Origin: Candidatus Saccharimonadota bacterium
GTDB lineage: Bacteria; Patescibacteriota; Saccharimonadia; Saccharimonadales; Saccharimonadaceae
DNA length: 64,000 nucleotides
Reading direction: 5' to 3'
Assembly: GCA_017513905.1 (NCBI GenBank)
Contig: JAFWMR010000003.1
Span: forward strand, 3,544-67,543
The position numbers were made by a program, and so were the translations under genes. Numbering within the stretch: the stretch's first letter is position 1; the number at the start of each line of letters is the position of its first letter. Positions 1 to 64,000 of the stretch are shown piece after piece. The notes below the pieces were generated by a model that made no database searches, was not told where the DNA came from, and saw only the letters and a program-made list of their open reading frames with translations.

Positions 1-1
1 A

Positions 2-1813
2 CATATCGAAAAATTATCTGGAGAAGAACGGGCCGAGTACGAAGCAGAAATCCTTAAGGAATGGGACGAAACAATCGAAAGACGAAAAAAATACTCGTCG
101 AGACCAATGGAATACCCCGAGCTCTCCGAAAAAAGAAAACGCGAATCTGCTCTTCTTTGGGACTATTCTAGCCGTTCAGTCGAACCACTCTCGCTTATGG
201 AAATAAGCGACGAAAGAGAGTCCCAGATTTATGATTTCGTAGAAAACCATCTCCTTGACGAACTTTTGCTTGCTACCGCCGATGTTCCAGTAGATTATCC
301 CCAAAAAAGCCCACTATACCTTCTACTAAGCCAAATCGTTAGAGATTCAATCACGCACTATAATCCAGCAGGCCACTTCGACGGAAAGCTCGTCAAGACT
401 CTCAGAGATGGTCTTCAAGAATATTGCGACTTTGCTTTAGGAAAGAAAGAGCCAAAAAACGGAGAGGATCTTGCGCTCGAAACTTCTCTGCGAAGCGTTA
501 TCAAAGTCGCTTCTCGAAAAAGTACCAATCCCGACCTCCTTCCAGCCTACATAAAAGAAAGCGTCACTCTCCATACCGAGTACAAAAAAGTCAACACTAC
601 CGAAATGTGGGGCTCTCACGAAAGACGAGTCGCTGTAGACAAAATGGCTATGTTTCGTGGTTACTGCGAAGCTCATGGCCTAGACGAGGAGCGACTCAAG
701 GGTTTCCGTGAGAGTCTCTTCCCACAACTAGAAGACATAGATAGCCCAATCCGTCAAGCTCTCAATGTCGACAGAAATTATGGTTCATCCGAGCACGATT
801 TTGGCTCCACCGATTTCATCATCCACGCCCTAGTGCAAAAAGTCTCTCCTCGTGCAACCGCCGAACTCATCGCCATTTCAAGAGAACTTCCAACCACCGA
901 CATTCATTGTCTCTCCGTGAATCGTCAAGACGCTCTTTCTCTCAGCGGTACACTTTGGCGAAGTCGTGACTTTGTTCATAACGAACGCCCGGGGCTCCAC
1001 GAACTTTTCTCCGCAATGGTCGACTATTACGATACTAAAGACAATCCAGAGGCACATGAATCCACCGAGTTACGCCTTCGCTCAATCATCAAAGACCGAG
1101 AAAATCCCGAGAGCGGCTATGAATACGATGGCTTCGACGGAGAAATGGCGCTGTCCCTAGAAAACTATGACAAAATGGCCACTGCTTCCTACAGTGGCGT
1201 CTCCGAACCGGCAATCGACATTCTTCGTCGCATGAAAGAAAACACCGAACCAATCCTTTTAACTCCTCCAAAAGTCGAAGACGCCAAGCTCCAAGAATTC
1301 CTTGATTCAATCGCTCCCACCCAAAACGAAACCACTGGAGAAGTCATCGTTGATTTCAAAAAAGTCACTGATCTTATCGCCTATCTGAACAGTATTTTGG
1401 AATCAAAGCAAGGAAAATACGGGTTAGAACCGTCTCTTATTTCCACCCTAAACTACGCCGAGCGCATGGCAACCTTCGCAATCCGCGGTATCGACAAAAA
1501 AGACTACCAAGAACTCGGTTTTGATCCAGGACTAAAAGAGCTTGTCAAATTCAACGAACTCACTTGCTCCAACAAGCCCTTCGACGCCACCGAGTTTGAG
1601 CAATTCTGGAGCTCTTTCACTCGAGAATTTGGCAAAGATTGGAGCGAAGACGCCGATGTTGCCGAACGCTACCGCAAGCTCTCAACTCGCGTCATTGGAC
1701 ATGTCCAAGATCTAGCCGAAAGTTTCCGTAAGGCAGGGATGCCATCTCGCCGCATCGACGGACTTTGGTCTGGCAATCTCACTCGCGAACTCATCGCTCT
1801 CTCATCCAAATAA
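2..1813 (+). CDS. hypothetical protein, probably 5'-truncated by the window edge (first in-window ATG at 107)
   Basis: 568-aa ORF from 107. The same frame has no stop back to nt 2. I recognise no motif. It ends at a palindromic terminator. Confidence 0.6.
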   Translation, partial: HIEKLSGEERAEYEAEILKEWDETIERRKKYSSRPMEYPELSEKRKRESALLWDYSSRSVEPLSLMEISDERESQIYDFVENHLLDELLLATADVPVDYPQKSPLYLLLSQIVRDSITHYNPAGHFDGKLVKTLRDGLQEYCDFALGKKEPKNGEDLALETSLRSVIKVASRKSTNPDLLPAYIKESVTLHTEYKKVNTTEMWGSHERRVAVDKMAMFRGYCEAHGLDEERLKGFRESLFPQLEDIDSPIRQALNVDRNYGSSEHDFGSTDFIIHALVQKVSPRATAELIAISRELPTTDIHCLSVNRQDALSLSGTLWRSRDFVHNERPGLHELFSAMVDYYDTKDNPEAHESTELRLRSIIKDRENPESGYEYDGFDGEMALSLENYDKMATASYSGVSEPAIDILRRMKENTEPILLTPPKVEDAKLQEFLDSIAPTQNETTGEVIVDFKKVTDLIAYLNSILESKQGKYGLEPSLISTLNYAERMATFAIRGIDKKDYQELGFDPGLKELVKFNELTCSNKPFDATEFEQFWSSFTREFGKDWSEDADVAERYRKLSTRVIGHVQDLAESFRKAGMPSRRIDGLWSGNLTRELIALSSK

Positions 1814-1838
1814 AAAATACTCCCATATAAACCAAGAC

Positions 1839-1868
1839 AAAAAATATCCCCCGCGGGGGATATTTTTT
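1839..1868. terminator. bidirectional rho-independent terminator between convergent genes
   Basis: Perfect palindrome ATATCCCCCG/CGGGGGATAT, flanked by an A-run on one side and a T-run on the other. Confidence 0.8.
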
Positions 1869-1873
1869 GCAAC

Positions 1874-2515
1874 TTATTTAGTTGCGTTCTTCCATGCCTT
1901 TTTTGCTTCACTGGCTAAATTCTTAGCAGCTTCTTTTGCGTCTTTAGCAATGCTATCAAGCTCTTTCTTCGCTTTAAGCTCTGGATGCGCCTCAGCATAT
2001 CGTTCAATCGAAGCAGCGATAACTTTCTTCGCTTCTTCAATACCGGCGAATTCTTTCACTTCGGTCGAGCCCGGCTTCTTGAGATCCTTATAATGATTGA
2101 AGTGGAAACGGATTTGTTCAATCAGCTGCTTTGGCAAATCCTCAAACGTCTGATATTTATCGCCATTATTACGATCATCTTCAGGAACAGCAATAATCTT
2201 ATCGTCAACCTCACCACCATCAACAAACTTCATCACGCCAAGAATGCGGGCTTTTAGCCAAATACCAGTCGTGAGTGGCTGGTCGGTGATCATGAGCACA
2301 TCAAGCTCGTCGCCATCTTCATCAATCGTACGTGGAATGAATCCATAGTTACATGGTTTTGCGAAAGCAATTGGCTCCACACGATCAAGCATAAAGCAAG
2401 CATGTTCTCTATCCCACTCAATCTTGTGGTTGCTGCCAGTTGGAATTTCAATTACAACGTTAAGCTCACCATTTTTATAATCCCCCGGTTCTAAGACTTT
2501 GTTAAAATCAGCCAT
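1874..2515 (-). CDS. ppa: family I soluble inorganic pyrophosphatase with a Lys/Ala-rich C-terminal extension
   Basis: Sequence LNVVIEIPTGSNHKIEWD...DGDELDVLMI is typical of PPase. The ATG at 2515 is preceded by AAGGAG. The 20 codons upstream in the ORF track lack an SD and look spurious. Confidence 0.9.
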   Translation of the reverse strand: MADFNKVLEPGDYKNGELNVVIEIPTGSNHKIEWDREHACFMLDRVEPIAFAKPCNYGFIPRTIDEDGDELDVLMITDQPLTTGIWLKARILGVMKFVDGGEVDDKIIAVPEDDRNNGDKYQTFEDLPKQLIEQIRFHFNHYKDLKKPGSTEVKEFAGIEEAKKVIAASIERYAEAHPELKAKKELDSIAKDAKEAAKNLASEAKKAWKNATK

Positions 2516-2589
2516 AAAAACTCCTTTTAGTATGCACCAATTATAGCACAATAATACAATAGCATAGCCCCACATGTTATAATAAGCTT

Positions 2590-4017
2590 ATGATAAACGA
2601 AGCATCTTCTGCGCCAAAGGTAAAAAATACCGATGCGCCAACTAAGCCAATCAAAAAAACACCGCCGGCTGAAGAAATTCGGCCATCACAAAACACAGCA
2701 AACACAGAAGCCGAACCAACTAATAAAGGCATCAGTCCAGCTATCATTGTCCTCATTGTGATATTATCTGCTGCGCTTCTCGCTGGACTCGTTTTTGGTA
2801 TCGCAGCACTCTTTAAAAGCAATCGACCGTATCATATCGAAAGATTCCGAGAGCAAACGTACTATATTATAGATAGAGATTACGACGGCGAATACGATTT
2901 ACAGTATAAGTTGTTTGATGACGACGATCTATATACCTACTATTTTTCCTCAGACAAAGAGCAACCTCTGATCGAACGGGACGAAGAATTAGAAGAAGAA
3001 CCACAATACAACAATTGCGACGCATATCCAGAAGGTGAAGAAAGAGATAACTGTATTACTTTAAGCCCCGATGATGACGATGATGACGATGATTACTACG
3101 ATGATGACTATTATTACGACTATCCAGACGTCTCCGAAATTGTCGATTACGATACTTACGAAGAATACTGCGCCAGATGGGGCTATAATCAGAAATACAC
3201 CGATCCAACCAAGCGATACGCTCTTTTTTCGTACATTTCATACGGCTCCCCAACAATCCAAGCGCGTCTTTCGCACGTCTCATTCGACGACGATACTATC
3301 ACCCTCTACGTGTGGGATAACACCAACGGAGTTACGGCTGATAATGTCGGTTACCTAATTGTAGTTCCATTCGACAATAGAGAAATAATCGACCTCGCAA
3401 CAGTTGGCCTCTTTACACAAGAAGAATTCAATCAGGTTAAGCAAGGTAGAATCATTGATTATCCTGTCGCCGAAAAACCGATAGTCTACCTGTATCCACA
3501 AGAAGAAATCGAAGTTTCCGTTGAGCTCGGCCAATCCGACCTGCTTACGGTCTCTTATCCAAAATACAACAACGGGTGGAATGTTATAGCAAAGCCAAAC
3601 GGCACACTTATCGATTTAAATACCAATCGTGAACTCTACTCACTTTATTACGAAAGTAAGACCATAGAAAAACCAGAGCTCACTGAAGGGTTTGTCGTTA
3701 AAGGCGAAGATTCGGCCAAGTTCCTCGAAGAAAAGCTCGAAACCCTCGGGCTTACTGAGCGCGAAGCTGAAGAATTTATCGTCTACTGGCTGCCAAAACT
3801 AGAAGCAAACAACTATAACTTAATTCGTTTTGAAACAGCTGAAGAAATCACCAAGAATATGCCGCTCAACATCTCTCCGGCACCAGATACGGTTATCCGC
3901 GTAATTATGGACTTCAAAGCTCTAGATGAAGAGATAGAAATCAAAGAGCAGGTCTTAAAAGCTTCAATTCGTACCGGGTTTACCGTGGTTGAATGGGGTG
4001 GCTCAGAGCTAAAATAA
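2590..4017 (+). CDS. membrane-anchored hypothetical protein with an Asp/Tyr-rich acidic tract and a conserved-looking C-terminal domain
   Basis: Low-complexity N-terminus, one TM segment (ISPAIIVLIVILSAALLAGLVFGIAALF) and a D8 run. The C-terminal domain ends in FTVVEWGG. The family is unknown to me. Confidence 0.7.
   Translation: MINEASSAPKVKNTDAPTKPIKKTPPAEEIRPSQNTANTEAEPTNKGISPAIIVLIVILSAALLAGLVFGIAALFKSNRPYHIERFREQTYYIIDRDYDGEYDLQYKLFDDDDLYTYYFSSDKEQPLIERDEELEEEPQYNNCDAYPEGEERDNCITLSPDDDDDDDDYYDDDYYYDYPDVSEIVDYDTYEEYCARWGYNQKYTDPTKRYALFSYISYGSPTIQARLSHVSFDDDTITLYVWDNTNGVTADNVGYLIVVPFDNREIIDLATVGLFTQEEFNQVKQGRIIDYPVAEKPIVYLYPQEEIEVSVELGQSDLLTVSYPKYNNGWNVIAKPNGTLIDLNTNRELYSLYYESKTIEKPELTEGFVVKGEDSAKFLEEKLETLGLTEREAEEFIVYWLPKLEANNYNLIRFETAEEITKNMPLNISPAPDTVIRVIMDFKALDEEIEIKEQVLKASIRTGFTVVEWGGSELK
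3070..3093 (+). repeat. GAT/GAC trinucleotide run encoding poly-Asp
   Basis: gatgatgacgatgatgacgatgat lies inside the 2590..4017 CDS. Confidence 0.8.
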
Positions 4018-4044
4018 TAAAATATTCTGAACAAATAATTTATA

Positions 4045-4074
4045 CAGATAGCCAACACTTGGCTATCTGTTTTT
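4045..4074. terminator. rho-independent terminator (11-bp stem) between convergent genes
   Basis: CAGATAGCCAA-cac-TTGGCTATCTG followed by TTTTT. Confidence 0.8.
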
Positions 4075-5260
4075 ATATAGTACTCTTAAATATTTTTTCG
4101 TCTTTAATCTCGTCGGGCAAATAATTTTTATCAAGATGAAAACCAGATTCCCATTTTTGCCCCTCACCAAACCCCAACTCCTTCATCAACTTCGTCGGTG
4201 CGTTTCTGAGCCACGTCGGCACAGGTAGCCCCATCGACTTCTTCGCGAGATCTTGCGCAGCATACCATGCATCGGCCGAGTCTCGATTCTTTTTTGACTT
4301 AGATAAAGCAATACATGCGTGTGCAAGAATCAAACCCGATTCGGGCATGCCAACTCGTTCTACGGCCTGAAAACACGCCGTAGCAAGACTGAGCGCGCCA
4401 TTCCCGGCTAACCCGATATCTTCCGAAGCAAAAATTACCATGCGTCTCGCAATAAACTTCGGATCTTCGCCAGCCTCTACCATCCTAGCGAGATAATACA
4501 ATGCTGCATCCGTATCACTTCCACGCATCGATTTAATAAATGCAGAGATGTTGTCATAGTGAGCATCACCTTTTTTATCGTAACCAGGGACCTTTTTCCC
4601 AGCCGCAACCTTCACGGTTTCAACATCAATCTTATCCCTCGCAAGGCTCATCGCAAGTTCGAGATCCCCCAGTGCACTTCTAGCGTCCCCACCGGATAAC
4701 TCTGCAAGGTAATCGATAGCATCCTTCGTCAGCTTCTTTTCGATTCCTTCCATCTTGGCGGCTCGCTTTATTACCTTTTTAATCGCATCTTTACTAAGTG
4801 GGGAAACAACCACCACCCTACTACGCGACAAAAGTGGCGCAATTACCTCAAAGCTCGGGTTTTCCGTCGTCGCACCAATCAAAATAATCAATCCCGATTC
4901 AACATGTGGCAAAAACGCATCTTGTTGCGCTTTATTAAATCTATGTATTTCATCTACAAATAACACCGTACGTGTCTTAAGATTCCAGTTCACTTTCGCA
5001 CGTTCGACTACGGCCTCAATATCTTTCTTACCTGAAGTAACCGCAGATATCTCCACGAAATCCGCATTATATTCTTTGGCGAGAATCTTTGCCATTGTAG
5101 TCTTGCCTGTCCCTGGCGGCCCCCAAAAAATCAGGTTCACCGGCTCGCCCTTCTTCACAATCTCTGTCAAAATCTTCCCAGGACCAATAATCTCGTCCTG
5201 CCCAATCACATCTGCGAGTTTCTCCGGTCTCATCCTCTCCGCTAACGGCACTCTGTTCAT
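4073..5260 (-). CDS. rarA: replication-associated recombination protein A (AAA+ ATPase)
   Basis: Walker A GPPGTGKTT, the motif VLFVDEIHRFNK, and a MgsA-type C-terminal domain. Confidence 0.9.
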   Translation of the reverse strand: MNRVPLAERMRPEKLADVIGQDEIIGPGKILTEIVKKGEPVNLIFWGPPGTGKTTMAKILAKEYNADFVEISAVTSGKKDIEAVVERAKVNWNLKTRTVLFVDEIHRFNKAQQDAFLPHVESGLIILIGATTENPSFEVIAPLLSRSRVVVVSPLSKDAIKKVIKRAAKMEGIEKKLTKDAIDYLAELSGGDARSALGDLELAMSLARDKIDVETVKVAAGKKVPGYDKKGDAHYDNISAFIKSMRGSDTDAALYYLARMVEAGEDPKFIARRMVIFASEDIGLAGNGALSLATACFQAVERVGMPESGLILAHACIALSKSKKNRDSADAWYAAQDLAKKSMGLPVPTWLRNAPTKLMKELGFGEGQKWESGFHLDKNYLPDEIKDEKIFKSTI

Positions 5261-5304
5261 ACCTCTATATTATAACACAGGTGTTTTTATGCTATAATTT
5301 CCCC

Positions 5305-5826
5305 ATGAAACTAATAGTCGCTTTTGGTAACCCAGGCTCCGAATACAATTTTACCCGCCACAACTACGGCTTCTTGGCGATAGATTTTTATTTCAAAATT
5401 AACAATCTAGAGTGGGAAACTCATGAGAAATTTAACTCAATCTGGAAGAAGCAAGACAACACAATCTTTATCAAGCCTCAAACATACTATAACGACATCG
5501 GAACCGCCGTCCGCACCTTCATGGATTTCTATAAAATCTCACCAGAAGATATCCTAATAGTCTGCGATGATTTCAATCTGCCTTTTGGCGAAGTGCGCGA
5601 ACGTGCTCATGGCTCCGCGGGCGGGAATAATGGTCTTAAATCCGTCATTTCTCATTTAGGCACTGAAAATTTTCCCCGCATTCGTCTCGGAACAGGAAAT
5701 AACACGCTCCGCGAAAAAATCGGTGATACTGATTTTGTACTTTCAAAATTTACAGATAGCGAAAAGAAGCAACTCCCAAAAATTCTTCTATCCGTCTCAG
5801 AGATAATCAAAACAAAGATCAACTAA
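5305..5826 (+). CDS. pth: peptidyl-tRNA hydrolase
   Basis: MKLIVAFGNPGSEYNFTRHNYGF is a Pth signature. TGcTATAAT (5290-5298) lies 6 nt upstream of the ATG at 5305. Confidence 0.9.
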   Translation: MKLIVAFGNPGSEYNFTRHNYGFLAIDFYFKINNLEWETHEKFNSIWKKQDNTIFIKPQTYYNDIGTAVRTFMDFYKISPEDILIVCDDFNLPFGEVRERAHGSAGGNNGLKSVISHLGTENFPRIRLGTGNNTLREKIGDTDFVLSKFTDSEKKQLPKILLSVSEIIKTKIN

Positions 5827-5835
5827 TTCAGATAC

Positions 5836-5896
5836 AAAAAAGCTCCACGGTGTAGGATAGGTAAGGGTGGGCATCACCTATCCTACACTGTAGAGC
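5836..5896 (-). terminator. strong rho-independent terminator of the candidate ncRNA
   Basis: On the minus strand: GCTCTACAGTGTAGGATAGGT, a 13-nt loop, ACCTATCCTACACCGTGGAGC, then TTTTTT. Confidence 0.8.
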
Positions 5897-6168
5897 CTTC
5901 TTGACACCCCACAACGCTTCTATTTGATACCGGGGAAGCCCCGGAAGCGCGACCCACCTCACACAAAATTGGGGCCCGCCGGTTATGGGGGTTGCTATGC
6001 CTTCGAATACCTCTCAAAGTGGAGGTAATACTTATAAGACTTAAAACCATTGAAGAAGAAATTAAAAGTCCGAGGGGTTTCAAAAGCACGCAACGTCTGT
6101 TACACTAAGTGTGCAACATCTGTTATAGTTTATTTAGGTACAGTTTAGAGCCTTAAAAGCTCTAACTT
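5836..6168 (-). ncRNA. candidate structured non-coding RNA of unknown class (about 330 nt)
   Basis: Bounded by a near-consensus promoter and a 21-bp-stem terminator on the minus strand. GC-rich nested helices sit in an AT-rich genome. The only ORF (GTG-started, 68 aa) has no SD. Confidence 0.55.
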
Positions 6169-6174
6169 GGATTC

Positions 6175-6203
6175 ATTATACCACAGTAGTTTATAAAAGT
6201 CAA
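6175..6203 (-). promoter_or_regulatory. near-consensus sigma70-type promoter driving the candidate ncRNA
   Basis: On the minus strand: TTGACT, a 17-nt spacer ending in TGg, then TATAAT. The predicted TSS is near 6168. Confidence 0.7.
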
Positions 6204-6222
6204 TACTATTTTCACATTTTTT

Positions 6223-7104
6223 ATGAAAATCAACGAAATACGACCCCAAGACAACGATTATTTACAGATATTAAATTCCATTGCGCTTACGCCTAAATTA
6301 TTGTATTACTATGGAAATTGGCCAGAAAAGCGCATCAAAACCGTTGCTATTGTAGGCGCTCGTAAAAATACTAAATATGGAGAAGAAATCGCTTATAAAT
6401 TAGCCAAGACCTTAGGAGAAAGGGGAATTATCGTCATTTCTGGCCTTGCATACGGCATTGACTCTATTGCGGCCCGTGGCTGTCTAGACGGCGGCGGTAA
6501 GACAATAGCTATATTAGGTACAGAAATCGAACGAATCTACCCTCGCGAGCATATACCACTTGCTAGCAGAATCGTTGAAAATGGTGGCGTAGTCGCTAGT
6601 GAATACCACCTTGGCGATGATCTCGGCAAACATCGTGCTAGTTTTTTATTCCGCAACCGTATCATCTCCGCACTAGCTGATGCCGTAGTGGTTATTGAAG
6701 CGCGGGAAAGATCCGGTTCTCTTAATACTGCCGCCCATGCAATCGAACAGGGGAAAGACCTCTTTGCCGTGCCAGGAGACATTAATCGGCAAACCAGTCA
6801 AGGCTGTAATCGCCTCATTATGAGCGGAGCAAATCCCTTCCTAGGCATCGAGGATTTTCTTAAAACGATTCTTCCAAATAATAAAACGCGCTCCAAAAAA
6901 GCCCAAGAAGCTCAAATCTCGCTCTTTGCCAGCAACAATGACGAGCGCGCCATTATGCAACTTTTATCTGAAGATATCCGCGACGGAGACATCATAATGG
7001 AGCAACTTGGCATGGACGTCTCGACCTTCAACCAAACGGTTACCACGCTAGAAATAAAAGGAGCGATTCGCTCACTGGGCGCCAATTATTGGACTTTAGC
7101 TTGA
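6223..7104 (+). CDS. dprA: DNA processing protein DprA (Smf)
   Basis: DprA Rossmann core: VAIVGARK...GLAYGIDSIAARG...FLFRNRIISALADAVVVIEA..SGSLNTA. Confidence 0.9.
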   Translation: MKINEIRPQDNDYLQILNSIALTPKLLYYYGNWPEKRIKTVAIVGARKNTKYGEEIAYKLAKTLGERGIIVISGLAYGIDSIAARGCLDGGGKTIAILGTEIERIYPREHIPLASRIVENGGVVASEYHLGDDLGKHRASFLFRNRIISALADAVVVIEARERSGSLNTAAHAIEQGKDLFAVPGDINRQTSQGCNRLIMSGANPFLGIEDFLKTILPNNKTRSKKAQEAQISLFASNNDERAIMQLLSEDIRDGDIIMEQLGMDVSTFNQTVTTLEIKGAIRSLGANYWTLA

Positions 7105-7126
7105 CAAGTATGTTAATATAATAGTT

Positions 7127-9463
7127 ATGCCCAAGAACTTAGTAATCGTTGAGTCTCCAGCCAAAGCCAAAACTATTGAAAAATATTTAGGACATGATTT
7201 TCGTGTCATGTCAAGCGTAGGGCACATTCGAAAAGACACCAAAGTTGATGTAAAAAACGATTTTGCCGTCACTTATGAAATAGATCCTGGTCACGCCAAA
7301 GTCGTATCAGAATTGAAAAAAGCCGTCAAATCTGCCAATACCGTTTGGCTAGCGACCGATGAAGATCGCGAAGGAGAATCAATTTCTTGGCACTTGCTCG
7401 AGGTCCTCAAGCTACCTAAAACAACACACCGTATCACTTTTCATGAAATCACTAAGCCCGCACTAGAAGCGGCCATTAAGGCTCCTAGAACCGTAGATAT
7501 GGCCATGGTCTCATCTCAACAAGCCCGCCAGACACTTGATATGCTAGTTGGTTTCGATCTCTCTGGTGTTGTTCGTAGAAAAGTCCCTGGCGCCATTTCT
7601 GCAGGTCGTGTTCAATCTCCTGCATTAAGGCTTATAGTAGAAAAAGAACGCGAAATTGAGCAGACTAAAGAAAAGTACTCTTTCAAAGTTACTGGTGATT
7701 TCATCGACATTAAAAAACACGTTTTTATTGGATCGCTTGAAAAGACCGCGCCAGCAAGCGAGAAAGACGCCGAAAAGCTTCTAGATTCACTAAAAGAAGC
7801 CAAATATACTGTTTCTGCCGTAGAAAAAACTGAAGGCATTAAGCCTAATCCGGTTCCATTCGCTACTGCCGCTCTACAAATCGAGGCCAATAGCAGATTA
7901 GGCTTCTCTTCTAGCACGACGATGCGTGCCGCACAAGGTCTTTATCAGGCTGGCCATATTACTTATCACCGCACTGATTCACTTAACTTATCTAAGCAGG
8001 CTCTTGGATCTATTGCTCACTATATAGAAACTAAATTCGGCAAAGAATACCTCCACACGAGGAATTTCAAAACGCATTCCGCCGGAGCCCAAGAAGCCCA
8101 CGAAGCTATTCGTCCAACCCATATTGAAATCGAGTCTGCCGGATCCAATGATTACGAAAGAAAACTTTACAAGCTTATCCGTGCTCGCACTCTTGCAACT
8201 CAAATGACAAACGCTATAGTTGCCAAAACGGTTATATCCCTCAAACCAGACAAAGCGCCGTCGAAAAATTTCGTCGCTCGTGGAGAAGTAGTAGTCTTCG
8301 ATGGTTTTCTTAAGGTGTATGGCAAATCCAAAGATTTAGAACTTCCGAATCTAAAACAAGGTGATATAGTCAGCGCTATCAAGATTACGGCTCGCCAAAC
8401 TTTTGCTAAACCACCGGCACGATATACCGAAGGCTCGCTCGTCAAGAAACTCGAAGAACTCGGCATTGGTCGCCCATCAACCTATGCTTCTATTATGACC
8501 GCCATCCAATCACGTGGCTACGTCAAAAAAGGAGAATCTGAAGGCAAAGATCGCGAAGTCATCGAATATACCTTGGAACATTCCACAGTTAGCAAAAACA
8601 CTGTACTTGAGAAGACCGGCGCCAACAAAGGTAAACTCATACCGACACCGATAGGTGAACTTGTCTCCGACTTTCTCACAGAGAATTTCGACCAAATAGT
8701 CGACTATGGCTTCACCGCTGACGTGGAACAAAAGCTTGATCGTATTGCCGAGAAAAAGCTCGAACGCGTACGCATGCTACGTGACTTCTATACTCCGTTC
8801 TCTCAACTTATCGACCGTTCATCCTTCCTAGAGCGTTACAACTCTGCTACCGAATTAGGAATTGATCCCGAAAGTGGGAAAAAGATATTTGCAAAAATCG
8901 GAAAAAATGGTGGTTTTATCCAGCTTGGAGAAAACGAAAAGGAGACCGGCGAAAAGCCTCGCTTCGCCCCATTGCCAAAAGGCAAGACCACCAAGGATGT
9001 TACCTTAGAAGAAGCAATTAAGCAACTCTCTTTACCTACACTACCGAGAAGCCTCGGCCAAGCCAAAGACGGCACTGAAATTATTGCCGCGTCTGGCCCA
9101 TTTGGACCATACTTAAAAGCAGGTAAGTACAATATCACGATTAAGGGTAAAGATCCTTACACTATCTCTCTTAACGAAGCTACGATTCTGTACAATGAAA
9201 AACTAAAAAGTATCATCAAAGATTTTGAAAATGGCATTATGATCCTAAATGGCGCCTATGGCCCATACATTAAAGGCTGCGGTCGACGCAATAATCTCAA
9301 AATTCCGAAAGAAATAGACGCAAAAAAAATCACAAAAAAGCAAGCCGAAGATATGCTCTTCAAAAAATTTGGCACTAAAGCGTTACCAGGGAACGATGCG
9401 CTCAAAAAGACCGTAAAAAAATCTAAAAAATCTGCTCGTAAAACCACAAGCAAAAAAGCATAA
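7127..9463 (+). CDS. topA: DNA topoisomerase I (type IA) with a lysine-rich C-terminal tail
   Basis: TOPRIM N-terminus LVIVESPAKAKTIEKYLG and the active-site region GHITYHRTDS. I saw no obvious Cys4 zinc fingers in the C-terminal part. Confidence 0.9.
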   Translation: MPKNLVIVESPAKAKTIEKYLGHDFRVMSSVGHIRKDTKVDVKNDFAVTYEIDPGHAKVVSELKKAVKSANTVWLATDEDREGESISWHLLEVLKLPKTTHRITFHEITKPALEAAIKAPRTVDMAMVSSQQARQTLDMLVGFDLSGVVRRKVPGAISAGRVQSPALRLIVEKEREIEQTKEKYSFKVTGDFIDIKKHVFIGSLEKTAPASEKDAEKLLDSLKEAKYTVSAVEKTEGIKPNPVPFATAALQIEANSRLGFSSSTTMRAAQGLYQAGHITYHRTDSLNLSKQALGSIAHYIETKFGKEYLHTRNFKTHSAGAQEAHEAIRPTHIEIESAGSNDYERKLYKLIRARTLATQMTNAIVAKTVISLKPDKAPSKNFVARGEVVVFDGFLKVYGKSKDLELPNLKQGDIVSAIKITARQTFAKPPARYTEGSLVKKLEELGIGRPSTYASIMTAIQSRGYVKKGESEGKDREVIEYTLEHSTVSKNTVLEKTGANKGKLIPTPIGELVSDFLTENFDQIVDYGFTADVEQKLDRIAEKKLERVRMLRDFYTPFSQLIDRSSFLERYNSATELGIDPESGKKIFAKIGKNGGFIQLGENEKETGEKPRFAPLPKGKTTKDVTLEEAIKQLSLPTLPRSLGQAKDGTEIIAASGPFGPYLKAGKYNITIKGKDPYTISLNEATILYNEKLKSIIKDFENGIMILNGAYGPYIKGCGRRNNLKIPKEIDAKKITKKQAEDMLFKKFGTKALPGNDALKKTVKKSKKSARKTTSKKA

Positions 9464-9569
9464 TAAACATAAAAAGTAAACTTTTTTACAATTTTCTTGC
9501 AATAATTGTAAAATTTGTGATACAATAATTCGAAAGATAACGCGCACCTTAAATAACAGCATAAATCAT

Positions 9570-9598
9570 TTGACATAGATGCCAATTTATGCTATATT
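9570..9598 (+). promoter_or_regulatory. putative sigma70-type promoter upstream of 9649 CDS
   Basis: TTGACA, a 17-nt spacer, then TATATT. Confidence 0.5.
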
Positions 9599-9648
9599 AT
9601 ATTTTAAGTTTCAATATTATTAACGGGGTGGAAATAAGGAAATAACCA

Positions 9649-10689
9649 ATGGAACAAAACGCCGACCTGGTCGCGAAAGCGATTAAAGGCAGTCTCAGTA
9701 TTATCGACCAAGACCGCGAGCGCAAAATCGTTGAGAAACGTTTTGGCCTCGACGGTCAGAAAGAGACTCTCGAGCAAATCGGAGAAACATTATCCGTCAC
9801 CAGGGAACGCGTTCGTCAATTGGAAAAAGTCATCCTCGTTCGTCTTCGCATCGCTGCCAGCCAAGGGAAAATACCGGATTTAGCTGGCGCCGAAAAAATC
9901 ATCATCAGGAATCTAGCCGAGCTTGGACGCGTAGCTAAAGTTACTGAGCTTGCCAACAAAATCTTCGGGAACAAAGCCACTAACGCTAACCACGCCACTA
10001 TCTGCTTCTTAGCTGATATATCCGCTAGCCTCACGGTCGTTACGGAAAACGACCGCTATTTTAACGCAATAGGCATTGCCGATGCAGGGGACGAAAAGAC
10101 CATCCGTGGCAAAGTTGACGAAATCGTCAAAATCATAAAGGAAAATAAAGCTCCACTCACTCTTGATGATCTAGACAACAGGCTCAACTACGAACATCCA
10201 TCCCAGATTGCAGCCGTAGCATCCGTATCTAAACAACTAGCATCACTCAATGGGCTCTGGGGTCTTGCTAAATGGCCATCTGTCAACCCAAAGAACATCC
10301 GTGATAAAATTTACGTCATTCTAGAAACAAACAAAGAACCGATGCATTTCAATGACATCGCCTCCGCTATTGCCGAAAGCAACTTCAAACGCAAGAATGT
10401 CACGACTCAAGCTATTCACAACGAACTAATCAAAGATCCTCGCTTTGTCCTCATTGGACGCGGTATTTATGCTCTGGATAGCTGGGGATACAAAAAGGGA
10501 ACTGTTTCCGAAATCATCACCGATGCCCTTAAGAGAGCCGGCCGTCCTCTTTCTCGCGAAGAAATTGTCGCCGAAGTCATGAAATCCCGTAAAGTTAAAG
10601 AGACCACAATTCTGCTGAATCTTCAAAACAAAAAGCTTTTTGACAAAGTCGACAAAAACGCATTTGTGCTCCACGAAGACAAAGCATAA
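9649..10689 (+). CDS. sigma-70 region-4-like HTH protein with repeated HARE-HTH/RpoE-delta-like winged-helix modules
   Basis: The N-terminus ETLEQIGETLSVTRERVRQLEKVIL resembles sigma region 4.2. Two to three repeats of the type 'name..PL(T/H)..(D/E)I...I' follow. No sigma region 2 is present. Confidence 0.7.
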   Translation: MEQNADLVAKAIKGSLSIIDQDRERKIVEKRFGLDGQKETLEQIGETLSVTRERVRQLEKVILVRLRIAASQGKIPDLAGAEKIIIRNLAELGRVAKVTELANKIFGNKATNANHATICFLADISASLTVVTENDRYFNAIGIADAGDEKTIRGKVDEIVKIIKENKAPLTLDDLDNRLNYEHPSQIAAVASVSKQLASLNGLWGLAKWPSVNPKNIRDKIYVILETNKEPMHFNDIASAIAESNFKRKNVTTQAIHNELIKDPRFVLIGRGIYALDSWGYKKGTVSEIITDALKRAGRPLSREEIVAEVMKSRKVKETTILLNLQNKKLFDKVDKNAFVLHEDKA

Positions 10690-10730
10690 ACTCTAGCCTC
10701 TTCGACGAAAATATGGTAAAATAGTCATAA

Positions 10731-13700
10731 ATGCTATCGTCGATTATTCACATCATTTTGTCCCCTATCATTTGGATTCCGCTCGTTGGAGTTTTCGCAT
10801 ATCTTACTTACCGTAACTATCAGAAATCCAACCGTCTTAAAGTCCTCAACATCGACTCTGTCCTTCTGATGCTCGAAATTCCACGCACTAACGATAAAAA
10901 AGAGCTTGCAGCCGAACAGCTTTTTGCTTCACTCCATGGTATTCTACGCGACAAGAACGAGCTAAAAACCTCTGGTGGGGTTCAGGAACATCTTAGTTTT
11001 GAAATCGTCTCCGCTAAAGGGCAAATTCGTTTTTATGTCTGGGTCCCACGTATCCTCCAAAGCTTCGTAGAAGGCCAGATTTATTCTCAGTATCCCACCG
11101 TTCAAATCTACAAGATGGATGAGGATTATGTTGATAACCGCCATAAACACACCGTTGTTTACTCTAGCGAGCTTACTCTCACGGAAAACAGCGCACTACC
11201 TATTAAGACCTTCGATTCGTTTGAGGTCGATCCACTTGCAGGCATCACTGGAACTCTAGCTAAGCTAGATGCCGATCGTGGCGAAGAGCTATGGATTCAA
11301 ATCCTCACTCGGCCAATCGCCGATGATTGGCATAAAAGCACGACCGACAAATGGATTACTAATATAAAATCCGGCAAAAGTGTCGATCTTTTCGGAACTG
11401 GCTTCGATTTACGTTGGCTAGCACAAATCTTTGCCGCACTATGGAAACCACCTGAAGGCGGCGTTGGCGGTGAAGTAAAGGCGGTAGAAATATCCGAACG
11501 AGATAAAACGCGCATCTCAAAGGCCGAAGAGAAAGCCACTAAGCTAGGCTATCAAGTCAAAATACGCCTAGCATATCTCGGAGCCGACGAAATAAACGCC
11601 AAGCTCAACATGCAAGCACTTGTCGGTACATTCAAGCAATTTAATTCTACCAATCTCAACGGCTTTAAGGTTTTAGGTTCTACCTTTGAACCGGAAGCCC
11701 TAGACTCGTACAAACTCCGTCAATTCACCGACGATGGATTCATTCTGAACATCAGTGAGTTGGCATCCGTCTACCACCTCCCCCACACATCCGTCGAAAC
11801 ACCGAACATCGTCTGGGCTGCATCAAAAACCGCAGAACCTCCCGCTAAACTTCCAGTCCTCACCGGAAATCCTGCCGAAGACGAGAACATTTCTGCTTTT
11901 GGCCTTACCAACTTTCGCGGCATAAACCATCAGTTCGGATTATTGCGCCGCGACCGCTCTCGTCATGTCTACATCATCGGTCAAACCGGTGCAGGTAAAT
12001 CCGGCCTTCTCGAACTCTTCGCACTATCAGACATCTTCTATAACCAAGGTTATTGCATCATTGATCCTCATGGCGACTTCGCTGTCAATAATCTCCGTTT
12101 TATTCCGGAAAATCGCATTAAGGATGTAGTTTATTTTAATCCTGCGGATACCGCCCATCCGGTCGCCTTTAACCCACTCGAACTATCTGATCCAGCACGC
12201 AAGCCTAATGTCTCATCAGAAGTCATTGGCGTTCTTAAACGTATGTTCGGAGAATCTTGGGGTCCACGTCTCGAGCATATTCTTCGCTACACACTCTTAG
12301 CCCTTCTCGATCGCCCAGAAACCACACTTCTTGATATTTCTCGTATGCTCACGGACAAAGATTTCCGCAAAGAGACTCTCGAGTATTGCAAAGACGTTAC
12401 GGTGCTCCAGTTCTGGAAACAAGAGTTTGGAACTTGGGGCGACAAGCAGGTTACCGAATCTATTGCCCCAGTCCTTAATAAGGTTGGAGCCTTCACTGCT
12501 AACCCAATCATTCGCAATATCATCGGTCAACCCAAATCATCATTCGATGTCCGAAAAATCATGGATGAGGGTAAAATACTTGTTGTCAATCTCTCCAAAG
12601 GTCTAATTGGTGAAGATAACGCCAGTATTCTTGGTGCTTTCCTCGTCACGAAAGTCCAGCTCGCCGCCATGTCGCGTTCCGATATACCAGATGTTAAAGA
12701 TCGCCGTCCGTTCTATCTATACGTCGACGAGTTCCAAAACTTCGCAACCGACTCATTCGCTGTTATTCTTTCTGAAGCACGTAAATATGGTCTAAATCTA
12801 ACCGTAGCAAACCAATATATCGCCCAAATGACAGATTCGGTTCGTGACGCCGTCTTTGGAAACGTCGGCACCACTATCAGCTTCCGCGTTTCCGCAGATG
12901 ATGCGCCACTACTCGTAAAACAATTCGAGCCAACCTTTGATGCATCTGACCTTATCCAGATGAACAATCGTCACTTTATCATCTCCATGATTATTAATGG
13001 AGAAAAAGTCCCTGCTTTTTCTGCAACCACTCTATCAATTCCTGAGCCTCCACAAAACAATCTCGATGCTATTATAGAGTCTTCTCGCGAGAAATATTCT
13101 CGCCCCCGAGCCGATGTTGAAGAGGAGATTCGTGAAACTATCGAAGCATCCGAAAAGTACAAGAAAGAACTTTCAGACTCCGGACGTGCCGCTGGTGAAA
13201 AAGGGAACACGCAGGACTATTCTCATGCGCAGTTTATATTCCAAAAAACCGAAAAGAGAGCACCTGTAAAGCCAATCAAACCAACCGAGGTCGAACAAGA
13301 GCCAATCCAAATTACCGACGAGAAGGAAGACGAACCAGAAAAAGCCCAAGAAATCGTAGAGCCGCCCAAACCAGAAAAGCATTTTGATGACGAAGGTGAG
13401 TTCATGTTCCGATCTAGCAGAATCCACGAGTCGAAGTCATTTAATCCAAATGCCGCTAAAGAGAAATTCGTTCAAACAATTCATAAGACAACTTACGAAG
13501 ACAATCGATCCGCCGCAGTCCAATGGAGAGAAGAACAGTCAAACAAAGAATCCACTTCTAATCGATTGAATGAACAAAGAAGAGACAAAAACAAGAAAAA
13601 GAACAAAAACCGAACTAAGAATCCTCGCCATCAACAGACGCCACAGCAGGCTCTCCGCGATCTCGGAGTATCTCCAAATACCGCTGAAGACAAAACAGAT

Positions 13701-13787
13701 CGACCGACCCTTAAGGATCTAGGTAAGCTCGTTGAGCAGCAGCAAAAGGGAAACACTGAAAAGAAAAACCATTCTTCTGAACAGTAG
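10731..13787 (+). CDS. VirD4/TraG-like (type IV coupling-protein-like) P-loop ATPase with an N-terminal TM segment and a long low-complexity basic/acidic tail
   Basis: Walker A IIGQTGAGKSG, IIDPHGDF, and Walker B LYVDEFQNF. The roughly 250-aa C-terminus is K/E/Q-rich. Confidence 0.75.
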   Translation: MLSSIIHIILSPIIWIPLVGVFAYLTYRNYQKSNRLKVLNIDSVLLMLEIPRTNDKKELAAEQLFASLHGILRDKNELKTSGGVQEHLSFEIVSAKGQIRFYVWVPRILQSFVEGQIYSQYPTVQIYKMDEDYVDNRHKHTVVYSSELTLTENSALPIKTFDSFEVDPLAGITGTLAKLDADRGEELWIQILTRPIADDWHKSTTDKWITNIKSGKSVDLFGTGFDLRWLAQIFAALWKPPEGGVGGEVKAVEISERDKTRISKAEEKATKLGYQVKIRLAYLGADEINAKLNMQALVGTFKQFNSTNLNGFKVLGSTFEPEALDSYKLRQFTDDGFILNISELASVYHLPHTSVETPNIVWAASKTAEPPAKLPVLTGNPAEDENISAFGLTNFRGINHQFGLLRRDRSRHVYIIGQTGAGKSGLLELFALSDIFYNQGYCIIDPHGDFAVNNLRFIPENRIKDVVYFNPADTAHPVAFNPLELSDPARKPNVSSEVIGVLKRMFGESWGPRLEHILRYTLLALLDRPETTLLDISRMLTDKDFRKETLEYCKDVTVLQFWKQEFGTWGDKQVTESIAPVLNKVGAFTANPIIRNIIGQPKSSFDVRKIMDEGKILVVNLSKGLIGEDNASILGAFLVTKVQLAAMSRSDIPDVKDRRPFYLYVDEFQNFATDSFAVILSEARKYGLNLTVANQYIAQMTDSVRDAVFGNVGTTISFRVSADDAPLLVKQFEPTFDASDLIQMNNRHFIISMIINGEKVPAFSATTLSIPEPPQNNLDAIIESSREKYSRPRADVEEEIRETIEASEKYKKELSDSGRAAGEKGNTQDYSHAQFIFQKTEKRAPVKPIKPTEVEQEPIQITDEKEDEPEKAQEIVEPPKPEKHFDDEGEFMFRSSRIHESKSFNPNAAKEKFVQTIHKTTYEDNRSAAVQWREEQSNKESTSNRLNEQRRDKNKKKNKNRTKNPRHQQTPQQALRDLGVSPNTAEDKTDRPTLKDLGKLVEQQQKGNTEKKNHSSEQ

Positions 13788-13851
13788 GACGGAAGACTAT
13801 GATATCATATACTAATAGGGGGGAGTACTTTCTTGTGAAAGAGGGATAAGT

Positions 13852-14073
13852 ATGAAAATGAAGCTCACTATAGGGCAAATTTCTACAGAATTATTAGAAA
13901 TGATGGATAGAGAGCTCCAACGCTATTTGAAGTGCACAATTCAATCAGTTGATGGCGAGACTCAGGTGTTATGTGAGTCTAACGATTTAGTTAAATGCAT
14001 GGAAGTAGTTGCCGTAGTAGATAGATACAACCCTGATATCATAGAACCAGCACAACAAGCAATATCCCCCTAA
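13852..14073 (+). CDS. hypothetical small protein (73 aa)
   Basis: The SD GAGGGA lies upstream of the ATG and a clean terminator follows. Confidence 0.5.
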   Translation: MKMKLTIGQISTELLEMMDRELQRYLKCTIQSVDGETQVLCESNDLVKCMEVVAVVDRYNPDIIEPAQQAISP

Positions 14074-14081
14074 CAATCCAC

Positions 14082-14107
14082 AGAGCGCAAACACATGCGC
14101 TCTTTTT
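14082..14107 (+). terminator. rho-independent terminator
   Basis: AGAGCGC-aaacacat-GCGCTCT followed by TTTT. Confidence 0.75.
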
Positions 14108-14121
14108 AAAGCCCCTCATGC

Positions 14122-14151
14122 TTGACCCCTGTTCCACCTCTATTATATAAT
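14122..14151 (+). promoter_or_regulatory. putative promoter overlapping the repeated ACCCCTGTTnnACCTCT motif
   Basis: TTGACC, an 18-nt spacer, then TATAAT. The motif recurs exactly 300 nt downstream. Confidence 0.5.
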
Positions 14152-14172
14152 ACAAAAAAATAAGGAGAGATT

Positions 14173-14331
14173 ATGCCTTTAGTTTATCAACCAGCCGGGA
14201 CACCTGGCACTCATCTTGGCGAAGCCAAATTATCTCGTGAAGCTTTAGAAAAAATTTCAGCAAACATCGAAAAGCAAAATGAAATTCTAAAGCAGATTCT
14301 TGAAACCCTCTCGAAAAATAAGAAAAAATAA
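14173..14331 (+). CDS. small ORF (52 aa), not in the supplied ORF track
   Basis: AAGGAGAG lies 3 nt upstream of the ATG. The product MPLVYQPAGTPGTHLGEAKLSREALEKISANIEKQNEILKQILETLSKNKKK is predicted helical or coiled. Confidence 0.5.
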   Translation: MPLVYQPAGTPGTHLGEAKLSREALEKISANIEKQNEILKQILETLSKNKKK

Positions 14332-14468
14332 GGAGAAAAGGGAACCACTAATTCCCTTACCTCTATTACGCAATTCTCTACCCCTGTTATCTGCATATAG
14401 ACAAATATAATCCGTCCTTATATCACCCCTGTTATACCTCTGTAAATCCAGCATTCGGGGGCTTTTTT

Positions 14469-14639
14469 ATGAATCATTTTGAAATCCAGATTCTAAGCAA
14501 GATTATCATAAAAAACCAGAATCATGGCACAAGTAGAGAACTAAGCATTCAAAAAACAGCCCAACCTGCGAATCAACGACGCGCGAATATTCACAGGCCT
14601 TTACCCACATTTCTCAACATATCAAATGTCGCACAATAA
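14469..14639 (+). CDS. possible small ORF (56 aa)
   Basis: The ATG is preceded by GGGGG, and the third copy of the ACCCCTGTT..ACCTCT motif lies 44 nt upstream. The coding signal is weak. Confidence 0.25.
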   Translation: MNHFEIQILSKIIIKNQNHGTSRELSIQKTAQPANQRRANIHRPLPTFLNISNVAQ

Positions 14640-15140
14640 CTATTTTAAGACATTACACTTAGACATATAAGACGATAACTTAATCGTCTACAAGGGGAAA
14701 CATATAGACTTTAACTAAAGATTTGTGTCTTCGCGCCCATGTATACTTATATAAACATATTACATTTTAATACACATGTTCGCAATGACGACAGCAGGTT
14801 TATTGTCATATAACTACCAACAGAACTAGTTTATTGCCACGATCAATCTCTATATCAACAACAGCTATACGAACTTTTATCCCGCGCACAAACAAAAGCT
14901 GCATCATCGTCAAAAAAATCGTCAAGTCCGCATCTCGCCAATTCCAGTATTTGCATTTTACGCATTTTTATGGTCTTTCTTGATTTTTTTGACAAAAAAT
15001 CAATTTTTCTCAATTCCCCATTTCCCTGTCCAATTTTAGCGTCCATAGAACACACAAACCAGCATTACAAAAACACGATTCCTCAAATTTTTGTTTCTCC
15101 AGTAGAACAAAAACCGAACATAATAGGGAAATAAATACAT

Positions 15141-15167
15141 TTTTAAAAACCGGGCCATCTGACCCGG
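15141..15167 (-). terminator. rho-independent terminator for the 15200..15550 gene
   Basis: On the minus strand: CCGGG-tcagatgg-CCCGG followed by TTTTT. Confidence 0.6.
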
Positions 15168-15199
15168 CAAGATATATGTTTATTGTCAACCAGTTCTTC

Positions 15200-15550
15200 C
15201 TACACTTCCTTCATATACCTAATAGCAATTATAGTTATCGTCGTCACAACAAACACAATTACTGATATTTTCCAAATAGATCGATCAATAAAAGTCAACC
15301 TTTCCCCAGATATTGTACCCTTTAGTTCCCTTTCAAATATCTCATCCTCACGCAATTCAGAACGTCTGTCTCGTCCCAAAAACGATATGGAATTATATCC
15401 TTCTTGATCACGTATTTCTTCGAGTTCAATTCCAGCTGCTACCTTCAACTCCTTTCTTAATCGCAGAGTCGCTACCTTTAAGATAATCAACGCAATAAGA
15501 CCCGCAGCCAATCCGAAGCCCATTCCAATCAAAAAATTCACTTCTTTCAC
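15200..15550 (-). CDS. hypothetical membrane protein (N- and C-terminal TM helices), start uncertain
   Basis: Hydrophobic segments are FLIGMGFGLAAGLIALIIL and ISVIVFVVTTITIIAI. The start is GTG or another alternative codon. Confidence 0.5.
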   Translation of the reverse strand: MKEVNFLIGMGFGLAAGLIALIILKVATLRLRKELKVAAGIELEEIRDQEGYNSISFLGRDRRSELREDEIFERELKGTISGERLTFIDRSIWKISVIVFVVTTITIIAIRYMKEV

Positions 15551-15623
15551 CCCTCACATTCTATTTCGAACCAGTCGACATTAAAGAACCAAAAACTAAG
15601 CACACTATAGCACAGGTATCTCT

Positions 15624-16163
15624 CTATTTCCAGTATGCCTTTCGCTCTATTCGTACGTCTATATACTCACAACCTTGAATTCCCTGCCCCTCTAGATAGT
15701 TCAGCATTCTTGATGCATCTTCAGCGGAAACAGCTGGACTTCTATCAAGAGACACTTTTATAATCCCTGTAAAACTCTCAACTTCCACATCAACCTCACG
15801 AATTTTTCCCGCCGGTATATGTGCTCTTACTATCTTTCGATCAAGAGCGACAAACTCCTCTTCCAAATTAGCTATATATTCCTTCACGCGAGAGCTTAAA
15901 TTCTCGGCATTTTTACCAGTCGTCTCGTCTATCACCTCCACACTTGGCTCTTTCTCTATCACTATTATCTCTTGCCGCGTCGATGCCCATTTCGCCCATT
16001 CCTGAAATACCCTAAAAGCCAGGAATAACAGTAGTCCAGCGAGTAGAATCACAGCCAAAATCGCCATCAATTTCCGTCTACGAATGACTTTTCTAACCCT
16101 ATCTCTTTCCGAATCCGCCTCTAGCCGTTCTCTTTTCGCGGCAATCGTCTTACCTGCCTGCAT
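15624..16163 (-). CDS. ftsQ: FtsQ/DivIB-like cell-division protein (short)
   Basis: Single TM after a basic N-terminus. It sits directly downstream of murG in the dcw cluster and has a small POTRA-like C-terminal part. The call rests on position and topology. Confidence 0.55.
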   Translation of the reverse strand: MQAGKTIAAKRERLEADSERDRVRKVIRRRKLMAILAVILLAGLLLFLAFRVFQEWAKWASTRQEIIVIEKEPSVEVIDETTGKNAENLSSRVKEYIANLEEEFVALDRKIVRAHIPAGKIREVDVEVESFTGIIKVSLDRSPAVSAEDASRMLNYLEGQGIQGCEYIDVRIERKAYWK

Positions 16164-16178
16164 GCTCCATCTCCACCT

Positions 16179-17453
16179 TCAATGTTTTTTTAAATCTTTC
16201 ATTGCAATTTCAGTCACCATTTCCGCCAGTTTCTTTGCAGAATCTAATTTCGCTTCCTCATGTAGCTTTGCCGCCAATTTAGTCCTCTCGGAAGGTTTCT
16301 TCGCCAATTCTCTCACCATCTCCAACAATTTCTTCGGATGTTTCACCATTACGGCATCGTCAATACACTTTGCTGCGCCAATCTCTTCCAGGCGCTCTGC
16401 GTTTCTTGTTTGATGCGCACCTGGTAACTCCGCAAATGGCACCAAAATCACAGCTTTGCCTAGACTTGCTAATTCCGCAATAGTCGTAGCACCAGCTCGC
16501 GACACAACAATATCCGCTGCTCCAAGTAATTCGGCCATATTTGAATTAAATTCCCACATCCTAAACCCGCTTTTGAGTTTAGCATCCTCCCATTCCTCAT
16601 ATTTCTTCAAATCAGTCATCTCTTCGTAATGTTTTCTACCAGCTATCAGGCCAACCTCTGTAAACTTCAACATCTCCGGTAATATTTCTTTTACTGCATT
16701 ATTTATATGTAACGCTCCCTGGCTACCTCCAGTTATCACCACTAATGGTTTAGTAGAGCAAAACCCAAAAGACCTCTTCAGGCTTCCCTCTCGAGAATCT
16801 GTCACTTTTCTAAACTCATCAGCAATAGGCGTACCCGTCCACACCCATTTCTCGCGCCCCGGAATTGGTTCTTCCTTCATAACTTTAGAACCATCTTCGT
16901 CTTCGACCTCTACTTCACGCATAGTATCAAATCTCGCACCCATCGCCACTCTCTCGGCTTTTTTCATTAAAAGCCTATTAGCTAGCCCTGGAGTCGCATC
17001 ACTTTCATGAATCACATAGGGAATCTTAAACCACTTGGCGACAATCCCCACCGGTAATCCCACAAAACCACCTTTCAAAAAAATTACGTTTGGACGATTC
17101 TTTTTAAGCAGCAGTCTAAAGAAACACTGTACAATTCCAGCCATAAATCCAAAGAACCCAAGGATATTCTTGAATACTAAATCAACCAATGTTATTCGCC
17201 ACGCTACAAAGTAATCCTTCAATTTCCAACCTGCATATCGTCGAAACTTTCCAGAACACACTTTCTTTACCACCATATTCAAATCACCACCAGTTTTTCC
17301 AAGTACAGTTAATTTCAGAACGTTCTTATAGTATTTTCTATCAGTCCAAAACTCCACACGTGTTCGCGGACGATCAGCTAATATTTCACGCACTACAGCA
17401 ATAGCAGGGGTGATATGACCACCACTACCTCCTCCGACTACGAGAATTTTCAT
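16179..17453 (-). CDS. murG: MurG, undecaprenyl-PP-MurNAc-pentapeptide GlcNAc transferase (longer than usual at 424 aa)
   Basis: MKILVVGGGSGGHITPAIAV G-loop and a GT28 C-terminal domain. An acidic insertion is present (EVEVEDEDGSKVMKEE). Confidence 0.9.
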   Translation of the reverse strand: MKILVVGGGSGGHITPAIAVVREILADRPRTRVEFWTDRKYYKNVLKLTVLGKTGGDLNMVVKKVCSGKFRRYAGWKLKDYFVAWRITLVDLVFKNILGFFGFMAGIVQCFFRLLLKKNRPNVIFLKGGFVGLPVGIVAKWFKIPYVIHESDATPGLANRLLMKKAERVAMGARFDTMREVEVEDEDGSKVMKEEPIPGREKWVWTGTPIADEFRKVTDSREGSLKRSFGFCSTKPLVVITGGSQGALHINNAVKEILPEMLKFTEVGLIAGRKHYEEMTDLKKYEEWEDAKLKSGFRMWEFNSNMAELLGAADIVVSRAGATTIAELASLGKAVILVPFAELPGAHQTRNAERLEEIGAAKCIDDAVMVKHPKKLLEMVRELAKKPSERTKLAAKLHEEAKLDSAKKLAEMVTEIAMKDLKKH

Positions 17454-18636
17454 TCAACCTCCTCTTCTTCAAATGCGAATTACTGAATTTCGCCTGCTTC
17501 ATTTCTTTTTCTCTTTTAGTATAGCATGACAACTGAAATGTTATTCCTAATGCTATGGTCACAAACATCATACTTGTTCCGCCATAGCTTAATAACGGCA
17601 GGGTAATACCAGTTAGTGGCACCAATCCCGTCATCGCCATAATATTTACAGCCATCTGTACAGCTATCCAAGAAAACACACCCACCGCCACTAATCTTTG
17701 TTCCGAATCAGCAGCCAGCTCTGCCACGCGCATCACCCTCGTCAGTAATATTACGAATACTGCCACTACTAATCCTAATCCTATAAATCCAAAAGTCTCA
17801 CCCATCACGGCAAACACCGAATCGTTAATACTTTCCGGTAAATATCCAGTCGCCTGCACGCTATTCCCTACCCCCACACCAGTCAAACCACCGGTTCCAA
17901 TTGCGATCATTGCATTTTCAATATGATAAGTATCAGCACCATCACCGTTAATGAATGTTCTTACGCGCTCAACACGATGCGGACTTGTCACGATTACGCC
18001 CACACCAGCAACCAGAATCAGCCCCAATACCAACGCAAATTTCTTCAACTCTACACCGCTCGCAAAAATAGTTCCTAGGACAATTGCAATCAAAACCGTT
18101 CCAGTCCCTAAATCCTTTTGCACTACAATCACAAAGAACAATGAAACAATAGACGCCACACCAACTGGCAACCAAAAGTCACTTTTATTAATCGTCCCCT
18201 CTGCCTTTCTACTCGCTGCTAACTGCGAAAGATACATCAAAAGACCCAATTTCAAAAACTCAGCCGGCTGTAAACTGCCAAAACTACCTATATTAATCCA
18301 TCGACACGCGCCCAATTCGCACTTTGCAAGACCAGAACCAACTTTAGCGAGTAACCACAGCCCCACAGACAATACCACACCAAGAACCAAAATCCATTTC
18401 CCCCATCTTCGCATCTTTTCATACGGAATCTTATAGGCCAACACAAACGCAACTATAGAGATAATTACATTGATTAATTGTCTCACAAAAAAATGATTCT
18501 CAGAAATATTTCCACCATATGCAGCATTTAAAAAATTCGCTCTCATCGGTCCAATCGCATATATAATGATCAACCCAGCAAATAGCAAAAGTAATGCCAT
18601 TGCAACAATTATTCGATCTCCACGATGCCTTCGCAT
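17425..18636 (-). CDS. ftsW: SEDS-family FtsW/RodA peptidoglycan glycosyltransferase
   Basis: About 10 TM helices and the conserved LPESINDSVFAV and PLLSYGGTS motifs. Confidence 0.9.
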   Translation of the reverse strand: MRRHRGDRIIVAMALLLLFAGLIIIYAIGPMRANFLNAAYGGNISENHFFVRQLINVIISIVAFVLAYKIPYEKMRRWGKWILVLGVVLSVGLWLLAKVGSGLAKCELGACRWINIGSFGSLQPAEFLKLGLLMYLSQLAASRKAEGTINKSDFWLPVGVASIVSLFFVIVVQKDLGTGTVLIAIVLGTIFASGVELKKFALVLGLILVAGVGVIVTSPHRVERVRTFINGDGADTYHIENAMIAIGTGGLTGVGVGNSVQATGYLPESINDSVFAVMGETFGFIGLGLVVAVFVILLTRVMRVAELAADSEQRLVAVGVFSWIAVQMAVNIMAMTGLVPLTGITLPLLSYGGTSMMFVTIALGITFQLSCYTKREKEMKQAKFSNSHLKKRRLNENSRSRRR

Positions 18637-18728
18637 CTAAAACCCCTTCATTCCTTTCGCATTTTTCGTACGCGCTTCAATCACACTTCTACTTCTGTAA
18701 GATCGTCTAAATCCACCCAAAATGTACA

Positions 18729-19760
18729 TTATGCAATCCCCGATGCACTTGCAATAAATAAGCCTAGTACCGCCGCAATTCCAGCAATTACCCAGAAGCG
18801 CATCACAATCTTCGCTTCGCCCCATCCCTTCGCTTCGTAATGATGATGTATCGGCGCGGAAATAAAAATCTTTCTATGGAAAAACTTCTTCGAGGTCATT
18901 TGTAAGAGTGACGAACCTGCTTCCACTACTAACATTACGCCAATAACCGGGAGCAATAAGAATGCATTAGTCATCATTGCCACCACGCCCAAACCTGCAC
19001 CGAGAGCGAATGACCCAGTGTCACCCATCATAAATCGTGCTGGCGGCACATTGAACCACACATACGATAATAGCCAACCAACTACGGTAAAGCAGAATCC
19101 AAACAGCATCCACTGACCCTGAAATAACGCTATAACACCATAGGCACCATATGCCATCATCATCAAGCCCCCTGCTAAGCCATCAAGTCCATCAGAAATA
19201 TTCACCGCATTACCGGTCGCCACAACTGCAAACGCGAATAGCAACATCATTCCCACCACGCCAAGCTCCATACTTCCAACAAACGGTACCATCACTTCAG
19301 TCCACCCAAGCTTCGCGGTAAAGAACCATCCCAATACCAATCCAACTAGCGAAATCAAAACCATCTTAGTAGGTGCACGCAAACCAGCTGCCCCTTCCCC
19401 GCTGCCAAACACATTAATAAGATCATCGATAAATCCTACAGCTGCACCACCGAGAAACCCTGCTATTGGCAACCAAGTCTGCCCTCGATCGAGGTTACAA
19501 ATAAACGTCACAACCGTAACTACAACTACGCCAATAATGCCAGCCATTGTCGGAAATTTGCGCTTAAACTTATGTGCATGTAACTTCGTCATAATCGGAA
19601 GCGCAGTTCCATCAGCAGTTACCTTCTTTTGCTTTTTCCAAAACTTATATTTATAAGCAAAATATGTATAAAGTGGTGTCAAAAACATTGCCAAAAGAAA
19701 TGATCCAAGCGTTAAGATCAATCCAAAGAACATTTCATTATTAATTTCTGTTTTCCACAT
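18729..19760 (-). CDS. mraY: phospho-N-acetylmuramoyl-pentapeptide transferase
   Basis: Polytopic protein with the MraY motifs NVFGSGEGAAGL, NISDGLDGLA and MGDTGSFALG. Confidence 0.9.
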   Translation of the reverse strand: MWKTEINNEMFFGLILTLGSFLLAMFLTPLYTYFAYKYKFWKKQKKVTADGTALPIMTKLHAHKFKRKFPTMAGIIGVVVVTVVTFICNLDRGQTWLPIAGFLGGAAVGFIDDLINVFGSGEGAAGLRAPTKMVLISLVGLVLGWFFTAKLGWTEVMVPFVGSMELGVVGMMLLFAFAVVATGNAVNISDGLDGLAGGLMMMAYGAYGVIALFQGQWMLFGFCFTVVGWLLSYVWFNVPPARFMMGDTGSFALGAGLGVVAMMTNAFLLLPVIGVMLVVEAGSSLLQMTSKKFFHRKIFISAPIHHHYEAKGWGEAKIVMRFWVIAGIAAVLGLFIASASGIA

Positions 19761-19794
19761 ATTATTCTATTTTACTCCATACCACTTTTTAAGT

Positions 19795-21534
19795 CTACGC
19801 TCCCGGTCTTATTTTTAAGTAATCAATCAGGTAGTTCGATATTTCATTAAACACCGGCATGGCGTACTGTTCTGCACCAGTCGTCTCTCCATCTTTCCAT
19901 ATTCTCACCATCGCTAAATATTGAGGCATTTCGCCGGATCTTCCACCGAATCCTATATATGTCGCTACCCACTCATCCATCGAATACGCCCCATTACGAA
20001 TCACCTGCGCCGTTCCTGTTTTTCCACCAATATAATATCCATCTCTATCGACCCCATACGATCTCTGAGCCGATCGGGTTCCCCACAGCATCTCTCGCAT
20101 CTGTGCACTAGTCTCCTCTTTTACCGTCCTCCGTACTGGACCTTTAGCTTCTTTTTCTACAAGAACACCGTCTTCCATATAGCCCTTTACTATTGTCGGC
20201 GTGTAATACTCACCACCATTTATGAGCGATGCGTATCCGCTAGCAACCTGTATCATCGTTACCATCATATTCTGCCCAAAGGTCATATTCGCATACATCG
20301 AATCACGCCCATCACCCTCTATCGGATCATTAATCAATCCCTTCGCTTCAAATAATTCAATCCCCGTCTCCTGCCCAAGCCCGAAATGATTCACAAAATA
20401 ATCATAAAGAATTTTTCTTCCCTTCTCATTAATTTGCGTAGTATCCCCACCAATTGCTCTCAACGCATACATACTACCAGTATTGAGACTCCAGTTAAAT
20501 GCATCCTGAATAGTCCTCACGCCAAGTATATTCGATTGCCCATAGGTAGAGTTTTTAATCATCCACCCATCAACCATTTCATACCCATTATTATAGAAGG
20601 TAGTCTGAGCATTTAATGCACCCAGATCTATAGCTGTCGCAAAGGTAAAACCTTTACATACGCTCGCTGGCTCATACGGGTCAGTCGTCACTCGGTTTGT
20701 ATAGACTTCTGCGCCATCCACATTACCGTAATTTGCGGGATCATAACTCGGCAAATTAACCATCGCAAGAACTTCCCCGTTTCTCGGATTCATCACGAGC
20801 GCACTCGCCTGATCTTTACCAAATTCTTGCATCTTCTGCGCCACAATCTTCTCTACGTTCTTCTGAATATTTCGGTCTACGCTCAATACTACATTTTTTC
20901 CATCTTCAGCAGGTATTTTCACATTATCATTACCAATCGAAAGTGCAACATGATTAACGTCCGCGATTGTTTTTAGCAGACCATCCTTACCAGAAAGTTC
21001 TTCATCAAGCGAACCTTCGACGCCATATTGCCCTTCTCCATCATCATTAACAAATCCCAGGAGTCTAGCCGCCAACGTGCCCTCTGGATAAACCCTCTTT
21101 GTCATCCCCTTTAGCCACACGCCAGTCGGGTCCTTCTCTTCAATCTTCTTAGCTTGTTCCCTACTTACATTTTTTGCAACTACCATGTATCTTAGCGATT
21201 TATCAGCCGTTACGTCACTCAGTTCCACTATCAAATTATCTTTCATGTCATCAGTAAAGATAACATTCTTTAGCTCATCCTCATCTATAATCATTGGATC
21301 GACAATTATCGTATATACTTGCTTATTCATCACTACTGCTACCGGCTCGCTTCCGTCCATCATATAAATCTCACCGCGTTTAGCCTTGATTGTGTTCTCC
21401 ATCGTGTGTTGAGCTTCAGCTTTGGCTACCCATTCATTTTTCTGAATAATCTGTATCACAAATAAGCGCACCAATATAACCGCAGCTACAGCATAAAACA
21501 TCAACTTCAAAAACTTCAGACGCTTATCATTCAT
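19795..21534 (-). CDS. ftsI: penicillin-binding protein 2/FtsI-type transpeptidase
   Basis: N-terminal TM and PBP dimerisation domain, an SxxK-like motif (ASVCK), and KTG (GGKTGTAQ). Confidence 0.85.
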   Translation of the reverse strand: MNDKRLKFLKLMFYAVAAVILVRLFVIQIIQKNEWVAKAEAQHTMENTIKAKRGEIYMMDGSEPVAVVMNKQVYTIIVDPMIIDEDELKNVIFTDDMKDNLIVELSDVTADKSLRYMVVAKNVSREQAKKIEEKDPTGVWLKGMTKRVYPEGTLAARLLGFVNDDGEGQYGVEGSLDEELSGKDGLLKTIADVNHVALSIGNDNVKIPAEDGKNVVLSVDRNIQKNVEKIVAQKMQEFGKDQASALVMNPRNGEVLAMVNLPSYDPANYGNVDGAEVYTNRVTTDPYEPASVCKGFTFATAIDLGALNAQTTFYNNGYEMVDGWMIKNSTYGQSNILGVRTIQDAFNWSLNTGSMYALRAIGGDTTQINEKGRKILYDYFVNHFGLGQETGIELFEAKGLINDPIEGDGRDSMYANMTFGQNMMVTMIQVASGYASLINGGEYYTPTIVKGYMEDGVLVEKEAKGPVRRTVKEETSAQMREMLWGTRSAQRSYGVDRDGYYIGGKTGTAQVIRNGAYSMDEWVATYIGFGGRSGEMPQYLAMVRIWKDGETTGAEQYAMPVFNEISNYLIDYLKIRPGA

Positions 21535-21582
21535 CTTATGCTTATTATATCACAAATCCCCTCTATTAATAGAATGAGGAAC

Positions 21583-24665
<3,083 letters not shown>

Positions 24666-24685
<20 letters not shown>

Positions 24686-25544
24686 TTTCCAACCTCTCTA
24701 TTCTTTTTTCAATCGGCGGGTGCGTCGAGAACAATCCATTCACTCCTTTTTTCTTTAGCGGATTAGAAATAAACATTGCTTCTGTCGCTGGGTTCTGTTG
24801 TTGCATCGGTTGTGAATGTGTTTCCAATTTCTTCAAGGCCGAAATCATCCCCTCTGGGTACCTCGTTAGCATCACGGCTGACGAGTCTGCAAGGTACTCC
24901 CTTTGTCGAGACGCAGCCATCTGCGCTAAACTCGCAGCGATTGGCGCTACGACAATCGCAAGCATCAACATTATCATCCCTACCGGACTGCTATCTTCAC
25001 TACTTCGTCGATTACTACGCCATGCAATTCTCCATCCAATATCTGCGATAAAACCAATCATACAAACCAAGCCAAATACTATAGTCGAAACTCGGATATC
25101 GTAATTTTTCACATGAGACATCTCGTGAGCCATCACGGCAGTCAGCTCTTTATTATCCATGATATCGAGTAATCCGGTCGTCGCACAAACTAACGAATGC
25201 TCTGGATCTCGCCCAGATGCAAAGGCGTTCGGGGCTTTATCCTCAATAATATACACCTCAGGCATCGGCAACCCAGCTGTTATTGCCAAGTTTTCCACAG
25301 TATCATAAAGTCTTGGATTATCTTTTTTCTCAATTTTCTTAGCCCCAGTCATAGCCACCGCAATTCTGCTCGCAGCAAAATACTGAATAGTAGCATATAC
25401 TGTCGCTGCACCCATAACCCACGCCGCAATCATCCAATCATCGTAAGCGTAAGCAAATAAAGCGCCAATCGCGGCCACAAACAGCACGAACCCAATCATA
25501 ATAAAGACAGTGTTGCGCTTGTTAGCCGCGATATTTTTGTACAT
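24666..25544 (-). CDS. htpX: M48 zinc metalloprotease HtpX
   Basis: HEMSH motif, TM helices, and the C-terminal sequence STHPPIEKRI. Confidence 0.9.
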
Positions 25545-25558
25545 TTTTTACTTAGTTA

Positions 25559-26137
25559 TTAGAACTTGACGTCTGGAGCGGACTCAATCTTTGTACGCTC
25601 AGCTTCAGCAACTTCAAAGTAATCGCGTACCTTGAAATGTCCCACAATCTTATTAATAACGTTGGTCGGGAAAGTTTTAAGCTTAGTATTTAGCTCTTTA
25701 GCACCAGCATTGTAAAAGCGGCGGGCAGCCTGAATTTTATCTTCAACATCTTGAAGCTGCTCTTGGAGCTTCTGAAAGTTGCCATTTGCTTTCAACTCTG
25801 GATAAGCCTCGGCAATTGCAAAAACCTTAGAGAGCGCATTAGTCATATCCGCCTCAGCCTTCGCAGCCGACTTTACAGTCTTTGCACTCATCACGGCAGA
25901 ACGCGCTTCGGTTACGCCTTCAAATACTTCTTTCTCGTGTTTCGCATAACCCTTAACGGTCTCGACAACGTTTGGAATAAGATCCGCACGATATTTCAAT
26001 TGAACGGTAATGTCAGACCAAGCTTCATTCACACGCTCGTCAAGTTTTACCAATCCATTATATGTCGACCAGATGGCCGCAATAAACATTAATACTACTA
26101 ATAATATAACAATTAGGACTACAGTGCCTGTGTTCAT
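25559..26137 (-). CDS. lemA: LemA family protein
   Basis: N-terminal TM followed by a LemA helical domain. AAGGAG SD. The LemA-HtpX pairing is typical. Confidence 0.85.
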   Translation of the reverse strand: MNTGTVVLIVILLVVLMFIAAIWSTYNGLVKLDERVNEAWSDITVQLKYRADLIPNVVETVKGYAKHEKEVFEGVTEARSAVMSAKTVKSAAKAEADMTNALSKVFAIAEAYPELKANGNFQKLQEQLQDVEDKIQAARRFYNAGAKELNTKLKTFPTNVINKIVGHFKVRDYFEVAEAERTKIESAPDVKF

Positions 26138-26190
26138 TATTTTCTCCTTTTATACAAATAATTATATATGAATGGACAAAAAAGTAAAGC

Positions 26191-26219
26191 TTGTAAAACT
26201 CCATCAGGTTTGTTATAAT
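26191..26219 (+). promoter_or_regulatory. putative promoter of tRNA-Gly
   Basis: TTGTAA, a 17-nt spacer ending in TGt, then TATAAT, located 10 nt before the tRNA 5' end. Confidence 0.6.
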
Positions 26220-26229
26220 TCAAGAGTCT

Positions 26230-26306
26230 GCGAATGTAGCTCAGTTGTTTAGAGCGCTTCCTTGCCAAGGAAGAGGTCGAGAGTTAGAGTCTCTTCATTC
26301 GCACCA
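26230..26306 (+). tRNA. tRNA-Gly (anticodon GCC), CCA encoded
   Basis: Manual cloverleaf: acceptor GCGAATG/CATTCGC, D stem GCTC/GAGC, anticodon stem CTTCC/GGAAG with loop TTGCCAA, and T stem GAGAG/CTCTT. The T loop is unusual (TTAGAGT) and the D loop lacks GG. Confidence 0.85.
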
Positions 26307-27840
26307 TAAGAGAATTTGAAGGCTCTTCGGAGCCTTTTTTGATTGGTTTTAATCTGTAAATTGGGCAAATATTTTGTGTGTAAACATTTTTATTATCGTC
26401 CACGAAAAAACCGTCCGGAAATAGTAATTGTTTACACAATCGCATTTCTTTGGGCGGAAGACAGAGGACATTGTGAGCAAGGTTATCAATGAATCCAATG
26501 GCGAATCCGCAGAAGTCATCGAGTCTCAAGGCATCAATATCCCCAAGCTCATTTATATCCCTATCGTAACCCTTAATCCTATCCATGGCTTCCTCGTATT
26601 CGCTCTTAATCCTATCCTTCATCGGTCCAGGTTGCTCTAATAGGTATTGGCTGAAAAGTTTATCAGCCCTTTCCTTTACTCTAGCGCGTTGAGAATGCAG
26701 TTGCAGGGATTTGGACTCAAAGTCACCTTCTTCCAAGTCAAATACAGTCGACAGCGAGTCTTGAATGGCCTTCTGCCCACTCTTTGTCAGCTCCATAGAG
26801 GATACTACCTCCTTAACTTTCTCCTGTACTTCTTCCCTCGGAATCGACATATAGCATCCTCGACAGCGGTATTTGTCATATTTGCTTCCTCGATTATTTG
26901 CAACAGTGACGCCTACGAGGACATTGTATTTTGATTTAGTGCATGGGCAACCAACGTGCGTAATCATCTGGTTGAACGGGTAAAGGGGGTTGCCGGCGGG
27001 GTTGGGCCCCTTTTGATTCTTGGGTTTGTTGTTGAATGCCTCGACTATTCTTTCATGTTGTTCTCTAGTTATGAGCTTCTCGTGTAAGCCATTGGGATTA
27101 TACGCATCCACTACTTTATGCATTTCTACGACACCACAGAGGTACGGGTCAATACAAGCAGCCCGCCATTTATCCATCTTTAGCGGAGCCTTCTTTATTC
27201 CTGCTAATTCAATCGAACGATTATAGTCCCGCAGAGCAACCGTAGTGCTAACTAGGCCGTCTGCAATTCCTATTAGTTGAGCCTTAAACAGTGGCCCAAT
27301 GACTGGATCTATCACGGCTATCCCAGGTTTTGGCCCACGCATATAGCCCAACTTAGGAGGAAACGGGTAACGACCGTCCCTGATGGCTTTCTCGTGGCCC
27401 GCTTTGGTTTTCCTGGCTCTTTCCTCGTTGCTCGCTTCTCCGGCGCCAAGCGCCATGCTAAGCATTATCTTCCCGGTCGAGTCCTTGTGATTATACTTCT
27501 CGTCGGAGAAAAGAATCTCAACGCCACGTTTCTGGAATTCCACGATAAACCAACCGGCTTCATTAATCGAGCGCATGAAGCGGTCCGGTTCGTCAACTAT
27601 AACGTACTTAATCTGTTTATTTCTACTACAGAAATCCAGAGCTTCGAGCAGGTCCTTCCTATAGATGTTCTTCCCGCACTTACTAGAATAACTTCCGCTC
27701 CATATCTTTACTATCTCTAGGTTGTGCTTTTCCGCAACATTTCTAACGGACTCTTCTTGCCTGCTAAGGCTGTTATTCTTCAATTGTTCATCAGAAGAAA
27801 CCCTACAAAGGGCGATTGCTTTTTGCCTTGTCTCGTTCAT
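26284..27840 (-). CDS. large serine recombinase (integrase)
   Basis: Resolvase catalytic domain AIALCRVSSDEQ..SLSRQ, a recombinase domain, a Cys zinc ribbon (CPC...CRGC) and a coiled-coil. The ATG at 27840 has a GAGG SD. The 28 codons upstream in the ORF track were discarded. Confidence 0.85.
   Translation of the reverse strand: MNETRQKAIALCRVSSDEQLKNNSLSRQEESVRNVAEKHNLEIVKIWSGSYSSKCGKNIYRKDLLEALDFCSRNKQIKYVIVDEPDRFMRSINEAGWFIVEFQKRGVEILFSDEKYNHKDSTGKIMLSMALGAGEASNEERARKTKAGHEKAIRDGRYPFPPKLGYMRGPKPGIAVIDPVIGPLFKAQLIGIADGLVSTTVALRDYNRSIELAGIKKAPLKMDKWRAACIDPYLCGVVEMHKVVDAYNPNGLHEKLITREQHERIVEAFNNKPKNQKGPNPAGNPLYPFNQMITHVGCPCTKSKYNVLVGVTVANNRGSKYDKYRCRGCYMSIPREEVQEKVKEVVSSMELTKSGQKAIQDSLSTVFDLEEGDFESKSLQLHSQRARVKERADKLFSQYLLEQPGPMKDRIKSEYEEAMDRIKGYDRDINELGDIDALRLDDFCGFAIGFIDNLAHNVLCLPPKEMRLCKQLLFPDGFFVDDNKNVYTQNICPIYRLKPIKKGSEEPSNSLMVRMKRL
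26319..26340 (+). terminator. rho-independent terminator after tRNA-Gly
   Basis: AAGGCTC-ttcg-GAGCCTT followed by TTTT. It lies inside the 3' end of the recombinase ORF on the opposite strand. Confidence 0.7.
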
Positions 27841-27926
27841 GATTAACCTCACGGACAATATGGGGGGCTCCCTGGACAAGACATTCCGAAGAACCTCTAT
27901 GGAAGCACCCCATATTGCCAACAAAG

Positions 27927-28118
27927 TTAATTGGCGTTAACTGGTTCTTCGTTATCATAAATTGTCTTGTCCAATTCCATTATCTCATCTTTCTCATGTT
28001 TACGCCATAGGTCATATAGGTACTTTAAGAAATTAGTCGCACAATCCTGTTCTATCTTCGTGTAGCCTGCCTTGCAGACGCGTCCAGATGGGTTGTTGGG
28101 GGCGACTTTTTTATCCAT
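27927..28118 (-). CDS. hypothetical small protein (63 aa) directly upstream of the recombinase; possible directionality or DNA-binding factor
   Basis: The call rests on position only. I recognise no motif. Confidence 0.35.
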   Translation of the reverse strand: MDKKVAPNNPSGRVCKAGYTKIEQDCATNFLKYLYDLWRKHEKDEIMELDKTIYDNEEPVNAN

Positions 28119-28170
28119 GTCCCAAGTCTAAACCAACCATTAGAAGCGATAAATGACGAGCGGAGAGATT

Positions 28171-28947
28171 CTAAACAGACTTTAAACCGACTGCTTGTCC
28201 AACAATTAATTCGTAATAGTCTACTCTACGCCCAGCCTTGTGGGAGGCTATATCTATTTCGTGGCTTACATCTCGTAATGCCTTCTTAGTCTCCGAGATT
28301 GCGTCATTCCTTGCTGGGTCATCAACCTCATCACGGAAACGGGAGATGACTCCTTCAATCCCTTTTGCGGACACAGTATGCTCATCCGCCAGCAGGAACT
28401 CTTCTAGTACGGCCTCGCGCAATGGCGAATTGTTGATACCAGTGAGCAGGGCGCCATCGTAATAATAGCTTCCCAAATTATCTTTCTGAAACTTCCCGTA
28501 CAACTTCTTTTTCAGCACGGATTCAATTAATTGATCCAGGTCGGTATCGTAGATGTCTAGGGCGATGGCAGGAAAAGAATCGGGCGGGAATCCACTGACG
28601 AACGGGACCATCATCTGAGGATTCCAGCCATAGTCTTCCCCCAAGTGTCCCTGGCATAAAGCCAGAGATTGTTCATACTCGAAAGTATTGTTTGGCCGAT
28701 AAAAATGCAACAAATTCTTTTCGGAAAGAACTCGGAGCCACTTCAGAATAATGGGTTCAGTCAACGTTTCGTCACCGACCTGCGTAGGATGAAACCAGAA
28801 TTGGCAGGAGCGGCCGTTCACAAGGAACTGTTCCCGAATCTCTTCGACAACCTTCTTCAAAACCTTTCTACTCCCCTCGCTATATTCATTCATATCGAAT
28901 GGGATCATATACGCATTGTAACATGCTGAATCCGCTAGTGATTCCAC
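28171..28947 (-). CDS. hypothetical protein (258 aa; GTG start, alternative ATG at 28908)
   Basis: Long ORF with normal amino-acid composition. I recognise no motif. Confidence 0.55.
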   Translation of the reverse strand: MESLADSACYNAYMIPFDMNEYSEGSRKVLKKVVEEIREQFLVNGRSCQFWFHPTQVGDETLTEPIILKWLRVLSEKNLLHFYRPNNTFEYEQSLALCQGHLGEDYGWNPQMMVPFVSGFPPDSFPAIALDIYDTDLDQLIESVLKKKLYGKFQKDNLGSYYYDGALLTGINNSPLREAVLEEFLLADEHTVSAKGIEGVISRFRDEVDDPARNDAISETKKALRDVSHEIDIASHKAGRRVDYYELIVGQAVGLKSV

Positions 28948-29057
28948 TTTTAACAGAGGTAAAAACGTTCCTCGTGTTATATTAGTACAGAGAAAAAACT
29001 TGGTTCATAGCAATCAACGGCTTTTGCTTATATAAAGTTTGACTTATCTTGACTTCG

Positions 29058-30287
29058 CTATTTTTCTTTTGTGCAATACGGGCAATGAATATCGTCTAGT
29101 ATATCGTGAGGTGCTGTTTCCCACTCATGCCCTTTAGGACACTTCCACCAGACTTTCTTATTTGAGCTCGGGGTAATACTCGATGGCTCTGTGGCTCCAT
29201 TTTTTTCGTAGTTCCACAGCTTCAATAGATCTTGTCTAACAGTGGCCAAGTCGTTATATCCCACAATCAACTCGGTGGATGCACATTTCGGACACTTTGC
29301 GCCGTTGCATTCACTCGACACGGTACGCATGTAACTATACCCACAGTCCACACATTTCCACCAGGCTTTCATTCTTGACCACCTAGACACGCTTTCGATG
29401 TTTACTACATTCTTTTCGTAGTCCCACTTTTCTGAAATACCGGGAAAAGTTTTAATGGATTCGATAACAGTGCTGTCATTGTACAGGTCATATATCTCCT
29501 GGATATCCCTAGGTATATCAACATCAGACTCATCTACCCCTAGATAGTGAAGTACCCAGATTATTGCGGGTTTAAGGTAACTATAGTCACTGGTTATTTT
29601 GTCTACAACGAAATCTACAGATGTGCTGTTTAGCTTAGGTAACAACGGCTCTCGGACGCGTAGCAACATAATGCCGAGGCTGCTGCAGAGTTGGTTCTTC
29701 TTGATGTCTCTGTCGATGTCCTCATGCCAGTACTGCCCGTCATACTCTATTGCTATGCTTTTGCTGGGGATGAATATATCAACTTCCTTCTTCCCGTCTA
29801 TTTTTTTATTCTCTTCAACTTGGAACCCTGCCTTCCGAAGATAGTAGACAATAGCCTTTTCTGGGACAGAGGTAATCTTGTACATGTTACAGATTGGACA
29901 CGAATGATTTTTGTTTCTGCTATATATTCTGGCTTTCCACTCATGCCCTTTAGGACATTTCCACCATACAGTCTTTGTCGATCCAGCTATAACATCAGAT
30001 GGTTTGAGGTTACCATTTTTCGTGTAATTCCATTCTGCAGCGAGTTCCGGGTTGAGTGTTTCAAGGTCGTTAAAGCCCTTCAAAACTCTCCTATTTGAAC
30101 AAAACGGGCAACCTTGTCCTTTGGATACATTGTATGGCGCAGCTTGCCACTCATGTCCTCTTTCGCACTTCCACCAAACCTTTTTCCCACTGCCAGAGGT
30201 TACATCCTTAAAAGCAAGGCCAAGCTCATCATTTCGTTTATGATTCCAATACTTAGCCAACTCTGGGTGTTCGTCTTTAAGAAGCAT
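29058..30287 (-). CDS. four-zinc-ribbon protein with a central PD-(D/E)XK (Vsr/DUF559-like) nuclease-like domain
   Basis: The unit (K)VWWKC..GHEW....CP.C occurs four times. The central segment VDIFIPSKSIAIEYDGQYWH resembles restriction-endonuclease-fold proteins. TGcTATAAT lies 8 nt before the ATG. Confidence 0.7.
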   Translation of the reverse strand: MLLKDEHPELAKYWNHKRNDELGLAFKDVTSGSGKKVWWKCERGHEWQAAPYNVSKGQGCPFCSNRRVLKGFNDLETLNPELAAEWNYTKNGNLKPSDVIAGSTKTVWWKCPKGHEWKARIYSRNKNHSCPICNMYKITSVPEKAIVYYLRKAGFQVEENKKIDGKKEVDIFIPSKSIAIEYDGQYWHEDIDRDIKKNQLCSSLGIMLLRVREPLLPKLNSTSVDFVVDKITSDYSYLKPAIIWVLHYLGVDESDVDIPRDIQEIYDLYNDSTVIESIKTFPGISEKWDYEKNVVNIESVSRWSRMKAWWKCVDCGYSYMRTVSSECNGAKCPKCASTELIVGYNDLATVRQDLLKLWNYEKNGATEPSSITPSSNKKVWWKCPKGHEWETAPHDILDDIHCPYCTKEK

Positions 30288-30384
30288 ATGGGTAAATTAT
30301 AGCATATCGCGATTATAGCGATGGGATACATCGGGCGACGAATGTTTGGTCCAACTGGTATGGTATAATATCAATAACATCATG

Positions 30385-31101
30385 AGTAATCTTGACGAGT
30401 CAATCGAAAAAGCATCCGGAATCGAGAAAGTTCGATTAGTCTTAAGGAGGGCAGGTGTCGCTCTTATCGAAGATTTTTCGAGACATGAGAAGCCGCTCCC
30501 AGAATTAATTGACTGCCTGACGAAGGCATATATCTACGTATGCGATTCTTTCTACAACATGAAGTTTCTCGACATTGATAATCCAGTTTTTAAACATAAG
30601 GAAATAGTAGAATTATTCGACGGTTTGGATAAAGACAAGGAACGTGCTTTAACTATAGGTTCACGCATATGGGGAGTAGCAGTGGGGATGGCGGTTTACA
30701 AATCAGCTAAAGAAACAGGATTAGGGGTCGATTATTCAGCTGTCAGCAACTTCCTTTACGGCCTTCCATATAAGGATAAGCTCAAAAAAGAGATTATAGA
30801 AAACTCTATAAGGACAATCAATCTGTTTAAAGTCGACGATGAGGCTCATAAGTTGTCCGTGAAGCATAACGATCATGCCTTCTTCGGCCAAGTAATCACA
30901 TCAAGGGATTTAATGAGGATTTATTTGTCACTGGTAGATATAAAAAACACAGATGACGAAATCGAAGAGTGGTTTAACGCGGGGAATTTCGTAAACCCTT
31001 CGTTTACAATAGGATGTTGGACGGCCATTTCTACGTCCTATGCCCATTTAGACGTTTCGAAAGCCGTAAAAGAGATACAAGACGAATCCTTGATTAAATA
31101 A
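30385..31101 (+). CDS. hypothetical protein (238 aa from the ATG at 30385; the ORF track starts at 30346)
   Basis: Divergent from the nuclease gene. TGgTATAAT lies 13 nt before the ATG at 30385. No motif recognised. Confidence 0.55.
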   Translation, partial: SNLDESIEKASGIEKVRLVLRRAGVALIEDFSRHEKPLPELIDCLTKAYIYVCDSFYNMKFLDIDNPVFKHKEIVELFDGLDKDKERALTIGSRIWGVAVGMAVYKSAKETGLGVDYSAVSNFLYGLPYKDKLKKEIIENSIRTINLFKVDDEAHKLSVKHNDHAFFGQVITSRDLMRIYLSLVDIKNTDDEIEEWFNAGNFVNPSFTIGCWTAISTSYAHLDVSKAVKEIQDESLIK

Positions 31102-31347
31102 CATCCCTCGCCAAACAAAGTCTAAGCTACAACAGAACATAAAGGACGCATCGACAAGGTCGATGCTGAGGGGTGCGGTCGATGGGGGCTCTTCCATACC
31201 ATTGCTGTAAAATCGGTAGTAATGGGATAGTGTGGTGTGTAATAGGTAGGAAGAGGGGGAGGGGTGGTATGAATAGTAGGAATAGTTGTAGATATTGGTG
31301 TGATGGTTATGATTAATAGAGTCACTGCGTTTAGTAGAAATGGTCAT
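31048..31347 (-). CDS. possible small protein (99 aa), Tyr/His/Ser/Thr/Pro-rich, encoded across a G-free stretch of mRNA
   Basis: Its ATG overlaps the stop of the upstream 69-aa ORF (ATGA). The composition is odd, and the 3' end overlaps the convergent 30385..31101 CDS. Confidence 0.3.
   Translation of the reverse strand: MTISTKRSDSINHNHHTNIYNYSYYSYHPSPSSYLLHTTLSHYYRFYSNGMEEPPSTAPLSIDLVDASFMFCCSLDFVWRGMLFNQGFVLYLFYGFRNV
31215..31322. other. 108-nt tract with no C on the plus strand (no G on the minus strand)
   Basis: Direct reading shows C at 31214 and the next C at 31323. The tract contains GGGGGAGGGGTGG. Confidence 0.9.
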
Positions 31348-31553
31348 ACGAGCACACCGCTTTCGAGCTTGAAATTTGCGTAATTAACAGAGAGGATTGA
31401 CTGCCATCTCTTCAGTTCTTCCATGATTACCTGCCTGTCTTCGGCCGTATATTCTAACACCTTGCTCACAGGGGTAGCGTTGGTGGGCGGATTATTGTGT
31501 AAATTTTCGCCCTTATGGAGCACCATTTTTATTCCAAGACCCAAAAGGGTCAT
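31344..31553 (-). CDS. hypothetical small protein (69 aa; alternative start gives 60 aa)
   Basis: ATGA overlap with the downstream ORF suggests translational coupling. Confidence 0.35.
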   Translation of the reverse strand: MTLLGLGIKMVLHKGENLHNNPPTNATPVSKVLEYTAEDRQVIMEELKRWQSILSVNYANFKLESGVLV

Positions 31554-31692
31554 TTTTTGTCTAAAAAATAGCTTATGTGACCTCTATACGTTATAAATTT
31601 TTGCTTAAGTTTTAATTATTAAGGCAAAAGTGTTATAATCTTCCCCGAGGTTGGGCAGCACATTAATTTTTTTGAGAGGATGTGATAATCAT

Positions 31693-33843
31693 ATGGTAGG
31701 CCTCATCTTTACAGCAATAGTTGCTATTGCTGCGGTTGTCTACGTTTTCTACAACTTCTTCAAGATCAAAGCGCTTGACGAAGGAACCGAAGAGATGGTC
31801 GAAAAGGCCAGCATTATCCGCTCTGGTGCTCGTACCTTTATTGGTACAGAATACATCAGAATCGGGATTGTTGTCGCCGCAGTAGCCGCTCTCATCTCAT
31901 GTTTCATCGAACGAACCGCTGGGATTACGTTCATGATTGGCTCGCTAGTTTCCAGTGCCGCCTGTGTGCTTGGCATGGAAGATTCGACCTATGCCAACGT
32001 TCGTACCGCGAATCGCGCTCGTGAAACTAAGTCACTCTCCCAAACACTCCAGGTAGCCCTTCTTGGCGGTAGTGTACCGGGGCTCTCCGTCCCTGCATTC
32101 TTACTTATCGGATTCGTGGTTATTTGGATTGTTTATGGAGGTCCCAAGTTCGACAGTCCCGGCTCCGGTATCTTTGCAACACTCGGTAATATCAACGCTT
32201 CCGCTATGCGATTCACTACGTTCTCGCTCGGAGCATCCATCGTTGCAATGTTTAGCCGCGTCGCCGGCGGTAACTACACCAAAGCCGCCGATATCTCATC
32301 TGATATCGTCGGCAAAAACCGCTATGGCCTTGAAGAAGACGATGCACGGATTCCGAACGTTATTGCCGACTTCATCGGTGACAACGTCAACGACATCGCC
32401 GGTAATTGCTCCGACTTGCTGGAAAGCACTGGGGCCGCTACGATTGCTGCTTCGCTGATTGGCCATACTATGCACTCCAATGCAGTTTCAAAAGGTTTGA
32501 GTGGCATCACCGACAAGCTCTATAGCGCCGTTACGCTTTACCCAATACTGGTTCTTGCAGGCGGTTTGCTGAGCTGTCTCATTGGTCTGATTCTGGTCAT
32601 CCAGGTGCGCAAAAATCGTAAGGATCCGTCATCCGAAATCAACCTCATCACTTACGTTTCCGCCGGTTTGACCGTCGTGTCGTCTCTGGTGATTTCTCTC
32701 ATTGTTTTCGACAATATGCCGCTTTATGATGAGTTTATCGCCGGATGCTTCTCGCCCTGGATTACGACTGTACTCGGCATCGGATGCGGTGTAGCTGTAG
32801 GCCTTATAACCGAATACTACACCTCAACCAAATACAAACCCACGCGCAGTCTGTCAGAAATCGCAAAAGAAGGTGAAGCATTCGAAGTCACACTCGGTGA
32901 TTCCCTTGGATTCCGTTCTGTATTGCTCCCAGTCGCCTTCATCGTCGTTACTATTTTCTTCTCCGAGAAAATTGCCGGTGATTATGGCGTAGCCATGGCA
33001 GCTCTGGGCATGTTGTCCTTCGTTGGCGCAACCGTCACGATTGACGCCTTTGGCCCCATCGCCGACAATGCCGGTGGCCTCGCCGAAGCGTGCGGATTAG
33101 GTGAAGATATCCGAAAAATCACAGACGAGCTCGACTCCGTCGGGAACATGACCGCCGCTATCGGCAAAGGTTTCGCTATCAGTTCCGCGGCGCTTGCAAC
33201 CGTTTCTCTAATCAAGAGCTTCATCGGCACGTACACACCCGCCGGACAGCCGCTCGTACTGAACCTCGCAAGCGGCGACACGATTGCTGGTGCTTTATTC
33301 GGCGCCGCTCTGGTCTGCTTCTTCTCGGCAATCCTTGCCAAGAATACAATCGAAGCTGCTGCAATCATGGCCGACAAAGGCGATGCGATGCTTCGGAAAA
33401 CGCTGAAAGATGGCACTCCACCCGATTACAACCTGTGCATCCGTGAAGCAACCAAACAAGCGCTTAAGCGCATGGTCTCGCCATCACTTATTGCGTTAAT
33501 CGTTCCAGCCATCGCCGGACTTATCTTCGGGGTAAACTTCATCGGTGGTACGCTTGCTGGCGCAACATTTATCGCCGTCTGCCTCGCCATCTTCTTTGGA
33601 AACTCTGGTGGCGCATTCGACAATGCCAAGAAGTACATCGAGCAAGGCCTGCTCAAAGGCGTTTCTAAACTTATCGACGAAGAAGCCTACAAGGCTATCC
33701 ACAAAGTCGTCGTCGCTTGTGATACTATCGGCGACACTCGCAAAGACGTCATCGGCGTCGCGCTCGACATCTTCATCAAGATCATGTCGACCGTCGCTAT
33801 TACGCTGGTTCCCCTGTTCATGGCATTCAGTCTATTCGGCTGA
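31693..33843 (+). CDS. hppA: membrane-bound ion-translocating pyrophosphatase (H+/Na+-PPase), divergent in several signature motifs
   Basis: About 15 TM helices. Motifs: YTKAADISSDIVGK, DFIGDNVNDIAGNCSDLLES, GPIADNAGGLAEA and GGAFDNAKKYIE. Confidence 0.85.
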   Translation: MVGLIFTAIVAIAAVVYVFYNFFKIKALDEGTEEMVEKASIIRSGARTFIGTEYIRIGIVVAAVAALISCFIERTAGITFMIGSLVSSAACVLGMEDSTYANVRTANRARETKSLSQTLQVALLGGSVPGLSVPAFLLIGFVVIWIVYGGPKFDSPGSGIFATLGNINASAMRFTTFSLGASIVAMFSRVAGGNYTKAADISSDIVGKNRYGLEEDDARIPNVIADFIGDNVNDIAGNCSDLLESTGAATIAASLIGHTMHSNAVSKGLSGITDKLYSAVTLYPILVLAGGLLSCLIGLILVIQVRKNRKDPSSEINLITYVSAGLTVVSSLVISLIVFDNMPLYDEFIAGCFSPWITTVLGIGCGVAVGLITEYYTSTKYKPTRSLSEIAKEGEAFEVTLGDSLGFRSVLLPVAFIVVTIFFSEKIAGDYGVAMAALGMLSFVGATVTIDAFGPIADNAGGLAEACGLGEDIRKITDELDSVGNMTAAIGKGFAISSAALATVSLIKSFIGTYTPAGQPLVLNLASGDTIAGALFGAALVCFFSAILAKNTIEAAAIMADKGDAMLRKTLKDGTPPDYNLCIREATKQALKRMVSPSLIALIVPAIAGLIFGVNFIGGTLAGATFIAVCLAIFFGNSGGAFDNAKKYIEQGLLKGVSKLIDEEAYKAIHKVVVACDTIGDTRKDVIGVALDIFIKIMSTVAITLVPLFMAFSLFG

Positions 33844-33858
33844 CCAACCTCTCACCTC

Positions 33859-33888
33859 GCCCCCTTCAAAAAAGTAGGGGGCATTTTT
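33859..33888 (+). terminator. rho-independent terminator after hppA
   Basis: GCCCCCT-tcaaaaaagt-AGGGGGC followed by ATTTTT. Confidence 0.75.
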
Positions 33889-33922
33889 AATGCCTCCAAT
33901 TCTCAACCGAATCTTTACCTAC

Positions 33923-34240
33923 TTATTCAGCGTAACCACTAACAGTAGCATCAACCATCGTTGCTGCTACTTCATTCGTTTCTACAGCAGCAATACTAGT
34001 AAGCCTTGCTCGTTCCAACGCCAAATCTTCAATTTCGGCCTCTAGTTCCGCAATCTTATCATCAACTTCGTTCAGCTCATAATCATAACTTGTAGCTTTG
34101 GTCCCCTGAGTTACATAAATCAAACCAATCACAAGGACAAGTATACCCAATATCACGCCCTGAGACACGCTTCCAAGAGTTTTCGGAGTATGACGAACAA
34201 TGTTCCGATTCCGGACCCAAGTCGAACTAGATTCTCGCAT
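33923..34240 (-). CDS. ftsL: FtsL-like cell-division protein (105 aa from the ATG at 34240)
   Basis: Single TM (GVILGILVLVIGLIYV) followed by a coiled-coil (DDKIAELEAEIEDLALERARL). It lies downstream of rsmH. Confidence 0.6.
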   Translation of the reverse strand: MRESSSTWVRNRNIVRHTPKTLGSVSQGVILGILVLVIGLIYVTQGTKATSYDYELNEVDDKIAELEAEIEDLALERARLTSIAAVETNEVAATMVDATVSGYAE

Positions 34241-34300
34241 GTTTTTCTCGCAATTTTTCCTTTTTTTGTTTTTTATTTGGTTTGGTGTATATAACTTAGT

Positions 34301-34351
34301 CCGAGCCGGAGTTTCCGGGACAGAGCAATAAGTGCTCCGGGTCCGGCTCGG
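34301..34351. repeat. long GC-rich hairpin (10-bp perfect outer stem) in the rsmH-ftsL spacer
   Basis: CCGAGCCGGA ... TCCGGCTCGG with an inner GAGCA/TGCTC helix. Confidence 0.7.
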
Positions 34352-34459
34352 GAAGGTCATAAAATATTTAACACACTCTTTATTTTAGACTCCGCAACAA
34401 CCATAGTTGTGGCAGCCCTTTCGGGCCATGTCTCCCCCCATCCCCCTTTGGGTTAGACG

Positions 34460-34525
34460 TTAGCAAAAGTGAACTTTCACTTTTTGTGCACGGCTCTTGT
34501 TGGAAACAACAATTTGCTTTGGCAT
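34460..34525 (-). CDS. 21-codon small ORF with a perfect SD (MPKQIVVSNKSRAQKVKVHFC); a leader peptide or a chance ORF
   Basis: AAGGAG lies 7 nt upstream of the ATG. The ORF sits in the 378-nt spacer between rsmH and ftsL. Confidence 0.3.
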   Translation of the reverse strand: MPKQIVVSNKSRAQKVKVHFC

Positions 34526-34618
34526 ATTTTTACTCCTTTTGTTTTTATTTTTTTTATTTTTAACAATCCAAGGTTAAAGAAATACTCCACATTTCAGCAA
34601 GCCCATATATTCTCCACT

Positions 34619-35506
34619 CTACTTATAGTTCAACGGTCTTTTTGCTGCTCTCAGTTTTGCACTTCTAGCCCTGGGGTTGTTAACTAATTCAATCTCGCCC
34701 GCAACTATAGGATCTTTGTTTATAATTTCTAATTCAGATTCCTCACCAAAACTCGATGCTTCCTTAAAGAAATTCTTCACTAACCTATCCTCTAGACTAT
34801 GAAATGTAATTATTGCTACCCTTCCTCCAGGCTTTAGCACTTTCGGGATTAGCGGCAACGTTCGCTCTATTAATCCCAATTCGTCATTCACTTCTATTCT
34901 TATTGCCTGAAAAACCTTCGTTGCTGGATGTATCTTCGAGTACCTCGACTTAGCCTTTATAAAGTCAGCTAATTCTAGCGTAGTCTTAAACGGTCGAGCA
35001 TGAACGATTTCTCTCGCAAGCCTTCTCGCATTTCCTGGTCTCTCCTCGCCATACCTTACAAATATATCTACCAACTTCCCTTCCGGATAATGATTCACAA
35101 TCCTATCCGCCGTCAAGTCCTGCGTCTTATCCATACGCATATCCAACGGCCCATCCGCACGAAAAGAAAACCCTCTTTCATGTCTATCTAACTGCGGGGA
35201 AGAAACTCCAAAATCAGCCAGTACTATGTCAAAAGTCTTACCACACTCTATAATCTTCGACACTGAATTGTAAAAATCATCATTTACGATTTCTATAGGT
35301 TCACCTAAGTACTTCCCTTTTAGAAACTCCACCGCAAATGAATCTCGATCTATCAAAATCGAACCTTTATAATTCCGTGTCAAATCCAAAACTTTGCTCG
35401 CATGCCCACCATACCCTGCTGTGAGATCCAAATACGTCTCACCAAGTCTAGGGCTCAGAACCTCGAGCACTTCCGACAATAATACGGGTTTATGAAGTTC
35501 TTCCAT
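34619..35506 (-). CDS. rsmH: 16S rRNA (cytosine1402-N4)-methyltransferase
   Basis: The motif YLDLTAGYGGHA and overall MraW architecture. Confidence 0.9.
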   Translation of the reverse strand: MEELHKPVLLSEVLEVLSPRLGETYLDLTAGYGGHASKVLDLTRNYKGSILIDRDSFAVEFLKGKYLGEPIEIVNDDFYNSVSKIIECGKTFDIVLADFGVSSPQLDRHERGFSFRADGPLDMRMDKTQDLTADRIVNHYPEGKLVDIFVRYGEERPGNARRLAREIVHARPFKTTLELADFIKAKSRYSKIHPATKVFQAIRIEVNDELGLIERTLPLIPKVLKPGGRVAIITFHSLEDRLVKNFFKEASSFGEESELEIINKDPIVAGEIELVNNPRARSAKLRAAKRPLNYK

Positions 35507-35538
35507 ATGATATAAATTATATCATATGCTTCTTCTTT

Positions 35539-35559
35539 TGTTTGAGAACGCTTAACAAG
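35539..35559. repeat. left arm of a 21-nt inverted repeat (19/21 match) upstream of rsmH
   Basis: TGTTTGAGAACGCTTAACAAG compared with the reverse complement of 35798..35818. Confidence 0.8.
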
Positions 35560-35797
35560 AAATTTCAGCGTTTTTGTGTTTGTTCGATTTTTGTTTTCCC
35601 TTACACTAGATCTACCGCAATCTGCTGAAGCAAGCTTCGGCTCATATTGCGGCCGTTGAGAGATTATTGTGTAACTGGTTGCTAGACAACACTACAAGAA
35701 TGTTGTCTACAGAGTTTTAATTGGGAGGTGTTAGTTTTAGAATGTACCGACGATTTTGTTGACGCGTATCGCTAAAAGTAACCGCGCGCCAAAACTC

Positions 35798-35818
35798 CCT
35801 GTTAACCGTTCTCAAACA
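35798..35818. repeat. right arm of the 21-nt inverted repeat
   Basis: CCTGTTAACCGTTCTCAAACA. Confidence 0.8.
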
Positions 35819-35881
35819 GATATTAATGTGCTTTCGTAGATTTTTGTGTTTTGTTTTTATTTATGACATCTACTTGATAAA

Positions 35882-35910
35882 AGTATAAACGGTTTTTTTA
35901 TAAAAAGCAA
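35882..35910 (-). promoter_or_regulatory. putative distal promoter reading toward rsmH
   Basis: On the minus strand: TTGCTT, a 17-nt spacer, then TATACT. Confidence 0.4.
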
Positions 35911-35947
35911 GACTATTTTAAAACATTTTTTAACATTATTTAAATAT

Positions 35948-35968
35948 TTTTCCACAGTCTGTGGAAAA
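35948..35968. promoter_or_regulatory. perfect 10-1-10 palindrome containing two inverted DnaA-box-like 9-mers (TTTTCCACA)
   Basis: TTTTCCACAG-t-CTGTGGAAAA next to about 90 nt of roughly 85% AT sequence. Confidence 0.4.
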
Positions 35969-36059
35969 CCACTTCCCCGTTGTATCCCTGTCAGATGCTC
36001 TTAACGACGGCGCTCCGTATAATTTGACTGTCTTGAATTTCCAGATCAATATGTTGTTT

Positions 36060-36094
36060 AAAAAAACGGCGGCTCATCAAAACTGCCGTTTTTT
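36060..36094 (-). terminator. rho-independent terminator of the 36111..37127 gene (bidirectional shape)
   Basis: AACGGCGG...CTGCCGTT flanked by an A-run and a T-run. Confidence 0.75.
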
Positions 36095-36110
36095 ATACCT
36101 TAATTTACAA

Positions 36111-37127
36111 CTAGCCCCTCGGAGGTTCTCCTTCTGGTTCTCCCATTAACTTCTTACTTTTAATCTCGTATCTTAATCCCGTCACAGGAGAGACGTAATA
36201 ATCTTCATTCAGGAGATTCACGAACATTGCCAAGTCCTTATCGTCCATAATAATAATCGATTTGTCGTCATCAGTCATTAAATCGAGCTGCATATCGTCA
36301 GAATAATCAAGCATTTGTTCTTGAGTCATAGTTTCATTAATATTGAGGTTTTGAATCTTCTTAAGAAGCGGCTTTTTATCCTGCAAAAGCGTGTTCAACG
36401 TTAAACCTTCTGCGAAGCTCAGTTTATATTTTTCCTGAAGTTCCTTAGCTTTAGCATCAGCCAACAGCTGCGATTTATAGTCATATTGGAACAATGTTTC
36501 AAACTTGGTCTGGTTAAAGACAATAATGTTCCCGTCTATAATCGCCACCTGGTTATCCTCCGGCATTTTGATCGCAACTTCTGCCGAAAACGGCTCAAAG
36601 CTCTCACCATTCAACTCCCAGCTCGTCGCACCTTTTAACGCACTCGATGCCGGCAAGGCCTTAACGATATAAAACGATTTTGTTCCATCGTCACCTCCAG
36701 GATAGCTGAACTTTGCTAAAATCCCCTTTATCTTCTTAAACTCATATTCGTTATCCGTAAAGAAATCGATATCCTTATACTCATTTTCAATTAAATGAAT
36801 CAGCGTTTCTGCACGACCAACGTTTTCAAGCTTAGTATGGTAAATTACCTTATCTTCACCGTCACTTTTCTCGTACTCGCGACATTCCAAACCCTTATCA
36901 GCTTCTTTTATGATATACCCTGTTACTTCAAGCATGAACATTGCCTTAACCGAAGCAGTTAACTTGTCACTATACCGAACCTTATATGGTGTGTAATTCC
37001 TATTAAATAAGAATAGTTCTACGCTGACATTGTTTTTTACTTCTTCTACTTCATTCGCCCACTGGAACACATCAAAGAACCCACGCTGTACATCCTGAAC
37101 GTCAGAAGTGTCTGTATTTTCTTCCAT
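36111..37127 (-). CDS. hypothetical protein (338 aa); possibly DUF4868/KwaB-like (assignment from memory, unverified)
   Basis: Acidic, soluble and about 300-340 aa, with its own terminator. I can point to no catalytic motif. Confidence 0.6.
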   Translation of the reverse strand: MEENTDTSDVQDVQRGFFDVFQWANEVEEVKNNVSVELFLFNRNYTPYKVRYSDKLTASVKAMFMLEVTGYIIKEADKGLECREYEKSDGEDKVIYHTKLENVGRAETLIHLIENEYKDIDFFTDNEYEFKKIKGILAKFSYPGGDDGTKSFYIVKALPASSALKGATSWELNGESFEPFSAEVAIKMPEDNQVAIIDGNIIVFNQTKFETLFQYDYKSQLLADAKAKELQEKYKLSFAEGLTLNTLLQDKKPLLKKIQNLNINETMTQEQMLDYSDDMQLDLMTDDDKSIIIMDDKDLAMFVNLLNEDYYVSPVTGLRYEIKSKKLMGEPEGEPPRG

Positions 37128-37226
37128 AAATTACCTCTCTTATTTTCCTCCATTATATCACGGTTTTTCACACAATTCATCGATGAAGATGCAAACAATA
37201 TCATTCAAATAAACACAAATAAATCA

Positions 37227-39215
37227 CTATTCATATATTGGTAAATCGTCGTCAGGAAACGGATCAAAATCGTCAGAATCGGTATCATACTCATCAGATC
37301 CATATCCGCTATATGGATCAAATCCTAATTCTGCCAAGAATCTAGATGGCATTGTGTAATTTCGCCCGCCAAAAGCAAACCGCGATTGTGCCCAAGTCAA
37401 GAATAAATCCTGCATAGCTCTCGTCATGCCCACATATGCCAGACGTCTTTCTTCCTCAAGGTCCGATTCTTGCTCCGCTCTACTACTTGGAAATAAACCC
37501 TCTTCTAGCCCCACAACAAACACAACGGGAAATTCTAGCCCTTTAGCTGCATGAAGCGTCATTAGAGTCACAGCATTCTTGCCAGATGCTTCGTCTGCGC
37601 TCGACATCAACGCTGCATCCTCCAGAAAATCTTCCAAAGCATCATACCGCGAGGCATTATCCGCCAACACGGCAAGGTTATTGATTCGCTCTTTCCCTGT
37701 CGGAGTACCATCATCAAGCAAAGTTTCAAAATCAAAATAACGCACAGTAAACTCAACTATCTCAGTAGGCGTATCGTTAGCGTGACTAATCTTCTCTAGA
37801 AAATTAGTCAACCTTGCTAATCCTGCTCTCGCCTTCGCCGACAGACTGCCCGTAAATTCCGCATCGGATAAGCTACCCCCTCCATCAAGCTGAACAAATA
37901 TTTTACTCAAACTCTTTTCACCAATACCAGATAATACATTTTTTACTATTCTATCTAACGCCACCTTATCTCGCGGATTAACAATGAGGTGCATAATCGC
38001 AAGCACATCCTTCACTTCCTTACGATCGTAAAACCTTACGCCACCAACAATTTTATAAGGTATTCTATTGTTAATGAATGCTTTTTCAAACGCATAGCTC
38101 TGAGCATTCGTTCGGTATAATACAGCAAAATCCGAGAACCCATGCCTATCTGACATGCGTAAAATCTGTCGCGACACATACTCCGCCTCATCAGTTTCGT
38201 CGCGCGTAGTTTTAATCTCAACTGGATCACCTTTTCCCGCTTCAGTATAAAGTACTTTTTCCGAACGCTGTTTATTCTGACTAATAATCTTCTGGCTCGC
38301 TTCCAAAATATTACCAGTTGATCGATAATTTCGTTCCAATTTTATCACTTTTGCTTCTGGAAAATCCTTAGTAAAATTCAGGATGTTTGTGAAATCTGCT
38401 CCGCGCCAGCTGTAAATACTCTGCCAATCATCTCCCACCACACAAATATTCCGCCTATCATTCACCAATAGCTTAATCAAACGATATTGTACATTATTTG
38501 TATCTTGATACTCATCAATTAATATATATTGAAATCTCTCACGCCACTTTCCCCTTACGTCTGCATTCTCACTAAAGAGTTTTAATGCTCTAAGCAACAA
38601 ATCATCAAAATCGAGCGCACTAGCTTCTTCTTTATCCTTCTCATATCTTGCATATATTTTTGCAATCGATTTTTGATTCGGGTAAATTGCACTCTCAGCA
38701 TATTCCTCTGGCCCAACTCCTTCATTTTTCGATTTAGAAATAATCGACAACACCGCCTTAGGTTTTAAGGTTTTATTATCAATCTCGAGTGTTTTCATTG
38801 CTCGTTTTATAACCGCTATCTGGTCTTCGGTATCATATATTACAAAATTCTTGTCCAATCCAGCCGCTTCGAACTCAAGATGTAATATCTTCACGCATAT
38901 ACCATGGAACGTGCCCATATAAGGCATAAATCCCCGTGGCACGTCATCTTCAACAAATATTCCATCGCCATTTACATCCTTAGCAGGGGCCAAGAGCTTC
39001 CATAATCTCTCACGCATTTCTCGCGCTGCCTTATTAGTAAAAGTTACCGCGAGAATACTGTTTTCTCGTACGCTGTTCTTTAATAAATTTGCTATCCTAT
39101 GTGTAAGAGTTCTAGTCTTACCGCTTCCCGCCCCAGCCAAAATCAACAATGGGCCTTCAAGAGTCTGTACAGCATCAAGTTGTTGTGGATTTAAATCCTT
39201 AAAAATATTGTTCAC
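37227..39215 (-). CDS. pcrA: UvrD/PcrA-type superfamily 1 DNA helicase
   Basis: AGAGSGKT, DEYQDTN, and further UvrD motifs. GTG start. Confidence 0.9.
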   Translation of the reverse strand: MNNIFKDLNPQQLDAVQTLEGPLLILAGAGSGKTRTLTHRIANLLKNSVRENSILAVTFTNKAAREMRERLWKLLAPAKDVNGDGIFVEDDVPRGFMPYMGTFHGICVKILHLEFEAAGLDKNFVIYDTEDQIAVIKRAMKTLEIDNKTLKPKAVLSIISKSKNEGVGPEEYAESAIYPNQKSIAKIYARYEKDKEEASALDFDDLLLRALKLFSENADVRGKWRERFQYILIDEYQDTNNVQYRLIKLLVNDRRNICVVGDDWQSIYSWRGADFTNILNFTKDFPEAKVIKLERNYRSTGNILEASQKIISQNKQRSEKVLYTEAGKGDPVEIKTTRDETDEAEYVSRQILRMSDRHGFSDFAVLYRTNAQSYAFEKAFINNRIPYKIVGGVRFYDRKEVKDVLAIMHLIVNPRDKVALDRIVKNVLSGIGEKSLSKIFVQLDGGGSLSDAEFTGSLSAKARAGLARLTNFLEKISHANDTPTEIVEFTVRYFDFETLLDDGTPTGKERINNLAVLADNASRYDALEDFLEDAALMSSADEASGKNAVTLMTLHAAKGLEFPVVFVVGLEEGLFPSSRAEQESDLEEERRLAYVGMTRAMQDLFLTWAQSRFAFGGRNYTMPSRFLAELGFDPYSGYGSDEYDTDSDDFDPFPDDDLPIYE

Positions 39216-39230
39216 GTCTAGGTTCCCAAC

Positions 39231-40811
39231 TTACAATGCTTCTATGTCAGCCCCAAGCGTTTTGAGTCGCTCGGAAAAATCTTGATATCCACGTTTTATC
39301 ATATAAACATTTCTGAGTATCGATACGCCAGGCGCAGCTAGCATCGCAAGCAATATTACGACCGCAGGCCTAAGCGCCGGAGGTGCCATCATCTCTGCTG
39401 GACGGAAATTCGTCTCACCCTCTACATACACTCTATGCGCATCAAGAAGCTCCACTTTCACATTCAAATTCGACAGTTCAGTCGTATAAATTGCTCGATT
39501 TTCAAATACCCAATCATGTATCAACGTTCGTCCTTTTGCAGTCGCCGCTATCACCGAAAAGAATGGCAAATTATCTATATTAAGACCCGGAAACGGCATT
39601 GGATGTATCTTATCTATCGGAGCACGCAACTTCGCTTTTTTTATAGACAAATCAACCAGACGCGTCCGCTTGTTTCTAGATAAGTACTCTTCGCTTCGTT
39701 CAATATGCGCCCCCATACTCTTTAATACTTCAAGCTCAACTTCCAGAAATTCTATCGGCGCCCTCATTACTTCAATTTCTGACTTGGTGACAATACCCGC
39801 CGCAATTAGACTCATAGCTTCAATCGGATCTTCAGAAGGAAAATATTCGACATTCGCATCTATCCTCGTCGTCCCCGTTATTACCAAGTTCGTAGTTCCA
39901 ACACCATCAATTTTTACACCAAGCTTCTGCAAAAAGAAACACATATCCTGCACCATGTAGTTCGACGAAGCGCCAACAATATGTGTCTCTCCAGGATATT
40001 TAGCCGCCGCCATCAACACATTCTCTGTTACAGTATCGCCACGCTCAATCAAAACAATTCTTTTTGCCGGCCACCCTTCTGCATCATTGCGCCACCCATT
40101 GCGACTCTTATCGACCATAATCTTGTAGAACCCGCTCCGTTTTTTCGCATCCACTTCTACCCCAAACTCCGATAACGCCTTTAGGTGTGGAGTAATCGTT
40201 CGCGAGCCAAGCGAACATCCACCAGCATAAGGTAATTCGAACTCTTCATATTTATGCAACAGAGGCCCCATAAACATCAAAATCGATCGCGTTTTTCGAG
40301 CCGCTTCCACATTCATCTTGTCGAGCTTCAATTCATCTGGTGATATAATTTCCAAATCTTTTCCACCATTAATCCAAGCAATCTTTACGCCAATCGACTC
40401 AAGAACTTCAATTATCCGCTGCACCTCTTCAATTTTTGCCAAACCACGCAAAGTCGTTTTGCCAGCGTTCAAAAGCGATGCACATAGAAGCCCCACTGCA
40501 GCATTTTTACTCGTATTGACCGCGATTTTACCATGCAACTCTTTACCGCCATGGATGACATAACTCTGACTTACTTCATCCGCTACAGAGAGAATCTGCC
40601 GCTCGAGCACAGAAGAAAGCCTTCTAACCATATCAAGCGAAACGTTTTGCTGTCCCTTTTCAATTCTATGTATAGCCGACTGACTCGTTCCGGCTTTTTC
40701 GGCCAATTCAGACTGCGTCCACCCACGCTCTTGCCTAGCACGCTCCACGGCTCGTCCAATTCGAACCTGATAGCTGTCGCTTGTATTAGCTCCACTAAAA
40801 CTCTTTTTCAT
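39231..40811 (-). CDS. murA: XRE-type HTH domain fused to UDP-N-acetylglucosamine 1-carboxyvinyltransferase (MurA)
   Basis: The N-terminus WTQSELAEKAGTSQSAIHRIEKGQQN is a Cro/C1 HTH. The remainder is an EPSP/MurA fold with the catalytic-loop Cys (YAGGCSLGSRTITPH). Confidence 0.85.
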   Translation of the reverse strand: MKKSFSGANTSDSYQVRIGRAVERARQERGWTQSELAEKAGTSQSAIHRIEKGQQNVSLDMVRRLSSVLERQILSVADEVSQSYVIHGGKELHGKIAVNTSKNAAVGLLCASLLNAGKTTLRGLAKIEEVQRIIEVLESIGVKIAWINGGKDLEIISPDELKLDKMNVEAARKTRSILMFMGPLLHKYEEFELPYAGGCSLGSRTITPHLKALSEFGVEVDAKKRSGFYKIMVDKSRNGWRNDAEGWPAKRIVLIERGDTVTENVLMAAAKYPGETHIVGASSNYMVQDMCFFLQKLGVKIDGVGTTNLVITGTTRIDANVEYFPSEDPIEAMSLIAAGIVTKSEIEVMRAPIEFLEVELEVLKSMGAHIERSEEYLSRNKRTRLVDLSIKKAKLRAPIDKIHPMPFPGLNIDNLPFFSVIAATAKGRTLIHDWVFENRAIYTTELSNLNVKVELLDAHRVYVEGETNFRPAEMMAPPALRPAVVILLAMLAAPGVSILRNVYMIKRGYQDFSERLKTLGADIEAL

Positions 40812-40869
40812 TTCACCATTATATCACAAAATGAATAGAAAAAACAACTACAAAATAAATCATTCGATA

Positions 40870-41421
40870 CTAATTTGTAAACCGCCCGTAGAGGATTTCT
40901 GTATATGTTTCTGGTACTTCGTTCTTTTCATCCAAGCTTTCAAAAGTCTTCATAACTTCATTACGAAGTTGACCTGCCGAATCTTTTTCGCCCAATTCAG
41001 CTTCAATTTTTGCGTAATAATTTTGTACGCCCTCAATTTTATCTAGGTACAATATCGTCCCCTCTCCCATTCTAATCTCCTGCCTTCGGCGAGACACCTC
41101 AGCAACCTGCTTAAAGCCTAACTGAAGAATAATATTTGCCGCTTCGGTATAATTCAAAACTTTTGTTTCGTCTACGATTTCAACATTAGAGTCCTCAATA
41201 TGACGCTTCAAAATAATGCTATATTTCGCTGGCCTATCCACCGCCTTCATCTCTGTACGCATAATTAATCTCGGGTACCCAGCATCTCTCTTGAAACTAC
41301 GCGGCACATATACGCGATCATGTTGCCAATATATCGCGCCAAAATCCATCCCTAAACCAGTTAACCGATTCTCAAAGTCTTCTCGGCTTTTCAATTTCAT
41401 TTTAACTATTATTCTTTTCAT
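40870..41421 (-). CDS. CYTH-domain protein (CyaB/ThTPase-like)
   Basis: The size and beta-rich pattern are typical of CYTH, and it has an AAGGAGAG SD. The N-terminal ExExK signature looks degenerate (VKMKLK). Confidence 0.6.
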   Translation of the reverse strand: MKRIIVKMKLKSREDFENRLTGLGMDFGAIYWQHDRVYVPRSFKRDAGYPRLIMRTEMKAVDRPAKYSIILKRHIEDSNVEIVDETKVLNYTEAANIILQLGFKQVAEVSRRRQEIRMGEGTILYLDKIEGVQNYYAKIEAELGEKDSAGQLRNEVMKTFESLDEKNEVPETYTEILYGRFTN

Positions 41422-41443
41422 TTTTCTCTCCTTGCTTTATCGG

Positions 41444-41863
41444 CTAAACTTCCGCACCCTTGCGTGCTTTGTTTGCCCACTCGTCAGCGAGTTCATTCAT
41501 TTCCGTGCCAACATGACCTTGCGTAAAATGTAATTCAACTGGATACTTATTGTACAATTCCCAAGCCCTTTTAACTAAATCCAAGTTTTTTATTGCTCCC
41601 GTCTTCTTCGTCCAGCCTCTTTCCTCCCAACCACGCGCCCATTCCGTGAGCACGCTAATCCAAAACTGCGAATCCGTCCAAATCTCGCACCCATCCGCGC
41701 CAGCATATTCCATCGCTGCTATAAGCGCACATCCCTCCATGCGAATATTCGACGAATCAACCTCCCTTCCTAAACGCACCGGCTTGCCATTTTCTAGCAC
41801 AGCATACCCACCCGGACCTGGGTTCGGGCTCGCACTTCCATCTGTCCACAATACTTTTACCAT
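41444..41863 (-). CDS. rnhA: ribonuclease HI
   Basis: The motifs WTDGSASPNPGPGGYA...NIRMEGCA...IWTDSQ...GHVG..NELAD. Confidence 0.9.
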   Translation of the reverse strand: MVKVLWTDGSASPNPGPGGYAVLENGKPVRLGREVDSSNIRMEGCALIAAMEYAGADGCEIWTDSQFWISVLTEWARGWEERGWTKKTGAIKNLDLVKRAWELYNKYPVELHFTQGHVGTEMNELADEWANKARKGAEV

Positions 41864-41864
41864 A

Positions 41865-41880
41865 TGTTATTATAATAACA
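41865..41880. promoter_or_regulatory. 16-bp perfect palindrome carrying overlapping divergent TATAAT boxes for rnhA and relA
   Basis: TGTTATTATAATAACA fills most of the 19-nt gap between the two start codons. Confidence 0.6.
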
Positions 41881-41882
41881 TA

Positions 41883-43349
41883 ATGCCGGATAATAAGAAA
41901 CCATCTGATAAAAAGCATCCAGAGAAGCCAGAAGAGTCTGAGCGTATCAAGCGTGCAATCGAAATCGCAACCAAAGCTCACGAACACCAGCTTCGCAAGA
42001 CGGGTGAACCATATATTATCCACCCTCTTGCCGTCAAAAAGATTCTTGAAGAATGGCAAATGGACGAAGATACTATTATTGCTGGCATACTTCATGATAC
42101 TGTCGAAGACACTGACTTAACTCTTGAAAACGTTAAAAAAGAATTCGGCGAATCAGTCGCTTTTCTAGTTGACGGCGTTACAAAGCTAGGTCAAGTCCGC
42201 AAAAACATGAAAGATCTCGACACCTATTTACCAGAAACTAGAGACAATTTCCTTCGTCTTATGATCGCTACCGGCAACGACATTCGCGTACTCATTATCA
42301 AACTCGCCGACCGTCTTCACAATGCCCGTACTCTTTCCGCTCTTCCCCCAGATAAACAAAAGAAAATCGCTCTAGAAACACTCGAGATCTTCGCACCTCT
42401 TGCCGACCGACTCAATATGGGACGTCTTCGTGTCGAACTTGCAGATTTAGCATTCTCCTACGTCGACCCTAAACGCTATAATTACCTCAAAAACCTCATC
42501 GAGGAAAACAACAAACAAGCAGCAAAAGCCTTAAAACAAATTGAACAAGAAGTATCAGATCTCCTTACTAAAGAAAAAATCGATTTTGAAATTTCCGGCC
42601 GCATTAAATCTGTTTATTCTCTACATAAAAAACTCGCCAAACACAATCAAAATCTCGGAGAAATATACGACCTCACCGCATTGCGTATTATCGTCCCCGA
42701 CATCACCAGCTGTTATCTTGCTCTAGGCTTAATTCATTCTCTGTACACTCCGATGAATGAGCGCATTAAAGATTACATTGCAAAACCAAAGCAAAATGGC
42801 TATCAATCGCTCCATACCACCGTCATCACCAAAAATAAAAAGATTGTGGAGTTTCAAATCCGCACTCGCGAAATGCACGAGTATGCCGAACGTGGTCTAG
42901 CCGCTAGCTTCTATTACAATGAACAAAAACTTACCGAAAACTACAAAGAAGGAAAGATTCAACACCTACCTACGAACCTTCTTTGGATTACCGAGCTCCA
43001 AGATGCAGCCGCAAAGCTAAAAGAAGGAAAAAAAGTCGACCTTAGAAAACTCCGCCTTAATCTTTTCGCTGACAAAATATTCGTTTACACGCCCAAAGGA
43101 GACATCATAGATTTACCTAAAGGTTCACTTCCTCTAGACTTCGCTTTTCGTCTTCATAGCGAAATTGGCGGTCACGTCGTCGGCGTCAAGATCAATGGGA
43201 AAATGAGTAATCTTAACCATAGATTAGAACAAGGCGATATTGTCGAAATATTAACCAGTAAAAACCAAACCCCCAAACAGTCTTGGTTTGACAAAATATT
43301 TACCTCTCACGCCAGACAAAAGCTCCGCCAAATACTACCAAAAGAATAA
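41883..43349 (+). CDS. relA: RelA/SpoT homologue (HD hydrolase, synthetase and TGS domains; no obvious ACT domain)
   Basis: HPLAV..HDTVEDT (HD domain), YQSLHTTV (synthetase) and a TGS-like C-terminus. The start at ATG 41883 replaces the antisense-derived N-terminus in the ORF track. Confidence 0.85.
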   Translation: MPDNKKPSDKKHPEKPEESERIKRAIEIATKAHEHQLRKTGEPYIIHPLAVKKILEEWQMDEDTIIAGILHDTVEDTDLTLENVKKEFGESVAFLVDGVTKLGQVRKNMKDLDTYLPETRDNFLRLMIATGNDIRVLIIKLADRLHNARTLSALPPDKQKKIALETLEIFAPLADRLNMGRLRVELADLAFSYVDPKRYNYLKNLIEENNKQAAKALKQIEQEVSDLLTKEKIDFEISGRIKSVYSLHKKLAKHNQNLGEIYDLTALRIIVPDITSCYLALGLIHSLYTPMNERIKDYIAKPKQNGYQSLHTTVITKNKKIVEFQIRTREMHEYAERGLAASFYYNEQKLTENYKEGKIQHLPTNLLWITELQDAAAKLKEGKKVDLRKLRLNLFADKIFVYTPKGDIIDLPKGSLPLDFAFRLHSEIGGHVVGVKINGKMSNLNHRLEQGDIVEILTSKNQTPKQSWFDKIFTSHARQKLRQILPKE

Positions 43350-43370
43350 ATTTGTGTTATAATAACGTAT

Positions 43371-44147
43371 ATGGCTATTGTGATATCCATCACGAATCAA
43401 AAGGGAGGTGTCGGTAAAACTACTACGGCAGTTAATCTTGCTTATTACCTAGCAAAAGATAAGTACCGAACTTTAATCATCGATATTGACCCACAAGGTA
43501 ATGCAACATCCGGCCTCGGAGTCGATAAAACCACCCTTAAGAGTAGTATGGTGGAAGTCATGCTAGGTTCCGTCGTCCCAGAAAGCACCATTCTTCAAAC
43601 CAAATACAAGAACCTATACCTTCTACCAACCACCCCCGAACTCGCCAATACCGAAGTTGAACTCGTTTCTCAAAAGACAAGATTTACTATTCTTAAGAAC
43701 GTTATTGCCCGGATAGCTAAGAACTACGATTATATTATCATTGACTCTCCTCCTTCCCTTTCCCTTCTGACCGTCAATGGCATGATTGCGTCAAACTATC
43801 TCCTACTCCCGGTCCAGACAGAATTTTACGCTCTAGAGGGCGTCGCACAGCTTCTTGAAAGCATGAAGCTAGTACGCAAAGCTATGAACCCACGTCTTCA
43901 GTTGCTAGGTGTCCTTGCGACCATGTACGATAAGCGCACTTCCCTCTCGTCTCAAGTCCTTGCCGAAGTCCGTAAGTACTTCAAGGACCGCACATTCGAG
44001 ACGACGATTCCCAGAAACGTTCGCATTGCTGAAGCACCAAGCCACGGAGCTCCAGTTGGTGAATATGACAAATTCAGCAAAGGCGCACGCGCTTACAAAG
44101 AGCTCGCTCACGAAGTAGAGCTAAGAACTAGAGGAGGTAAAAAATGA
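43371..44147 (+). CDS. parA: chromosome partitioning ATPase ParA/Soj
   Basis: Deviant Walker A: NQKGGVGKTT. Confidence 0.9.
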   Translation: MAIVISITNQKGGVGKTTTAVNLAYYLAKDKYRTLIIDIDPQGNATSGLGVDKTTLKSSMVEVMLGSVVPESTILQTKYKNLYLLPTTPELANTEVELVSQKTRFTILKNVIARIAKNYDYIIIDSPPSLSLLTVNGMIASNYLLLPVQTEFYALEGVAQLLESMKLVRKAMNPRLQLLGVLATMYDKRTSLSSQVLAEVRKYFKDRTFETTIPRNVRIAEAPSHGAPVGEYDKFSKGARAYKELAHEVELRTRGGKK

Positions 44148-44986
44148 AAGGTTTAGGCCGCGGTTTTGAGAGCTTAATCCCAATTGATTTAGTCGATGAA
44201 GAGTTTGATCCCACGTCGCTCGAAGACGAAAAAGTGTCCACCCTCTTAGAAATTCCTCTCGATAAAATCATTCGCGACGATGATCAACCACGCAAGAAGT
44301 TTGACCCAGAAGCTATCCAGTCTCTCGCAAATTCAATTAAAGCAAACGGGGTCCTACAACCAATTGTTGTTGTTCGTGAAGGAGTCGGCTATCAAATCGT
44401 TGCTGGTGAACGCCGTTATCGTGCCGCTAAGTTAGCTGGGCTCGACACTATACCCGCCATCGTCCGAACTCTAGATGCCCAAAACCGGCTCGAATTGTCC
44501 GTCATAGAAAACGCTCAACGTGAAGATTTAAACGCCATTGAACTAGCTACAGCCTACGCTAAGCTCAAAAGTCAATTCAACCTCAGTGCTAAAGAAATCA
44601 GTGAACGCATCGGCAAAAGCGAAACATCAGTCACAAATACCCTGCGCCTCCTTAATCTCCCAGATTCCGCCAAAAAAGCCATGGTCGACCACAATCTTCC
44701 AGAAGCAGTCATGCGTCCCCTTATTGTCTTGCCAGAAGACAAAATCGAAAAAATCCTGCCCAGAATCATCGACGAAGCTTGGACGGTAAAAAAAGTTGAA
44801 GATTATCTCAAGGCCAAAAAACCTCAATCCTCCGCCTCTGCCGTCAAAGCTAGCTTAAACTACGATCGCGAGCAAGCCTTTGTGAAAAAATTCAATGCTC
44901 GCAAAGTCAAGATTACTAATAAGTCCATCACTATCACCTTCAAAAACAGCAAAGAGCTGGAAAAACTACTAGAAAAGTTGAAGTAA
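44144..44986 (+). CDS. parB: chromosome partitioning protein ParB/Spo0J
   Basis: The motifs LQPIVV and GERRYRAA, plus an HTH. It overlaps the parA stop codon. Confidence 0.9.
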   Translation: MKGLGRGFESLIPIDLVDEEFDPTSLEDEKVSTLLEIPLDKIIRDDDQPRKKFDPEAIQSLANSIKANGVLQPIVVVREGVGYQIVAGERRYRAAKLAGLDTIPAIVRTLDAQNRLELSVIENAQREDLNAIELATAYAKLKSQFNLSAKEISERIGKSETSVTNTLRLLNLPDSAKKAMVDHNLPEAVMRPLIVLPEDKIEKILPRIIDEAWTVKKVEDYLKAKKPQSSASAVKASLNYDREQAFVKKFNARKVKITNKSITITFKNSKELEKLLEKLK

Positions 44987-44992
44987 TAAAAT

Positions 44993-45016
44993 AAGCCCCT
45001 TACGGGGCTTTATTTA
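44993..45016. terminator. bidirectional terminator between parB and rplU
   Basis: AAGCCCC-ttac-GGGGCTT followed by a T-rich tail. Confidence 0.75.
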
Positions 45017-45325
45017 TTACTTTATGCTTTCAATCTTGATTTCTGAATAGCGCTGGCGATGACCATTCTCTTTGTGAACACGCTTCTTAGAATGATAGCG
45101 AATAACACGGACCTTGTCGCCTTTAATTTCTGGCTCAACAACCTTAGCTTTCACTTTCACTCCATTAACGGTCGGTGTACCAACAGTAGTTTTATCGCCG
45201 TCAATCACGAGCAAAGCGTCAGTCTCGAGCTCTTTTGTTCCTTCCGGGAGGAGGTCCACCCGTAGGGTCTCACCTTCAGTAGCAACATATTGTTTGCCAC
45301 CTACTAAAATGACTGCTTGTTTCAT
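45017..45325 (-). CDS. rplU: 50S ribosomal protein L21
   Basis: AVILVGGKQY...GDKVRVIRYHSKKRVHKENGHRQ. Confidence 0.9.
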   Translation of the reverse strand: MKQAVILVGGKQYVATEGETLRVDLLPEGTKELETDALLVIDGDKTTVGTPTVNGVKVKAKVVEPEIKGDKVRVIRYHSKKRVHKENGHRQRYSEIKIESIK

Positions 45326-45356
45326 AATTTCCTTTGTTTATATCTAAATTATTCTA

Positions 45357-46688
45357 TCATATCTTTTCTTTTTTATCAAGATCGCCACCCTTAGCCTCGT
45401 TTTCCAGTCTCCTTAGCGTCCTCTTACTATTCACATAATAGAACACGCCCACAATTAATCCAGCTACGATAACTCCAGCAAGTACTATCTCCGCCGGCCC
45501 CGTACTCGGTAACTCTGTCGGCAAGCAACCATCACCATCGCGTGTAACTTCTATTCGTACTTTATCATGAGATGTCGCCACGCCAACCTCATCATTCCCA
45601 ACTGCTTTAGCGGCTACACTAGCCAAGTTATAAAGTACAGTCTTGCCACATTCAAATGTTGCGGCTTCACCAAGCTTCACCTTATAATATATTTCTACGG
45701 TTTCCCCAGGCTGGACTTCACCAATCTCTATACCGCCATTAAACAATCCGCCTCCATTTTCATCATGGATTATCCTTTCTGTTCCATTCATCTTAATACG
45801 GGTGCTACCAACAATATACTCCATCCCTTGACCATCTTCTAATGTATCAAAAGCAGTCACGGTTTGCGCTAAAGTCCCAGTATTTTTATAAGTAATCTTA
45901 AACTGAGCCTCTGTTCCAGGCTCCATCTCTATATCATCTAACCAAGTTTCACCATCATCTTTGCTAATTTTCTTATCCATTTCAAAGGTCGAGCTAGGCT
46001 CGATCACCGCAGTTGCTCTTATCTGAAATACGACATGTCCTGAATATTCATCACAGCCATACACCACACCGTTTAGCGTATTATAACCGAGAAGCGCGCC
46101 GTCACTAGAAAACAAATCGTTCGACGATAACACCGTCCCGCTTGCCTGCCCTAAATTATATAGTTTGGCACTATCAGAAATATACGCCAATGTCACATCT
46201 TCATCAGCGGAAATAGTTGCTTCATCCCAAACTTTCTCAACCAATGTTCGATCGGCCGAAATAATCGCAGCAACTTCTCCACTCTCACCAGCCTTCAGAC
46301 CCTGCGGGAACGTCGCAGACAATCGTACATTCCTAGCTACACCTCTGTAACTTTCTTCTACTTTATTATACGTCGCACTCGCATTATTGTGATAATAAAT
46401 GTATACCTCGTAATCGTGCCCAGGACGTATCTTCAAATCACTCACATAGTCATCCTTTTGACCATCGCTACGTACCTCAACTATGCGTACAAAATCGCGC
46501 TCATCACCAACGGCAGCATTGTCAATAATAGAATTGAATACTGCTTGTTCCGCAGGATTAGAATTCGTATATGTATCACGTTCTGGCCCCCAAGCGCTCA
46601 CATTCTTCGTAAAACCCAACACCCCCAGAGTAAACATTACAAATGCACTAATAAAAATTTTCTTTTTTGAGCTCTTCTTATTTTCCAT
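45357..46688 (-). CDS. secreted LPXTG-anchored surface protein
   Basis: N-terminal signal peptide, then a C-terminal LPSTG motif, a hydrophobic helix and a basic tail. AAGGAGG SD. Confidence 0.8.
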   Translation of the reverse strand: MENKKSSKKKIFISAFVMFTLGVLGFTKNVSAWGPERDTYTNSNPAEQAVFNSIIDNAAVGDERDFVRIVEVRSDGQKDDYVSDLKIRPGHDYEVYIYYHNNASATYNKVEESYRGVARNVRLSATFPQGLKAGESGEVAAIISADRTLVEKVWDEATISADEDVTLAYISDSAKLYNLGQASGTVLSSNDLFSSDGALLGYNTLNGVVYGCDEYSGHVVFQIRATAVIEPSSTFEMDKKISKDDGETWLDDIEMEPGTEAQFKITYKNTGTLAQTVTAFDTLEDGQGMEYIVGSTRIKMNGTERIIHDENGGGLFNGGIEIGEVQPGETVEIYYKVKLGEAATFECGKTVLYNLASVAAKAVGNDEVGVATSHDKVRIEVTRDGDGCLPTELPSTGPAEIVLAGVIVAGLIVGVFYYVNSKRTLRRLENEAKGGDLDKKEKI

Positions 46689-46689
46689 T

Positions 46690-48654
46690 CTATTGTCCTC
46701 CTTGTAAGTCTTGCATCATTTGTGCTAATTCTTCATCGGTAAACTCATTCCCTGGTGGCGGCGTTGGAGCTGTAGTTGTCTCAGGTGTTGGCGCCGTCGA
46801 TGGACGTGGATCTGTCTCTTGTGGTTTACCCCCTATTACTGGTTCTCCAGTCACATCACCAGTTTGTTCAGTTTTTGTTATCTGACCCTCATTCTCACCT
46901 GCTTCAGCACCGGCAACCTCGCCTTCCTCGCTCTTTGGTATTTTAGTCGGTTCAGGTGTCTTTGTTGGCTCAGGTGTTTTAGTTGGCTCAGGTGTCTTTG
47001 TTGGTTCAGGTGTCTTTGTTGGCTCAGGTGTTTTAGTTGGCTCAGGTGTCATTGTTGGCTTCTCAGTCGGGGTTGCAGTTGGTTGAGGCGTATTTGTTGG
47101 CTTCTCAGTTGGGGTTGCAGTTGGTTGAGGCGTATTTGTTGGCTTCTCAGTTGGGGTTGCAGTTGGTTGAGGCGTATTTGTTGGCTTCTCAGTTGGGGCC
47201 TCAGTAGCCTTTACCGGCACACTGCCTTCACGATACCAGATTTCTCCACCAGTACTTATACAAATACCTGGGTCACCATATCCTCCCTCGCTATACGCCC
47301 TTGCCGACTTTTGTTTATTTGCCCTATGTCGGCCAGTAGTCGTTCCTAAGACATTCTTACCGCCACGTGTAATCTTTATAAACCTAAGGTTCCTACTGCT
47401 GTCTATGCGACCATACGCCATATACTCTTTGTTATCTCTATCAGTCTCTCTTCCATTCGTCCTCAGTACATATCCAGTCCTCTCCACTATCGTTGAATCA
47501 CTAAGTCGTGCATTTAACTCATCAATTACTGGTTGGACTTCTTCTTTATATTCAGAGAATTCCATATCGGCAAGCTTTTTGGCGTATTCATATTGCGCCT
47601 CATCGGAATCAAAACTTTTCAAACCAAGAGCAGTAGCATAGTCCGCGGCAATTTCCGGCTGCGAAGCAATCACTCGTTGTAACCTCTCAAGTTCTTCTGT
47701 CAACGTTTCACCTTCAAGCTCAACTCCAAACGCGTCTGGCCTCTCTTTTTCCTCTTCATGATCGTAATAAGTTCTTTCTGTTCCACGTAGATCTTCTGTC
47801 ATTTCATAATGTTCAAACAAAATTTCTTCGCCTTCTTTATTATAAGCTCGCGTATATTCTACTACTCTCTCTTCTTCCACAGTTCTTTCTTCTTGTTGTT
47901 GACCAGATTCATTAGCTTTCCCAGTGGAATCAACATCCAATGATTCAGCCGGTGCGGCTTCTTCCGCAACTACAGATTCTGCTGGCGCCCCACCATCATC
48001 ATCAAGATCTATCACCTCAGATTCTTCTTCAGTAGCTTCAACCACTGCTTCTACAGGAGAAGGACTGGCAACCACTGTTTCTACGCCAGATACGCTTTCG
48101 TCACGTATCATCGTCCCATCCTGCAATACCAATCCATCCGCTGATGCGGCATACGTCTCCGGTGCAGCTGTTTCAATCTTGACTCCAGAGTTAGCAGCCC
48201 TAGCAGCTGCAGCCGCCATGGCTGCATCATCTTCTTCACCCCCGCTAGTACCAACTGGCATAGCTAGCTTTATCATCAATAACGCTAATGCTGTGCTTTT
48301 CTTTCCTAAATTAGAAAGACGTTCACGCCTTTCCAGTCGGCCACGTTCAACTCTACCCATCGGTCGGCTAGCATTCTCCTCTCGTCTACGTTGATCAATC
48401 TCAGGTCTCTCTCTAAGTATGTCCACATCGGCTTCCGGCATCTCTGGTCTAACCCTCGGCGGTCTTTCAAATTCTTCCTCACCACCCGCAGCAGCTACAA
48501 AACGTCTCACTCTAGCAGCATACCTCTGCGCCTGTTGAGGAGAAATACGTCTTGCATTGTTGTTCTCTTCGTCGCTCGGAACACTTTCGTAATCGCTAAA
48601 ACCTCCGTTCACTCTTGGGCTTCTAGCCTCATGTCTACCTCGATATTCTTCCAT
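46690..48654 (-). CDS. large hypothetical protein with an acidic region and Pro/Thr-rich tandem repeats
   Basis: TPEPTK occurs six times and TEKPTNTPQPTATP three times. The stop and start codons abut both neighbouring genes. Confidence 0.7.
   Translation of the reverse strand: MEEYRGRHEARSPRVNGGFSDYESVPSDEENNNARRISPQQAQRYAARVRRFVAAAGGEEEFERPPRVRPEMPEADVDILRERPEIDQRRREENASRPMGRVERGRLERRERLSNLGKKSTALALLMIKLAMPVGTSGGEEDDAAMAAAAARAANSGVKIETAAPETYAASADGLVLQDGTMIRDESVSGVETVVASPSPVEAVVEATEEESEVIDLDDDGGAPAESVVAEEAAPAESLDVDSTGKANESGQQQEERTVEEERVVEYTRAYNKEGEEILFEHYEMTEDLRGTERTYYDHEEEKERPDAFGVELEGETLTEELERLQRVIASQPEIAADYATALGLKSFDSDEAQYEYAKKLADMEFSEYKEEVQPVIDELNARLSDSTIVERTGYVLRTNGRETDRDNKEYMAYGRIDSSRNLRFIKITRGGKNVLGTTTGRHRANKQKSARAYSEGGYGDPGICISTGGEIWYREGSVPVKATEAPTEKPTNTPQPTATPTEKPTNTPQPTATPTEKPTNTPQPTATPTEKPTMTPEPTKTPEPTKTPEPTKTPEPTKTPEPTKTPEPTKIPKSEEGEVAGAEAGENEGQITKTEQTGDVTGEPVIGGKPQETDPRPSTAPTPETTTAPTPPPGNEFTDEELAQMMQDLQGGQ
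46949..47056. repeat. 18-nt tandem repeat x6 (encodes TPEPTK on the minus strand)
   Basis: ggYtcaggtgtYtttgtt-type units read directly from the sequence. Confidence 0.9.
47057..47204. repeat. 42-nt tandem repeat x3.5 (encodes TEKPTNTPQPTATP)
   Basis: ggcttctcagt(c/t)ggggttgcagttggttgaggcgtatttgtt repeated at 47057, 47099 and 47141, with a partial fourth copy. Confidence 0.9.
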
Positions 48655-48655
48655 T

Positions 48656-49030
48656 TTATTCTCCTTCCTCTGCCTCTCTTATTAATGCTTCTTCTGTCTC
48701 CACATTCTCCGCGCCAAGATATTCCCGCTCTACTTCCCTAAACACCTTGTCAACAATACTTTTCGGACTAATACCTTCCGTAAACAAAACTGAATTCCAC
48801 TTATCTAACGGAAAATCACCATCATCCGTCGTAGCTTCATCCAGCTCCTCCAAGCTGTCGTCAGGCAAAGCATCAAGTATCTCATCAAAAACGCGCTTTG
48901 TAATCATTTCTTCGAGGCGCTTCTGTTCGGCCTCCCGCTGGTCCATCGGAACTTTATTCCGTTCAATCAAGCTGTTGACAAATTCGACAACTTTTTGCCT
49001 TCCCTCTTCAATTTTGTTGTTTATTTTCAT
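48656..49030 (-). CDS. hypothetical acidic protein (124 aa), first gene of the surface-protein operon
   Basis: GGGAGA SD. Its stop lies 1 nt from the start of the next gene. Confidence 0.6.
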   Translation of the reverse strand: MKINNKIEEGRQKVVEFVNSLIERNKVPMDQREAEQKRLEEMITKRVFDEILDALPDDSLEELDEATTDDGDFPLDKWNSVLFTEGISPKSIVDKVFREVEREYLGAENVETEEALIREAEEGE

Positions 49031-49086
49031 TATTATTCTCCCTACTTTACTTTACTTTACCATAACAGGAATAGAATTTCAACATC

Positions 49087-49120
49087 AAAAAAAATGACCC
49101 CCTTACGAGGGTCATTTTAT
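49087..49120 (-). terminator. rho-independent terminator of the 49193..49588 gene
   Basis: On the minus strand: ATGACCC..GGGTCAT followed by T8. Confidence 0.75.
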
Positions 49121-49192
49121 TTTCCTTATACTCTACCTTCTTTCCTAAATAAACTACTTCAGCTCTAATCTAATATCTTATTTTACATTGGA

Positions 49193-49588
49193 TTATGCTG
49201 CCCTTTCATATTCAGCATCTCTGTGAGACGATCTTAGGATTTTTAAAGTTTTCCTACCATTCTCTTGTAGAAAGGACCGGTCAAAAGCATCAATTAGGTT
49301 CTCTGCTTCTTCGCTCACGATGAGCTTCGACTTATAACCTCGCTCGTTTTTATACGGCTCAAACTTAAAGCTGATTGCTTCCTTTTTTTCTTCAGCTTCG
49401 TCGACTACATCGTCTCGCCAATTTGCATTGTGAACCAAGCTGATTGCTTCCTTTTCTTCTTCAGCTTCGTCGGCTACATCGTCTCGCCAATTTGCGTTGT
49501 AGACCTCACTAGGCAAACTGAGCTCTTCATCGGGGACTTCATCTTCCCCTTCTCTCCTTTCTGTTATGTTGATATTTCTTTCACTCAT
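49193..49588 (-). CDS. hypothetical acidic protein (131 aa) with an internal 23-aa duplication
   Basis: The units VYNANWRDDVADEAEEEKEAIS and VHNANWRDDVVDEAEEKKEAIS. Confidence 0.55.
   Translation of the reverse strand: MSERNINITERREGEDEVPDEELSLPSEVYNANWRDDVADEAEEEKEAISLVHNANWRDDVVDEAEEKKEAISFKFEPYKNERGYKSKLIVSEEAENLIDAFDRSFLQENGRKTLKILRSSHRDAEYERAA
49370..49507. repeat. 69-nt tandem duplication (x2)
   Basis: The units start at 49370 and 49439 and are about 90% identical. Confidence 0.85.
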
Positions 49589-49794
49589 TTTTTGCCTTTT
49601 TGTTTTTATTATTTTTTATTTTTGTTTGCTAGGATTTTTATTTTATTTCCTAACTGATTTTTAGTCTAGCATACTTAATCGATTTTGTCAATACTTCTTA
49701 TGCTTTATTTTTCAAAAAAGTCAAATCAACAGGGGCAATAGAGTACGGGTTTTACTTGCTTTACTTCCCATTCTTATTATGCTAAGATAAAAAC

Positions 49795-51012
49795 ATGGAT
49801 GAAACCGTTAGATATGCCGTAGGGCTTGATATAGGAACAGAAAATGTAAGAGCGGTCGTTGCTAGTGTCTCCAAAGATGGCAAAGTTTCCGTCGTTGGCT
49901 ACAACGAAGCCAAAAATGCCGGTATGCGTAAGGGCATATTGGCTAATCTTGCAGGACCAGCAGACGCCGTTGATCGCATGCTCGGTGAAGTTGAACGTAT
50001 GTCCGGTTACGAGATACACTCTGCAGTAGTCTCAATTAATGGCTCCCAGATCCTAACTACTAAAACTGAAGGTATGATTGCCGTAGGTACACAAGAACAT
50101 GAAATCAATGAAGAAGATCTCTACCGAGTCGAGGACGTCGCCGTTACTGGTCGCATCCCCGCCAATCGAGAAATCCTCGATGTTATTCCCTTCGGTTACT
50201 CCATAGACGGTGGCGAAGCAGTCCGTGACCCATTAGGTATGACCGGTGCTCGCCTAGAGATGAAAGCTAGCGTTATTTCCGCTTTGCAGCCTAATTGTGA
50301 TAATCTCCGCCGCTCTCTAGAAGGCGCCAAAGTCTCCGTTGAGCGCCTAATCCCCTCAGTCGTTGCATCTGCCCGCGCAGTTTTGAACGAACGCCAAAAA
50401 GAAAATGGTGTCGCCATCATCGATCTCGGTGCCGCCACCACGTCTGTTGCAATATATGAAGAAGGTGACTTACAATATGTCGGTGTCGTCCCAGCTGGGT
50501 CAAACAACATCACAAACGATCTAGCAATCTGCCTTGAAATCAACACGGAAGTAGCCGAAGAAATCAAAAAACGCCACATTACCGGTGCTTTCTCAAGCGA
50601 CAAAGATATTACTCTGAAAATTAATCGCGAAGAGTTCACTTTCGAACGCGAACGCGTCAACGAAGTGGTAAAAGCGCGTCTTGCCGAAATTTTCGACAAG
50701 ATCAAAAAGGAGCTTCGTAACGCTGGTTATGAAAAACGTCTCCCAGAAGGTGCCGTACTGGTAGGCGGTGGCGCTAAAATGCGTGATCTTGAAATCTATG
50801 CCAAAGAAGCGCTCGAGATGAGTGTACGTATCGGCTCACCCAAAGACCTTAGCGGTGTAGGCACATCTATCGAAAAGCCAGAATACTCTGCCGCAATCGG
50901 CCTCATGCTCCTTGCAGTCGAAAACGAGGGACGTATGCCTTCATCATCATCCAAAAAACCCAAAGGATCCGGCGGATTTTTAAAAAATTTATTCAGAAAA
51001 TTCAAACTATAA
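49795..51012 (+). CDS. ftsA: cell-division protein FtsA (no adjacent ftsZ)
   Basis: Actin-like ATPase motifs GLDIGTENVR, DLGAATTSV and LVGGGAKM. Confidence 0.9.
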   Translation: MDETVRYAVGLDIGTENVRAVVASVSKDGKVSVVGYNEAKNAGMRKGILANLAGPADAVDRMLGEVERMSGYEIHSAVVSINGSQILTTKTEGMIAVGTQEHEINEEDLYRVEDVAVTGRIPANREILDVIPFGYSIDGGEAVRDPLGMTGARLEMKASVISALQPNCDNLRRSLEGAKVSVERLIPSVVASARAVLNERQKENGVAIIDLGAATTSVAIYEEGDLQYVGVVPAGSNNITNDLAICLEINTEVAEEIKKRHITGAFSSDKDITLKINREEFTFERERVNEVVKARLAEIFDKIKKELRNAGYEKRLPEGAVLVGGGAKMRDLEIYAKEALEMSVRIGSPKDLSGVGTSIEKPEYSAAIGLMLLAVENEGRMPSSSSKKPKGSGGFLKNLFRKFKL

Positions 51013-51058
51013 TTCCCCGTTTTAGTCTGCATACTCTGCATTTTTTTGTTCAGCATTC

Positions 51059-51811
51059 TTAATCTGGAAGCGTCAAAACTTCGTACCCATCTTCAGTAAC
51101 TAGAATCGTATGTTCGCAATGGCAGCCAATACTGCCATCTTTAAGTTTAGCAGTCCAACCATCATTCTTATCAACATAATTCCTAGGTTTACCTAAACAG
51201 CTCATAGGTTCAATACAGATTGTATCACCAGCCTTTAGCTTATAGCCATGCCCCTTTTTGCCATAATTCGGCACATCTGGAGCCTCATGCATACCCTTAC
51301 CAATTCCATGCCCTACATAGTTCTCGATAACTCCTAATTTACCAGCGCGAAGCACTTTTTCAACCGCCGCGCCGATATCGCCAAGATGCACCCCAGGCTT
51401 TACCAATTCTATGCCCGCCCACATGGCAGACTCTGTCACGGATATCATTTTCTTCACAGCAGGACTGCCTTTATCTCCAACGATCATCGTAAAAGCCGAA
51501 TCTGTAAAGTATCCTTTATAATAAATATCCAAATCAAACGATACCTTATCACCAACTTCAAACGGTTCGTCATTTGGCGCGCCATGGACCAATGCGTCAT
51601 TTACGGATATACATATAGCCCCCGGAAACTTCTCATTCTTGGGAAGCATGTCATACGCTACCCCAGCGCCTCGTCTCATGATTTCGCTTCTCACCCAAGC
51701 ATCCACCTCTGTGCCAGTCATCCCCGGTTTAACATAAGCTTTCAAATCACGAAGCAAATTCCCAAGAATCTTCCCGCCAGCTCTCATTGCGCTATTTTTT
51801 TGTTCATCCAT
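51059..51811 (-). CDS. map: type I methionine aminopeptidase
   Basis: Metal-ligand pattern D..D..H..E..E within typical MetAP blocks (VHGAP, YVGHGIG, CIEP, CHCEHT). Confidence 0.9.
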   Translation of the reverse strand: MDEQKNSAMRAGGKILGNLLRDLKAYVKPGMTGTEVDAWVRSEIMRRGAGVAYDMLPKNEKFPGAICISVNDALVHGAPNDEPFEVGDKVSFDLDIYYKGYFTDSAFTMIVGDKGSPAVKKMISVTESAMWAGIELVKPGVHLGDIGAAVEKVLRAGKLGVIENYVGHGIGKGMHEAPDVPNYGKKGHGYKLKAGDTICIEPMSCLGKPRNYVDKNDGWTAKLKDGSIGCHCEHTILVTEDGYEVLTLPD

Positions 51812-51865
51812 AATAAATCCATATTATATACTAATCATAAATATTGTTCAACCAAAACCAATGTT

Positions 51866-52453
51866 TTATACAGTACGCTTCGCACGACGCATTACGCGTT
51901 GCCTCTGCGCTCTCCGCGTTGATATTACCTTTCCACGAAACAGTTCCCTCTCTAACCGCTTCGTGACCATTTCGATACTGCCTACGCCAGAAACACTTTT
52001 CACTTTTATTTTTTTCTTTTCAAGTTCACGCAAAATTCCTTTTAAATTTTTTTCAACAACTTCAAACCTTCTTTCCACGGCCTCTCTAGTATCGTCTTCT
52101 CTGCCCCTAGCCATAATTCTGACTAGTAGCTCATCTTTAGGAACATCTAAGATAATTGCCTTCTTTACGTCACCCATCAAATCGTCCGATATCATCTTGG
52201 CTTGAGCTACATCTCTAGGAAATCCATCAAGTATAATATCTTTACCTCTTTTTCGTATCTCCTGGATTTTATTATTCATAATCTCGACGACTTCTTTATC
52301 GTCAACCAATTCTCCCTTCTCGAGAATTTTATCGAATTTACCAGTATCACGAAGGACTTGTCCTACCGAAAGCCATACTAGCCCATATTTCTTTGCCAAT
52401 ATTTGGCCTTGTGTACTCTTACCACTCCCCGCCAACCCAAATAATATAATCAT
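51866..52453 (-). CDS. adk: adenylate kinase-like nucleotide kinase (short lid) with an Arg-rich C-terminal tail
   Basis: P-loop GLAGSGKSTQ, plus DGFPR and ARGREDD. Confidence 0.75.
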   Translation of the reverse strand: MIILFGLAGSGKSTQGQILAKKYGLVWLSVGQVLRDTGKFDKILEKGELVDDKEVVEIMNNKIQEIRKRGKDIILDGFPRDVAQAKMISDDLMGDVKKAIILDVPKDELLVRIMARGREDDTREAVERRFEVVEKNLKGILRELEKKKIKVKSVSGVGSIEMVTKRLERELFRGKVISTRRAQRQRVMRRAKRTV

Positions 52454-52514
52454 AAGCTTATTATAGCATATATTTTAAAGTCAAACAGAATATTACTACT
52501 GATAGATAGGTCGA

Positions 52515-52537
52515 CAAAAAATCGCCCGGAGGCGATT
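52515..52537 (-). terminator. rho-independent terminator of rpsU
   Basis: On the minus strand: AATCGCC-tccg-GGCGATT followed by TTTTT. Confidence 0.75.
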
Positions 52538-52545
52538 TTGTATCT

Positions 52546-52764
52546 TTAGCGAAGTCCTAACTTGATTTTCTCTGTCTTCTCTGCCTTACGAGCCTCACGA
52601 AGAATAGCCTTAACTCTACGCTCACGCTTCGAAATCGGTTTAGAAAAGCGAAGTTGTGCCTTTGCCTGTGGCATTATGCCACTCTGAAGAACCTTACGGT
52701 TGAAACGACGAATAATATTCTCATTCGCTTCAGACTGATCTTTTCTAGTAACTTTAATTGCCAT
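52546..52764 (-). CDS. rpsU: 30S ribosomal protein S21
   Basis: MAIKVTRKDQSEANENIIRRFNRKVLQSG... The start is taken at the ATG at 52764. Confidence 0.85.
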   Translation of the reverse strand: MAIKVTRKDQSEANENIIRRFNRKVLQSGIMPQAKAQLRFSKPISKRERRVKAILREARKAEKTEKIKLGLR

Positions 52765-52796
52765 ATTACCCAATATTATACCAAATTTTCCCCAGT

Positions 52797-54443
52797 TTAA
52801 CAACCCCTCAAATCCATTATTCTCCCCTCAACACTTCTTAGTCCATTCCATTCATTTTCTCCTACCTGAACCAAAATATCCATTCTGTTACCGCTCTCTA
52901 CTTTACGCCAACTCTCTGGCGCATAAAAAGCCATTAGTTTCATAGTCTTCCCATCGTCACCCCTAACCAAAAGCCGCAAGTGCTGATTCTCCGCTCCCAA
53001 AAGTCTCTTATCTAGAATAAACACATCTTTGAGCTCGAATATCGGCATTTCATTCCCTACTCCAAAAGGTTCCAGCTGCTTCAGCTCCTCCAAAAAATCA
53101 AGCGTAAACTCGCCAAGTTCATCTGTCTCTAAATCTGCCTGCATGGTCAGAAATCGCTCTTGGTCACTAAGTCCCAATGAACGATAGTAGTCATTTACCC
53201 GCTCGCGAAATAGATCTATTTTTCTTTCGTTTATCTTCACACCTGCGGCACCAGCATGTCCACCACCAGCAACAGTTACCCCCTCGCACGCCTTCAAAGC
53301 ATCCGCCAAGCTAAAGTCTCCAAAACTACGCCCAGAACCCTTCAAGAGCCCATCCCCCGCTCTGGAAAATACAAAAACTGGGCGTCTATATTCTTCTACT
53401 AACTTACCAGCTACAATTCCAAGTACACCCTCATGCCATTCGCCCACAATCACCAGCACAGGATCTTCAGATACACCTTGTTCCCTAATTTCATGCATTG
53501 CCACAACTTGTTGACCTTTTCGCTCGGCATTAAGTTTCTCCAAGTCTTCTGCCAACTTAGCCCCCTCAACCTTACTGCTTGTCTGTAGCAACCTCAATGC
53601 TACATCCGCATTGGCCATACGCCCAGCCGCATTTAGCCTCGGTCCTATCTGGAAACCAACCGTTTCAGCCGTAATTTCATTAGTCCTCGACCTACTCATT
53701 AGCTCCTTTAGTCCCACCCGGCGCGTCTTCTTCAATACCTTAACGCCATAAAAACAAAGAATCCTATTCACAATGCTCATCTGCATGCTGTCACAAACGG
53801 TCCCAATCAACACAAGATCCAGCAGCCACTTTTCTTGTCCTGCCGAAACCATGCCATCTTCCACCATTGCTCTCGCTACCATAAAAGCCACTCCTACTCC
53901 AGCGAGATCTCTCATTTTCATTAGCTCATCAATATGGTCATCAAACTCTGGAACACATAACTGAATATCACGTCTCTTTGGATTAACAACGGCTACAGCC
54001 GCCGGCAACTCCATCGTACATTCATGGTGATCTGTCACAATAGTATCTACCCCAACAATCTTTAATTTCTTCACTATCTCCTTATTTCCGCTTCCACAAT
54101 CAACAGTGATTACTAGCTTAGCGCCACTTTTCTTAGCGCATTCAATTACTTTTTCGCTCATTCCGTATCCATCTTTAAATCTATCAGGAAGTACCGTCTC
54201 TACAACATCACCACCAGCCAACCTTAACACCTCACCCATCGCCGTACTCGCCGTCACTCCATCAGCATCATAATCGCCATATATTATTATCTTTTCATTA
54301 TTACCTATTGCTACTTTAATCCTTTCTATTGCCTTTTTCATATCCGGAAGCAACCATGGGCTCGGAAGATTTTCATATTTTGGATTCAAAAAATCCTTAG
54401 AAAATCCCCTCTTCTTGATCAATTCCTCAAATAATCTACTCAT
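52797..54443 (-). CDS. recJ: single-stranded-DNA-specific exonuclease RecJ
   Basis: DHH motifs (GDYDADGVTA, VTDHHE) and a DHHA1 domain. The start is taken at ATG 54443 (MSRLFEEL) and is uncertain; the ORF track gives 54473. Confidence 0.85.
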   Translation of the reverse strand: MSRLFEELIKKRGFSKDFLNPKYENLPSPWLLPDMKKAIERIKVAIGNNEKIIIYGDYDADGVTASTAMGEVLRLAGGDVVETVLPDRFKDGYGMSEKVIECAKKSGAKLVITVDCGSGNKEIVKKLKIVGVDTIVTDHHECTMELPAAVAVVNPKRRDIQLCVPEFDDHIDELMKMRDLAGVGVAFMVARAMVEDGMVSAGQEKWLLDLVLIGTVCDSMQMSIVNRILCFYGVKVLKKTRRVGLKELMSRSRTNEITAETVGFQIGPRLNAAGRMANADVALRLLQTSSKVEGAKLAEDLEKLNAERKGQQVVAMHEIREQGVSEDPVLVIVGEWHEGVLGIVAGKLVEEYRRPVFVFSRAGDGLLKGSGRSFGDFSLADALKACEGVTVAGGGHAGAAGVKINERKIDLFRERVNDYYRSLGLSDQERFLTMQADLETDELGEFTLDFLEELKQLEPFGVGNEMPIFELKDVFILDKRLLGAENQHLRLLVRGDDGKTMKLMAFYAPESWRKVESGNRMDILVQVGENEWNGLRSVEGRIMDLRGC

Positions 54444-54494
54444 AACAGCATGACCACAAGCATAATATAGCACTAAAATACAGGCAGCTAACCT

Positions 54495-54794
54495 TTAGCC
54501 GATAGTTTTATTCGGCTTATTATTTGCCGACATCTGTTGACTTTTAATAACCATACTTTGAAGTTCCTTGAGGACTGGAAATTGTTTGTTTGTCTGATAA
54601 ATTTTCGTATTCCCCTTCTTAGTCATAATCAAAAACTTACCCTTTTCCAATCTATTTAGTTCTCGTTGAATATTCCCAGGATCTTCCTTGATTAGTTTTG
54701 CCAATCCCCTAACGTGCGTCTTAAAATCCGGATATTTCGCAAATACCACCAAAATCTTCCGTCGCACTCTCGAAGTTATGAATACATCTAGCAT
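54495..54794 (-). CDS. small winged-helix (ArsR-like) transcriptional regulator
   Basis: RRKILVVFAKYPD...HVRGLAKLIKEDPGNIQRELNRLEKGKFL. The ATG at 54794 has a GAGAGG SD. The ORF-track start at 54821 is a TTG. Confidence 0.65.
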   Translation of the reverse strand: MLDVFITSRVRRKILVVFAKYPDFKTHVRGLAKLIKEDPGNIQRELNRLEKGKFLIMTKKGNTKIYQTNKQFPVLKELQSMVIKSQQMSANNKPNKTIG

Positions 54795-54889
54795 TGCTTC
54801 TCTACCTCTCTCATACTCCAACCATTATAGACTAGGAATGTTTTTTTTACAATACCGCACTACCCTATTTTTAATGCTATACTATAACT

Positions 54890-56839
54890 ATGTTTTATGA
54901 GGTGATACCTACGAAAATTTTTCGTAATAGTTCTGGCACTCTTACTTATTTTTCCGAAGCTGAACTACGCCCAGGGCACATCGTCATCATTCCTCTTGGC
55001 CATAACTCTTGTGTTGGGATAGTACTCAAAAAAGTCAAAAAACCCTCCTTCACCTGTAAACCCATCACCAAAATAGTCTACGACACCCCACTCCCATCGC
55101 ATCTAGTCAAAGCTTCGCTTTGGCTGTCATCTTACTATCTTTCCCCCCTCCCCACCTGCGCATCTCTCCTTCTTCCCATTGGAGTAGACAAAAAACGAAG
55201 GAGCTCCATCAGGCCGCCCATTGGAAGCATTGCAGGCCATCAACTGCCGAATATCGCACTCAATAATTCCCAATTAACGGCCATAAAGAAAATCAAATCT
55301 GTTTCTAGCACAACTAAACTCTTATACGGAGTTACCGGTTCCGGCAAAACTAACATCTATTTAAAATTGGCTTCAGATACTTTAGTACAAAACAAATCTG
55401 TCATTCTACTTGTTCCAGAAATTGCTTTAACATCACAACTCGTCCAAGTGTTTGAATCTACTTTTTCGCGCCAAATTACCTTAATCCATTCCAAACAAAC
55501 CGAAGCAGAACGTCACCTCATCTGGCAGTCACTGTTAAACTCTCCTGATCCGCAGATAGTCATTGGGCCTCGCTCCGCACTATTTGCTCCGCTGCATAAT
55601 CTCGGGCTCATTATCATCGACGAAGAACATGAATCTACTTATTATCAAGAAAACACACCCAAATATTCCGCTGTCCGCCTAGCTTCTTTTCTAGCAAGCA
55701 CGCTTAAAATCACTTGTCTCCTTGGCTCAGCCACACCACTTGTCTCCGACTTTTATCTAGCCAAATCCAAGCAATCCCTTGTTACTCTCACAAAAAAAGC
55801 TAAACAAACAGCCCTTAATCCGAAAATTAAATTAATTGATCTAACTTCACGTAGCTCTTTTAGTAAAAATCGCTATTTCTCAGATGAGCTCATCCAAACC
55901 ATATCAAGTAATCTAAACAATGGGTACCAAACTCTCATCTATCATAATCGCCGAGGCTCTGCGCCCATCACTATGTGCGAAAAATGTGGTTGGCAAGCCT
56001 TATGTCCAAATTGTTTCTTACCACTCACCTTACACTCTGATTCTTTTTCTCTTATCTGTCATACTTGTGGACATTCAGAAAAAATAGCTTCATCGTGCCC
56101 AGACTGTCACTACCCATCCATTGTTCACAAAGGCTTTGGTACTAAGCTACTAGAGGTTGAACTAAAGAAACTATTTCCAGACACTAAAATTGCTCGCTTC
56201 GACGCAGACAACAAGAAGAACGAATCTTTAAATATCCTTTATCCAGAAGTCCAAAACGGAAACATCAAAATCCTTATTGGTACACAAACCATCTCACGAG
56301 GTCTCGATCTACCACATTTAGCATCTATAGGTATCGTGCAAGCAGATTCCGGTCTCTTTCTTCCCGATTATTCTGCCGAAGAAAAAACATTCGAGTTACT
56401 CACTCAGGTCATTGGCCGAGTCGGTCGTGGTCATCTCAGCACCGCCTCAGTTATTATCCAATCTTATCAACCCGATTCAAAAGTCATTCAGCTCGCTCTA
56501 AAATCCGACTACCCAAATTTTTATAGCTATCTCATCGAAAAACGTCGTGCTGGGCATTTCCCACCTTTTTCTTACTTAGCAAAACTTGTCGTTGTTTACA
56601 AAACTGAACAAACCACCGTCAAAAAGATTCGCGAGCTAGCGTCTAGCCTGAACAACAAAATTGTTCAATTTCACCTAACCTCTATAAAAATGTCCCAACC
56701 CACACCATGTTTCCACGAACATACCTCCTCCGGTTGTTCATGGCAACTCATTCTAAAATCAACCTCAAGAGTTGAATTGGTCAAACTACTGAGTAACGTA
56801 GATGCCAAAATTACTCTAGATCCACCATCACTGTTATAA
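54890..56839 (+). CDS. priA: primosomal protein N' (PriA helicase)
   Basis: GVTGSGKT, IIIDEEHE, and a Cys-rich zinc-binding insert (CEKCGW..CPNC...C.TCG...CPDC). Confidence 0.9.
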   Translation: MFYEVIPTKIFRNSSGTLTYFSEAELRPGHIVIIPLGHNSCVGIVLKKVKKPSFTCKPITKIVYDTPLPSHLVKASLWLSSYYLSPLPTCASLLLPIGVDKKRRSSIRPPIGSIAGHQLPNIALNNSQLTAIKKIKSVSSTTKLLYGVTGSGKTNIYLKLASDTLVQNKSVILLVPEIALTSQLVQVFESTFSRQITLIHSKQTEAERHLIWQSLLNSPDPQIVIGPRSALFAPLHNLGLIIIDEEHESTYYQENTPKYSAVRLASFLASTLKITCLLGSATPLVSDFYLAKSKQSLVTLTKKAKQTALNPKIKLIDLTSRSSFSKNRYFSDELIQTISSNLNNGYQTLIYHNRRGSAPITMCEKCGWQALCPNCFLPLTLHSDSFSLICHTCGHSEKIASSCPDCHYPSIVHKGFGTKLLEVELKKLFPDTKIARFDADNKKNESLNILYPEVQNGNIKILIGTQTISRGLDLPHLASIGIVQADSGLFLPDYSAEEKTFELLTQVIGRVGRGHLSTASVIIQSYQPDSKVIQLALKSDYPNFYSYLIEKRRAGHFPPFSYLAKLVVVYKTEQTTVKKIRELASSLNNKIVQFHLTSIKMSQPTPCFHEHTSSGCSWQLILKSTSRVELVKLLSNVDAKITLDPPSLL

Positions 56840-56860
56840 TATGTTATAATAATAAACACG

Positions 56861-57436
56861 ATGAATATTTTAACTACACCTGATCCACGTCTCCGTATTA
56901 AATGCCGCAAAGTCAACAAAATCACCCCGGAAATTTCTGATATTATTTCTCAAATGCGCGATGCTTCCTTAGAATGGGAAGAATCTCATCCATACGAACT
57001 CTCAGCCGCTATGGCTGCACCACAGCTCGGCTTTGATCGCCGTATCATTATCATTCGCGACGATCTCGACGACAAGAAGAACACTAGTTTTACCGCCCTC
57101 ATCGATCCAGAAGTCATCAAAACCGATGGCAAGATAAAAAAAGACTACGAAGGATGTTTGTCCGTCCCGGCTATCTACGGTCTAGTCCCACGTCCTACAA
57201 AGGTCAAAATTAAAGCTCTTCTCGAGGACGGCACCCCAGTTCGTATCAAAGCTGAAGATTCCCTTGCTCGTACTCTCCTCCATGAAATAGATCATCTCAA
57301 CGGTATACTCTTCATCGATCATATCAAAGATGACGAAAAAGCTTTCTTCCGCATGAACGACAAGGGAGATCTTGAGCCAGTTGATTATTTAACCGAAATA
57401 GAAAACAATCCTGCACTTTGGGGCAAAGATGAATAA
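56861..57436 (+). CDS. def: peptide deformylase
   Basis: The EGCLS and HEIDHLNG motifs. Confidence 0.9.
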   Translation: MNILTTPDPRLRIKCRKVNKITPEISDIISQMRDASLEWEESHPYELSAAMAAPQLGFDRRIIIIRDDLDDKKNTSFTALIDPEVIKTDGKIKKDYEGCLSVPAIYGLVPRPTKVKIKALLEDGTPVRIKAEDSLARTLLHEIDHLNGILFIDHIKDDEKAFFRMNDKGDLEPVDYLTEIENNPALWGKDE

Positions 57437-58262
57437 GAGTAAGCCTAAAATTATTTTCTTTGGCAATGGTCGCCTTGCCGAATCCGCATTAGAAACGCTT
57501 GCACCGAACACCGATATTATATTTCACGCCAAAACTAAAGAAGATCTAGAAACCGTCAAGTCGCTTAAAAGAGAGAATCCAGATGCACTTGGTATACTTG
57601 CTTCTTTTGGTGTTATAATCAAACAAGACTGCTTAGAGCTCTTTGAGCCGGAAGGTATACTAAATATTCATCCTTCCCTATTGCCACTATATCGCGGAGC
57701 TTCACCCATCGAATCGGCCATCCTCGCTGGCGATTCCGACTTCTCTGTTTCTATTATGAAGCTAGTGCCCGCAATGGATGCCGGTCCAATTTACCACCAA
57801 GAGACATTCGTAAATCTTGAGCTCGATAAAAACAAGATATATAAAACACTAGCCATCGCCGGCGCCACTTGGCTAATTGAAAACCTCATCAATCTTCAAT
57901 CTTTTCACAAAAACCCAAATCAAAGCCTCTTCCCAGAGTATCACTCCCAAGACAATTCTAAAGCAACGTTCACTAAAAAAATGGATAAAGCTCAATCCTT
58001 CCTCACTCCGGAAACAGATTCTGCAAACACTACTCTACGCAAAATCATCGCTTTCCAAGATTACCCGAAACCTAAATACAACCTTTTTAATCAGGAAGTC
58101 ATCATATTATCTGCGCATATAGAAAAGAATTATCCAGAAAGTATAAACAATTTATCCATCAAATGCGCTGACGGTCAACGCATTATTATCGACCGTCTTC
58201 AGCCGACTTCCCGCAAGCCCATGGACGCTAAATCATTTCTAAACGGTCTAGCAAACAAATAA
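57429..58262 (+). CDS. fmt: methionyl-tRNA formyltransferase (short form)
   Basis: IIFFGNG..., NIHPSLLPLYRGASPI. It overlaps the def stop codon. Confidence 0.85.
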   Translation: MNKSKPKIIFFGNGRLAESALETLAPNTDIIFHAKTKEDLETVKSLKRENPDALGILASFGVIIKQDCLELFEPEGILNIHPSLLPLYRGASPIESAILAGDSDFSVSIMKLVPAMDAGPIYHQETFVNLELDKNKIYKTLAIAGATWLIENLINLQSFHKNPNQSLFPEYHSQDNSKATFTKKMDKAQSFLTPETDSANTTLRKIIAFQDYPKPKYNLFNQEVIILSAHIEKNYPESINNLSIKCADGQRIIIDRLQPTSRKPMDAKSFLNGLANK

Positions 58263-58269
58263 AAACATT

Positions 58270-58560
58270 TTATCCGAGTATTTTATCTCGGTTTTTCGCG
58301 ATTTCTTCCTTAAGATCGGCAATCGTTTGATCTACAATTTCTCTGTAGTTAGGCTTATTTTCATTTAGCCATCTTTCCGTCTCTTCATCAGTTTTCGCCT
58401 CCTCAAACTCGCGCATCTTTTCCTCTGTCATACCGGCAGCAATTTCTTCACCGACACGAACCTCTAACTCTTCCTGAGCATACTCCAAAAACGCTTTCTT
58501 CTGTTCCTCCGGCATAGCCGAAAGTCCCACTTCTCTCAGAAAACCTTCATTTATTTCCAT
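58270..58560 (-). CDS. hypothetical acidic helical protein (96 aa)
   Basis: Clean ORF downstream of infB. I can name no motif with confidence. Confidence 0.55.
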   Translation of the reverse strand: MEINEGFLREVGLSAMPEEQKKAFLEYAQEELEVRVGEEIAAGMTEEKMREFEEAKTDEETERWLNENKPNYREIVDQTIADLKEEIAKNRDKILG

Positions 58561-58578
58561 TTATACCTCCCTTTTGGT

Positions 58579-60354
58579 TTAAAGTTTTCTCTTCTTTACC
58601 TCTCTCGTAAAGAACTTTAATCTATCGCCAATCTCAAGCGTCAAACGCTTAACGAGTTTCAAAGCAATACCACCCGTTTCCCCAGCAATTAATGAATCTA
58701 CAGCCATCTTTTCTTTCTGCACACTCTCAACTTCAACTTCGCCAATTACTTCTTTATTGTGCACAACCCTAGCGAGCATTTTCGGCTTCACTTCCCCTTT
58801 TAATACCTCTCCACCAGCAATAATCGAGGTGCGCTCTGTTCTAAATACACCAAGCACCTTCATCTCGCCTTTGTCCTCTTCGATAATCTCCGAAGGCAAC
58901 AACTCTTCCATTTCGCTCTTTGCATCATCTAGCAATTCATAAATAACACGATAATTTTTTATTTTAACATTATCGCGTGCAGCCATTTTCGCAATATTCG
59001 TTGGAACATTCACATTGAAACCATAAATAACAGTCTCACCTCCTTCGGCCATATAAACATCGTTTTCAGTAACATCACCAACACCTGTGGCGACAATATT
59101 CAACGTAATCTCGCCGCCGGTATCAATCATCTTCAAAGAATCTACAACAGATGTTACTGATCCAAGCACATCTCCTTTAATAATCACATTGAAAACCTTC
59201 GAATTATCCGCAACGTTCATCATTCGTAACAAATCATTAGATGTGACGTTCGCACTAGCATTGGCATTTTGTGCTACTTGCGCATTCAAAAGCGCCATCT
59301 TGCGTGCCGTTTTTTCATCTGCCACCTCTACGAAAGAATCACCAAAGTTAGGTAAATCTTTAAACCCAGTTACAGTCACGGGAGTCGATGGCGTAGCTTT
59401 CCCCTTTGGCCTACCGCGAAAATCAAGCATAGTTCGAACCTTCCCATATGTAGTCCCGGCTACGATAAATTCGCCTGTTTTTAACTCACCACCAGTCACA
59501 AGCAGGTTCACCACAGAACCCTTCCCGATTTCCATATGGCTCTCTATTACGAGGCCTTCGCTAGGAATATCTATATCAGCTTTCAACTCCTCAATGTCAG
59601 AAGTCAAAAGGACCATGTCAAGCAATTTATCTAGATTGTCACCTCTTTTCGCAGAAATCGGCACCATCGTAATATCTCCGCCCCACTCTTCAGGCTGAAG
59701 TCCATGCTGAGAAAGATCAGCCATCGTCCTAGGTACATCAGCACCTTCACGATCAATCTTGTTAATGGCGACTATAATCTTTGCGTTGGCGCTCTGAGCG
59801 AATTTGATTGCTTCAATCGTTTGTGGCTTTACGCCATCATCTGCCGCCACTACTATAACTACAATATCCGTGAGCATAGCACCATGTTGACGTATCGCCG
59901 CGAAAGCTTCATGTCCAGGCGTGTCCAAAAAAGTAATCTTTCTTCCCTCGTAATCTAGCTGATACGCAGAAATATGTTGCGTAATTCCTCCAGCTTCAGC
60001 TTCAACAGTTTTTTTCTTCAGCAAAGTATCAAGTAGGGTAGTCTTACCATGGTCAACATGCCCCATCACAGCCACTACTGGTGGGCGCCCCACAGCTTTA
60101 TCAGAAAGCTCATGCCTATGTTCCGAAGTTTGTGTAGCTGTGTTCTTCTTCTCAAGCCTCACATTCTTTATATTCAACTCGTCCAAAATAATCGACGCTG
60201 TATCGAAGTCTAATCTTTGATTAATTGTCGCTACAATCCCCTCTTTAAACAGCTCGCCGATCAAACTAGTCACAGAAAGACCGAGCGCTTTTGCAAGCTC
60301 GTCAACAGTAATTGAACCAGCAATTTGAATCACCTTTGTGTCTGCATCTACCAT
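58579..60354 (-). CDS. infB: translation initiation factor IF-2 (short N-terminus)
   Basis: GHVDHGKTTLLD, DTPGH and NKID. The ATG at 60354 has an AAAGGAG SD 8 nt upstream. The ORF-track start at 60480 would overlap the divergent ABC gene. Confidence 0.9.
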   Translation of the reverse strand: MVDADTKVIQIAGSITVDELAKALGLSVTSLIGELFKEGIVATINQRLDFDTASIILDELNIKNVRLEKKNTATQTSEHRHELSDKAVGRPPVVAVMGHVDHGKTTLLDTLLKKKTVEAEAGGITQHISAYQLDYEGRKITFLDTPGHEAFAAIRQHGAMLTDIVVIVVAADDGVKPQTIEAIKFAQSANAKIIVAINKIDREGADVPRTMADLSQHGLQPEEWGGDITMVPISAKRGDNLDKLLDMVLLTSDIEELKADIDIPSEGLVIESHMEIGKGSVVNLLVTGGELKTGEFIVAGTTYGKVRTMLDFRGRPKGKATPSTPVTVTGFKDLPNFGDSFVEVADEKTARKMALLNAQVAQNANASANVTSNDLLRMMNVADNSKVFNVIIKGDVLGSVTSVVDSLKMIDTGGEITLNIVATGVGDVTENDVYMAEGGETVIYGFNVNVPTNIAKMAARDNVKIKNYRVIYELLDDAKSEMEELLPSEIIEEDKGEMKVLGVFRTERTSIIAGGEVLKGEVKPKMLARVVHNKEVIGEVEVESVQKEKMAVDSLIAGETGGIALKLVKRLTLEIGDRLKFFTREVKKRKL

Positions 60355-60453
60355 CAAAAACGCTCCTTTCTCAATAATATCTTTATATTTTACCACAAAC
60401 TCTGTTTTTAAACAATCTTCACCGCTTCTTTCTAGCGATGTATAATAAAGCTC

Positions 60454-61176
60454 ATGAAAAATATTGTAGAAATTAAACACTTTCGCATGGATTTTAGTAG
60501 CAAAACCGTCATTCGCGATCTATCTTTCGATGTTAAGGCCGGAGAAATCTTTGGTTTCCTCGGTAGCAATGGTTCCGGAAAGACCACTACTCTTCGTGCT
60601 CTTCTCGGTTTCTATACGCCAACTTCTGGAGAACTTCTTATTGACGGTAAACCATACGATCCAGAACATAGCAATATAACCGTAGGTTACCTTCCCGAAG
60701 AACGCGGCCTTTATCGCAAGGAGACAGTTCTTGATACTCTTGTTTACTTCGGCAAGCTCAAAGGAATCAATGACCCAGTTAGATGGTCGACTAAATATCT
60801 CTCTCGCGTTGGCCTCTTAGATAAATCTAAAGAAAAACTCGAGAAGTTATCTGGTGGGCAACAACAGAAAGTTCAGCTCGGCGTCACTATCATGAATAAC
60901 CCCAAGCTCCTCATACTCGACGAACCAACTAAAGGATTCGATCCCGTAAATCGCCGTTTGTTAATGGATATCATAGATGAACTCCACCAAAAAGGTACCG
61001 CTGTTATACTTATTACACACTATATGGACGAAGTTGAAAAACTTTGCGATCGAGCCATTCTTTTGAAAGATGGGGTCGCACATGCGTACGGAACCATACC
61101 AGAGATAAGGAGACAGTTTAAAGGCAAAACACTTGACCAAATATTCGTACAAGTTTATGGAGGTAAAAATGATTAA
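60454..61176 (+). CDS. ABC transporter ATP-binding protein
   Basis: GSNGSGKTT, LSGGQQQK and LILDEPT. Confidence 0.9.
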   Translation: MKNIVEIKHFRMDFSSKTVIRDLSFDVKAGEIFGFLGSNGSGKTTTLRALLGFYTPTSGELLIDGKPYDPEHSNITVGYLPEERGLYRKETVLDTLVYFGKLKGINDPVRWSTKYLSRVGLLDKSKEKLEKLSGGQQQKVQLGVTIMNNPKLLILDEPTKGFDPVNRRLLMDIIDELHQKGTAVILITHYMDEVEKLCDRAILLKDGVAHAYGTIPEIRRQFKGKTLDQIFVQVYGGKND

Positions 61177-62377
61177 GTTAAGAAATAAAGCCACGGCTAC
61201 TGTTACCAAATTCGAATTTATCCGCCAAATTAAAAAGCCGTCCTTCTGGGCATCTATCATTCTCATTCCTGTGTTAATGTGTGGCATAGGCGTCTTCTCT
61301 TTTTTCATAAGTAGCGACACGGCTTCAAAAATAGATCAATACAACGAGGATTCGACCATAGCCGTCATCGACAAGGCTAAACTTCTTCCAGAACAAGCTC
61401 CGTTCATTGTTAATGGCGATCTTAACGACGGAATCACGATGGTTAAAGACCAAACTGTTGATTTATTCTTTTATATCCCCTCCAACTTTTCCGAATCAAA
61501 AGAAATCGAATTCTATCACGTTTCTGAGGGCATTGATATATTCGGAAGCGAAAGTAACGCCATTAGGGTCATTCTTAACCAATACCTTTCTCAAAACCTA
61601 GACGAAGCTACCGTTATGGCTATCACCGGCAACTTTAGTGTCGCCGATAACCCTCTAACTAATACCGGCGAGCCATCCAATGCTCTTGGTCGCACTATAA
61701 TTCCGCTTGTTTTCCTTATTATCTTTTTCCTCTTTGTCTGTCTTTTTGGCAATCGTTTGCTCATGACAGTTGTAGAAGAAAAAGAAAATCGCATCAGCGA
61801 AATGATTCTAACAAGCGTATCCGCCAAACATCTAATTATCGGCAAAATTTTTGCCATGTGCCTCTTAGGCGTTATTCAAATTCTTGCGTTCGTCATCCCC
61901 GCCATTATCTTAATTTTCATTTTTAGAGATAACGCCATCATTAGCCAAATTCTCTCCATTATAGAACTCGACCCCATGGACCTCATCCTATCCATAATCC
62001 TTTTCGGCTTCTCTATTCTATTCATTATTGGCACTTGTACTTTTATAGGAGCCATCTCCCCTACCGCTCGCGACGCATCACAATTTATTGCTCCTGTCAT
62101 CGTCGGGACTATGTTTCCACTTTACTTCGTACAGTCCTTCTTTGTTCAGGATCCAAGTATCATGGTAGAAATCCTCACCTATTTCCCGTTCTCTGCACCC
62201 ATGGCTCTTATGCTTCGCAGCGCTTTTGGCACCCTCACTACAATTCAACTCATCATTGGGATTGGCGAGATTGCACTACTAAGCTTTCTTACTGTTCACC
62301 TTACCGTCCATACTTTTATCAAAAATGCAATCAATTTCAATATTGTCTTTCCGGCTTTCTTATCTAGAAAACAATAA
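61169..62377 (+). CDS. ABC-2-type transporter permease
   Basis: One N-terminal TM, a large loop, then 5 TM helices. GGAGG SD before the ATG at 61169, which overlaps the stop of the ATPase gene. Confidence 0.8.
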   Translation: MIKLRNKATATVTKFEFIRQIKKPSFWASIILIPVLMCGIGVFSFFISSDTASKIDQYNEDSTIAVIDKAKLLPEQAPFIVNGDLNDGITMVKDQTVDLFFYIPSNFSESKEIEFYHVSEGIDIFGSESNAIRVILNQYLSQNLDEATVMAITGNFSVADNPLTNTGEPSNALGRTIIPLVFLIIFFLFVCLFGNRLLMTVVEEKENRISEMILTSVSAKHLIIGKIFAMCLLGVIQILAFVIPAIILIFIFRDNAIISQILSIIELDPMDLILSIILFGFSILFIIGTCTFIGAISPTARDASQFIAPVIVGTMFPLYFVQSFFVQDPSIMVEILTYFPFSAPMALMLRSAFGTLTTIQLIIGIGEIALLSFLTVHLTVHTFIKNAINFNIVFPAFLSRKQ

Positions 62378-62413
62378 ACCGCGAAAACAATTGTAATTCA
62401 TATCAGCACGCTT

Positions 62414-64000
62414 CTATTTAAAGAGATCTTTTAAGATTTTATTCGTAATCTTGCGCCCTGCAGCGCTTCCAATCGAACCAACAACATTGCCTAGGAATCT
62501 ATCAGCTAACGTCTTCGAGCTCGATTTCGTAGTACGCGCAGGAGTCGTTCGCCTTGCTCGTTCTCTTTCTGCGACCGCACGTTCTTTTTCCGCCTTTTCT
62601 GCAGCTTTCCTGGCCGCTACGCGCTCTTTCTCCTCTAATTTTGCTCGTTCTCTCTCCGCCTTCGCTTCGGCCTTTTCAGCCTCTTTTCGAGCCTTCTCTG
62701 CTAATAATGCCTCTTTTTCTGCCTGAGCCTCAGCTACTTTTGTTTCTGTCCTCTGCATAATTATCTCCGAAGCCGACTCGGGATCTTCCGCTTCATCATA
62801 TTTTCCTGCTAATGCACTCATGTTAACAATCTTATTTCGAGTCAAATCGTCAATAGCTCCCATCTTACTCTGAGGAGGAAGAATTGTCGCCATCTCCACT
62901 ACTTCTGGGGCTCCTTTTTCATCTAAAAACGATATAAGTGCCTCTCCAGTTCCCAGTTCCAAAATAGCCTGGTCTGTCTTAAAAGCTGGATTAGCCCTAA
63001 AAGCGTCAGCAGCAACCTTAACCGCCTTTTGTTCCGAAGGCGTATAGGCCCTCAAGGAATGCTGTACTCTATTTCCCAGCTGCGCCAAAATCTCATCGGG
63101 AATATCAGCAGGACTCTGCGAAATGAAGTAAAGTCCTATTCCCCTTGAACGAATCAATTTTACAATCTGAGCAATCCTTTTTAGACGATACGCAGGCATA
63201 CCATTGAACAACAGATGTGCTTCATCAAAGAAAAATACAAGCTTCGGCTTATCCAAATCACCTACTTCAGGCGAGTTAGAAAATAATGACGATAACAACC
63301 ACAGCAAGAACGCAGCATACATATCAGGGCTCTCGAATAGCTTAACGGCATGCAAGATGTTAATTATCCCTCGCCCATCAGGCTCCGTCGCAGAGAAATC
63401 ATTTATTTTGAGTGCTGGTTGTCCAAAGAAATGGTTTGCGCCTTGATTCTCGAGCGTTAAAAGCGATCTTTGAATCACACCTATACTTTGCGGCGTAATA
63501 TTACCATATTTAACTGTATATTGATCTTTATTCTCACTAACATACGCAAGCACTGCCCTTAGATCTTTCAGGTCAATGAGCGCTAAATTTTCATCCCTTG
63601 CTATAGCAAACGCAACCGCAAGATTCCCTTCCTGCGCTTCGGAAAGTCCCAGCATAATCGACAACACTTCTGGGCCGACCGATTCAACCGTTGCCCGCAA
63701 AGGGTGTCCTGACTGACCATACAAATCCCAAAACCTCACTGGAAACGCCTTAGCTTCAAACTTTTTTATAGCGAGCTTATCTAGTCGTTTCTGGATACTA
63801 TCATTTACTTCCCCAGTAACTGCCGTTCCTGCAAGATCACCTTTCACGTCCGCGAGAAAAACAGGTACTCCTGCATCTGAAAAGCTCTCTGCCATTACTT
63901 TGAGTGTAATAGTTTTGCCAGAACCGCTCGCTCCAGTAATCACACCGTGTCGATTCCCCATTTGTGGCAAAATCATCAATTCCTTACCGTCTTTCGTTTT
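62414..64000 (-). CDS. HerA/DUF853-like P-loop NTPase with an Ala/Glu/Lys coiled-coil tail; the N-terminus runs off the window
   Basis: NRHGVITGASGSGKT Walker A and FFFDEAHLLF Walker B. The frame remains open to nt 64000. Confidence 0.8.
   Translation of the reverse strand, partial: KTKDGKELMILPQMGNRHGVITGASGSGKTITLKVMAESFSDAGVPVFLADVKGDLAGTAVTGEVNDSIQKRLDKLAIKKFEAKAFPVRFWDLYGQSGHPLRATVESVGPEVLSIMLGLSEAQEGNLAVAFAIARDENLALIDLKDLRAVLAYVSENKDQYTVKYGNITPQSIGVIQRSLLTLENQGANHFFGQPALKINDFSATEPDGRGIINILHAVKLFESPDMYAAFLLWLLSSLFSNSPEVGDLDKPKLVFFFDEAHLLFNGMPAYRLKRIAQIVKLIRSRGIGLYFISQSPADIPDEILAQLGNRVQHSLRAYTPSEQKAVKVAADAFRANPAFKTDQAILELGTGEALISFLDEKGAPEVVEMATILPPQSKMGAIDDLTRNKIVNMSALAGKYDEAEDPESASEIIMQRTETKVAEAQAEKEALLAEKARKEAEKAEAKAERERAKLEEKERVAARKAAEKAEKERAVAERERARRTTPARTTKSSSKTLADRFLGNVVGSIGSAAGRKITNKILKDLFK

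Follow-up and report, generated by a model that had tools for sequence, protein, structure and literature searches.

Large serine recombinases (LSRs), such as the integrases of A118, phiC31, Bxb1, SPbeta and TP901-1, are built from a resolvase catalytic domain, a recombinase domain, a zinc ribbon and a coiled coil. The elements described here share the catalytic domain, the zinc ribbon and the coiled coil, and probably the recombinase domain; their attP and attB likewise match over very few bases, and a small gene adjacent to int is a candidate directionality factor. They differ in their target, which is the 3' CCA end of a tRNA or tmRNA gene.

The arrangement of the attachment site has precedents in other systems. 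In the Myxococcus phage Mx8, which likewise targets the 3' end of a tRNA gene, attP lies within int of a bacterial element, as it does here. Integration of Mx8 leaves a recombinant gene whose 3' end is new and whose integrase is changed in its properties and activity (PMC6070905; cited in PMC4383910). However, Mx8 IntP/IntX is a tyrosine recombinase of a ~50-kb phage, not homologous to the serine recombinase found here in 4-10 kb elements of Patescibacteria. [quoted passage not shown] There, the catalytic domain is cut off from the N-terminal portion and the enzyme loses its activity, whereas the recombinase studied here loses only a C-terminal tail of ~55 aa and keeps its catalytic and DNA-binding domains together. 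[quoted passage not shown]

Tycheposons and Islander tDNA islands are similar as small cargo-carrying elements, located close to tRNAs in variable regions of streamlined genomes and prone to accretion of remnants (10.1101/2020.12.28.424599; PMC4383910). They overwhelmingly rely on tyrosine recombinases (910 of 937 tycheposon-like elements). Those islands duplicate tens of tRNA nucleotides and often carry replication genes, whereas here 6-9 nt at the CCA end are involved and no replication genes are recognised. [quoted passage not shown] The closest precedents, Mx8 IntP/IntX and the archaeal suicidal integrases, use tyrosine recombinases, while the present family consists of LSRs; an attP within the recombinase's own gene has not previously been described for serine integrases.

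Limits and target of the element

The window (the whole 64,000-nucleotide stretch analysed, from a Candidatus Saccharimonadota bacterium of the Saccharibacteria, or TM7) contains a site-specific integrative element that belongs to a Saccharibacteria-wide family and is mobilised by an LSR (Table 1). Its limits were obtained by alignment with two empty-site loci (L004 and L009), in which the element is precisely missing and tRNA-Gly is directly followed by hppA. These contigs come from other samples, contain a single copy of the core, and are 99.1-99.3% identical to the window on both sides. Loci L001-L003, from three samples, carry the element with 100% identity, and every island-bearing contig is identical in sequence. 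An integrated element of about 5 kb, as proposed by the sequence-only reading, is thus confirmed by the very empty-site comparison that it had suggested, with two independent contigs providing the allele. Its wider limits (26230..31650) were too generous, and its variant of about 7.5 kb that included hppA is excluded, as the empty-site allele keeps hppA after tRNA-Gly.

Table 1. Features of the integrative element and its surroundings, in window coordinates.
Feature	Position	Strand	Description or basis
tRNA-Gly(GCC), integration target	26230..26306	+	ARAGORN; Rfam RF00005, 70 bits
LSR gene, integrated (short) isoform, 518 aa	26284..27840	-	ORF and translation
attL core GCACCAT	26301..26307	.	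last 6 nt of tRNA plus T; left 7-bp direct repeat; L004/L009 alignment
Integrative element	26308..31526	.	5,219 bp including one core copy; empty-site alignment
Element-borne intrinsic terminator for tRNA	26318..26343	+	GAAGGCTC-TTCG-GAGCCTTT + T-run; terminator scan
Conserved leader stem-loop	27842..27931	-	RNA fold -42.8 kcal/mol, z = -5.0, 0/200 shuffles as stable
63-aa protein	27927..28118	-	directly upstream of recombinase
258-aa protein (245 aa from ATG at 28908)	28171..28947	-	55% identical to L010 234-aa protein
409-aa cargo protein	29058..30287	-	four DUF4379 treble-clef zinc fingers flanking nuclease domain
239-aa protein (251 aa from TTG at 30346)	30382..31101	+	divergently transcribed near-orphan
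99-aa low-complexity ORF (H/Y/S/P-rich)	31048..31347	-	not called as gene on identical public contigs
Detached recombinase C-terminal tail-coding segment	31344..31519	-	58 codons + stop; conserved motif EELKRWQSILSVNY
attR core GCACCAT	31520..31526	.	right direct-repeat copy; L004/L009 alignment
Host's original tRNA terminator	31538..31557	+	GACCC-AAAA-GGGTC + T-run; terminator scan
hppA	31651..33843		
ftsL	33923..34360		
rsmH	34619..35506		

Downstream, hppA, ftsL and rsmH lie where they had been placed. The distance between ftsI and ftsL, estimated earlier at about 12 kb, is 12.4 kb, but only 5.2 kb of it is the element. The remaining ~7 kb (ligA, a 371-aa gene, htpX, lemA, the tRNA and hppA) is also found in the element-free strain, so most of the separation represents native gene order. 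The lemA-tRNA-Gly-hppA region is a hotspot, where related species hold different elements with different cargo. The composition of the element is only mildly atypical (GC 0.437 versus 0.430; tetranucleotide distance rank 57 of 59 windows), and the compositional comparison once advised would not have been decisive.

Recombination falls in the core, formed by the discriminator-CCA end of the window's sole tRNA, tRNA-Gly(GCC). The tRNA stays intact after integration; its CCA end is genomically encoded, and the gene is identical through CCA in the empty-site contigs. Here attP and attB share only 7 bp, and those of most relatives 6-9 bp, which fits an LSR; on sequence alone, the crossover dinucleotide may fall anywhere within this identity. 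The attP contains a palindrome, CTTATGG-TGCT-CCATAAG, centred on GC, and a palindromic GC would be unusual for an LSR. No attP junction of this element was found in the one metagenome collection scanned, and no replication, transfer or packaging genes were recognised in the element.

A recombinase gene divided by integration

The recombinase gene is located on the minus strand and is therefore convergent with tRNA-Gly, next to which it had been placed from the outset. The final 23 nt of the ORF overlap the tRNA at its 3' end, with the last five codons (RMKRL) and the stop codon derived from the tRNA antisense strand. A Shine-Dalgarno sequence (GAGG) lies 6 nt ahead of the ATG at 27840. The N-terminus is of the resolvase type with a nucleophilic serine; in the 546-aa ORF, residues 36-186 match the resolvase catalytic domain (Pfam PF00239, E 3e-21), its motif AIALCRVSSDEQ is conserved across the family alignment, and the integrase family phrog_95 matches with an E-value of 2e-41. 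The other domains named earlier required different evidence. The Pfam search of the recombinase detected no Recombinase (PF07508) or zinc-ribbon domain, and PF07508 is precomputed on just 5 of 120 homologues. The family profile matches the recombinase/zinc-ribbon/coiled-coil region of A118 integrase (E 5e-9; structures 4KIS, 6DNW) over A118 residues 74-276, taking in the end of DBD1, and it is this alignment on which the coiled-coil assignment rests. The zinc-ribbon (DBD2) cysteines C298, C326 and C329 (motif HVGCPC...YRCRGC) are invariant in the family. The XisF model aligns to residues 38-373, with a score far under its cutoff. Since most members are missed by Pfam's Recombinase and Zn_ribbon_recom models, pipelines requiring them (PMC12884075) would discard this family. 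Homology to tyrosine integrases (SSV-type PF16795, Mx8-type) was not found; the only family-specific matches were to serine-recombinase families.

When the element is circularised in silico, the recombinase joins a 69-aa ORF in frame, giving a protein of 571 aa rather than 518 aa. The attP sits inside the 3' end of the recombinase's own coding sequence, so insertion at the tip of the tRNA severs a conserved tail. After insertion, the recombinase stops beyond five foreign codons, and the tail segment is stranded 5.2 kb away at attR. The chance of a 58-codon continuation staying open is ~0.03 for a single element. The tail of the window element is homologous to the C-termini of six free-form recombinases (P0001, P0004, P0026, P0027, P0088 and P0105) and to the long forms that were reconstructed for 18 genomes, and the motif E..RW..IL.V.Y is conserved throughout the family. 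The free-form recombinases (546-597 aa), which carry the homologous tail, are encoded on contigs of 4.1-10.6 kb from which the tRNA is absent; terminal overlaps of 21-30 nt in four of five such contigs fit circles, but also tandem copies.

The family consists of 623 proteins, in nearly all cases from Saccharibacteria. Among the top 120 homologue clusters, 72 end in antisense tRNA-Gly peptides, ~30 in other tRNA-antisense peptides, and six in the true tail. In 80 loci chosen as species representatives, the integrated recombinase genes are overwhelmingly intact and full-length, and at least 63 have a tRNA or tmRNA in antisense across the end of the gene. A tail HMM located the detached tail upstream, on the recombinase strand and 3.6-8.8 kb away, in 44 of the 80, with 47 matches in the recombinase strand and frame versus none in reverse frames. 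Joining the two TGGT(G/A) cores restores an open, in-frame recombinase ORF in all 20 loci with such cores. Two loci, L042 and L066, hold tandem or accreted tail remnants. The mean pairwise identity is 0.42 for the tail motif, 0.41 for the DNA-binding domains and 0.26 for the coiled coil; the conserved part of the tail lies 60-150 nt past the core, beyond any plausible attP arm.

Regulatory elements and cargo

A stem-loop in the recombinase leader is predicted to cover the 63-aa ORF's stop codon and to mask the recombinase ribosome-binding site. It is kept in eight related elements (37 pairs, six with compensatory changes) and matched no family in Rfam. Family-wide conservation supports occlusion of the ribosome-binding site by the predicted hairpin, and the overlap with the upstream stop codon would imply translational coupling. 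The stem-loop also explains a seemingly conserved 28-codon N-terminal extension from a TTG at 27924. The 63-aa protein has homologues at the same position in L010, L011, L013, L014 and L016 (47-48% identity, E 1e-13) and no matches in Pfam, PHROG, PADLOC or NCBIfam; its position makes it a candidate recombination directionality factor (RDF) or regulator.

At the opposite end of the gene, the 3' coding region encodes, in antisense, a predicted terminator for the tRNA (matching peptide KKGSEEPS). The host terminator lies directly 3' of the tRNA in L004 and L009 and is pushed 5.2 kb away by the insertion. Of 64 family elements, 63 have a hairpin with a T-run at the equivalent position, compared with 61 of the 311 windows used as controls (Fisher p = 3e-35), and the stems vary in sequence while pairing is kept. 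This family-wide conservation supports the view that the element supplies the tRNA with a replacement intrinsic terminator.

Six ORFs had been counted as cargo following the recombinase. All are present mechanically, but only four are credible genes (63, 258/245, 409 and 251/239 aa): the 69-aa ORF is the detached recombinase C-terminal segment, and the 99-aa ORF, without matches in Pfam, PADLOC, PHROG or NCBIfam, is probably no gene. Nor is the cargo entirely uncharacterised, as had been stated. The 409-aa protein matches Pfam DUF4379 in four stretches (E 9e-68) and phrog_559 (E 5e-44), and its nuclease domain is PD-(D/E)xK of the Vsr/DUF559/MTES_1575-like type, with MTES_1575 at E 5e-6, below the cutoff, and a weak match to Vsr. 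It is lacking in L010 and L011, and L013 has a 698-aa homologue. Searches of two very large protein databases gave only 6 and 15 homologues of the 245-aa protein. Its AF2 model has a pLDDT of 57; Foldseek gave no hits at E <= 0.001, and the best weak matches were wHTH regulators. It is an element-specific protein, possibly a winged-helix DNA binder, and its gene accompanies the integration module, not the nuclease, among relatives. The 239-aa protein has one homologue among 5.8e9 proteins and a weak similarity to a 275-aa protein of L011 (23%, E 4e-5); its AF2 model is all-helical (pLDDT 57).

Cargo differs among elements of the family. The element in the window carries the zinc-finger/Vsr-like nuclease and two near-orphan proteins, while related elements carry type II restriction-modification (R-M) pairs, a type I R-M system, a KAP NTPase, an AbiEii/AAA_15-like ATPase or a GIY-YIG nuclease. 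In the search for defence genes that had been recommended, no PADLOC model gave a qualifying matched stretch or a convincing score on the island proteins; the matches were limited to two marginal, stretch-less ones, that of the 409-aa protein with DruE (E 7.5e-5) and that of the 251-aa ORF with Csn2 (E 2.7e-4). A KwaB-like PADLOC match falls outside the island.

Possible roles of the severed tail

We favour, with a probability of about 0.8, an explanation that combines an attP in the recombinase's own gene, a tail split off by integration, a resulting switch of isoforms, and variable cargo. It is very unlikely that this is an ordinary LSR island, whose attP merely happens to fall at the very 3' end of a compact gene, with a functionless open frame beyond. 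In its favour, every canonical LSR domain stays in the short form, and the 58-codon continuation would stay open by chance with a probability of ~0.03 in one element. However, the tail motif is conserved in members only 30-40% identical in the core, and as well as the DNA-binding domains; it is confined to the recombinase strand and frame (47 versus 0; 20/20 in frame), and its conserved part lies outside a plausible attP arm. Far less credible still, to the point of being negligible, is a recombinase domesticated long ago and fixed next to the tRNA, the scenario that the sequence-only reading had named as its own refutation. The nearly host-like composition would suit it, but relatives include probable circular free forms and the same hotspot houses differing elements and cargo in related species. 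The empty site in a 99%-identical strain refutes it.

A strictly suicidal integrase, as described for archaeal SSV-type enzymes (PMC8371274), would be inactivated by tail loss, leaving copies trapped unless a co-resident circle supplies full-length recombinase. We regard this as unlikely, even though a conserved tail is lost at every integration, integrated forms far outnumber free ones (~100 versus 6 of 120 clusters), and the remnants in L042 and L066 point to elements that never left. The short form keeps its catalytic, recombinase, zinc-ribbon and coiled-coil regions, strains with and without the element coexist at 99% identity, and the intact integrated genes in 80 species suggest continued selection on the short form. 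The cargo is similarly improbable as the main content of the element, forming an undescribed accessory or defence system. Related elements do carry defence-type genes, and the nuclease adjoins orphan genes here, but PADLOC yielded only the marginal matches, and the 245-aa gene goes with the integration module rather than the nuclease. With so few homologues (6-15 and 1) and low-confidence structures for the 245-aa and 239-aa proteins, there is no conserved multi-gene module to define such a system.

For the isoform switch, the precedents of Mx8 IntP/IntX and the archaeal suicidal integrases suggest a role. Fusion of an RDF to the C-terminus of a serine integrase reverses directionality (PMC5737554), and RDFs bind DBD2 close to the base of the coiled coil (PMC12286644); the tail of the present recombinase emerges from DBD2, the domain bound by RDFs. 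The 518-aa form keeps every recognised LSR domain and may therefore be fully active. The feature of note at this locus, missed by the sequence-only reading, is an integration module with its attachment site inside the recombinase gene, not the cargo. The switch between long and short isoforms would report the integration state to the enzyme and tune its activity or directionality: the full-length 571-aa enzyme would be integration-proficient, while the truncated prophage form may have reduced activity or need a directionality factor, for which the 63-aa protein is a candidate. Either would stabilise the integrated state.

Limits and surroundings of the element

The window contains a single tRNA gene, tRNA-Gly(GCC), called by ARAGORN in agreement with Rfam. 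One side of the element is bordered by lemA, htpX, a gene for a 371-aa protein, ligA, ftsI, mraY and ftsW, and the other by hppA, ftsL and rsmH; these identifications agree with the flanking genes named in a sequence-only reading of the stretch. Public contigs of the same species were retrieved by a look-up of the LemA protein. Three of them, each from a different sample (L001–L003), carry the island and are 100% identical to the window across 20 kb. Two others, L004 (13 kb) and L009, are 99.1–99.3% identical to the window in both flanks and have no island, the tRNA-Gly gene being followed by a terminator and then directly by hppA. The empty-site allele that the sequence-only reading had proposed to look for is thus present in both. 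Samples with and without the island are ERZ28653974, ERZ28018703, ERZ27256867, SRR12529272, SRR12529295, SRR12529301, SRR31077495, ERZ1029114 and ERZ1029110.

Compared with the window, the empty site reads ...cattcGCACCATttttattccaagacccaaaagggtcatttttt. It holds one copy of the core GCACCAT, whereas the window holds two with clean junctions, and the element is therefore 5,219 bp long including one core copy. Its junction sequences are CGCCCTTATGGAGCACCATAAGAGAATTTGAAGG for attP (the circle junction) and CATTCGCACCATTTTTATTCCAAGACCC for attB (the empty site). The comparison with L004 and L009 thus bears out an integrated mobile element and gives its exact ends. It also rules out hppA as a component, since this gene lies beside tRNA-Gly in the island-free contigs. 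The island accounts for only part of the separation of ftsI from ftsL; some 7 kb of it belongs to the native gene order. The suggested check of composition is weak as a test for an island, the element being close to its host (GC 0.437, against 0.430; rank 57 of 59 windows by tetranucleotide distance). The attP junction had no match in JGI metagenome contigs (the samples of this organism sit in ENA and Logan). Iterons and a replication origin were sought in the island through searches for repeats and tandem repeats, which showed only the internal repeats of a zinc-finger gene; a promoter scan gave a match count not above that of shuffled sequence.

Several features of the surroundings were also observed. 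The hppA gene, which adjoins the tRNA hotspot and is shared with the element-free strain, has a GC content of 0.51 vs 0.43 for the window, which suggests an older horizontal acquisition. The 371-aa ORF in the ligA-htpX interval is conserved in the element-free strain and had no match in Pfam, PHROG, PADLOC or NCBIfam. Among the Logan contigs of the species, four (L005–L008) stop within tRNA-Gly (window positions 26258 and 26278) and not at the att core, probably through branching of the assembly graph at tRNA sequence common to several strains or species. In the flanks (18000..42000), with almost every gene on the minus strand, the GC skew is very strongly negative (about -0.3); within 25.5–33 kb it relaxes to between -0.1 and +0.17. 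Just past rsmH, outside the element and also present in L004, a KwaB-like (DUF4868) protein (Pfam E 2e-9; PADLOC KwaB E 1e-9; far below the NCBIfam cutoff) adjoins a UvrD helicase and lacks an evident KwaA partner. An unusual fusion is seen in a 526-aa protein, whose XRE-type HTH at the N-terminus (PF01381, E 8e-15) is joined to an EPSP-synthase/MurA-type domain.

Coordinates of the element and neighbouring features in the window
Feature	Position	Strand	Size
371-aa ORF	23570..24685	-	371 aa
tRNA-Gly(GCC)	26230..26306	+	
Recombinase ORF, short form	26284..27840	-	518 aa
Left core (attL)	26301..26307		7 bp
Element	26308..31526		5,219 bp
Element terminator hairpin	26318..26343		
Leader stem-loop	27842..27931	-	90 nt
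ORF containing the tail	31344..31553		69 aa
Right core (attR)	31520..31526		7 bp
Displaced host terminator	31538..31557		
hppA	31651..33843	+	
KwaB-like protein	36111..37127	-	338 aa
XRE-EPSP-synthase/MurA-type fusion	39231..40811	-	526 aa

The recombinase gene and its attachment site

The recombinase ORF is convergent with tRNA-Gly, and it shares its final 23 nt with the tRNA gene's 3' end. Its product matches phage integrases (phrog_95, E 2e-41). The sequence-only reading had assigned to it a catalytic segment, a recombinase domain, a Cys zinc ribbon and a coiled coil. Pfam recovers the resolvase catalytic domain (PF00239, E 3e-21) and detects no recombinase or zinc-ribbon domain; a family profile still aligns with the end of the recombinase domain, the zinc ribbon and the coiled coil of A118 integrase (PDB 4KIS, 6DNW; E 5e-9). 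The zinc-ribbon cysteines are invariant in the family alignment. Taken together, these features identify the enzyme as a divergent large serine recombinase (LSR).

The ATG start is preferred. A 546-aa reading from a TTG start was rejected, since a conserved RNA hairpin explains why its 28 extra codons look conserved, and a GAGG Shine-Dalgarno sequence precedes the ATG. In this leader stem-loop (-42.8 kcal/mol, z = -5.0), the Shine-Dalgarno sequence of the recombinase, located 6 nt ahead of the ATG, is paired with the stop-codon region of an upstream 63-aa ORF. The stem-loop is shared by 8 elements with recombinases 61–68% identical (37 pairs, 6 with compensatory changes), has no Rfam family, and accounts for the apparent N-terminal extension in some gene calls. 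From this pairing, we infer that translation of the recombinase may be coupled to that of the 63-aa ORF.

In the integrated element the recombinase ORF crosses attL and ends in ...SNSLMV/RMKRL-stop, that is, in the core and then the antisense strand of the tRNA. When the element ends are joined in silico, the ORF stays in frame for another 58 codons, into the 69-aa ORF, with a chance probability of about 0.03 for such an open continuation. The circle product, or long form, has 571 aa and ends ...LMVLHKGENLH...RQVIMEELKRWQSILSVNYANFKLESGVLV. A tail motif, (I/L)xxE(I/V)xRW(R/Q)xIL(S/A)VxY, is shared in an alignment of the window with 4 free forms and with long forms rebuilt from 18 genomes. Mean pairwise identity is 0.42 in this motif and 0.41 in the recombinase and zinc-ribbon region, compared with 0.26 in the coiled coil and 0.27 in the linker, indicating that the tail is a selected part of the recombinase protein. 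The conserved tail is joined to the recombinase only in the excised element.

A terminator scan found the hairpin GAAGGCTC-TTCG-GAGCCTTT, followed by a T-run, in the element 11 nt past the CCA of the tRNA. It is a predicted replacement for the host terminator, which the element displaces to its far side. The hairpin is antisense to the coding sequence of the recombinase, in which the same nucleotides specify the conserved peptide KK[DG]S.E.S. A hairpin with a T-run is found there in 63 of 64 elements, compared with 61 of 311 control windows inside the same genes (Fisher p = 3e-35), and the stems vary between elements with pairing kept (GGCTC/GAGCC, GACTC/GAGTC, GGACAC/GTGTCC, GAGCGC/GCGCTC). 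This predicted terminator is dual-coding, a peptide linker doubling as an antisense tRNA terminator, and illustrates the tight packing of such elements.

Relatives, hosts and cargo

A search with the 571-aa form gave 623 relatives, and all named ones are from Candidatus Saccharibacteria. Among the top 120 clusters, 72 have the antisense tRNA-Gly end ..VR(M/A/V)x(R/G)L, about 30 have other tRNA-antisense ends (e.g. GLEPPTFSV, RESNSH), and 6 are longer, with a tail homologous to the reconstructed one. The long forms of relatives come from small contigs without a tRNA. Two contigs carrying relatives, L010 (4,092 bp) and L011 (4,635 bp), each have a terminal overlap of 30 nt, equal to k-1 for these assemblies, a putative circle signature; overlaps of 21 and 23 nt are present in L096 (6.5 kb) and L097 (10.6 kb), and none in L095. 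On L095, a 5.1-kb contig, at 3798..5054 (minus strand), a long-form member convergently overlaps a second, canonical LSR (Resolvase + Recombinase + Zn_ribbon_recom).

A scan of one genome per GTDB species found 104 loci, 80 of which were kept, almost all from Saccharibacteria, Saccharimonadales or Patescibacteria MAGs. In 63 of the 80, the end of the recombinase gene coincides with an antisense tRNA or tmRNA (36 Gly, 11 Arg, 5 Glu, 4 Ser, 3 Val and a single case each for Ala, Leu, Lys and tmRNA); among the other loci, at least 5 run out at a contig end. A tail HMM, which gave 47 forward-frame matches and none in reverse frames, located a detached tail on the recombinase strand in 44 of the 80 loci, 3.6–8.8 kb upstream of the gene end. 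For cores starting TGGT(G/A), or ..(C/T)ACCA when reverse-complemented, rejoining the two copies gives an open in-frame gene plus tail in 20 of 20 loci (chance probability 3e-10), with implied element sizes of 3.9–8.2 kb; these counts took in only loci with the TGGT start, as a longest-repeat search gave spurious 6-mers in about 9 loci. A scan of IMG/VR gave just 3 family loci, all on 37–45 kb contigs, and the family is thus essentially absent from viral catalogues.

The lemA-tRNA-Gly-hppA hotspot is occupied by different elements in related species. In two of these loci (L012, L015) the tRNA and element are inverted relative to lemA, compared with the window and L014, and the hotspot itself may have been rearranged. 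Serial detached tails upstream of one recombinase in L042 (1371, 5187) and L066 (142, 3602, 5343) suggest either that elements inserted in tandem or that decayed ones accumulated at a single tRNA, as described for tycheposon islands. A contig from a MAG labelled Berkelbacteria (L085, 9484..9870) has a member at a tmRNA 3' end; its core is TGGTGGA, and the detached tail, in frame, lies 7.9 kb upstream. Members on contigs from MAGs labelled Doudnabacteria (L035), Dormiibacterota (L065) and Magnetospirillaceae (L086) may indicate a host range beyond Saccharibacteria; L065 and L086 are probably mis-binned Saccharibacteria contigs, because their tRNA-Gly and tRNA-Phe context looks the same.

The recombinase is the sole universal gene among 23 delineated elements. 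Cargo in relatives includes a C5 methylase with a Bsp6I-like or a MutH/Sau3AI-like endonuclease, a KAP NTPase, an AAA_15/AbiEii-like ATPase, a GIY-YIG protein and a type I R-M system. In the window, genes for 409-aa, 258-aa and 63-aa proteins and the recombinase form an operon-like series on the minus strand, with a divergent 239-aa gene. In the 409-aa protein, a Vsr/DUF559/MTES_1575-like nuclease domain is flanked by four DUF4379 treble-clef zinc fingers; the protein is missing from L010 and L011 and longer in L013 (a further relative), which marks it as optional cargo. Homologues of the 258-aa protein (245 aa from ATG) number 6 in one very large database and 15 in another, the latter count from an exhaustive profile search. 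The AF2 model of the 245-aa form is of low confidence (pLDDT 57) and gave no Foldseek match in the PDB at E ≤ 0.001; a resemblance to winged helices among non-significant matches is at most a weak lead. The 239-aa protein has one homologue (2 entries returned) and a low-confidence, all-helical AF2 model (pLDDT 57). No convincing match was found for the 63-, 258-, 239-, 99- and 69-aa ORFs in Pfam, PHROG, PADLOC or NCBIfam, or by PADLOC anywhere inside the island, apart from two marginal hits without an assigned stretch (DruE, E 7.5e-5; Csn2, E 2.7e-4). The closest elements keep the 63-aa protein immediately upstream of their recombinase, and many others have small ORFs at this position; the protein is a candidate directionality factor (RDF) or regulator, RDFs as a class lacking conserved sequence motifs (PMC12286644).

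A proposed isoform switch and its significance

Insertion is site-specific at the CCA end of the tRNA through a 7-bp core, leaves the tRNA intact and splits the recombinase gene; the tail, terminator and leader hairpin are conserved. In the proposed mechanism, the full-length recombinase made from the circle would perform integration, and the truncated enzyme of the integrated copy would have reduced or altered activity, so that the integrated state would be stabilised or depend on a second factor. This assignment draws on four precedents. In Mx8, attP lies within int, and integration creates a new 3' end and changes the properties of the integrase (PMC6070905). In the suicidal integrases of archaea, the att site is located inside the integrase's own gene (PMC8371274). 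The directionality of a serine integrase can be reversed by proteins fused at its C-terminus (PMC5737554), and RDFs act on DBD2 near the base of the coiled coil (PMC12286644). The tail of this recombinase emerges from DBD2, the zinc-ribbon domain, where trans-acting RDFs bind. The conserved tail could be a cis-encoded directionality module, gained and lost through the enzyme's own recombination, a tentative reading to which we give roughly three chances in ten.

By a strictly suicidal reading, modelled on the archaeal integrases, the short form would instead be dead. This is less likely, as the short form keeps every known LSR domain and the integrated recombinase genes are intact in 80 species. 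The anatomy of the element is secure, and the function proposed for the isoform switch is testable. If the tail is a directionality module, the element would be a self-contained bistable switch, in which the state of the DNA (excised or integrated) sets the isoform and hence the favoured reaction. It would provide the first natural case of an "integrase-RDF fusion" logic, the first serine-recombinase counterpart of suicidal integrases, and, in Patescibacteria, a collection of small LSRs that is ready for use and whose targets at tRNA ends can be predicted.

The element lies outside every described family of like architecture. The Mx8 and SSV-type integrases are tyrosine recombinases, unlike the serine recombinase described here; the SSV type has been described as exclusively archaeal (PMC8371274), and 97% of tycheposons are tyrosine-recombinase elements (10.1101/2020.12.28.424599). 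The attP-inside-int architecture is thus extended to bacterial serine recombinases, and its presence in both unrelated recombinase superfamilies indicates independent origins. The family also contradicts a working rule, dating from 2014, by which tRNA and tmRNA genes are targets of tyrosine integrases alone; the Islander authors then stated that no serine-family integrase was known to target tRNA genes (PMC4383910). A full-text literature search of limited reach found no description of the Saccharibacteria family, which is absence of evidence only. One island pipeline in current use discards any serine integrase without a Pfam Recombinase domain (PMC12884075); since the DNA-binding domains of this family escape Pfam models, most members would be filtered out, and the family may have been overlooked through such pipelines.

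The control of LSR directionality from the C-terminus is a live question in integrase engineering, and this family offers a natural test of such control by C-terminal appendages at DBD2. Saccharibacteria are ultra-small episymbionts whose mobile elements are poorly known and for which genetic tools are scarce. The elements described here constitute a widespread family of minimal 4–10 kb vectors for restriction-modification and other cargo in these bacteria, and their compact integrases, with known attB sites at tRNA ends, could serve as tools in Saccharibacteria.

Follow-up and report, generated by a model that had tools for sequence, protein, structure and literature searches.

The segment at positions 27,927–31,101 of the window (the whole 64,000-nucleotide stretch analysed here) forms part of a 5,219-bp serine-recombinase element, window 26301–31526, inserted in the 3′ end of a tRNA-Gly(GCC) gene in a Saccharibacterium of gut or rumen origin. 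The segment combines two unlike things side by side on this one mobile element, a backbone that travels with the recombinase and a cargo made up of a solitary zinc-ribbon nuclease beside an orphan gene, and the nuclease probably acts as a free-standing, homing-endonuclease-like enzyme. The four open reading frames in which the preliminary description had seen a candidate defence or addiction system are all present on the strands it gave, and the mobile island it postulated is a serine-recombinase element with defined att sites. The four genes do not behave as one system: the 258- and 63-residue genes track the recombinase, and the 239-residue gene tracks neither recombinase nor nuclease. The features are as follows.

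26230..26306, plus strand: tRNA-Gly(GCC), the integration target (ARAGORN), whose last bases belong to the crossover core
26284..27924, minus strand: large serine recombinase, 546 residues from a TTG start or 518 from the ATG at 27840
26301..26307: attL, left copy of the 7-bp crossover core GCACCAT, from window junctions aligned with the empty site L012
27927..28118, minus strand: 63-residue protein directly upstream of the recombinase (2-nt gap), a candidate recombination directionality factor
28171..28947, minus strand: 258-residue ORF, read as element backbone and predicted to bind DNA through a winged helix
29058..30287, minus strand: 409-residue cargo nuclease, two DUF4379 zinc ribbons, a Vsr/EDxHD-like core and two more DUF4379 ribbons
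29493..29873, minus strand: nuclease core VDIFIPSKSIAIEYDGQYWH, residues 139–265, pattern E-x-D ... E-Y-D-G ... H ... K-N
30288..30381: divergent spacer of 94 nt in which the box GCTATAAT (nuclease strand) occurs twice, besides the palindrome ATCGCGAT and, ahead of the 239-residue gene, TGGTATAAT
30382..31101, plus strand: 239-residue orphan cargo protein, soluble, acidic (pI 5.45), all alpha-helical
31102..31343: non-coding stretch of the element, with a C-less run at 31215–31322 and no tandem repeats of note
31344..31553, minus strand: 69-residue ORF, of which 31344–31519 is the detached last 58 recombinase codons as read in the circular form
31520..31526: attR, right copy of the core GCACCAT, from the same alignment with L012

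Element boundaries and recombinase

The limits of the element follow from L012, an empty site of the same species, and from the circular relatives L006 and L007. In L012 the left and right flanks are fused at a single GCACCAT core, and the tRNA-Gly(GCC), which also flanks the element in L021–L024, is intact. L006 and L007 are circular 4,062-bp relatives from two separate assemblies, with terminal overlaps of 141 and 30 nt; the attP-bearing circle is known from a related element, whose recombinase is 64% identical, and not from the window element itself. The attL, attR and attB sites and the attP of a relative align base for base. Two defined element ends, an unoccupied attB in one relative and a circle with attP in another together identify an integrative element of the large-serine-recombinase type. 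The 7-bp core was recognised solely through L012, the repeat finder having missed it among direct repeats around the island. Contig-level data of four runs contained no excision or circle joints, and the assembly graph breaks at the shared tRNA; this is no proof that the element fails to excise. A literature search for serine-recombinase integrative elements of Saccharibacteria returned no paper.

The recombinase contains a Resolvase catalytic domain (PF00239, E 3.3e-21) and, at 518 or 546 residues, exceeds the 400 that mark large serine recombinases; it also matches the integrase family phrog_95 at E 2.3e-41; its counterparts in sister elements are 58–78% identical to it. Its final five codons and stop lie within tRNA-derived host DNA. 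Because attP lies inside the recombinase gene, integration replaces its last 58 codons by five. The 69-residue ORF that holds the detached codons is 50% identical to the C-terminus of the 604-residue recombinase of L006/L007, and its counterpart is retained at the far end of L021–L024 (52–57% identity). ORF99/ORF67 (31048–31347), considered as a remnant of the 158-residue backbone gene of L023, L024 and L111, were rejected, the resemblance to the tail of that gene being one of low-complexity P/S/Y composition only (E 0.8).

Backbone genes

On the minus strand the 258-residue gene, the 63-residue gene and the recombinase follow one another in an order that is collinear in L001–L004, L006–L008, L021–L024 and L111. 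Homologues of the 63-residue protein (41–65% identity) occupy the same position in all of these loci, while those of the 258-residue protein, seven from the database together with L021–L024 and L111, are always followed by the 63-residue gene and then the recombinase, with 42–55% identity across sister elements. Each of the eight variants of the element that were examined has both genes together with the recombinase, regardless of cargo; since the two genes lie next to it in every related element, nuclease present or absent, they are read as the element backbone.

The 258-residue ORF likely starts at Met14 (28908), giving 245 residues, a start on which gene callers and the homologue alignment concur. 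In its AF2 model, of medium confidence (pLDDT 75.6), the C-terminal ~100 residues match OmpR/PhoB winged helices (Foldseek probability 0.99–1.0, TM 0.6–0.7), and no Foldseek fold match of the model reaches E 0.001. The protein is thus a predicted winged-helix DNA binder that may serve as element regulator or replication initiator, and the 63-residue protein may be a small recombinase accessory, possibly a directionality factor; both assignments draw on gene position and the medium-confidence model. A minority idea, that the 258-residue protein is a RepE/Rep3-type initiator, was set aside: its Rep3_C WH2 match (E 0.024) is below cutoff, its whole-length likeness to RepE is weak (E 0.014, TM 0.25–0.28 in Foldseek), and a tandem-repeat search found no iteron-like repeats. 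In agreement with the preliminary description, the nuclease's three neighbours (258, 63 and 239 residues) match no curated family, with nothing significant in Pfam, NCBIfam, PHROGs or PADLOC, and a tblastn search for the 258- and 239-residue proteins among plasmids and phages came back empty.

Cargo slot and sister elements

The cargo slot, bounded by the far att end and the 258-residue gene, is occupied here by the 409-residue nuclease and the 239-residue orphan. In sister elements the same slot holds an Mza system, a type II restriction–modification pair, membrane proteins or another DUF4379 nuclease. Specifically, L001 carries MzaB–E plus Dcm (Mza by PADLOC) and L023 a C5-methylase plus a Bsp6I-type enzyme (type II restriction–modification), which bears out the suggestion of a defence-type context. 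Most variants measure 4.1–5.2 kb, and the Mza-carrying L001 exceeds 10.6 kb. A DUF4379 nuclease sits at the same slot edge in three of the eight variants (window, L024 and L111), the order nuclease, 258-residue gene, 63-residue gene, recombinase recurring in L024 and L111, and is absent from the other five. Sister elements thus exist with and without a nuclease, although none of them form a pair of alleles identical in all other respects. The L024 nuclease is 45% identical to that of the window, as against 59–65% for nucleases in foreign islands and a phage, which suggests that sister elements captured their nucleases independently.

The zinc-ribbon nuclease

The 409-residue protein matches Pfam DUF4379 (PF14311) in four stretches with E 8.6e-68 and 224.9 bits against a cutoff of 24.5 bits, and has the architecture described from the sequence earlier, with two ribbons on each side of a core. 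The ribbons lie at about residues 31–66, 101–136, 302–338 and 373–408, and all four present C..H/C..CxxC ligands; three follow C..H..CxxC, while the third is a divergent CxxC..CxxC (AWWKCVDCGYSY..KCPKC). Within the core, E33, D35, E46, Y47, D48, G49, H53, K62 and N63 are invariant in a nine-sequence family alignment (A5), and the acidic-plus-histidine catalytic pattern of the MTES_1575/DUF559/Vsr fold (D ... E-x-D-G ... H) is present across the relatives. The core scores below curated cutoffs for PF18741 (MTES_1575; 27.1 vs 38.2 bits), for PF04480 (DUF559; 14.4 vs 20.6 bits) and for Vsr TIGR00632 (E 0.0034, 17.6 bits vs 97.85), and DUF2726 is a further sub-threshold Pfam match. Judged from these profiles, the Vsr/DUF559-like character attributed to the core is a real but sub-threshold resemblance. 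In addition, the protein matches phrog_559, phrog_681 and phrog_3339, annotated as (homing) endonuclease, and the best match of the core profile in the PDB is 3r3p (I-Bth0305I), a weak one (E 0.0042, 20.4 bits) and the sole PDB match below E 0.1. Against PADLOC-DB 2.0 it shows only a local 80-residue match to DruE3 (E 7.5e-5), and no full-length defence-system model in that database fits any of the four proteins.

More than 6,269 relatives of the nuclease were found, in phages, islands and giant viruses, and many DUF4379 + MTES_1575 proteins are 29–65% identical to it. Among the 120 relatives listed it is one of the shortest, most having ~620–700 residues and more ribbons. The nuclease has no conserved partner gene across 80 metagenome loci, where a serine recombinase is the sole recurring neighbour (6 loci). 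Relatives at 59–65% identity lie in a phage tail module (L018, after the tape-measure gene) or adjoin four unrelated serine recombinases (L019, L027/L028, L029), and homologues of the 258-, 63- or 239-residue proteins are absent from their vicinity. Elsewhere, Sporosarcina phage Lietuvens has a DUF4379 gene flanked by those for helicase and primase, group I and II introns of phages contain CapR/DUF4379-like domains together with a nuclease domain of EDxHD/Vsr-like type (PMC12350094), and a "putative restriction endonuclease" of Lausannevirus/Insectomime combines four DUF4379 domains with a restriction endonuclease domain (PMC5513546). The nuclease therefore appears to be stand-alone cargo that belongs to a very large homing-endonuclease-like family.

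The 239-residue protein and the divergent spacer

The 239-residue protein has a confident AF2 model (pLDDT 87.8, pTM 0.88), and Foldseek comparison with the PDB and BFVD gave no match, the best hits (E 0.1 and 0.3) being helical-bundle noise. A search of 5.8 billion proteins returned two matches and one of 1.84 billion representatives 15; a 14-sequence alignment is too divergent for pattern building, and a metagenome scan with the alignment of the 239-residue protein found nothing. A Csn2 fragment match from PADLOC was spurious. Other elements of the window's family lack the gene. Its close relatives adjoin an Eco57I-type methylase on a Replic_Relax contig that carries no nuclease. As the methylases of L005 and L026 are 94% identical, these two loci represent a single element type, and the pattern of a DNA enzyme as neighbour comes down to two independent cases.

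The preliminary description gave this protein 238 residues and the spacer 97 nt; the gene starts at the ATG at 30382, which leaves a spacer of 94 nt. The motifs reported for the spacer are present: ATTATAGC at 30296–30303 and 30312–30319, equivalent to GCTATAAT on the nuclease strand, the palindrome ATCGCGAT at 30306–30313, and TATAAT at 30364–30369. A promoter signal above chance is not, a sigma-70 scan of the island giving 11 promoter-like sites against 11.7 in shuffles. The spacer's promoter boxes are plausible, if not statistically remarkable.

Functional interpretation

If the nuclease acts alone, the four treble-clef zinc ribbons would be modular DNA-reading domains that position the central Vsr/EDxHD-type domain, and the latter (E-x-D ... 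E-Y-D-G ... H ... K) would cut a long, rare DNA site by the logic of free-standing homing endonucleases. The targets would be DNA without the gene or element, whether an empty allele, a phage or a competing element; repair of the cut would then spread the gene, or else the cut would keep the competitor out, to the benefit of both the gene and the element carrying it. The 258- and 63-residue proteins would not be partners of the nuclease. DNA cleavage and site specificity are putative here, as are the roles of the 258-, 63- and 239-residue proteins, and homing is a reading drawn from kinship: neither cleavage nor a target site came to light, nor did two elements that differ solely in the presence of the nuclease. 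A single-gene anti-phage or anti-plasmid defence is a possible but clearly less probable account. In it the nuclease would be a solitary restriction-like enzyme, for instance a modification-dependent or very site-specific one, carried as the sister elements carry Mza or restriction–modification, and the other three genes would take no part. The Mza and type II restriction–modification cargo in the same slot of L001 and L023 favours a defence role, as do the recurrence of a DUF4379 nuclease at the slot edge in three of eight variants, the presence of close relatives on four unrelated serine-recombinase islands and the weak local match to a DruE3 segment. However, no PADLOC model covers the protein, it is without a methylase or immunity partner, and its family is common in phages and, according to PMC12350094, in introns, locations that befit a selfish nuclease more than a defence of the host.

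A functional tie between this DUF4379 clade and serine-recombinase elements, in place of random carriage as cargo, is unlikely; it would have the nuclease cut sites that are empty or occupied by a rival, thereby spreading the element or preventing its loss, perhaps modulated by the 239-residue protein, and would amount to homing or addiction operating alongside site-specific recombination. It takes up the finding that only a few genes separate the nuclease from a large serine recombinase in the window and at six of the seven other loci examined (L019/L020, L024, L027/L028, L029 and L111, but not L018), the recombinases coming from at least four unrelated lineages. Even less probable is a toxin–immunity or addiction pair in which the 239-residue protein restrains the nuclease and loss of the element kills the cell. 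The two genes do diverge from a common 94-nt spacer with a palindrome, the 239-residue protein is acidic with a fold that has no match, and its close relatives adjoin a DNA-targeting enzyme, the Eco57I-type methylase; yet no homologue of it occurs near the close nuclease relatives (L018, L019, L024, L027–L029, L111), and no DUF4379 nuclease near any of its own relatives. Least credible of all, and largely refuted by co-occurrence, is one new multi-gene defence or addiction system of the 63-, 258-, 409- and 239-residue genes. Their adjacency on a mobile island, the single strand and short gaps shared by three of them, the lack of a known function for any of the four, and the gene order repeated in L024 and L111 speak for it, but five of eight variants have the 258- and 63-residue genes and the recombinase without the nuclease, the nuclease family is overwhelmingly found without these two genes, and the 239-residue gene is missing from every other element of the family. 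The co-occurrence of the 409-, 258- and 239-residue families for which the preliminary description proposed a test was not found, the set being confined to this genome, whereas its other ground for doubt, partners that resolve to ordinary metabolic or structural families, did not materialise. Recognising the nuclease as solitary cargo prevents four neighbouring genes from being catalogued as a novel defence system.

Comparison with known systems

Large-serine-recombinase elements and prophages suited to comparison include phiC31, Bxb1, TP901-1, SPbeta and SCCmec Ccr. The window element shares with phiC31, Bxb1 and their like a Resolvase domain, a short core without long direct repeats, variable cargo and a small gene beside the recombinase as candidate directionality factor; it differs in its very small size, its Saccharibacteria host and an attP inside the recombinase gene. 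Integration at a tRNA 3′ end is more usual for tyrosine integrases. Very few genetic tools exist for Saccharibacteria, and this tiny, tractable family, with exact att sites, a natural circular form and a three-gene backbone, might serve as the basis of integration vectors for them, its slot naturally holding Mza, type II restriction–modification or a zinc-ribbon nuclease. In this slot sister elements carry the systems of defence islands and defence-carrying mobile elements (PADLOC Mza, type II restriction–modification), and they show how defence genes move among small-genome episymbionts, whereas the window cargo matches no defence model; the 239-residue orphan adds a confidently modelled helical fold without structural relative in the PDB or BFVD.

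For the nuclease, DUF4379 + MTES_1575 proteins such as Listeria phage P100 gp148, the Lausannevirus/Insectomime protein and gut Clostridia proteins of ~620–700 residues have the same domain content, most of them being longer and richer in ribbons. With the EDxHD/Vsr homing endonucleases (I-Bth0305I, PDB 3R3P; CapR/DUF4379 outgroup, PMC12350094) it shares the Vsr-like core, 3r3p being the best, if weak, solved match; several ~60-residue DUF4379/CapR zinc-ribbon modules, read as DNA-binding add-ons; and residence in phages or mobile elements with no partner gene. The intron-borne examples place the nuclease domain at the C-terminus and lie in introns (PMC12350094), whereas here a free-standing gene of a bacterial integrative element encodes the domain centrally, between two pairs of ribbons. 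The protein is a compact 2+2 example within a very large outgroup of the Vsr/EDxHD homing endonucleases.

Organization of the element and its integration site

Same-species contigs fetched via the neighbouring LemA protein carry the island in three cases (L009–L011) and lack it in one (L012, the empty site). The features of the window are as follows.

26230–26306, tRNA-Gly(GCC), from tRNA prediction
26284–27924, minus strand, large serine recombinase (Resolvase, E 3.3e-21)
26301–26307 and 31520–31526, two copies of the 7-bp core GCACCAT, from alignment with L012
27927–28118, minus strand, 63-aa ORF, ORF call
28171–28947, minus strand, 258-aa ORF, ORF call
29058–30287, minus strand, 409-aa nuclease ORF, ORF call
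ATG at 30382, plus strand, divergent 239-aa gene, ORF call
31344–31553, 69-aa ORF with the detached recombinase tail, from comparison with circular contigs L006 and L007
36111–37127, minus strand, KwaB-like gene (PF16162 E 1.9e-9; PADLOC KwaB E 1.1e-9; NCBIfam far below cutoff)

In the junction alignment, the left and right flanks of the window joined via a single GCACCAT reproduce L012, and the insert measures 5,219 bp because of the positions of its two core copies. The recombinase gene ends 23 nt within tRNA-Gly(GCC), and attL, attR, attB and attP align base for base around ATGGTGC. Two contigs from different assemblies, L006 (4203 nt) and L007 (4092 nt), are 4,062-bp circles whose terminal overlaps equal the assembler's k; they bear the attP form and encode the recombinase, a 76-aa and a 247-aa gene, and homologues of the 258-aa and 63-aa genes. 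A free circle, whether excised or plasmid-like, exists for this family of sister elements at the level of contigs, the read data for the element being assembler contigs. Genome records name Candidatus Saccharibacteria and Candidatus Nanosyncoccus as hosts, and the sequencing data derive from gut and bovine metagenomes. This small integrative element, run by a serine recombinase, targets a tRNA and has attP within its own recombinase gene; a literature search found no papers on such small tRNA-targeting elements in Saccharibacteria.

The recombinase comprises 604 aa in the circular form. Integration swaps its last 58 codons for five tRNA-derived codons (RMKRL and the stop, placed after NSLMV; window 26284–26307 and 31344–31553), and the detached codons survive in the window as the 69-aa ORF. 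Every integrated copy retains this tail as an unbroken ORF at its far end, with 52–57% identity in L021–L024, four sister elements. Through the C-terminal swap, integration state could set recombinase activity or direction.

Several further features accompany these junctions. Terminator-like hairpins lie at 26318–26337 and 31538–31551; the former is element-borne, just past tRNA-Gly and within the coding end of the recombinase, and the original hairpin of the tRNA has been pushed 5.2 kb away to the far junction. A 99-codon ORF (31048–31347, minus strand), whose ATGA start overlaps the stop codon of the 69-aa ORF, may be the remains of a backbone gene; a match to the P/S/Y-rich tail of a 158–160-aa gene in sister elements L023, L024 and L111 was rejected as low-complexity likeness only (E 0.8). 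The element's 242-nt non-coding stretch contains a 108-nt run devoid of C (31215–31322). The KwaB-like gene adjoins pcrA, is also present in the empty-site strain, and is solitary, with no KwaA-like membrane gene beside it.

Gene content: backbone and cargo

The four ORFs that the preliminary description had joined into one candidate defence or addiction system are all present; the divergent gene stands, but at 239 aa rather than 238. For the 258-aa ORF, gene callers and homologue alignment favour a 245-aa form from Met14. Direct reading of the 94-nt divergent spacer recovers the duplicated promoter-like boxes and palindrome described there, and a scan of the island finds it no richer in promoter-like sites than shuffled sequence. 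Pfam, NCBIfam, PHROGs and PADLOC give no meaningful match for any of the nuclease's three neighbours.

Database searches return just seven homologues of the 258-aa protein; four of these families (P0001, P0005, P0006 and the P0007-like gene in L111) were inspected directly, together with four further loci from genome records. In every inspected locus, the homologue is followed by homologues of the 63-aa gene and the recombinase, and the DNA upstream varies between elements. This constant order beside differing upstream DNA argues that the 258-aa and 63-aa genes are the element backbone, with the following cargo.

Cargo of the window element and its sister elements
L001–L004: complete Mza system (MzaB–E, PADLOC) and a Dcm methylase (L001 610–7820)
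L023: C5-methylase and Bsp6I-type enzyme, a type II R-M pair (8418–9966)
L021, L022: membrane proteins
L006–L008: 247-aa and 76-aa proteins without assigned function
L024: DUF4379 nuclease, 698 aa, 45% identical to the window nuclease
L111: DUF4379 nuclease, 620 aa, 60% identical to the window nuclease
Window: 409-aa nuclease and 239-aa gene

By this comparison the nuclease is optional cargo, carried by three of the eight element variants.

At its C-terminus the 258-aa model (pLDDT 75.6) forms a winged helix of the OmpR/PhoB type (probability about 1.0, TM 0.6–0.7), and the whole protein weakly resembles two-winged-helix proteins such as RepE, with a sub-threshold Pfam match to Rep3_C; a repeat search found no iterons in the element. 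On these grounds the protein is taken to be the element's probable DNA-binding regulator or initiator. The 63-aa protein is a candidate directionality factor.

The 239-aa protein finds 2 matches among 5.8 billion proteins and 15 among 1.84 billion representatives, its remote relatives having an N-terminal membrane helix that it lacks. Its all-helical model is confident (pLDDT 87.8, pTM 0.88) and has no structural match in PDB or BFVD. Its only two close relatives (contigs L005 and L026) each precede an Eco57I-type N6-methylase gene, on contigs that also bear a Replic_Relax gene. With methylases 94% identical, the two count as a single element type, which probably represents a small plasmid from a related organism. 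Elsewhere, a DUF4379 nuclease is never found beside the relatives. The best reading is that the 239-aa protein would be independent accessory cargo, seen twice near DNA-targeting enzymes.

The nuclease and its proposed mode of action

In the 409-aa protein, four treble-clef zinc ribbons of the DUF4379 type (PF14311, E 8.6e-68; about residues 31–66, 101–136, 302–338 and 373–408) are arranged two on either side of a core with sub-threshold matches to MTES_1575, DUF559, DUF2726 and Vsr. An E-x-D ... E-Y-D-G ... H ... K-N pattern is kept across the family alignment of this core, for which I-Bth0305I (3r3p), an intron-borne phage homing endonuclease of the EDxHD type, is the sole solved relative with E below 0.1; PHROGs matching the protein are annotated as HNH or homing endonucleases. 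Of 8,000 candidates scored, at least 6,269 fall below E 0.001, chiefly 620–700-aa proteins of gut Clostridia, and 214 phage records match the nuclease. Relatives with 59–65% identity follow a phage tape-measure gene (L018) and adjoin serine recombinases in L019 (at tRNA-Gln), L027/L028 and L029, recombinases only 20–25% identical to that of the window and to each other; these loci contain no homologues of the 258-, 63- or 239-aa proteins. Among 80 metagenome loci drawn with a nuclease-core profile, the sole recurring neighbour is a serine recombinase (6 loci).

These pairings with recombinases of unrelated lineage span L019 2479–4136, L027/L028 3261–6165 and L029 1372–2967. The L019 recombinase again overlaps a tRNA 3' end (Gln-CTG), by 13 nt, and an H+-PPase gene is again found close to its island. 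Immediately outside the L023 element, on its far side, lies a 504-aa ORF (5787–7301) that lacks DUF4379 matches and shares 32% identity with the nuclease core in its C-terminal part; it may mark a further nuclease island next to the first.

The nuclease would act alone, its zinc ribbons reading a long DNA site that the Vsr-like core would cut, as in free-standing homing endonucleases; the benefit would be the gene's own spread, or exclusion of phages or rival elements. This solitary homing-endonuclease-like mode is the most probable reading, and it gains from structural kinship, residence in phages and introns, and what look like independent captures into the same slot. A role in defence is possible but less probable, a reading favoured by the Mza and R-M cargo of the sister elements. 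Pairing of the nuclease with the 239-aa protein for immunity is improbable, being disfavoured by the co-occurrence data. The same data weigh against the original four-gene system, which is very improbable indeed: the 63-aa and 258-aa genes track the recombinase, and the nuclease does so in only the minority of variants counted here.

In Sporosarcina phage Lietuvens, the helicase and primase genes flank a DUF4379 gene. A 2025 paper (PMC12350094) reports homing endonucleases with the same domain logic from group I and II introns of phages, and a giant-virus protein combines four DUF4379 domains with a restriction endonuclease domain (PMC5513546). The window nuclease is a new compact member of an already known, uncharacterised family.
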